DNA of 19,735 bases from an uncultured archaeon. GTDB lineage: Archaea; Asgardarchaeota; Thorarchaeia; Thorarchaeales; Thorarchaeaceae. Both the position numbers and the translations under genes were made by a program. The stretch is taken from positions 17,977 through 37,711 of the forward strand of contig CAZPWM010000020.1 in assembly GCA_964590575.1 (NCBI GenBank), read 5' to 3'. How positions within the stretch are numbered: position 1 is the first letter of the stretch; every line of letters begins with the position of its first letter. The notes beneath the pieces are model-generated. The model ran no database searches, had not been told where the DNA came from, and saw only the letters and a program-made list of their open reading frames with translations. Below, in pieces: positions 1 to 19,735 of this stretch.

Positions 1-2789
1 TCGGTGCTAGATGGGACTGAAATCATGAGTGTGTCGCTATTTGCAACATTTGTGAAGAGATTCCATTTTCCGAAACTATAGACCAATACCGAATGACTTG
101 ATGTAGCAGAATTGATTGTGATTGAAACTGGAAAGTTTACTCCAGGAGAAGTGGTTGCACTTGAAGTGGCAACGACCATTGTCCCTGATGCATCACTCAG
201 GCTTATCCTCAAGCCTAGGATTGAGATCATCTTAAGAACAGCCTCGGTGAAGATGGGTTGCCGTAAAATCGATGAATTGTACCATCCAGCAGTAAATTGT
301 GACCCCAAGGCGCTGAGAATAAGAAACCTGTCTATCGACTCTAAGTCTGTGGAGAACGCTGAGGAGTTCAATAGAGCGAGAGTTGCTATATCGTAGCTCA
401 GCGCCAAGAGGTCGGTGTACTGAACACGAGCCTCTATTGCTGCTGTGATTTCGGATACCATCGCTCCAGAAAGAATGCCTAACCGTAGCGCAGCTCTTGT
501 GGAGAGATAATCAATTGCTTCTTGATTTCCTGTGAATGGTTCAAGGGTCCAGCCAGTTGTGTCCCATGAGCCTGATGAATATTCGGAGAGGATTGCAGAT
601 TCGAGGGTCGCTCTATACGGTATCGTACTAAGCTCATCGAGTAGGTACAGGGCTTCTACTGCAGCTACTGAATACTGCATATGAGCTATCCCACTCATAG
701 AGCTGGGACGGTAATGTCCTGTAACATACTGAGCCTGCGACAGATAGAGAGTCATCTGTGAGACCATACTAGCGGCTAAATCAGTACCTAGAGAGTTGGC
801 TATTGCAGCACCAAAGAACTGGGTCCATACACTCATAGTCCTGTATTGATTGTAGCCATACTCAGGAGGACTGATGGTTGTAATATTATCCCATAGTGGA
901 TACATGTTACACTTCTCAAAGTAGTTGAGATATTCTGTTGCTAAACCAAGATCTACAGCACCTGAAGCATGTGCAAGTCTACTTGCACTGAGGACCCAAC
1001 TACTCCACATCATCGAGGGGAGGATGTCCATGGTTTCGAATCCGATATCTGTGGTTATGGTGGAAACATATGCGATGATTCCACTTGCAAGACCTCCACT
1101 TGTTTCACCCAGAGTGTCAAGGCAACTAGCTACTCGACTGGTTTCTCGCGTCTTAGCTACAATGTCAGACAACTTTGGTTTCATTCCGAATCCGCCTGAG
1201 TAGAGTTGATTGTTGAGAAACCATGAGAGTCCTGCTGTCTTGTTACTTGTACTCAGAGTACCTAAGATCTGCATTGATGACAGGGCAGATGCTGTTCCAG
1301 TTACGGCTTCTTCATCTGGATTTTGAGAGTTTCGGAATGAACCGTTTCCATTCGAGGTCCGAGAGAGGATCCAACTCGTGAGTTTTGCAGGGTCTGGGTG
1401 AGCTTTCCCGAGAAACTGCAGAGACCTCAGGTACTTGAATGCATAGTCATTGGTTGCAGAAAGACTGGTTGGATTAGCTCCTATTGCTCCCCATAGGTCC
1501 GGGTCTGAGGTCTTGCTCCCGTCTATAACAAGAAACCTCAACCAATCCTCCAAATCTACTGAGTCGATAGACCCAAGATTACCTGATTGATAGAGCGCCT
1601 CGATGACATGATGGGTTGATGTAATGCTGTCCTCGAACCCTCCATCAACTTGACGTGAAGCAAGGTATGCGACTATCTCTGGAATATTGAATGAGCCAGT
1701 CAGTCCCATTGTTTCAATCACCCACAGTCCCTGAGCTGTGCTTCTACAGTTGATGACCCCGTCACTCATCGAAGTCCTGATTCCAGTTTCAGCTCCAAGA
1801 TCCATAACTAGGGTCTCCAACACACTCTGGACAAGAACACTATTTTGAGAGACCCATGAGGTCCAAGAAGAACCAGTAAGAAGTGAATTTACAGAATAGA
1901 CTGCATAGTAGGTTTCCGCGATGGTCGGTTCATGCTGGTAGCTGAAACCCCCAGCAAGAAGAGCCCCCTCAGAAGCCTGCAGGTCAGCGAGGACTCCAGC
2001 AGTCTGGGTTTCCCTTAATGCTTTGGAGAACGCTATTACATTTTCTAGTAGACCCCGACCTGTCCCTGTCAGAAGTGTGGGGTCTTCTGCCGAAAACAGG
2101 AACACATCTAGAGGATAGGAGTCAAACCTTAGAGCTGCAATACTCGAAGGAGCTGCGCCTGTTAGATCAACAAGTCTGGACATATCCGTCTGTATCTCAT
2201 CTATTGGGAGTATGACACCTGTTTCTGTGGTTACCTGTGTTCCAATGGTCAAGGGAACAGGTGCTGTCATGAAGACAGCTCCCGCATACTCTGCAGATGT
2301 GAGTAGGACCACCGTAGCAGGAGCTGTCAAAGAGGATGGACCTGTTCCTCTCAATCTGTGAAGTATCCATGCTGAGCGTCCAGTGAGTATGAAACTGATG
2401 TCTTTCTGGATGAGTATGTCAATCAGCACTCGTGAAACCGTTGCACCATCCCCTGAACCGATGCTTGCGTCCGCAATAATCGCTGGAGTCCCATCCAGAA
2501 TTTCAGGATTAGTGGTGACATCACTGACATCAACAACTATGCTCACAATCCCTGAAGCGTTCAATAGTTGTGACCATTCGTTTCCTCGGTTTGTGATGGT
2601 CCCTCCTGATAACTCTAGTACGATGTAGGGCTTTGCATCGACCAACACACTAGGATCTGCAGAAACTACATGGCTATCTGGGGTCACCAAATCCTGTTCT
2701 TCATCGAGTGCAATGTTTGTGGTTGATGTGTCTAATGGGGTCGCGATTAATATGAGCGCAATTATGATTACTATTAGTGCACGCTTCAT
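1..2789 (-). CDS. Large secreted/surface protein with prenyltransferase/squalene oxidase-type (alpha/alpha barrel) repeats; 3' end beyond the window
   Basis: Manually translated open frame from ATG 2789 (GGAGG about 10 nt upstream; alternative in-frame ATG 2807) to position 1 with no stop seen, about 929 codons. N-terminus MKRALIVIIIALILIATP is signal-peptide-like. QW-like repeats: DLQASEGALLAGGFSY, YLASRQVDGGF, WILSRTSNGNGSF, WFLNNQLYSGGFG, YLSQAQYVTGHY. Confidence 0.8.
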   Translation of the reverse strand, partial: MKRALIVIIIALILIATPLDTSTTNIALDEEQDLVTPDSHVVSADPSVLVDAKPYIVLELSGGTITNRGNEWSQLLNASGIVSIVVDVSDVTTNPEILDGTPAIIADASIGSGDGATVSRVLIDILIQKDISFILTGRSAWILHRLRGTGPSSLTAPATVVLLTSAEYAGAVFMTAPVPLTIGTQVTTETGVILPIDEIQTDMSRLVDLTGAAPSSIAALRFDSYPLDVFLFSAEDPTLLTGTGRGLLENVIAFSKALRETQTAGVLADLQASEGALLAGGFSYQHEPTIAETYYAVYSVNSLLTGSSWTSWVSQNSVLVQSVLETLVMDLGAETGIRTSMSDGVINCRSTAQGLWVIETMGLTGSFNIPEIVAYLASRQVDGGFEDSITSTHHVIEALYQSGNLGSIDSVDLEDWLRFLVIDGSKTSDPDLWGAIGANPTSLSATNDYAFKYLRSLQFLGKAHPDPAKLTSWILSRTSNGNGSFRNSQNPDEEAVTGTASALSSMQILGTLSTSNKTAGLSWFLNNQLYSGGFGMKPKLSDIVAKTRETSRVASCLDTLGETSGGLASGIIAYVSTITTDIGFETMDILPSMMWSSWVLSASRLAHASGAVDLGLATEYLNYFEKCNMYPLWDNITTISPPEYGYNQYRTMSVWTQFFGAAIANSLGTDLAASMVSQMTLYLSQAQYVTGHYRPSSMSGIAHMQYSVAAVEALYLLDELSTIPYRATLESAILSEYSSGSWDTTGWTLEPFTGNQEAIDYLSTRAALRLGILSGAMVSEITAAIEARVQYTDLLALSYDIATLALLNSSAFSTDLESIDRFLILSALGSQFTAGWYNSSILRQPIFTEAVLKMISILGLRISLSDASGTMVVATSSATTSPGVNFPVSITINSATSSHSVLVYSFGKWNLFTNVANSDTLMISVPSST

Positions 2790-2822
2790 TATGGTTGGTC
2801 CTCCCATAATTTAGTTGAAGGG

Positions 2823-2934
2823 TGTCCTACGGGTCGGACCACTGCGGAAAAGAAGTCGTTCAGTAATGGGCATGGTAAGAGACCTGAAAGACTCGTAGAA
2901 TAGGGGTATGGATTATTTGATCCGACCCGGGACA
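2823..2934. other. Intergenic long-range inverted repeat; candidate structured RNA element
   Basis: TGTCC-TA-CGGGTCGGA (2823-2838) is complementary to TCCGACCCG-GGACA (2921-2934), giving a 14-bp stem with a 2-nt bulge that encloses 82 nt. It lies wholly in the 2790-2961 intergenic gap. Confidence 0.5.
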
Positions 2935-2961
2935 TTATTACTGGTTCCATGAGGGTCCTTT

Positions 2962-3558
2962 TCATAGCCCCACCCCCATGAACGCGTAGAAGATTATCAG
3001 GACCACTAGTGCAATGAGAAGCTCAGCAATCCCTCTTCCTGGCTGCTTCTGCAGAGCTACTCCTAGGAGCTGAAAATCACCGCCTCGTAGTGAACTATTG
3101 AACAACACACAGAGAGCTAGGTACCAAGATAGCAGAACAATCGGAGCTCCGAGTAAAAGCACTATAGGCAGAAAGAGCAAAGTAAAGCCAATGAACACTG
3201 ATGCTACTGTGCTCACATAAAGCGCAGACACGAGAATTGCGACCTTTGGTGGTCGGTCAACTTTCAGGAAAAGATTCAGCTCCGCGTAAGTGCTTCCTGC
3301 ACCTATTCCCTGAAGATCGATACCAAAGAGAGAACACACACTATAGCGGACTGCTGTGTTAATTAGCATCCCCGGTAAGAATATGATAGTTGCAAAAGAC
3401 AGGAGAGTATTCCGAGTCCACGAAACTATCGCCCTCTTCCTCCCGGTCAACAAGAGCGCGGAGCGAACAATTGTTGCCACTATGACCACAAGTGGGGCAA
3501 TCTTCACCGAGAAGATGAGGTTAGTTGCTAGTAGTGCGAGCACATCGGTCTGCATCAC
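2962..3558 (-). CDS. Multi-pass membrane protein resembling an inactivated M50-like/DUF3267-type zinc metalloprotease
   Basis: 198 aa with about 5 hydrophobic segments. AGGAGG precedes GTG 3558/ATG 3555. FLPGMLINTAVRYSVCSLFGI aligns by eye with PGxxxHExxHxxxCxLxG but has no HExxH. The later NSSLRGGD resembles the PSxxD third-ligand motif. Confidence 0.6.
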   Translation of the reverse strand: MMQTDVLALLATNLIFSVKIAPLVVIVATIVRSALLLTGRKRAIVSWTRNTLLSFATIIFLPGMLINTAVRYSVCSLFGIDLQGIGAGSTYAELNLFLKVDRPPKVAILVSALYVSTVASVFIGFTLLFLPIVLLLGAPIVLLSWYLALCVLFNSSLRGGDFQLLGVALQKQPGRGIAELLIALVVLIIFYAFMGVGL

Positions 3559-3644
3559 CAGACCTCCTTGGCTTTCCTTTTCTCTTCCATTTTCCAGTCC
3601 TGTTTCTTTACTTGGAGTAAATACAGAAAGCCTGTTTGTATGTT

Positions 3645-3709
3645 GTCGATAAAGGATAATAGAATATAATCAAGGTTTTTAGTAATTATTGGGTCGTGCG
3701 GTCGATAAA
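3645..3709. promoter_or_regulatory. AT-rich promoter region for the 3558 gene, bracketed by a 9-bp direct repeat
   Basis: GTCGATAAA occurs at 3645-3653 and 3701-3709. Between them the minus strand reads AAAAACCTTGATTATAT, which is BRE/TATA-like. Confidence 0.35.
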
Positions 3710-3727
3710 TAAGGCACTATAATACAT

Positions 3728-3744
3728 AAAAAACAGAAAGAAGG
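3728..3744 (-). terminator. Putative archaeal oligo-U terminator of the 3755-4342 gene
   Basis: Minus strand reads CCTTCTTTCTGTTTTTT starting about 10 nt after the stop codon at 3755. Confidence 0.5.
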
Positions 3745-3754
3745 TTTATGAATT

Positions 3755-4342
3755 CTATTTTCGATTCTTTTTTGGTCGAATGTGCACTGAAGTCGTGTCC
3801 AACGTGTCAGTTTCTTGACGTTTGAAAGCACGGGTAAGTGAGTGCATGGAGGTTTCGACTTCTATACCATGTTCGATACACACTGCCTTGAGGACGCGAA
3901 GAGCCGTTGGAGACCACCCAGTGACATCGAGTGTGCCAGGTGTGATCATGGAACGAAGGATTCTCCTGAAACCTTCTCGGTGTGAATCAGTAAGAACTCG
4001 CGCCAGAACATGCATGACGATTTTTCTATCTCCAGTTCCAGAGTATCCACAGATAACAAGCAATCTCTGAACTGCATCATAAGTGTTCAAAGTTTCCAGC
4101 GCCTTCAATCCAGAGAACCAGTGCTCGTAGTCTTCAGAAATGAGTAGCTTATCACAGTATGAGAGTACTCCAGGTTCCTGACGTCTAGCAAGCTCGACAA
4201 GAGCTGGCTCACGCAGAATAATATGAAGTGATTCATCCTTTACTGTGTCCCAGAGACTCTCAGTCAAGGTCTCTTGAAGGGATGGAGCTGAATAATCTGG
4301 AGTGGTAGAGCTGAACTCCAAGATTAACTGATTTTGCCTCAT
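3755..4342 (-). CDS. Hypothetical helical protein, HEAT/PBS-lyase-repeat-like
   Basis: 195 aa with an ATG start. Helical pairs LREPALVELARRQEPGVLSYCDKLL, WFSGLKALETLNTYDAVQRLL and DRKIVMHVLARV have HEAT-like spacing. Confidence 0.6.
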   Translation of the reverse strand: MRQNQLILEFSSTTPDYSAPSLQETLTESLWDTVKDESLHIILREPALVELARRQEPGVLSYCDKLLISEDYEHWFSGLKALETLNTYDAVQRLLVICGYSGTGDRKIVMHVLARVLTDSHREGFRRILRSMITPGTLDVTGWSPTALRVLKAVCIEHGIEVETSMHSLTRAFKRQETDTLDTTSVHIRPKKNRK

Positions 4343-4428
4343 GTTACTTTGTGTTGCTCGAGACTAATAAGCTCCTAAGGTGTGTTTCCTATAATAATAA
4401 GTGGGAGTATCCCTTTCAAGTGATCAAT
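4343..4428. promoter_or_regulatory. Divergent promoter region with TATA-like boxes on both strands
   Basis: Minus-strand TTATTA (4365-4370) lies about 25 nt before ATG 4342, consistent with a leaderless transcript. Plus-strand TATAATAA (4390-4397) lies about 32 nt before ATG 4429. Confidence 0.45.
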
Positions 4429-6387
4429 ATGGGACAGAGAGCGGAAGTTACAATCGACTGGCTAAGGAAAGGACGAATGGTTGAAGACCTCACCATCCTT
4501 CGATACCTCATTGCTGATTCTTCAGCATGGAAGTTAGAAACAGCCAAATTAGATACAACGCTCTTTGAGAGTACGTTTGGTCTACAACCTCTTCCCAATA
4601 GACCCAGTACAAATGTAGCAATCAACAGAGCAATCGGACAAGATGAGGTCACTGAGAAAATCACTACGAAGATGAGACCTCTGATTCCACTTGGTTCCAC
4701 AGTCCGTTCACAGGTTAAGTCACTCTTCCCTAAGAATTTAGGCTCTTCAGAGGCTAGTAAACTGTCATACGTGTTCTCTAGGTTCGTTCTTGAAGATACA
4801 CCCAAGGATATTGATTGGCCCCTTGTTCCGACTGGTCTCGATTCGCTGTCTGCGGCTCTCTTTACAATTAACAACGTTTCTACTTTGATAGGTGGAGAGA
4901 ATCCGTGGTTGCTACCTTTATGGTCAATGAAAGTTGAGGAACTTCGGTTGGAATGTCTTCAAACAATCCATGATTCATTGCTATCAGATAACGAAGTTGA
5001 GACCGTCATTGAAGTCATGGAAACAACAAAGGACTCCATCAAGGAGATTCTAATCCAAAATCCAACGATAGACAAAGCGCTTGCACCTCAAGATCCTCTG
5101 TCTGACAAGGTCGATAGATGGTTGAGGAAACTCCGCGAGAAGCTTGACCTACCAAGGAAGATTACTGATGAGACTCGTGAAAAGATAGCCGCAGAGGTCA
5201 TGGAAGAGGTCGGATCTAGAAAGGGGGCTGGCTCGGTGTCTATAGAGGAGGCAGACCTCCAACGGATGACTCTGACACAATGGAACATTCATGCCCTTCG
5301 TCCTGACGGACCATCAGCCTCAAGACATGAATCAATGCTTAAGATGTTTCGTGGAAACTTGAACCTCCTGGATTATGAACCACTCGTAAAAGTGTGCGAG
5401 TATTTGTCAGATTGTGAAATAGCTGGCCGACCAACTGCTCCTGAGATTGAACGGATTGTTGGAACTAGAAGACGAATGTCTCACTATACATTACAGCGAA
5501 TGGAATCAGTCCTCGACGAGAAATTCATCCCATCTGTGGCAAGGCTGGGACTCCAGTATAGATTCATCTTTACGGAGAAACAGAAACCTATTGTGGTAAG
5601 TGATGGGCTTGTAGAAAGGATGGTACTAACTGAATCGAGTCACAAAGGATGCTCAGTCCATCTTGAGCCTGAGAAGAGTCAAGGACCTTCTGATGCACTT
5701 CCTCCCAACAGCATTCAGATGGCTGTTGACTCAGAACTCATTTCAATGCGAATGGATCTCTATGATAAGAGGAACAAGACATGGAACATTGAACCGTGGA
5801 AACCCGCTTCTCGAAGTCCAGGACGTACAAAATTTTGGTTATTGCGTGAAACCCAGTATGATAAAAGTCCTATAACAAACCTGACAAAAAGACAAATTGA
5901 CATCATTGGACCAACTCTGACGTTTAGTGGATTGCGGTCGTCCAGGATGTGGTTGATGCAAAGAATTGGATTTAAGCCAAGAACCGTCAGGCGCTATCTT
6001 CGAAACATGCTTGATGAGAAGATACTACGAATGCTTTACACTCCTGCTCTGGAATACTGCGGTCTACCTGAAGGAATGCTTATAGTAGGAGATTTCAAAG
6101 AGCGCAGGTCTAGAGAATCTTTCATAGATTGGATGACCTCTCAGATTCCCTATGTTCATGTCTTAACTAATAAATCAACAAGGATGGTCGCCTATATTCG
6201 CTTACCAGCTTACAAGACAGACGTTGTTGGAGGAGTGATCAGGGAGAAACTTTCTGGAGGTAGAAAGAAGAACCGAATTACTACTCAGTCACTTACAGCA
6301 AGGCTGAAATCCTACAAGACCTACCAAATGACTGTGCTACAGAGACTCTCTCAGGAACAGGGACTAATCAACCCTTGGGAGAAATGA
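4429..6387 (+). CDS. Large putative transcriptional regulator: unknown N-terminal helical region plus two Lrp/AsnC-like wHTH modules
   Basis: Likely start is ATG 4429 (MGQRAEV); the track's GTG 4351 lies upstream of the TATA-like box. HTH 1: PTAPEIERIVGTRRRMSHYTLQRM...FIPSVARLGL. HTH 2: LTKRQIDII...LMQRIGFKPRTVRRYLRNMLDEKIL...YTPALEYCGL, followed by a RAM-like beta/alpha domain. Confidence 0.65.
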   Translation: MGQRAEVTIDWLRKGRMVEDLTILRYLIADSSAWKLETAKLDTTLFESTFGLQPLPNRPSTNVAINRAIGQDEVTEKITTKMRPLIPLGSTVRSQVKSLFPKNLGSSEASKLSYVFSRFVLEDTPKDIDWPLVPTGLDSLSAALFTINNVSTLIGGENPWLLPLWSMKVEELRLECLQTIHDSLLSDNEVETVIEVMETTKDSIKEILIQNPTIDKALAPQDPLSDKVDRWLRKLREKLDLPRKITDETREKIAAEVMEEVGSRKGAGSVSIEEADLQRMTLTQWNIHALRPDGPSASRHESMLKMFRGNLNLLDYEPLVKVCEYLSDCEIAGRPTAPEIERIVGTRRRMSHYTLQRMESVLDEKFIPSVARLGLQYRFIFTEKQKPIVVSDGLVERMVLTESSHKGCSVHLEPEKSQGPSDALPPNSIQMAVDSELISMRMDLYDKRNKTWNIEPWKPASRSPGRTKFWLLRETQYDKSPITNLTKRQIDIIGPTLTFSGLRSSRMWLMQRIGFKPRTVRRYLRNMLDEKILRMLYTPALEYCGLPEGMLIVGDFKERRSRESFIDWMTSQIPYVHVLTNKSTRMVAYIRLPAYKTDVVGGVIREKLSGGRKKNRITTQSLTARLKSYKTYQMTVLQRLSQEQGLINPWEK

Positions 6388-6389
6388 GA

Positions 6390-7379
6390 TTATATCCATT
6401 GTTCAAGCGAGGACTGTCGAGTACCAAATCCTTTCCAGAGCTTGAGTATTTTTTCTACCGTTGTTTCAACAGCATTTTCTGACATCACCATTCTTAGAAA
6501 ACGGGTCAATTTAGGAACGATGGGAGGATTCAACCTCAAATCGATTCCATCTGTGGATAAGTAAGATGGCTCATCAAAGACTTCACGGGCTCTCGTGAAA
6601 TCCTCACGCATGGAATATGTAATTCCTATAGCCTTTAGTACCTCCAACAATCTTCCGTGTCTTCGAAGTAATAGTGCACCTTTTCGGGGACCAATCCCTT
6701 TTGCCCCCTCGTGAAAATCGCATCCACATAGGACAGCAAGGTCTCTCAGCCTCTCAAGATCAAGCTGCATTTGCACCTCAATCTCCTTCATTCTCACTCT
6801 AAGAATTCGACCATTCGACACCTGGAGCTGTTTGGTGACATGGGGGCTTCCGAAAAGAATAGCATCTACATCATTTGAAACCACTGTGTCTACAAGGTTG
6901 TCACGACACATCGCCGCAGCCATCATCTCAGCTTCAGAGGGGGCGGTGATCGTAGGAGTGCCAATAACACAAGCGAGATCTTTGATATGGTTTGCTGAAA
7001 AGTACATTTGCACTGCTCGACTCTTCCAAAGTACCTCTGAGATATCTTCATTGTATGGATCTCCATCCTTGACAAATTCTTGATATAGCTGATTTGCGGT
7101 CTGGATGAGTTCTGGATTAGGCGCGCGTTTTCTTGACTCTGGAGGTCCATCAAAAATCATGACCGGAAGAATGTTGGAATTTAGTGTTGCTTTGACTAGA
7201 CTTAGAAAAGTTCCAACATGTGTGAGCGGTAACCTTCCATCCGGTGACTTGGTTGTCTTCATGACTGTTAGACGTCTTGTGATATAGTTGGGAACGTCTA
7301 TTGCGATTGTTCCAGGACTTATCTCTTCAAGGCCTGCCCACTGCCAAGGGATTACACTATTCCAGTTCTTCACTCCCAT
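6390..7379 (-). CDS. fen: FEN1/XPG (Rad2)-family structure-specific 5' nuclease, divergent FEN1 paralog
   Basis: MGVK start, IAIDVPNY, PVMIFDG, APSEAE, VVSNDVDAILFGSP, H3TH motif LCGCDF..GAKGIGP, and C-terminal PIP box QSSLEQW. All seven active-site carboxylates are present (D28, D77, E149, E151, D170, D172, D221). Confidence 0.9.
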   Translation of the reverse strand: MGVKNWNSVIPWQWAGLEEISPGTIAIDVPNYITRRLTVMKTTKSPDGRLPLTHVGTFLSLVKATLNSNILPVMIFDGPPESRKRAPNPELIQTANQLYQEFVKDGDPYNEDISEVLWKSRAVQMYFSANHIKDLACVIGTPTITAPSEAEMMAAAMCRDNLVDTVVSNDVDAILFGSPHVTKQLQVSNGRILRVRMKEIEVQMQLDLERLRDLAVLCGCDFHEGAKGIGPRKGALLLRRHGRLLEVLKAIGITYSMREDFTRAREVFDEPSYLSTDGIDLRLNPPIVPKLTRFLRMVMSENAVETTVEKILKLWKGFGTRQSSLEQWI

Positions 7380-7391
7380 CTTTCCGGCCTC

Positions 7392-8111
7392 TCATTTCAT
7401 ACTACGTAGACCCTTAGAGTCAGCTCTGATAATGATACTTGGCGGATTCTTGGGGGCCGCACAACGCTCAGTCAGAATACGAATCAAGTTCTCATTGGTT
7501 CGCAGTCTATCAATTCGTAAAACACTGTCAACAGCATGTGAGAGTACATTGCCCCCGATTGGTGAAGGGTCTCCAGAAATCCAATTCTTGGATGAATAGT
7601 CCGTAATCAGTACATGTGCATTGAACTTGTTGACTGCCTTTCGAGCAGTTTCAAGGGTGCGGAACAACTCACGTTGTCGGCCCTTTGTTCCTGGTGCTCC
7701 GGACAAGTTCAACGCACCAGTCAGACTGTCTAGGATTACGACTGAGACATCATTCAATCCTGAAAGCATACCAATCGCTTCTTCAATGTCAGCAAGCCCC
7801 ATCACTTGTCCTACTATTATGCGTTCTAGAACATCCACAGTGTCATCAGTCGAAGGACAGATGGTTCTTATCAAGGATGGACTATAATTTGTCCCTGAAT
7901 CCAAGAAGACACATTTCGCATCTGGGAGAGACCTTGCTGCTGACACTGCAACACCATGAGCTACAATAGTCAGAGGTGCTCGTTCAGAGCTATGTAGCAG
8001 GCTGATTTGTCGAGGTAGGATGATGCTTCCAAATGCTTGTTCAAGTACACGTGGTGTGAATCTAATCATAGATTCAGTGGGGATATCAAGTGTTTCAAGT
8101 GGTACTCTCAA
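7392..8111 (-). CDS. RecA/RadB-superfamily (Rad51-paralog-like) protein with degenerate Walker A
   Basis: TTG start with GGGAGG upstream. Motifs CVFLDSG, Walker B VVILDSL and RadA/RadB-type PIGGNVLSHAVDSVLRIDR. The P-loop position reads HSSERAPLT with no GKT. Confidence 0.8.
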   Translation of the reverse strand: MRVPLETLDIPTESMIRFTPRVLEQAFGSIILPRQISLLHSSERAPLTIVAHGVAVSAARSLPDAKCVFLDSGTNYSPSLIRTICPSTDDTVDVLERIIVGQVMGLADIEEAIGMLSGLNDVSVVILDSLTGALNLSGAPGTKGRQRELFRTLETARKAVNKFNAHVLITDYSSKNWISGDPSPIGGNVLSHAVDSVLRIDRLRTNENLIRILTERCAAPKNPPSIIIRADSKGLRSMK

Positions 8112-9060
8112 CAGATTCCATAGCCTCCCGTAAACTAGTAAAGTTGCGATGAAGGAGCACTTCAGGCTCGTACCCCTGTTTCAGTGGTTCCACATTAAGT
8201 CCTGTAGCTTCATGTTCTGGAACTAGAACCTTTAACCCCCCTTCTGTAGGGAAGATGGTCATTCGAACTGGCCATAAGGCTAACAGATCCTCGACCGTCT
8301 TCTGATCTTTCGCAATTCTGTACCCTTTCATCATTAGTCCATTCTGCTCGTCAATTATTGGTATCATCTGAATAGCTTCTGAAAGAAGGGTAGGAGTAGG
8401 TCCTCTGGTTTCAATCCCATAAGTACGTAGAAGAGCAATGACTCTATCAAACATTGGTCGGTCTCTTCCGTTCGCGATAAAGACGACATCAAGGTCTTCG
8501 AAATGAGTCAATGAAATAGGCAACAAAGATCGAGCTCGCATCAATTCTACAACATTGTTTCGGTGGTCTGAGTTAATGACGATGATACTATTTGAAGAAT
8601 TGACTGTGAAGGACGAACCATCTCCAGTCTGTACAACTCGCTTTGAGAGGTTTCTTATTGGATTCCCTTGTGACTGTGGAAGGAATTCCTGAACCTGAAC
8701 CATCAATGATGACGGGTCTCCGATGAAAGAAACGATAACCGATGTAGCAATTGCCGTTGCTATAGACGCCACCAAACCGAAAGGTAGAGCAACTACGAAA
8801 GCTACCACGACCAAATATCCTGTAGCCGCATAGGACACGATATTTAGAATCATCTTTACAGGTGTATCATCAGTCTGTTTTTTGACAACTCTGAGAAGCA
8901 CAATTGTGACAATGCCTACGAGTAAAAGCGGGAGCGGATTACCACCTCGAAATGCAAGAACAACTGCCACCACTGAAGCAAGGAGTTCAGCTCCCCCTGC
9001 AAGAGCTATTGCTCCAGCAAATATCAAACCGATTAGCTTGATGATGCCCTTTCCAAACAC
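8095..9060 (-). CDS. Membrane protein: about 4 N-terminal TM helices plus a soluble C-terminal domain, function unknown
   Basis: 321 aa. Residues ~8-113 form four hydrophobic stretches. The GTG start overlaps the upstream TAG by 1 nt, and the stop overlaps the next gene's start. Confidence 0.75.
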   Translation of the reverse strand: MFGKGIIKLIGLIFAGAIALAGGAELLASVVAVVLAFRGGNPLPLLLVGIVTIVLLRVVKKQTDDTPVKMILNIVSYAATGYLVVVAFVVALPFGLVASIATAIATSVIVSFIGDPSSLMVQVQEFLPQSQGNPIRNLSKRVVQTGDGSSFTVNSSNSIIVINSDHRNNVVELMRARSLLPISLTHFEDLDVVFIANGRDRPMFDRVIALLRTYGIETRGPTPTLLSEAIQMIPIIDEQNGLMMKGYRIAKDQKTVEDLLALWPVRMTIFPTEGGLKVLVPEHEATGLNVEPLKQGYEPEVLLHRNFTSLREAMESVESTT

Positions 9061-9779
9061 TATACATGACCCCCAACGGGTGCAGACACTCTAGATGTCT
9101 GAGGTTGCACTATTGGAATACCATTTTCCATCAGCCGTAGTGTTCCAATCAGTTCTTGATCTTCAAGTGTGTCAACAACTCTCATTATTCGAGTTGAGTC
9201 TTCCAAAGCATTTCTGACAAGCAAAATATCATGGTCCACCCATTTCTTGATAGTGCGATGGTGCACTGCTAGGTTGCCCGTTTCACTCATGGCTCGACTC
9301 TCACTTGTGATGATGATTCTTACTCCCTTCTCATCCACAATTCCCGCAAGCGTGGGAAGAGCTTCTTCGAACAGCTCTCTACCCCATAGAATTGGGTCCT
9401 CTCGAGCCATATCGAGTAACCTTGTTATCGAATCTATCACAATAAGGGAAACTCCTTCAGGAAGAGACCTAGAGAGACCTAGAATGAGGTTTCGAACCTC
9501 TTGCCTATCAATAGCCATGGTGACAGACACATTTTGGATTGACCCATCTGCAGATTCGATTGTTCGTTTCAGGCTTGGAATGAAACTTTGTTTGGAATCT
9601 GTATTGATCCATTCTACCTTTGAATACCGCGAAACTTCTGATGCAATAGAGCAGGCAAAGAGCGTTTTTCCTGAACCAGCATCCCCCCAGAGATGTATCA
9701 GACCGTCCAATGCTAAAGTTTCAGTGAGCATAGTATTAGACACTCGCTGATTCACGCTCCTCCTCAAGTTCAACCTCAT
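9060..9779 (-). CDS. RadB/Rad51-paralog-like ATPase with intact Walker A
   Basis: HLWGDAGSGKT, VEWINTD, Walker B LIVIDSI, IIITSE and KKWVDHDILL. No N-terminal HhH domain, so it is not RadA. The true start is uncertain (GTG 9755, GTG 9743 or ATG 9731, downstream of GAGGAGGAG). Confidence 0.85.
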   Translation of the reverse strand: MRLNLRRSVNQRVSNTMLTETLALDGLIHLWGDAGSGKTLFACSIASEVSRYSKVEWINTDSKQSFIPSLKRTIESADGSIQNVSVTMAIDRQEVRNLILGLSRSLPEGVSLIVIDSITRLLDMAREDPILWGRELFEEALPTLAGIVDEKGVRIIITSESRAMSETGNLAVHHRTIKKWVDHDILLVRNALEDSTRIMRVVDTLEDQELIGTLRLMENGIPIVQPQTSRVSAPVGGHV

Positions 9780-11412
9780 CTATTAGAGAAAGCTGCTGCG
9801 TGTCCCTGACCTTCTTCTTTTGTTTCCTAATGCTGGCTGTGACCACATCAGCCCCTATTATGTTGGTTTCAGGTCCATCGGGTTCTGTAGATTCCTCATT
9901 GGTAGTAGAGGTCTCTACAGATGCATGGAGCATCTGATCGAGAAGTTCAACTTCATCTTCCGAATCTTTCTTTGAAACTGGCTGAGTTTCTTCGCTCTCA
10001 ACTGCTGCAGAATTCTGAATGGGGTTTGGAATCTCTACATCATCAGTCGCCATATCTTTGTTTATCGCCTCAATAATTTCGTCTCGAGCACGATTATTGA
10101 GATGGTTATCTATCGCGTCTTTGATGTCTGGTCGAAGAGCTCCAATGTTGTATAGTGCCTCATTCAGTTGTGTTAGACAACGGACTGCTTCACCAAATGA
10201 AATCGCTTTTTTTACATGTCCCGTTAGACTAACATAAGCTAGCGCTAGAGACTCCTCCTCCCCAACACCTCCAAGATCTTGGAACAATCCAAGAAATTTT
10301 CGAAGTCCTACATCTGCAGATTTCATAGATATAGATCTTGAATCACTCTCAAGGGGTGCTAGTCTGACACACTCGTCAAGGACGGAACAAGCTGCGCTCA
10401 CTGCTGCATCAACATCGCCCTCCTCTAGAGCCCGACCTGCTGTAGCAATTAATGGAGAAACTATGAAATTTAGATCACCAATAAGTACCAACTTATCTTC
10501 GTTCTCAATGATTGATTTTGATATTCTCTCCGCATCACCCAACCTATCGAGTACTTTCTGTTCTTCTGAGATTTTAGTGACAAAAGCATTGATTGAATTT
10601 CTTGAAGATTGTAGCAACCAACCACTAACAAGCCCTGATGAAGCACTGGCCAAAAGAGGGATTATCAATGACCCAGAGCCAACTGTGAGTACTGAGAGAC
10701 TTGCAACAACTCCAATGATTAGACCTGAGAGAGCAAGAACACCAAACCATCCTCGAGAGAGACCACTCTCTAAGAGTGACCACTTGTTATCTAAAACACT
10801 CTTCTTTAAGTCTGGAAGCTTTGAACGAGCATCACTTCGACGAATAAGGACAAACTCATCGGGTGTTACTATCCTTCCTGTATCTGTGAGCCAAGTCAGG
10901 TCCATCGTTGGCTTGGTTCCTTCAGTGATGACATAGACAGTCCTTGTTTCGTGAATAAGTGACTCTGTCTTTCCTGATGATGATTGGAGCAGAGGCAGGC
11001 GAACGCGACCCCATGGAGTCACCACAGTCTGTTCCTTAATGAATTCATCTAGCCCTACGTCTCCGAGGACCCGAGGTAGTGATCTATTGATACTCTCAAG
11101 GACTGCAGCTCTCATTGCCAAGCCGCTGTTTCCAAACGCTGCCTCTCGGAGGTCTAAAACGTAGACAATGTCCACGTGAACGCCCCGAGTGCCTGGAACC
11201 GCCTCTAATCTAACACCTAGAGTAAGGCCATTTGGATATCTCATAGTAAAATGTCCAGTTACTTCCAGTGCGGCAGAAATGTCATGTTCTTTCTTCTCTT
11301 TTGTCTGAGGTTCCTGTTCAAGGTCTTCGCCTTCAGTTACCTTCTCTTCTCCCTTTGCCATTGTCAACCAATCTGCTCCTCCTTTGTCATTGTTCCTCTC
11401 CTCCTCTTTCAT
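9736..11412 (-). CDS. Membrane protein with 2 central TM helices, coiled-coil/helical domain and acidic disordered C-tail
   Basis: 558 aa. Hydrophobic hairpin WFGVLALSGLIIGVVASLSVLTVG / LIIPLLASASSGLVSGWLL; E/D/S/T-rich tail. The start may be TTG 11367 or ATG 11361, after GGAGGAG. Confidence 0.75.
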   Translation of the reverse strand: MKEEERNNDKGGADWLTMAKGEEKVTEGEDLEQEPQTKEKKEHDISAALEVTGHFTMRYPNGLTLGVRLEAVPGTRGVHVDIVYVLDLREAAFGNSGLAMRAAVLESINRSLPRVLGDVGLDEFIKEQTVVTPWGRVRLPLLQSSSGKTESLIHETRTVYVITEGTKPTMDLTWLTDTGRIVTPDEFVLIRRSDARSKLPDLKKSVLDNKWSLLESGLSRGWFGVLALSGLIIGVVASLSVLTVGSGSLIIPLLASASSGLVSGWLLQSSRNSINAFVTKISEEQKVLDRLGDAERISKSIIENEDKLVLIGDLNFIVSPLIATAGRALEEGDVDAAVSAACSVLDECVRLAPLESDSRSISMKSADVGLRKFLGLFQDLGGVGEEESLALAYVSLTGHVKKAISFGEAVRCLTQLNEALYNIGALRPDIKDAIDNHLNNRARDEIIEAINKDMATDDVEIPNPIQNSAAVESEETQPVSKKDSEDEVELLDQMLHASVETSTTNEESTEPDGPETNIIGADVVTASIRKQKKKVRDTQQLSLIDEVELEEERESASV

Positions 11413-13582
11413 TGAATCTACTCTTTAGAGCCTCCAAGAGACTCCGAGACATTCCAAGAACCTTCGAGAGCCCCCCGATCTCAGAAATGATTGATACTGA
11501 GTGAAGGAGCCACCTCGAAGACTCTAACAACCCGTACATGTCTCCCATACTAATACCAAGCTGGTCTGCTAGTTGCCTGACTGAGATATCAGTCGAAGCC
11601 AATGCAGCCATCATATGATCAAAAGAATCATCCAAGTTATTTCCACTTTCAAGCGAAATGAGATGACGAAGCAACCATAATAGGTGCGTGTTGTCCTCCA
11701 TTGTTGGAAGTAATGCGAGTAGTTCCCGTACTGTAGGGACACTCAGGTATAATCTGTTTACAGTTCTACCAAGTTTGGTAGGCTTTAGTTTTCCATCGAC
11801 ATCCCCTTCGACAAGACCAAGCCGGATTAATAATGCAAGAGGTGAGGTCTCTGAAAGTGCCAAGGGAATTACATAGTCTGCTAGAGTACCAAGCTCTCGA
11901 GAGGCAGTCATGCCTAATGTTACTAGATGATGACACAGAATTCCTTGTTCTGTCATAGGTCGACCACACGAACACCCTGCTCCCTCTGTGAGTCCTGATG
12001 GTGCTAGTCTTGCAGAGAACCTGCAGGTATACTGTCCACCTCCATAACCAGTAACAATTCCTCCAATCACGGTCTCATGTTGTTCTCTGATTTTCGTAGC
12101 TCCAAGTACTCCCTTTCTAGCTGATTGAATTGTGTCTGTTAGTGCATGGCGCTCCAGAGCCGCCTCTGCTGTGATTTCTCCTAATTGCAGAACTCTCATT
12201 GGTGCCATGGAGTCTCTGATTGCACTATGAACCAGAAATGACTCACCCAAGATTCCATTCTCAATCTCTTCCAAGGTGGCTGAAGATAGCATATCGAGAA
12301 TCACAAGGAGTTGTTCAGACAATGAGCTTGGTTCTCCCAACACACTGGAGATTGGGTCGTGCTTTGGCATGAGGAGTTCTTTTCCTGTGTCTTGGTCGGT
12401 CAGAACATCAAAATATCGAGTCTTGACCTTATCTGCTTCACCCGTGCTTCCGGCAAGGATTATTCCAAATCCAACCTTATCGCGACCGGGTCGTCCCGCA
12501 CGACCTAGCATCTGATGAACATTGTTTGCTGATAGAACTGCTCGGTAGTTTTGTGGTGACAATGTGTTGGACAAGATCACAGTTCGAGCTGGTAGATCCA
12601 TTCCAGCAGCCAATGTAGATGTAGCAGAGATCACTCTGACGAGACCTTGATTAAAGAGTCGCTCTACTAGTCTACGAGTCTGATAGTCAAGGCCAGCGTG
12701 GTGATATGCAGTGCCATCATGAAGGAGAGCTCTCATATCTGAAGGGAGATTGATATTGGCATTCTCTAGCGACTTGAGTTCTAAGTCTAACCTATCCTTC
12801 TCTCCTGAAGTGAATTGTCGTCCGACATCTTCTCCGAGTCTGATAGCCTGAGCCTCGGCTTCTCTCCTAGTCCGATTGAATACAATCGCTTGTGCATCTC
12901 CTTGCACTGTGGTCATTACCAGTTTCTTGAGACTTCGGTTCTTGTCCGCTGTAACCACAATTTTACAAACGAGAGGGACCGGTCTATCATCTGATTCAAC
13001 TAATTCGCACCCTATCCATTCGGCTAGCTCCTCGGGAGACCCCACAGTGGCAGAAAGTGCGATGATTTGAAGGTCCGCCAGTTGTCGCTTCATTCGAATA
13101 ATGAGGCTCTCGAGTCTAGCTCCTCTTCCAGGGTCCGCAAGAGTCTGAATCTCATCAATCACAACAGTTCCAAGCTCGCTAATCCAGCTTGCATTTCGAC
13201 GAAGGAGCGAGTCTGCTCTTTCATACGTTGTCACAATAATGTCATGCTCAGCAAATTCTTCCCCAGAGTTTTGAAAATCACCAGTGCTGAGACCAATCAT
13301 TACTCCAAACACTTCATATCGATTTTTGAGTACTTGGCTCACTTGTACAGCCAGAGCTCGAAGAGGAACCAGAAACAATCCCTTCTTTCCAGAAGTCACT
13401 GCACGGAGTAAGGCCAATTCACCAACGAGAGTCTTTCCGGAGCCTGTAGGGCTAGACACCATGATACTCTTACCATCGAGGAGTCCTTTGTCAATAGCTA
13501 GGTTTTGGATTCCTCTAGGTTTGATTCCAGCTTTACCCATGATTTCCTCGACTTTTGAGGCGACATCAGCTACAGCTATCAT
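11387..13582 (-). CDS. Ski2-like SF2 helicase (Hel308/Hjm/HELQ-type) with a SWIM zinc finger inserted in the winged-helix region
   Basis: Q motif IQNLAIDKGLLDG, SPTGSGKT, VVIDEIQ, ALSAT, YHHAGL, TSTLAAGMDLPA, QMLGRAGRPG and WH-ending PTKLGRTVNRLYL. SWIM signature CSC-x10-CHH at residues 537-552. Confidence 0.9.
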   Translation of the reverse strand: MIAVADVASKVEEIMGKAGIKPRGIQNLAIDKGLLDGKSIMVSSPTGSGKTLVGELALLRAVTSGKKGLFLVPLRALAVQVSQVLKNRYEVFGVMIGLSTGDFQNSGEEFAEHDIIVTTYERADSLLRRNASWISELGTVVIDEIQTLADPGRGARLESLIIRMKRQLADLQIIALSATVGSPEELAEWIGCELVESDDRPVPLVCKIVVTADKNRSLKKLVMTTVQGDAQAIVFNRTRREAEAQAIRLGEDVGRQFTSGEKDRLDLELKSLENANINLPSDMRALLHDGTAYHHAGLDYQTRRLVERLFNQGLVRVISATSTLAAGMDLPARTVILSNTLSPQNYRAVLSANNVHQMLGRAGRPGRDKVGFGIILAGSTGEADKVKTRYFDVLTDQDTGKELLMPKHDPISSVLGEPSSLSEQLLVILDMLSSATLEEIENGILGESFLVHSAIRDSMAPMRVLQLGEITAEAALERHALTDTIQSARKGVLGATKIREQHETVIGGIVTGYGGGQYTCRFSARLAPSGLTEGAGCSCGRPMTEQGILCHHLVTLGMTASRELGTLADYVIPLALSETSPLALLIRLGLVEGDVDGKLKPTKLGRTVNRLYLSVPTVRELLALLPTMEDNTHLLWLLRHLISLESGNNLDDSFDHMMAALASTDISVRQLADQLGISMGDMYGLLESSRWLLHSVSIISEIGGLSKVLGMSRSLLEALKSRFNERGGEEQ

Positions 13583-15933
13583 GCACTAGCACCTACCACT
13601 TCCTCGGCTTGACGGAGAGCCATACTTCCTTTCATCGTGATTCTGAAATTCGAGTACGAAACCCCACTGTGATTCTCATGACCCCTAAGGATCATACTTG
13701 CGTGCTCTAATCTTGCAAGCACCCCCTCGATATCCGGACTCTTTTCAGTCCCATTAGCAACTACAAACCGTCTTACAGCTTCCTCCGTTAGTGGTTCATA
13801 CCTTTCAAGAAGTTTGAGAACTCTGACTGCAAGGTCTGTATCCCCTGCTGCAACCATGTCAAGGAGTGTCCTATCGTGCAGTGACGTGTCCTGAGTTTCA
13901 GCCGGGACTAGCTTGTCTATCCGCTGTGACATATCCTGGTCCATATCAGGCTTTGAGAGATCGGGTGATTCATCAAGTTGAATCGGTTGACATGTTTCGG
14001 TTCCATCATGAACCAAAAGCGCTGTGTGATCATCCATGATTCTAAGGAACGATGATTCTCTGGGCGAGATACGAGCTTTCGTGTGCATCCCTGTTGTTAT
14101 CACACTTAACCCGAGTAAGTCCGAGATAATCTTGATATCAACTGACTCTCGTATTCGAAGGGAAACGCAGGATTCAAGGACACCAATGGCTCCAGGAGCC
14201 ATATCCGCTGGGTGTTCAAGTGCGAGAATCAGTGGACCTCTTCTCTTCAAATTCTTCAACAATCGCTCAGAGAATGAATCATGTTTCATGAATCGCCGGT
14301 TTCTGATTCTCATATTCTCAGCACCATCAAGAATGATGACAAGATTCGGATCCGGTTGCATTCCTGCGAGCTTCATACACATGAGGTTCCAAGCAAAGCT
14401 GTCTAGTCCCGTAGAGCCTAGCGATACTTTGATGATTGATAATGAGGGGTCTGCAAGACGTCTTGTTGGAACTGTTTGTGTTCCATAGAATGCTCTCGCG
14501 GCAGGTCCCATATGGAGCGACCTGATTGCCTCCAAACCAATGAGTGACTTTTTCGACGGTTTTTGTTCTTGAGACATTGTTCCATCTGAAGAAATAGTGC
14601 TAGGATCCTCAAATTCCGGACTCAAGCGAACGTCGGCAAGAGTGGCATTTCCTAATGATACAGCTCTTGAAACAGCAATCTCAAGTTCTGCAGCACCACG
14701 TAAATCCTGCGCCGCAACAACTTGGAGGGCAGACATAAAGAGAGGCACATACTCGCTGCGTGGCACTCCCTCTGAGTCAAGAGGATTCAATACAAGGTCT
14801 CTTCCTAACTCAAGAAACACAGAAGCTTCCGAGAGCCCCGTCAAGTTTGCTATGGATGAAGTGCCTGTCACAAGTACGACTCTTTTTCCAGCTCGCAGTA
14901 ACTCGGATGTGAGTAAGGCTAACACGTGATGTCTTGCATTCTCAGTACCTCCACAGATTAGCGTTCCACTTTCAAGATCTGCATGTGATAGACCTGCTGG
15001 GGGTCCAGTTTGGAGTGTATCCGGATTTAATGTAGATCCAAGTCGATAATCATCGGGGCGCCCTCGAATTGGTGCAATGAACTGACCGGGAATATTACTC
15101 CCGACTTCAGCGGCCAACTCACTTCGCAATTGAACTAACCATTCTGCCAGTTCAGAGCCTGCCGCATAGAACCAGCTATCTTGTTCATCGATTTTGTGCT
15201 GCTTCATTCTTGAATGCAGAACTTGTGGTTTAACTCTCTTCCAATCTTTCTCAGGAACTGCAGCTCTCACCGCAGAGTCGAAGGAGTCAATCTGTGTTGC
15301 ATCGCGCATATGTCCGATAATTGTGGCATGTGACACCCAAAGACCACCCCGTCTAGCGAGATAGGCATCCAGTGCTCCCTTTGACAATGCAGAAAGATAG
15401 CCTTCTAACAAGTTGGAGACTCTTTCTTCATCCATCGCCCTAGTAATCTCTTCAGGCTTCATGGTTACATAGAGTCCAAACCCAGTAGATGTATCGAGGG
15501 CTCTTACTAGTGATCCGACACTGCCCAGTAGATTAGGACTTGCTTTGCCAAGATCCATTCCGATGGAATAACGTGTGCCACCAACTCCCCTTAACTCGAC
15601 ATTCTCAGAATCAACGAGAACTGATACATCTCCTTCTGGTATCTGTATCCATGAACCCTGAAGAAGTACGTTCATATCTTTCATGTCTTTAAGCTTCGGA
15701 GAAAGATATTGAGTCAAGAGAATGATAACTGCAGCAATTGTTGTTGCTACTGGAATGTATAAGCCCACCACAATCGCTACCAATGTTCCAAATAGTATCT
15801 TAGCTAGTGGGCGACCAAGCTCTCTATTGTCCCATCGGATCTCTGTCCCTACAGTGATTGTTCCCTTAGATTCAGATAATTCCTGGAGTGGGTCGACCTC
15901 TGGTTTTGTACCAAGTATCAGACGTTTACCCAT
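13579..15933 (-). CDS. Membrane-anchored HerA/VirB4/FtsK-superfamily protein with degenerate ATPase motifs and a C-terminal winged helix
   Basis: Two TM helices at ~43-76. HerA-like lead-in YRLG...PAGLSHADLESGTLICG. Walker A position GGTENAR, LVLNPL, Walker B position VIILDGAEN, and KRRGPLILALEHPADM (cf. RKxG...ATQxP). C-terminal wHTH-like VLKLLERYEPLT...VLARLEHASMI...FRITMKG. Confidence 0.75.
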   Translation of the reverse strand: MGKRLILGTKPEVDPLQELSESKGTITVGTEIRWDNRELGRPLAKILFGTLVAIVVGLYIPVATTIAAVIILLTQYLSPKLKDMKDMNVLLQGSWIQIPEGDVSVLVDSENVELRGVGGTRYSIGMDLGKASPNLLGSVGSLVRALDTSTGFGLYVTMKPEEITRAMDEERVSNLLEGYLSALSKGALDAYLARRGGLWVSHATIIGHMRDATQIDSFDSAVRAAVPEKDWKRVKPQVLHSRMKQHKIDEQDSWFYAAGSELAEWLVQLRSELAAEVGSNIPGQFIAPIRGRPDDYRLGSTLNPDTLQTGPPAGLSHADLESGTLICGGTENARHHVLALLTSELLRAGKRVVLVTGTSSIANLTGLSEASVFLELGRDLVLNPLDSEGVPRSEYVPLFMSALQVVAAQDLRGAAELEIAVSRAVSLGNATLADVRLSPEFEDPSTISSDGTMSQEQKPSKKSLIGLEAIRSLHMGPAARAFYGTQTVPTRRLADPSLSIIKVSLGSTGLDSFAWNLMCMKLAGMQPDPNLVIILDGAENMRIRNRRFMKHDSFSERLLKNLKRRGPLILALEHPADMAPGAIGVLESCVSLRIRESVDIKIISDLLGLSVITTGMHTKARISPRESSFLRIMDDHTALLVHDGTETCQPIQLDESPDLSKPDMDQDMSQRIDKLVPAETQDTSLHDRTLLDMVAAGDTDLAVRVLKLLERYEPLTEEAVRRFVVANGTEKSPDIEGVLARLEHASMILRGHENHSGVSYSNFRITMKGSMALRQAEEVVGASA

Positions 15934-16231
15934 GTTTCACTCCCTCCGACTTTGCTATCAATCGTTGAGTACTTCTTTGAAGCATGTCCAAGACCTGTCT
16001 GAGACGGTCCACATAGGCTGGGTCACCACCAGCTATGACAATAGCCCTGTTTCCTGTCATTAGTAGCTCTGGCATATTGCCAAGAGTTGGATTACCGTGC
16101 GCAACAAGCAAAGGTTGTCGTGTGAGAACAGTCCATTTGTATCCGTGGCCAAGTTCAAGAGACCTCATTATGTCCTCGGGCTTAACCCCGGTGGGTATCT
16201 CCAGGCCTGAACGTAATTCACTTGGATACAT
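15926..16231 (-). CDS. Small hypothetical protein
   Basis: 101 aa, ATG with GGAGG upstream, overlapping both neighbours (14 nt and 8 nt) in operon orientation. Confidence 0.75.
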   Translation of the reverse strand: MYPSELRSGLEIPTGVKPEDIMRSLELGHGYKWTVLTRQPLLVAHGNPTLGNMPELLMTGNRAIVIAGGDPAYVDRLRQVLDMLQRSTQRLIAKSEGVKHG

Positions 16232-16820
16232 TGGACTCTAAGCCTCCTGTGTTTACAATCAGAACATCCTGTTTCTCTGCCCGTTCTATAGGCAAATGCG
16301 GATACGCTGCTCTCATTGCGCTTTCAAGAATCATGATATCTGCTATCAACAACTTTGATAGTTGTTCGACCTTTGACCGAGTGTTTGGTAGACGGAGCGA
16401 ACTTCTGCGGACAAGCATCCCCACTTTCGTTAATTCATTTCCAACTGGCCGTGTGATGAAGAAGACGAGAGTTCCGCCTTTTTCGTTCTCGAAGCGAGTG
16501 TGCATAGCTTGGAGAACTTTTGTTGCTGAATGACTTAGATCAATTCCGAGTGGTACACTTCCAAAAAGTCTTGCAGCACATAGCTCTACTCGCCAGGGTC
16601 TGATAGTTGCAATAAATCCTCGATGTTCATCCCATAGTATATTGGGGTTGTAGCTTGACTTATAGTCGAGATATAGAAATACAGAATAGATCAGAATCCC
16701 CGTCCCTATTAGAGCAACATCTGTGAGGTCATTGGGCGAAATCCAAACTTTCAGTAGTAACGTTGTGACAAATACTGAAAGTGTGAGCCACTTGAGTCCT
16801 GGTATGTCAATGATCTTCAT
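16218..16820 (-). CDS. Membrane protein (2 N-terminal TM helices), apparent paralog of the N-terminal domain of the HerA/VirB4-like protein
   Basis: 200 aa, ATGA overlap with the upstream helicase and GGAGG upstream. Its VEL...LGIDLS and ESAMRAAYP segments match VEL...IGMDLG and DSAVRAAVP in the 784-aa protein. Confidence 0.75.
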   Translation of the reverse strand: MKIIDIPGLKWLTLSVFVTTLLLKVWISPNDLTDVALIGTGILIYSVFLYLDYKSSYNPNILWDEHRGFIATIRPWRVELCAARLFGSVPLGIDLSHSATKVLQAMHTRFENEKGGTLVFFITRPVGNELTKVGMLVRRSSLRLPNTRSKVEQLSKLLIADIMILESAMRAAYPHLPIERAEKQDVLIVNTGGLESNVSK

Positions 16821-18778
16821 CCTGTCAAACCCTCCTGCATCTTCACGAATTGACTAATGGCAAAACTGAGTTCCTCAATGTCCCTGTACGGCCAGACATC
16901 TGACACGATATCATCGCCGAATACTTTCAGATGTTTGAGGAATCGATTGTCCAGTAGAACTACAACTCCTGTGTCTGTTGGAGACCTTCGAAGTCTTCCA
17001 ACCAACTGTGCAACTTGACGAATTGAGGGAATCACTGCAGAATAATAGTAACCAGTCCCACTACCAAACCGAGAATCATACCATCGCTGAAGTGCAACCT
17101 GATAACTCGTGGGCGGACTGAATGGAACTCCAATACCGATAATCAAATCGATCATACTTGAACCGTCACTCACAAGGTCGATTCCCTCTGAGAACTTGCC
17201 CCCGTATACACAGAATACCGCTTGCGGTCTGTCTGAAATCGCTTCAGCGAGGGTTTCAATGCGTTCTGTTCTGGTTTCAATCAGGGTCTCTCGAAATCCA
17301 GTATCAATTGAATAGCTCATAACCTCGTGAAGCATCTTGTAACTTGGAAATGCGATTAATGCACTCTTGTTCGCTGGCATCGTTGTCAATGCTGCTGTAA
17401 TTCTGTCTACAATACTGCGCCAGAGGTCAGGTCCCCGAAGCTGGTACTTAGTGTTCAGAATCTTATCAACGAGCACCAACCTAGTTCCTCGTGGATAAGG
17501 GCTTGTTAGGTCTTCGGCAACCGCTCCTGATACTCCGAGAAGTCGAGAATAGTAATCGAGAGGTCTCAATGTTCCAGACATCAAGACAGCAGATCTTGCA
17601 CTCCTAAGAATTGGTGCTGTGAGCCCAGAGGAGTTCAGTGGCTGAATCATGAGTACGGATTTCGAAGCTGGTAGATCTTCTCTCCAGGATTTTTGATTCT
17701 GCAATGTGACGTGCCACCCCTCACTCTTCGATGCTCTCTGTGAGGTATATAGAAACTCAATGAGCCGGTCTAGTGGGGTTTCAATCAAACCTGCATTCTC
17801 AGGGTCTCCTAAACCAGGTCTCCCTGCGCTGTGTAGTAGTTCGAGGTCTTCCTCCTTGACAAATCGAGGTGCCACATCCCATTTATCAAGAACCCGTTCA
17901 GTGCGATTGTGCATTCTATCTAGATTGACCATCATGGTTTCCCAGAGGAAATCGATGACCTCGCGAATCCATTTGAGTCCGGTTTCTTTTGTGACCAGTT
18001 GATGGTTCTCTTTTAACCATCTCAAGTCCTCATTGCTAAGCTGAGAGGTTTCTGCGTCAAGGACATGGCTTGAGAGGTTATGTGCTTCATCAACAAGAAG
18101 ATCCACCTCTGGGAGTGAGAGTCCAAGGGACGCTAGCAGTGCATCACGAACTCGCGATTTGAATATGTAACTATACGGCCCAATTATTACACGACTACTC
18201 CTAGCGCACCAGCGCATCATCTCATATGGACAGACACCTTCATCAGCTGCCCTTTCCTCAACTCTTTCTCTTGTAACGACTCCTGTATTCAGTAAATCAT
18301 CAACAGCTTCTCGGAGAACAGCACGGATTGTGATTCTGCCATCTCCTTTGTTTTTTTCGTAGAAGTTCCAATAATGATGGCAGGAACCTGTTCGGATCAT
18401 CTGAGCACAGGCTCGCATGAATCCTGTTGAACTTAGAGCCTCCATCTGGTGGCGGATTGGACAGACGTGAACTCTCGAGACCATGGTCGTAGCTGTTAGG
18501 TCCGGTTTGACTGAGCGAAGAACATCCAGTTCGCTCTCAAAGACCTTAGACTGCGAATGAGTCCTAGTGAGGGCGAATAGTCTGGATGTATTGTCAAGAC
18601 CTCGAGCAGCTAAGTACCCTGACAGGACTGCAATGGTCTTTCCAACCCCACAGTCAGCTGAAAGCATCCCCACAGTCTTTCTTGAATAAGCATCTACTGC
18701 GAGACTGACAGCTTTCTCCTGATGCTGTCTAGGAGAATATGGAAAGAACTCCATTGTGTCAGTCGTCGCAGTACTCAA
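16817..18778 (-). CDS. Fe-S cluster XPD/Rad3/DinG-family 5'-3' DNA helicase
   Basis: FPYSPRQHQ Q motif, ADCGVGKT, TRTHSQ, four Fe-S cysteines (C106, C124, C133, C183; VCPYE), LLVDEAHNL, LMSGTL, FPSY, GKFSEGID, QLVGRLRR and VLLDNRF. The TTG start abuts the upstream stop and has a GGAGGGAG RBS. Confidence 0.92.
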   Translation of the reverse strand: MSTATTDTMEFFPYSPRQHQEKAVSLAVDAYSRKTVGMLSADCGVGKTIAVLSGYLAARGLDNTSRLFALTRTHSQSKVFESELDVLRSVKPDLTATTMVSRVHVCPIRHQMEALSSTGFMRACAQMIRTGSCHHYWNFYEKNKGDGRITIRAVLREAVDDLLNTGVVTRERVEERAADEGVCPYEMMRWCARSSRVIIGPYSYIFKSRVRDALLASLGLSLPEVDLLVDEAHNLSSHVLDAETSQLSNEDLRWLKENHQLVTKETGLKWIREVIDFLWETMMVNLDRMHNRTERVLDKWDVAPRFVKEEDLELLHSAGRPGLGDPENAGLIETPLDRLIEFLYTSQRASKSEGWHVTLQNQKSWREDLPASKSVLMIQPLNSSGLTAPILRSARSAVLMSGTLRPLDYYSRLLGVSGAVAEDLTSPYPRGTRLVLVDKILNTKYQLRGPDLWRSIVDRITAALTTMPANKSALIAFPSYKMLHEVMSYSIDTGFRETLIETRTERIETLAEAISDRPQAVFCVYGGKFSEGIDLVSDGSSMIDLIIGIGVPFSPPTSYQVALQRWYDSRFGSGTGYYYSAVIPSIRQVAQLVGRLRRSPTDTGVVVLLDNRFLKHLKVFGDDIVSDVWPYRDIEELSFAISQFVKMQEGLTG

Positions 18779-19402
18779 TCAGTCTCCCTCCACTCGTAAT
18801 CGCGCTTCTGCTCGATAGACTCTGAACTTCAGGGAGAAGTATTTGTGCAGCACTTGCTGGAATCTCATCATGAGTTCTGGCGAACTGAATCCGGTCTCTT
18901 TCCTTGCCATTCTTTCAACTATAGCTGGACTGAATCCTCTCTGACGCGCAGCCTTCCAAAACCAAAGTTCAACCTCCTTCATTGTCGAGAGCAAATGGGA
19001 AAGTGATTCCTCAATGATTGACATCAGTTCCTGTACTGCGTTCTTCGGGTCTTGAGGAAGTCTAGAGACCCTGATTCCAGTTGGTAGATAGACTGCCACT
19101 CCCTCTGTACTGTCTAATTTGACCTCTGTGGGAACTCCTTTGGTCCCTCGAAGGGTTTCAAGTAGCGAGAGAATCTTTGGTAATTGGTGAAGTACTGGTT
19201 TCTCCAGGTCGGGGTCTCTCCAGTCTACTCGTGTGACAACATAGAGTTCGGGGTCCGGTCCCCTTACCCGTTCCAACACCGTGATCCTATGCGAAGTTTC
19301 TCTTAGTAGGAGGTTCACTAGGTTGATCATCGAACTCCCTGGAATGCTTGGGGGTGTCGTGGGAACCCACGTTGGCTGATTGGGATTGTGAGTGCTAGAC
19401 AT
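18779..19402 (-). CDS. Hypothetical soluble protein
   Basis: 207 aa, ATG with GGAGG, 8-nt overlap with the upstream gene, Pro-rich N-terminus. No family recognised. Confidence 0.75.
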   Translation of the reverse strand: MSSTHNPNQPTWVPTTPPSIPGSSMINLVNLLLRETSHRITVLERVRGPDPELYVVTRVDWRDPDLEKPVLHQLPKILSLLETLRGTKGVPTEVKLDSTEGVAVYLPTGIRVSRLPQDPKNAVQELMSIIEESLSHLLSTMKEVELWFWKAARQRGFSPAIVERMARKETGFSSPELMMRFQQVLHKYFSLKFRVYRAEARLRVEGD

Positions 19403-19735
19403 CTGTCCAAGCCTCCTTTGTCAAGGATATAGCGACTCCATCATTGTGGATTGCTCCTTCCGACTCGAGTGTGTCTAGAAACTTTGTTGCACGCCCTAGA
19501 TCTATACCCGCCTCACTACATTCTCTCATTACATTCTCAATGGAAACAGACCGTCCTCTATTCATATCAATCAATGATTCGAAAATATTGAATACTCGTT
19601 TCTTTAGTCCAAGTCCTCGACCATTTCCTCCCTGTCTAACTTTGGAGATCTGCGACTCGATGGTGAGTTCACGAACACTTGACTGAGCTTCTTGAACCGT
19701 TACAGCATACACTGTCCCACTCTCATGCAGAACGA
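19395..19735 (-). CDS. C-terminal part of a protein ending in an MCM-type winged-helix domain (5' end beyond the window)
   Basis: The frame stays open upstream of GTG 19712 to the window edge (..VLHESGTVYAV). VTVQEAQSSVREL resembles the MCM lid VTxEDAxxAIRL. VFNIFESL...VSIENVMRECSEAGID...KFLDTLESEGAI resembles the archaeal MCM C-terminal WH. Confidence 0.6.
   Translation of the reverse strand, partial: VLHESGTVYAVTVQEAQSSVRELTIESQISKVRQGGNGRGLGLKKRVFNIFESLIDMNRGRSVSIENVMRECSEAGIDLGRATKFLDTLESEGAIHNDGVAISLTKEAWTDV

Follow-up and report, generated by a model that had tools for sequence, protein, structure and literature searches.

[quoted passage not shown] The thorarchaeotal gene block considered here resembles Ced and Ted in possessing a membrane protein with a VirB4/HerA fold, small partners with two transmembrane (TM) segments, and a chromosomal and not plasmid-borne location, and it resembles Ted in particular in the co-localisation of recombination genes (HerA and Rad50 in Ted, according to those parts of PMC9905601). 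Both would serve recombination with imported DNA. However, different from Ced and Ted, the VirB4-like protein of the block lacks the Walker A lysine, neither a pilin (VirB2/CedA1/TedC) nor a VirB6/CedA/TedA-like channel was recognised in the block, a single operon contains its own RadA, two RadB-like, XPD, SWIM-Hel308 and FEN1 paralogs, and the linkage is to a giant adhesin-like protein and not to pili. Of the features expected of type IV secretion, the VirB4-family fold was found, but an intact Walker A (GxxxxGK[ST]) was not, and the candidate channel parts, the polytopic gene R product (198 aa) and the 4-TM gene M product (321 aa), showed no similarity in Pfam, NCBIfam or PDB sequences. Like the HerA-NurA-Mre11-Rad50 operon, the block encodes a HerA-superfamily ring together with recombination proteins, but its hub is nearer to VirB4 (Z 28.5 versus 24.2 for HerA), membrane-anchored and dead in its P-loop, and Pfam and NCBIfam detected no NurA, Mre11 or Rad50 in the block.

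Bacterial natural competence relies on the ComEC channel, the ComFA helicase, DprA, RecA and RadA/Sms. The block would follow a similar logic, with a membrane complex, an SF2 helicase as pulling motor, a branch-migration helicase and mediators that place a recombinase of the RecA family on single strands as they enter, but shared homology is limited to the RecA and SF2 superfamilies, and no ComEC-like or DprA-like protein was detected in it with Pfam and NCBIfam. The eukaryotic homologous recombination accessory network comprises RAD51 paralogs, the SWIM protein SWS1/Shu2, HELQ, FANCJ/RTEL1 and FEN1/EXO1; the likeness, at family level only, extends to a recombinase with ATPase-active and inactive paralogs, a SWIM finger, helicases of the Hel308/HELQ type and of the XPD family, and a nuclease of the Rad2 family, but in the block the SWIM finger is fused to the helicase, and the proteins are membrane-tethered and operon-encoded. 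In the tree presented in the relevant part of PMC12722695, eukaryotic Rad51/DMC1 stand apart from all sampled Asgard RadA paralogs. As far as defence systems are concerned, the two helicases of the block have profile-level matches to Hachiman HamAB and type IV-A CRISPR DinG, and the hub is structurally similar to the HerA of SIR2-HerA; different from these systems, the block contains no HamA, Csf or SIR2 effectors, includes recombinases, and occupies a genomic position that is fixed across the family. We found no description of this gene block in the literature, in line with the preliminary description of this DNA, whose author did not recognise the combination from any described system. Thorarchaeota are archaeal relatives of eukaryotes, and in their large, conserved block extra copies of recombination enzymes are combined with proteins anchored in the membrane and with one giant protein of the cell surface; the whole resembles an as yet undescribed apparatus for handling DNA at the membrane.

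Gene arrangement and conservation of the block

In the window (the whole stretch of 19,735 nt that was analysed), the ORF list contains 12 consecutive ORFs between positions 6390 and 19733, all on the minus strand. Their junctions, from gene D to gene O in the order of transcription, measure -8, 0, -4, -14, -8, -4, -26, -44, -1, -17 and +12 nt, so the tight coupling reported in the preliminary description is real, every junction being an overlap or a gap of at most 12 nt, and the ATGA overlaps (16817-16820 and 13579-13582) and the abutting pair (18778/18779) lie exactly where it had placed them. As for its estimate of 12 or more genes, the 12 are genuine, but the window cuts the operon and the true extent is larger: upstream, on the same contig, three further operon genes encode a full-length RadA paralog and two unknown proteins. 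At the position of gene D the contig carries a gap of 100 N, with a duplicate of about 55 nt on its flanks. The whole block spans about 32 kb, most of it inside the window: 16 or more genes share one orientation, and a polytopic membrane protein and a giant adhesin-like protein of the cell surface come in addition.

Conservation of gene order, on which the preliminary reading had been made to depend, was observed in four genomes of the same genus and in 10/10 other genera, with a partial version in another family. In the ten genera the order D to O is kept (with gene H found, by tblastn, in 7 and gene M in 9 of them) and the RadA paralog adjoins the block in nine; considering all the genera-level lineages having a match, the same order and the same neighbours occur in 15 of 16. 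Furthermore, the flanks are alike across genera, the chromosomal context is fixed within the family, and the membrane proteins co-occur with the enzymes at fixed positions, a second point on which the earlier reading held. Across the family the gene order persists although the proteins are only 25-85% identical, so the run of genes is no chance arrangement. The block is inherited vertically. The RadA paralogs of the cluster form a separate, old clade (support 100/100) spanning two families, as vertical descent would predict.

Outside Thorarchaeales, the presence of the block is patchy. Looser versions were found in three other Asgard families (G149, G031 and G160), with I-like, SWIM-Hel308, RadA/RadB-like and TM proteins, the last of similar architecture to the anchors of the cluster, and with FEN-like genes in two of them (G149 and G160); hhalign did not establish that the K and M anchors are homologous to the corresponding proteins of other Asgard families (E 0.03 and 0.025, respectively). 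In four of the five near-complete genomes without gene I, the J ortholog is also absent, which indicates that the genes of the block appear and disappear together; the four genomes, 91-93% complete, that lack both I and J imply that the block is either dispensable or missed in binning.

Downstream of the operon, gene P (4351..6387, plus strand, 678 aa) is convergent to it and has no family match in Pfam, NCBIfam or PADLOC. It adjoins the FEN paralog in reverse orientation in 8/10 genera; in a ninth it lies upstream, and in the tenth it was not found. Gene P is therefore linked to the block but movable. After the block, gene R (2962..3558, minus strand, 198 aa) directly precedes the giant gene in 9/10 genera; its product is polytopic by hydropathy, shows charged and polar positions that do not vary in the alignment (a WTRN motif among them) and has no PDB match. 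The giant surface protein enters the window with the N-terminal 935 of its 2596 aa (3..2807, minus strand; full ORF C20:12993-20783) and features a signal peptide, a region of the alpha-alpha-toroid type, numerous Ig-like domains and, at the C terminus, a TM anchor, with Pfam matches to Prenyltrans, Big_1, Big_3_5, Filamin and MG2 and hydrophobic segments at residues 1-30 and 2560-2580. The linkage of this protein (~2600 aa) to the block is missing in one of the ten genera (G343); in G025, from another family, both R and the giant-protein gene are found within the operon itself, with the K-like gene on one side and gene L on the other, and in G031, from a third family, the gene of an alpha-alpha-toroid protein abuts the RadB-like gene.

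The VirB4/HerA-fold hub and the membrane anchors

Gene I (13579..15933, minus strand, 784 aa) encodes an N-terminal 2-TM hairpin, an N-domain, a VirB4/HerA-fold domain with a degenerate P-loop and a C-terminal winged helix; a VirB4-like fold behind a TM hairpin is an architecture known from VirB3-VirB4 fusions. The HerA/VirB4 likeness of this protein is invisible to Pfam, NCBIfam and PADLOC, and its sequence profile reaches HerA only at E 0.044, but the fold of its AF2 model (pLDDT 72) bears out the likeness proposed in the preliminary description, both with Foldseek (TrwK/VirB4 E 8e-12, HerA 7e-10) and with VIA-align. In particular, VIA-align places VirB4 (4ag5; Z 28.5, rmsd 2.6 over 320 aa) ahead of HerA and FtsK as the nearest fold, the other Z values being 24.9 for DndH-C, 24.2 for HerA, 20.8 for TrwB and 16.2 for FtsK, and full-length TrwK aligns with gene I from residue 99 onward. 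The RecA-like core topology of the FtsK-HerA superfamily is present, with Z of at least 16 to HerA, TrwB, FtsK and the STIV2 B204 packaging ATPase, and the solved HerA-fold relatives include the SIR2-HerA and DUF4297-HerA defence complexes.

At the P-loop position, 12/12 orthologs read GGxxxxR where a Walker A would have GK[ST], and GK[ST] is also absent in 4/4 distant Asgard homologs, so that the Walker A lysine is missing in all 16 homologs examined; in the G025 homolog the Walker B aspartate is missing as well. Judging from these replacements, the gene I product is probably not an ATPase, and DNA translocation by this VirB4-like protein cannot be assumed. Of the overall reading in the preliminary description, the part that sees divergent paralogs dedicated to one task and gathered on a membrane scaffold holds, whereas the comparison with a CedB-type import motor is weakened by the replacement of GK[ST] with GGxxxxR, and the DNA named there (incoming, exchanged or membrane-anchored) is a putative substrate.

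The TM counts given earlier, two segments in the products of genes G (200 aa), I (784 aa) and K (558 aa) and four in that of gene M (321 aa), were reproduced by hydropathy. Gene G (16218..16820, minus strand) combines, by hydropathy and alignment, a 2-TM hairpin with a cytoplasmic domain of about 130 aa, is present in 10/10 genera and has no family match (Pfam, NCBIfam, PADLOC). Gene K (9736..11412, minus strand) comprises an N-domain, a central 2-TM hairpin, a helical C-domain and an acidic tail; its AF2 model (pLDDT 76, about 90 over residues 45-455) gave no Foldseek match at E <= 0.001, and its best VIA Z, to HEPN-like helical bundles, is 9.6. Gene M (8095..9060, minus strand), present in 9/10 genera, has a 4-TM N terminus, by hydropathy, and a C-terminal domain of about 190 aa, without any family (Pfam, NCBIfam, PADLOC) or PDB match. 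The loops of the anchor hairpins are 3-7 residues long with at most one K/R, most having none, and their flanks are K/R-rich; the soluble domains of the anchors are all predicted to be cytoplasmic, with almost nothing exposed outside.

Among the soluble proteins, gene E (18779..19402, minus strand, 207 aa) belongs to no recognised family, with no match in Pfam, NCBIfam, PADLOC, PHROG, a PDB profile search or Atlas, and is present in 10/10 genera with a mean column identity of 51%. Gene H (15926..16231, minus strand, 101 aa) is a small soluble protein with a GHGY motif conserved in the alignment. Taken together, the products of R, M, K, G, E and A have no family, PDB or Atlas match. Gene D (19395..19735, minus strand, ~150 aa) is cut by the end of the window, where its ORF is 5'-open; the orthologs are contiguous (146-152 aa) and show an N-terminal zinc ribbon of four nearly invariant Cys before the C-terminal winged-helix part that lies inside the window. 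The winged helix had been called MCM-like, for which the matches are weak (Mcm7 C terminus E 0.012, archaeal MCM winged helix 2m45 0.032, 4fdg profile 0.59).

Helicases, RecA-family proteins and nuclease

Gene F (16817..18778, minus strand, 653 aa) encodes an XPD/Rad3-type Fe-S helicase paralog (DEAD_2 4.1e-20, Helicase_C_2 8.4e-26) whose best solved relatives are archaeal XPD (3.8e-34) and whose four Fe-S Cys, GxGKT and DEAH are kept in 16/16 aligned sequences. Its score against TIGR00604 (155.7 bits, cut-off 246.95) is not that of a canonical XPD, which is encoded elsewhere, on C8 (308.1 bits, above the cut-off); its best PADLOC match is the type IV-A CRISPR-associated DinG profile (1.7e-78, 262.7 bits), which exceeds the rad3 score. 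Gene J (11387..13582, minus strand, 731 aa) is a helicase paralog of the Hel308/Ski2 type into which a SWIM zinc finger is inserted; Pfam finds the helicase core (DEAD 5.5e-31 plus Helicase_C), so that both helicase types named in the preliminary description agree with Pfam domains. The SWIM motif, CxCx(n)CxH, that it had also noted occurs in 15/15 orthologs of gene J and in the cluster Hel308 copies of three other Asgard families, and is missing from canonical Hel308; motif II is DE[IV]Q in 14/15 orthologs. Against the Hel308 models gene J scores 280-358 bits, below the equivalog cut-offs of 887-1216, and it falls outside the canonical Hel308 clade (support 90/93), the best Hel308 copy of the genome being elsewhere (614.6 bits). 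It also matches HamB profiles in PADLOC (up to 1.7e-36). The polarity established for the two families is 5'-3' for XPD and 3'-5' for Hel308.

Two RecA-fold relatives of 239 aa each, neither of which attains the RadB equivalog score, are encoded on the minus strand by genes L (9060..9779) and N (7392..8111). Gene L (TIGR02237 2.2e-8, 34.3 bits, cut-off 172.4) is a RadB-like ATPase whose Walker A is intact, since 13/13 orthologs have GxxxxGK[ST]. Gene N (Pfam Rad51 1.8e-8; TIGR02237 4.1e-13, 49.7 bits, same cut-off) is RadB/Rad51-like and has no GxxxxGK[ST], either in the window or in 6/6 orthologs scanned; as the preliminary description had anticipated for the second RadB-like protein, it probably lacks ATPase activity. 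The RadA paralog upstream of the window (Pfam Rad51 1.5e-56 and HHH_5) retains Walker A in 13/13 orthologs and scores 229.5 bits against a cut-off of 361.15, compared with 464.5 bits for the canonical RadA on C38; the best RadB copy of the genome, also elsewhere, scores 135.2 bits.

Gene O (6390..7379, minus strand, 329 aa) encodes a FEN1-family 5' nuclease paralog (XPG_I 3.3e-19; fen_arch 8.5e-38, 130.3 bits, cut-off 351.95), the canonical FEN1 being on C116 (411.7 bits, above the cut-off). The active-site carboxylates D28, D77, E149, D170, D172 and D221 are invariant in 9/9 sequences, and the C terminus carries a PIP-like motif, QxxLxx followed by aromatic and aliphatic residues. A GEN1-like identity was considered and rejected in favour of a FEN1-like one (best FEN1 match 4e-24 versus GEN1 8e-8).

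The enzymes are not the sole housekeeping copies, the alternative that would have undone the preliminary reading, since canonical FEN1, RadA and XPD and the best Hel308 and RadB copies all lie elsewhere in the genome. The cluster copies score 34-276 bits, all below the curated cut-offs, and every cluster enzyme is an extra, divergent paralog; apart from the Walker-A-less gene N product, they keep intact catalytic motifs, as read from the alignments.

Possible functions of the block

Together, the genes of the block seem to specify a machine for recombination that is fixed to the membrane on its cytoplasmic side. It is possible that this machine serves DNA uptake or exchange coupled to recombination, a reading that we tentatively prefer at a probability of roughly 40%. 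The surface protein would mediate contact with DNA or with another cell, and DNA would cross the membrane at a complex in which the gene R product joins the anchors and the VirB4-like ring with its dead P-loop; the helicases, which differ in polarity, may unwind the DNA and pull it in, standing in for the lost VirB4 motor. In bacterial competence, ComFA plays a similar pulling role. The RadB-like pair and the Zn-ribbon/winged-helix protein could then load the dedicated RadA onto the entering strand, and the FEN1 paralog would trim flaps after strand invasion and PCNA-linked synthesis.

Uptake or exchange is favoured by the tight coupling of genes whose enzymes are all second copies with catalytic motifs kept, by the closeness of gene I to VirB4, by the linkage of gene R and the giant protein (both within the operon of G025), by the D-O order with its adjacent RadA paralog, by the alpha-alpha-toroid protein at the G031 RadB-like gene, by the charge pattern of the anchor hairpin loops and flanks, by the joint recurrence in G149, G031 and G160 and by the joint loss of I and J; the Ted loci, with HerA and Rad50 nearby, provide a precedent. 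Against it stand the missing Walker A lysine and anchors that expose almost nothing outside the cell; furthermore, family, PDB and Atlas searches brought up no VirB2/CedA1-like pilin, no VirB6/CedA-like channel and no relaxase, DNA receptor or strand-degrading nuclease, the giant-protein linkage, missing in G343, could be inherited synteny, and the K and M anchors lack shown homology to those of other Asgard families.

The main rival, which we regard as somewhat unlikely, has the machine tethered to the membrane but working on the chromosome of the cell itself, in break or crosslink repair, fork restart, or copy resolution or segregation at the membrane or division site; the hairpin anchors, together with the dead VirB4/HerA-like ring, would then be no more than a scaffold. 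Membrane-anchored FtsK, which couples DNA handling to Xer recombination, offers a loose comparison. All the enzymatic parts are classic repair and recombination activities with intact motifs, the PIP-like tail of the FEN paralog points to PCNA and DNA synthesis, the soluble domains are all predicted to be cytoplasmic, P-loop loss in the hub fits a scaffold better than a transporter, the chromosomal context is fixed across the family, and no secretion or uptake component was recognised with Pfam, NCBIfam or PADLOC. However, chromosome repair leaves unexplained the linkage of an extracellular protein of ~2600 aa and a polytopic one (inside the operon in G025), as well as a fold with a TM hairpin that is nearest to VirB4 over HerA and FtsK, and it sits uneasily with the four 91-93% complete genomes without I and J, whether these reflect dispensability or a binning miss.

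Defence against viruses or plasmids, in which invading DNA would be sensed or intercepted at the membrane and then destroyed or neutralised by the helicases and the nuclease, has models in the membrane-anchored Zorya and the helicase-nuclease Hachiman systems. The stronger match of the XPD paralog to DinG than to rad3, the HamB matches of the Hel308 paralog, the SIR2-HerA and DUF4297-HerA relatives of gene I, the patchy presence outside Thorarchaeales and the slightly raised GC (46.4% versus 43.5% for the genome, SD 1.3) are all consistent with it. It is nevertheless improbable: PADLOC 2.0 yielded no complete known system and no Cas/Csf, HamA or Zor partner, giving strong matches only for the two helicases, a weak one for one RadB-like protein and none for 11/16 proteins scanned, and three RecA-family proteins with a PIP-tailed FEN1 suit strand exchange and synthesis, not destruction. 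Defence islands are typically shuffled in gene order, unlike the order and neighbours observed here, constant in 15/16 lineages.

That the block is a conjugative or mobile element, either domesticated or integrated to this day, whose transfer and replication genes have decayed, as the VirB4-like fold of the hub, the somewhat atypical composition (tetranucleotide distance at the 92.6th percentile) and a second A-B pair in G006 could suggest, is highly improbable, as the annotated stretch showed neither an integrase, a relaxase or a replication initiator nor a tRNA target or flanking repeats, the flanks are the same across genera, and the two-family RadA clade fits vertical descent. The second A-B pair of G006 lies beside gene P and is 75-79% identical to that of G000, far closer than the rest of its cluster (32-60%).

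Operon structure and conservation

In the draft genome to which the window belongs (contig C20, 17977 to 37711; 3.4 Mb, 91% complete), the twelve consecutive minus-strand genes of the preliminary description, here named D to O in order of transcription, were recovered as 12 open reading frames (ORFs) across window positions 6390 to 19733. Nine of the 11 junctions are overlaps of 1 to 44 nt, one is abutting, and at the last the genes are 12 nt apart; both ATGA overlaps already reported (16817 to 16820 and 13579 to 13582) and the abutting pair at 18778/18779 are all present. The operon is truncated by the window and continues upstream on the same contig and strand with a full-length RadA paralog (360 amino acids [aa]; HhH and Rad51 domain, 1.5e-56) and the genes B (155 aa) and A (264 aa), both without a family match. 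Downstream, a convergent gene P is followed by gene Q, by the polytopic membrane protein R, and by a giant ORF of 2596 aa, of which the first ORF of the window is the N terminus. Gene Q (3755 to 4342, 195 aa), which is present in some versions of the block only, shares 43% identity with a paralog on contig C112. The GC content of the cluster is 46.4%, compared to a genome mean of 43.5% (standard deviation 1.3, 16-kb windows), and that of the giant gene is similar (46.9%); the tetranucleotide distance of the cluster (window 6390 to 19735 plus C20 up to 40319) is at the 92.6th percentile.

A 100-N scaffold gap falls exactly at the window end (window 19681 to 19735; locus L023, 17213 to 17366). 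Since about 55 nt are duplicated on either side of it, the gap is probably an assembly artefact that splits gene D between overlapping contigs; in its orthologs, gene D is a single protein of 146 to 152 aa, with a four-Cys zinc ribbon followed by a winged helix. No Pfam, NCBIfam, PADLOC, or PHROGs match was obtained for D, E, G, H, I, K, M, and P, nor for Q, R, A, and B. Furthermore, PDB sequence-profile searches with E, K, M, R, and A gave a best E value of 0.6, and ESM Atlas searches with K and E gave no usable match.

The block is a conserved unit coupled by operon structure. Gene I, coding for a VirB4-like protein, occurs in 21 of 41 relatives of a first sample; among 400 Asgard genomes scanned with a profile, its full-length form is confined to the window's family (53/85, 15 of the 16 genera) and the one genome of a sister family. 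The conservation of the neighbourhood, proposed as a check in the preliminary description, was examined by tblastn in 10 other genera, each represented by one genome selected because its match lies on a long contig; a further four genera with gene I matches lie outside this sample. Genes D, E, F, G, I, J, K, L, N, and O were found in order in all 10 genera, M in nine, and H in seven; upstream, A and the RadA paralog were found in nine and B in six, and downstream, P was found in nine, as was R followed by the giant gene, a pair not found in G343. The reciprocal check, with the relative G362 as the query, agrees, and the same order is observed in four genomes of the same genus (32 to 87% identity). 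In the sister-family genome G025, the order is RadA, D-like, E, XPD, two small genes, I, J, K-like, R, a giant gene of 2599 aa, L, M-like, N-like, and FEN-like; thus, R and the giant protein, being located between K-like and L, are there inside the operon. Among five near-complete genomes without gene I, four are also without an ortholog of J, and in the fifth, J is located at the end of a contig. Since I and J are mostly missing together, the block appears to be present or absent as a unit and is not universal.

In the relative G006 (locus L040, 18410 to 19997), a second A-B pair is convergent with P about 10 kb from the genome's own cluster. It is 75 to 79% identical to A and B of the window's genome, with 32 to 60% for the rest of the G006 cluster, a hint that A-B was transferred or duplicated recently.

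Paralogous enzymes, membrane anchors, and surface protein

The enzymes of the block are specialised paralogs. Each is recognised by its family model, with scores far under the curated cut-off: 155.7 bits for the XPD paralog, gene F (TIGR00604, cut-off 246.95); 280 to 358 bits for the Hel308 paralog, gene J (Hel308 models, cut-offs 887 to 1216); 34.3 and 49.7 bits for the RadB-like L and N, respectively (TIGR02237, cut-off 172.4); and 130.3 bits for the FEN paralog, gene O (fen_arch, cut-off 351.95). As for the canonical fen, hel308, xpd, and radB genes to be sought elsewhere in the genome according to the preliminary description, better-scoring copies do exist, namely FEN1 on C116 (411.7 bits), Hel308 on C9 (614.6 bits), XPD on C8 (308.1 bits), and the best RadB match, also on C8 (135.2 bits); the same is true of RadA, on C38 (464.5 bits). 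The canonical XPD and the genome's best RadB-like gene lie on the same strand, about 900 nt apart (C8, 24358 to 27682).

In phylogenetic trees, the cluster RadA of Thorarchaeales forms a 100/100 clade separate from canonical RadA (91/98); the canonical Hel308 clade (90/93) does not include the cluster copies, whose own monophyly has a low support of 34/71. Two more RadA paralogs, 52 to 53% identical to the cluster RadA, were noticed on C144 (1696 to 3230) and C188 (224 to 1312); since one of them precedes a second zinc-ribbon/winged-helix gene resembling D, the pair of a RadA paralog and D recurs outside the operon.

The XPD paralog (16817 to 18778), for which archaeal XPD is the nearest solved structure by sequence search, retains the four Fe-S cysteines, GxGKT, and DEAH in 16/16 aligned sequences. 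Its score with the PADLOC profile of the type IV-A CRISPR-associated DinG (262.7 bits) is higher than that with the rad3 model (155.7 bits); Cas and Csf genes were not found in its vicinity. The Hel308 paralog carries an inserted SWIM motif, absent from canonical Hel308, in 15/15 orthologs, with DE[IV]Q as motif II in 14 of the 15. Walker A is present in all 13 orthologs of the RadA paralog and all 13 of L, and in 0/6 orthologs of N. In the FEN paralog, the six active-site carboxylates are invariant (9/9 sequences), and the C terminus bears a PIP-like motif; a GEN1-like identity of gene O was rejected, the sequence matching solved structures of FEN1 at 4e-24 and of GEN1 at 8e-8.

The membrane anchors and the VirB4-like hub are likewise part of the conserved block. 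Hydropathy agrees with the transmembrane (TM) counts proposed earlier, assigning a two-TM hairpin to each of G, I, and K and four TM segments to M. Since the external loops are short (3 to 7 residues) and poor in K/R (at most one, most with none) and the flanks are K/R rich, the soluble domains of all four proteins should be cytoplasmic. A shared domain in G (G200), the N-domain of I (I784), K (K558), and M (M321) was considered and rejected, as hhalign gave only 30 columns at an E value of 0.026 for G versus I and nothing beyond this match. For K558, a confident model had no Foldseek match at an E value of ≤0.001, and the best Z score in a wide VIA search was 9.6, with HEPN-like four-helix bundles over residues 305 to 425, in the range of common helical arrangements.

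Gene I, having no family match, was modelled from a 12-sequence alignment (pLDDT 72), and the predicted fold bears out its earlier assignment as HerA/VirB4-like, with Foldseek E values of 8e-12 for TrwK/VirB4 and 7e-10 for HerA. In particular, VIA-align gave the model a Z score of 28.5 with VirB4 (root mean square deviation 2.6 over 320 aa), followed by DndH-C (24.9), HerA (24.2), TrwB (20.8), and FtsK (16.2). The alignment with full-length TrwK starts at residue 99 of the model, and the TM hairpin before the VirB4-like body recalls VirB3-VirB4 fusions. The C terminus is a winged helix. The P-loop is degenerate, with GGxxxxR instead of GK[ST] in 12/12 orthologs; GK[ST] is also absent from 4/4 distant homologs, and G025 has lost the Walker B aspartate as well. 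The hub probably has no ATPase activity.

Judged from its sequence, the giant protein is built like a surface adhesin, with an N-terminal hydrophobic signal-like segment, alpha-alpha-toroid repeats, many Ig-like domains (Big_1, Big_3_5, Filamin, and MG2), Ser/Thr-rich composition, and a C-terminal TM segment followed by a short basic tail.

Possible function of the block

No known lineage is closer to eukaryotes than the Asgard archaea, and we know of no account of how they exchange and recombine DNA. The reading that we favour is DNA uptake or exchange coupled to recombination, because the hub has the fold of a secretion system, the block is accompanied by an adhesin and a polytopic membrane protein, which in G025 even lie inside the operon, the toolkit corresponds to what a recipient cell would need, and Ted import loci co-localise with recombination genes (PMC9905601). 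However, the dead P-loop of the hub and the cytoplasm-facing anchors are points against uptake, as is the fact that neither a channel nor a pilin was recognised in the block by family and structure searches. For these same three reasons, repair or segregation of the cell's own chromosome, organised at the membrane, follows close behind. Anti-invader defence and a mobile element have some support from the PADLOC helicase matches and the composition of the cluster, but both fit poorly with its fixed position and recombinase content. A mobile element is judged unlikely given the conserved flanks and the lack of any integrase or relaxase match.

Full-text literature searches, with supplements outside their scope, found no paper on this gene combination, in line with the preliminary description, which had not recognised it from any described system. 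The nearest described kind is Ced/Ted; since the VirB4-like hub, different from these, is without the defining Walker A, and no channel or pilin comparable to theirs was recognised, we regard the block as a kind of system not described before, which may nevertheless turn out to be a DNA importer that has diverged strongly. RadA paralogs have already been noticed in Asgard genomes (PMC12722695), and in the portions seen of papers on these and on archaeal Ski2-like helicases, gene neighbourhoods are not discussed; the block gives context to these paralogs and to at least eight protein families without known relatives. One whole order keeps a second, specialised set of recombination enzymes, operon-coupled to membrane proteins, a dead VirB4-like hub, and a giant surface protein, and whichever reading is adopted, the block offers a testable set of about 18 genes. 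If it serves DNA uptake or exchange, it would be the first Asgard DNA-transfer system described, as far as the literature was searched, and a new solution in which the secretion ATPase is replaced by helicases; if the substrate is the cell's own chromosome, it would represent membrane-organised recombination in archaea.

It is possible to hypothesize, as an unlikely extension of the uptake or exchange reading, a dedicated parasexual apparatus in Thorarchaeota, looser in other Asgard archaea. The giant adhesin would draw cells or DNA towards the membrane, the type-IV-secretion-derived, ATPase-dead hub and the hairpin anchors would form the entry site, and a private toolkit (the RadA paralog, the active/inactive RadB pair, the SWIM-Hel308, the XPD paralog, and the PIP-bearing FEN1 paralog) would integrate the DNA. 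If this were true, such specialised paralogs, distinct from those of housekeeping repair, would be the prokaryotic equivalent of the eukaryotic RAD51-paralog/SWIM/HELQ/FANCJ network that serves recombination and meiosis, and might even be its forerunner.

Looser versions in other Asgard families

By profile, gene I is detected in 110 of 400 Asgard genomes; a profile of the I family matches 3262 cluster representatives at an E value of ≤1e-3 and 108 at ≤1e-30, and among 10 representatives looked up, the three that name an organism are all Asgard. Forms without TM segments (520 to 570 aa) occur in several other families, including 6/6 in family f21, and forms of 1250 to 1340 aa occur in family f9 in a different gene context. 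The f9 proteins have the VirB4-like pseudo-ATPase domain in mid-protein (locus L060, G308, 9567 to 13577), and neither a helicase nor a RecA-family gene was found near them in the 20 kb covered.

In three genomes of three other families (G149, G031, and G160), a TM-less I homolog has several related genes within about 15 kb. A SWIM-bearing Hel308 paralog and RadA or RadB-like genes are near it in all three, and FEN-like genes in G149 and G160. These versions also feature TM proteins built like K (with a central hairpin) and like M (with four TM segments at the N terminus); homology of K and M to those of G149 was not shown (E values of 0.03 and 0.025). In all three, a TM protein directly precedes the I homolog, and that of G149 (282 aa) shows a suggestive resemblance to the N-domain of I784 (E value of 0.0019, 101 columns).

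In G031, an alpha-alpha-toroid protein adjoins the RadB-like gene. In G149, a TPR protein precedes the FEN-like gene, which is directly followed on the same strand by a Roadblock/LC7-domain protein and a small Arf/Ras-like GTPase (locus L055, 2005 to 3184).
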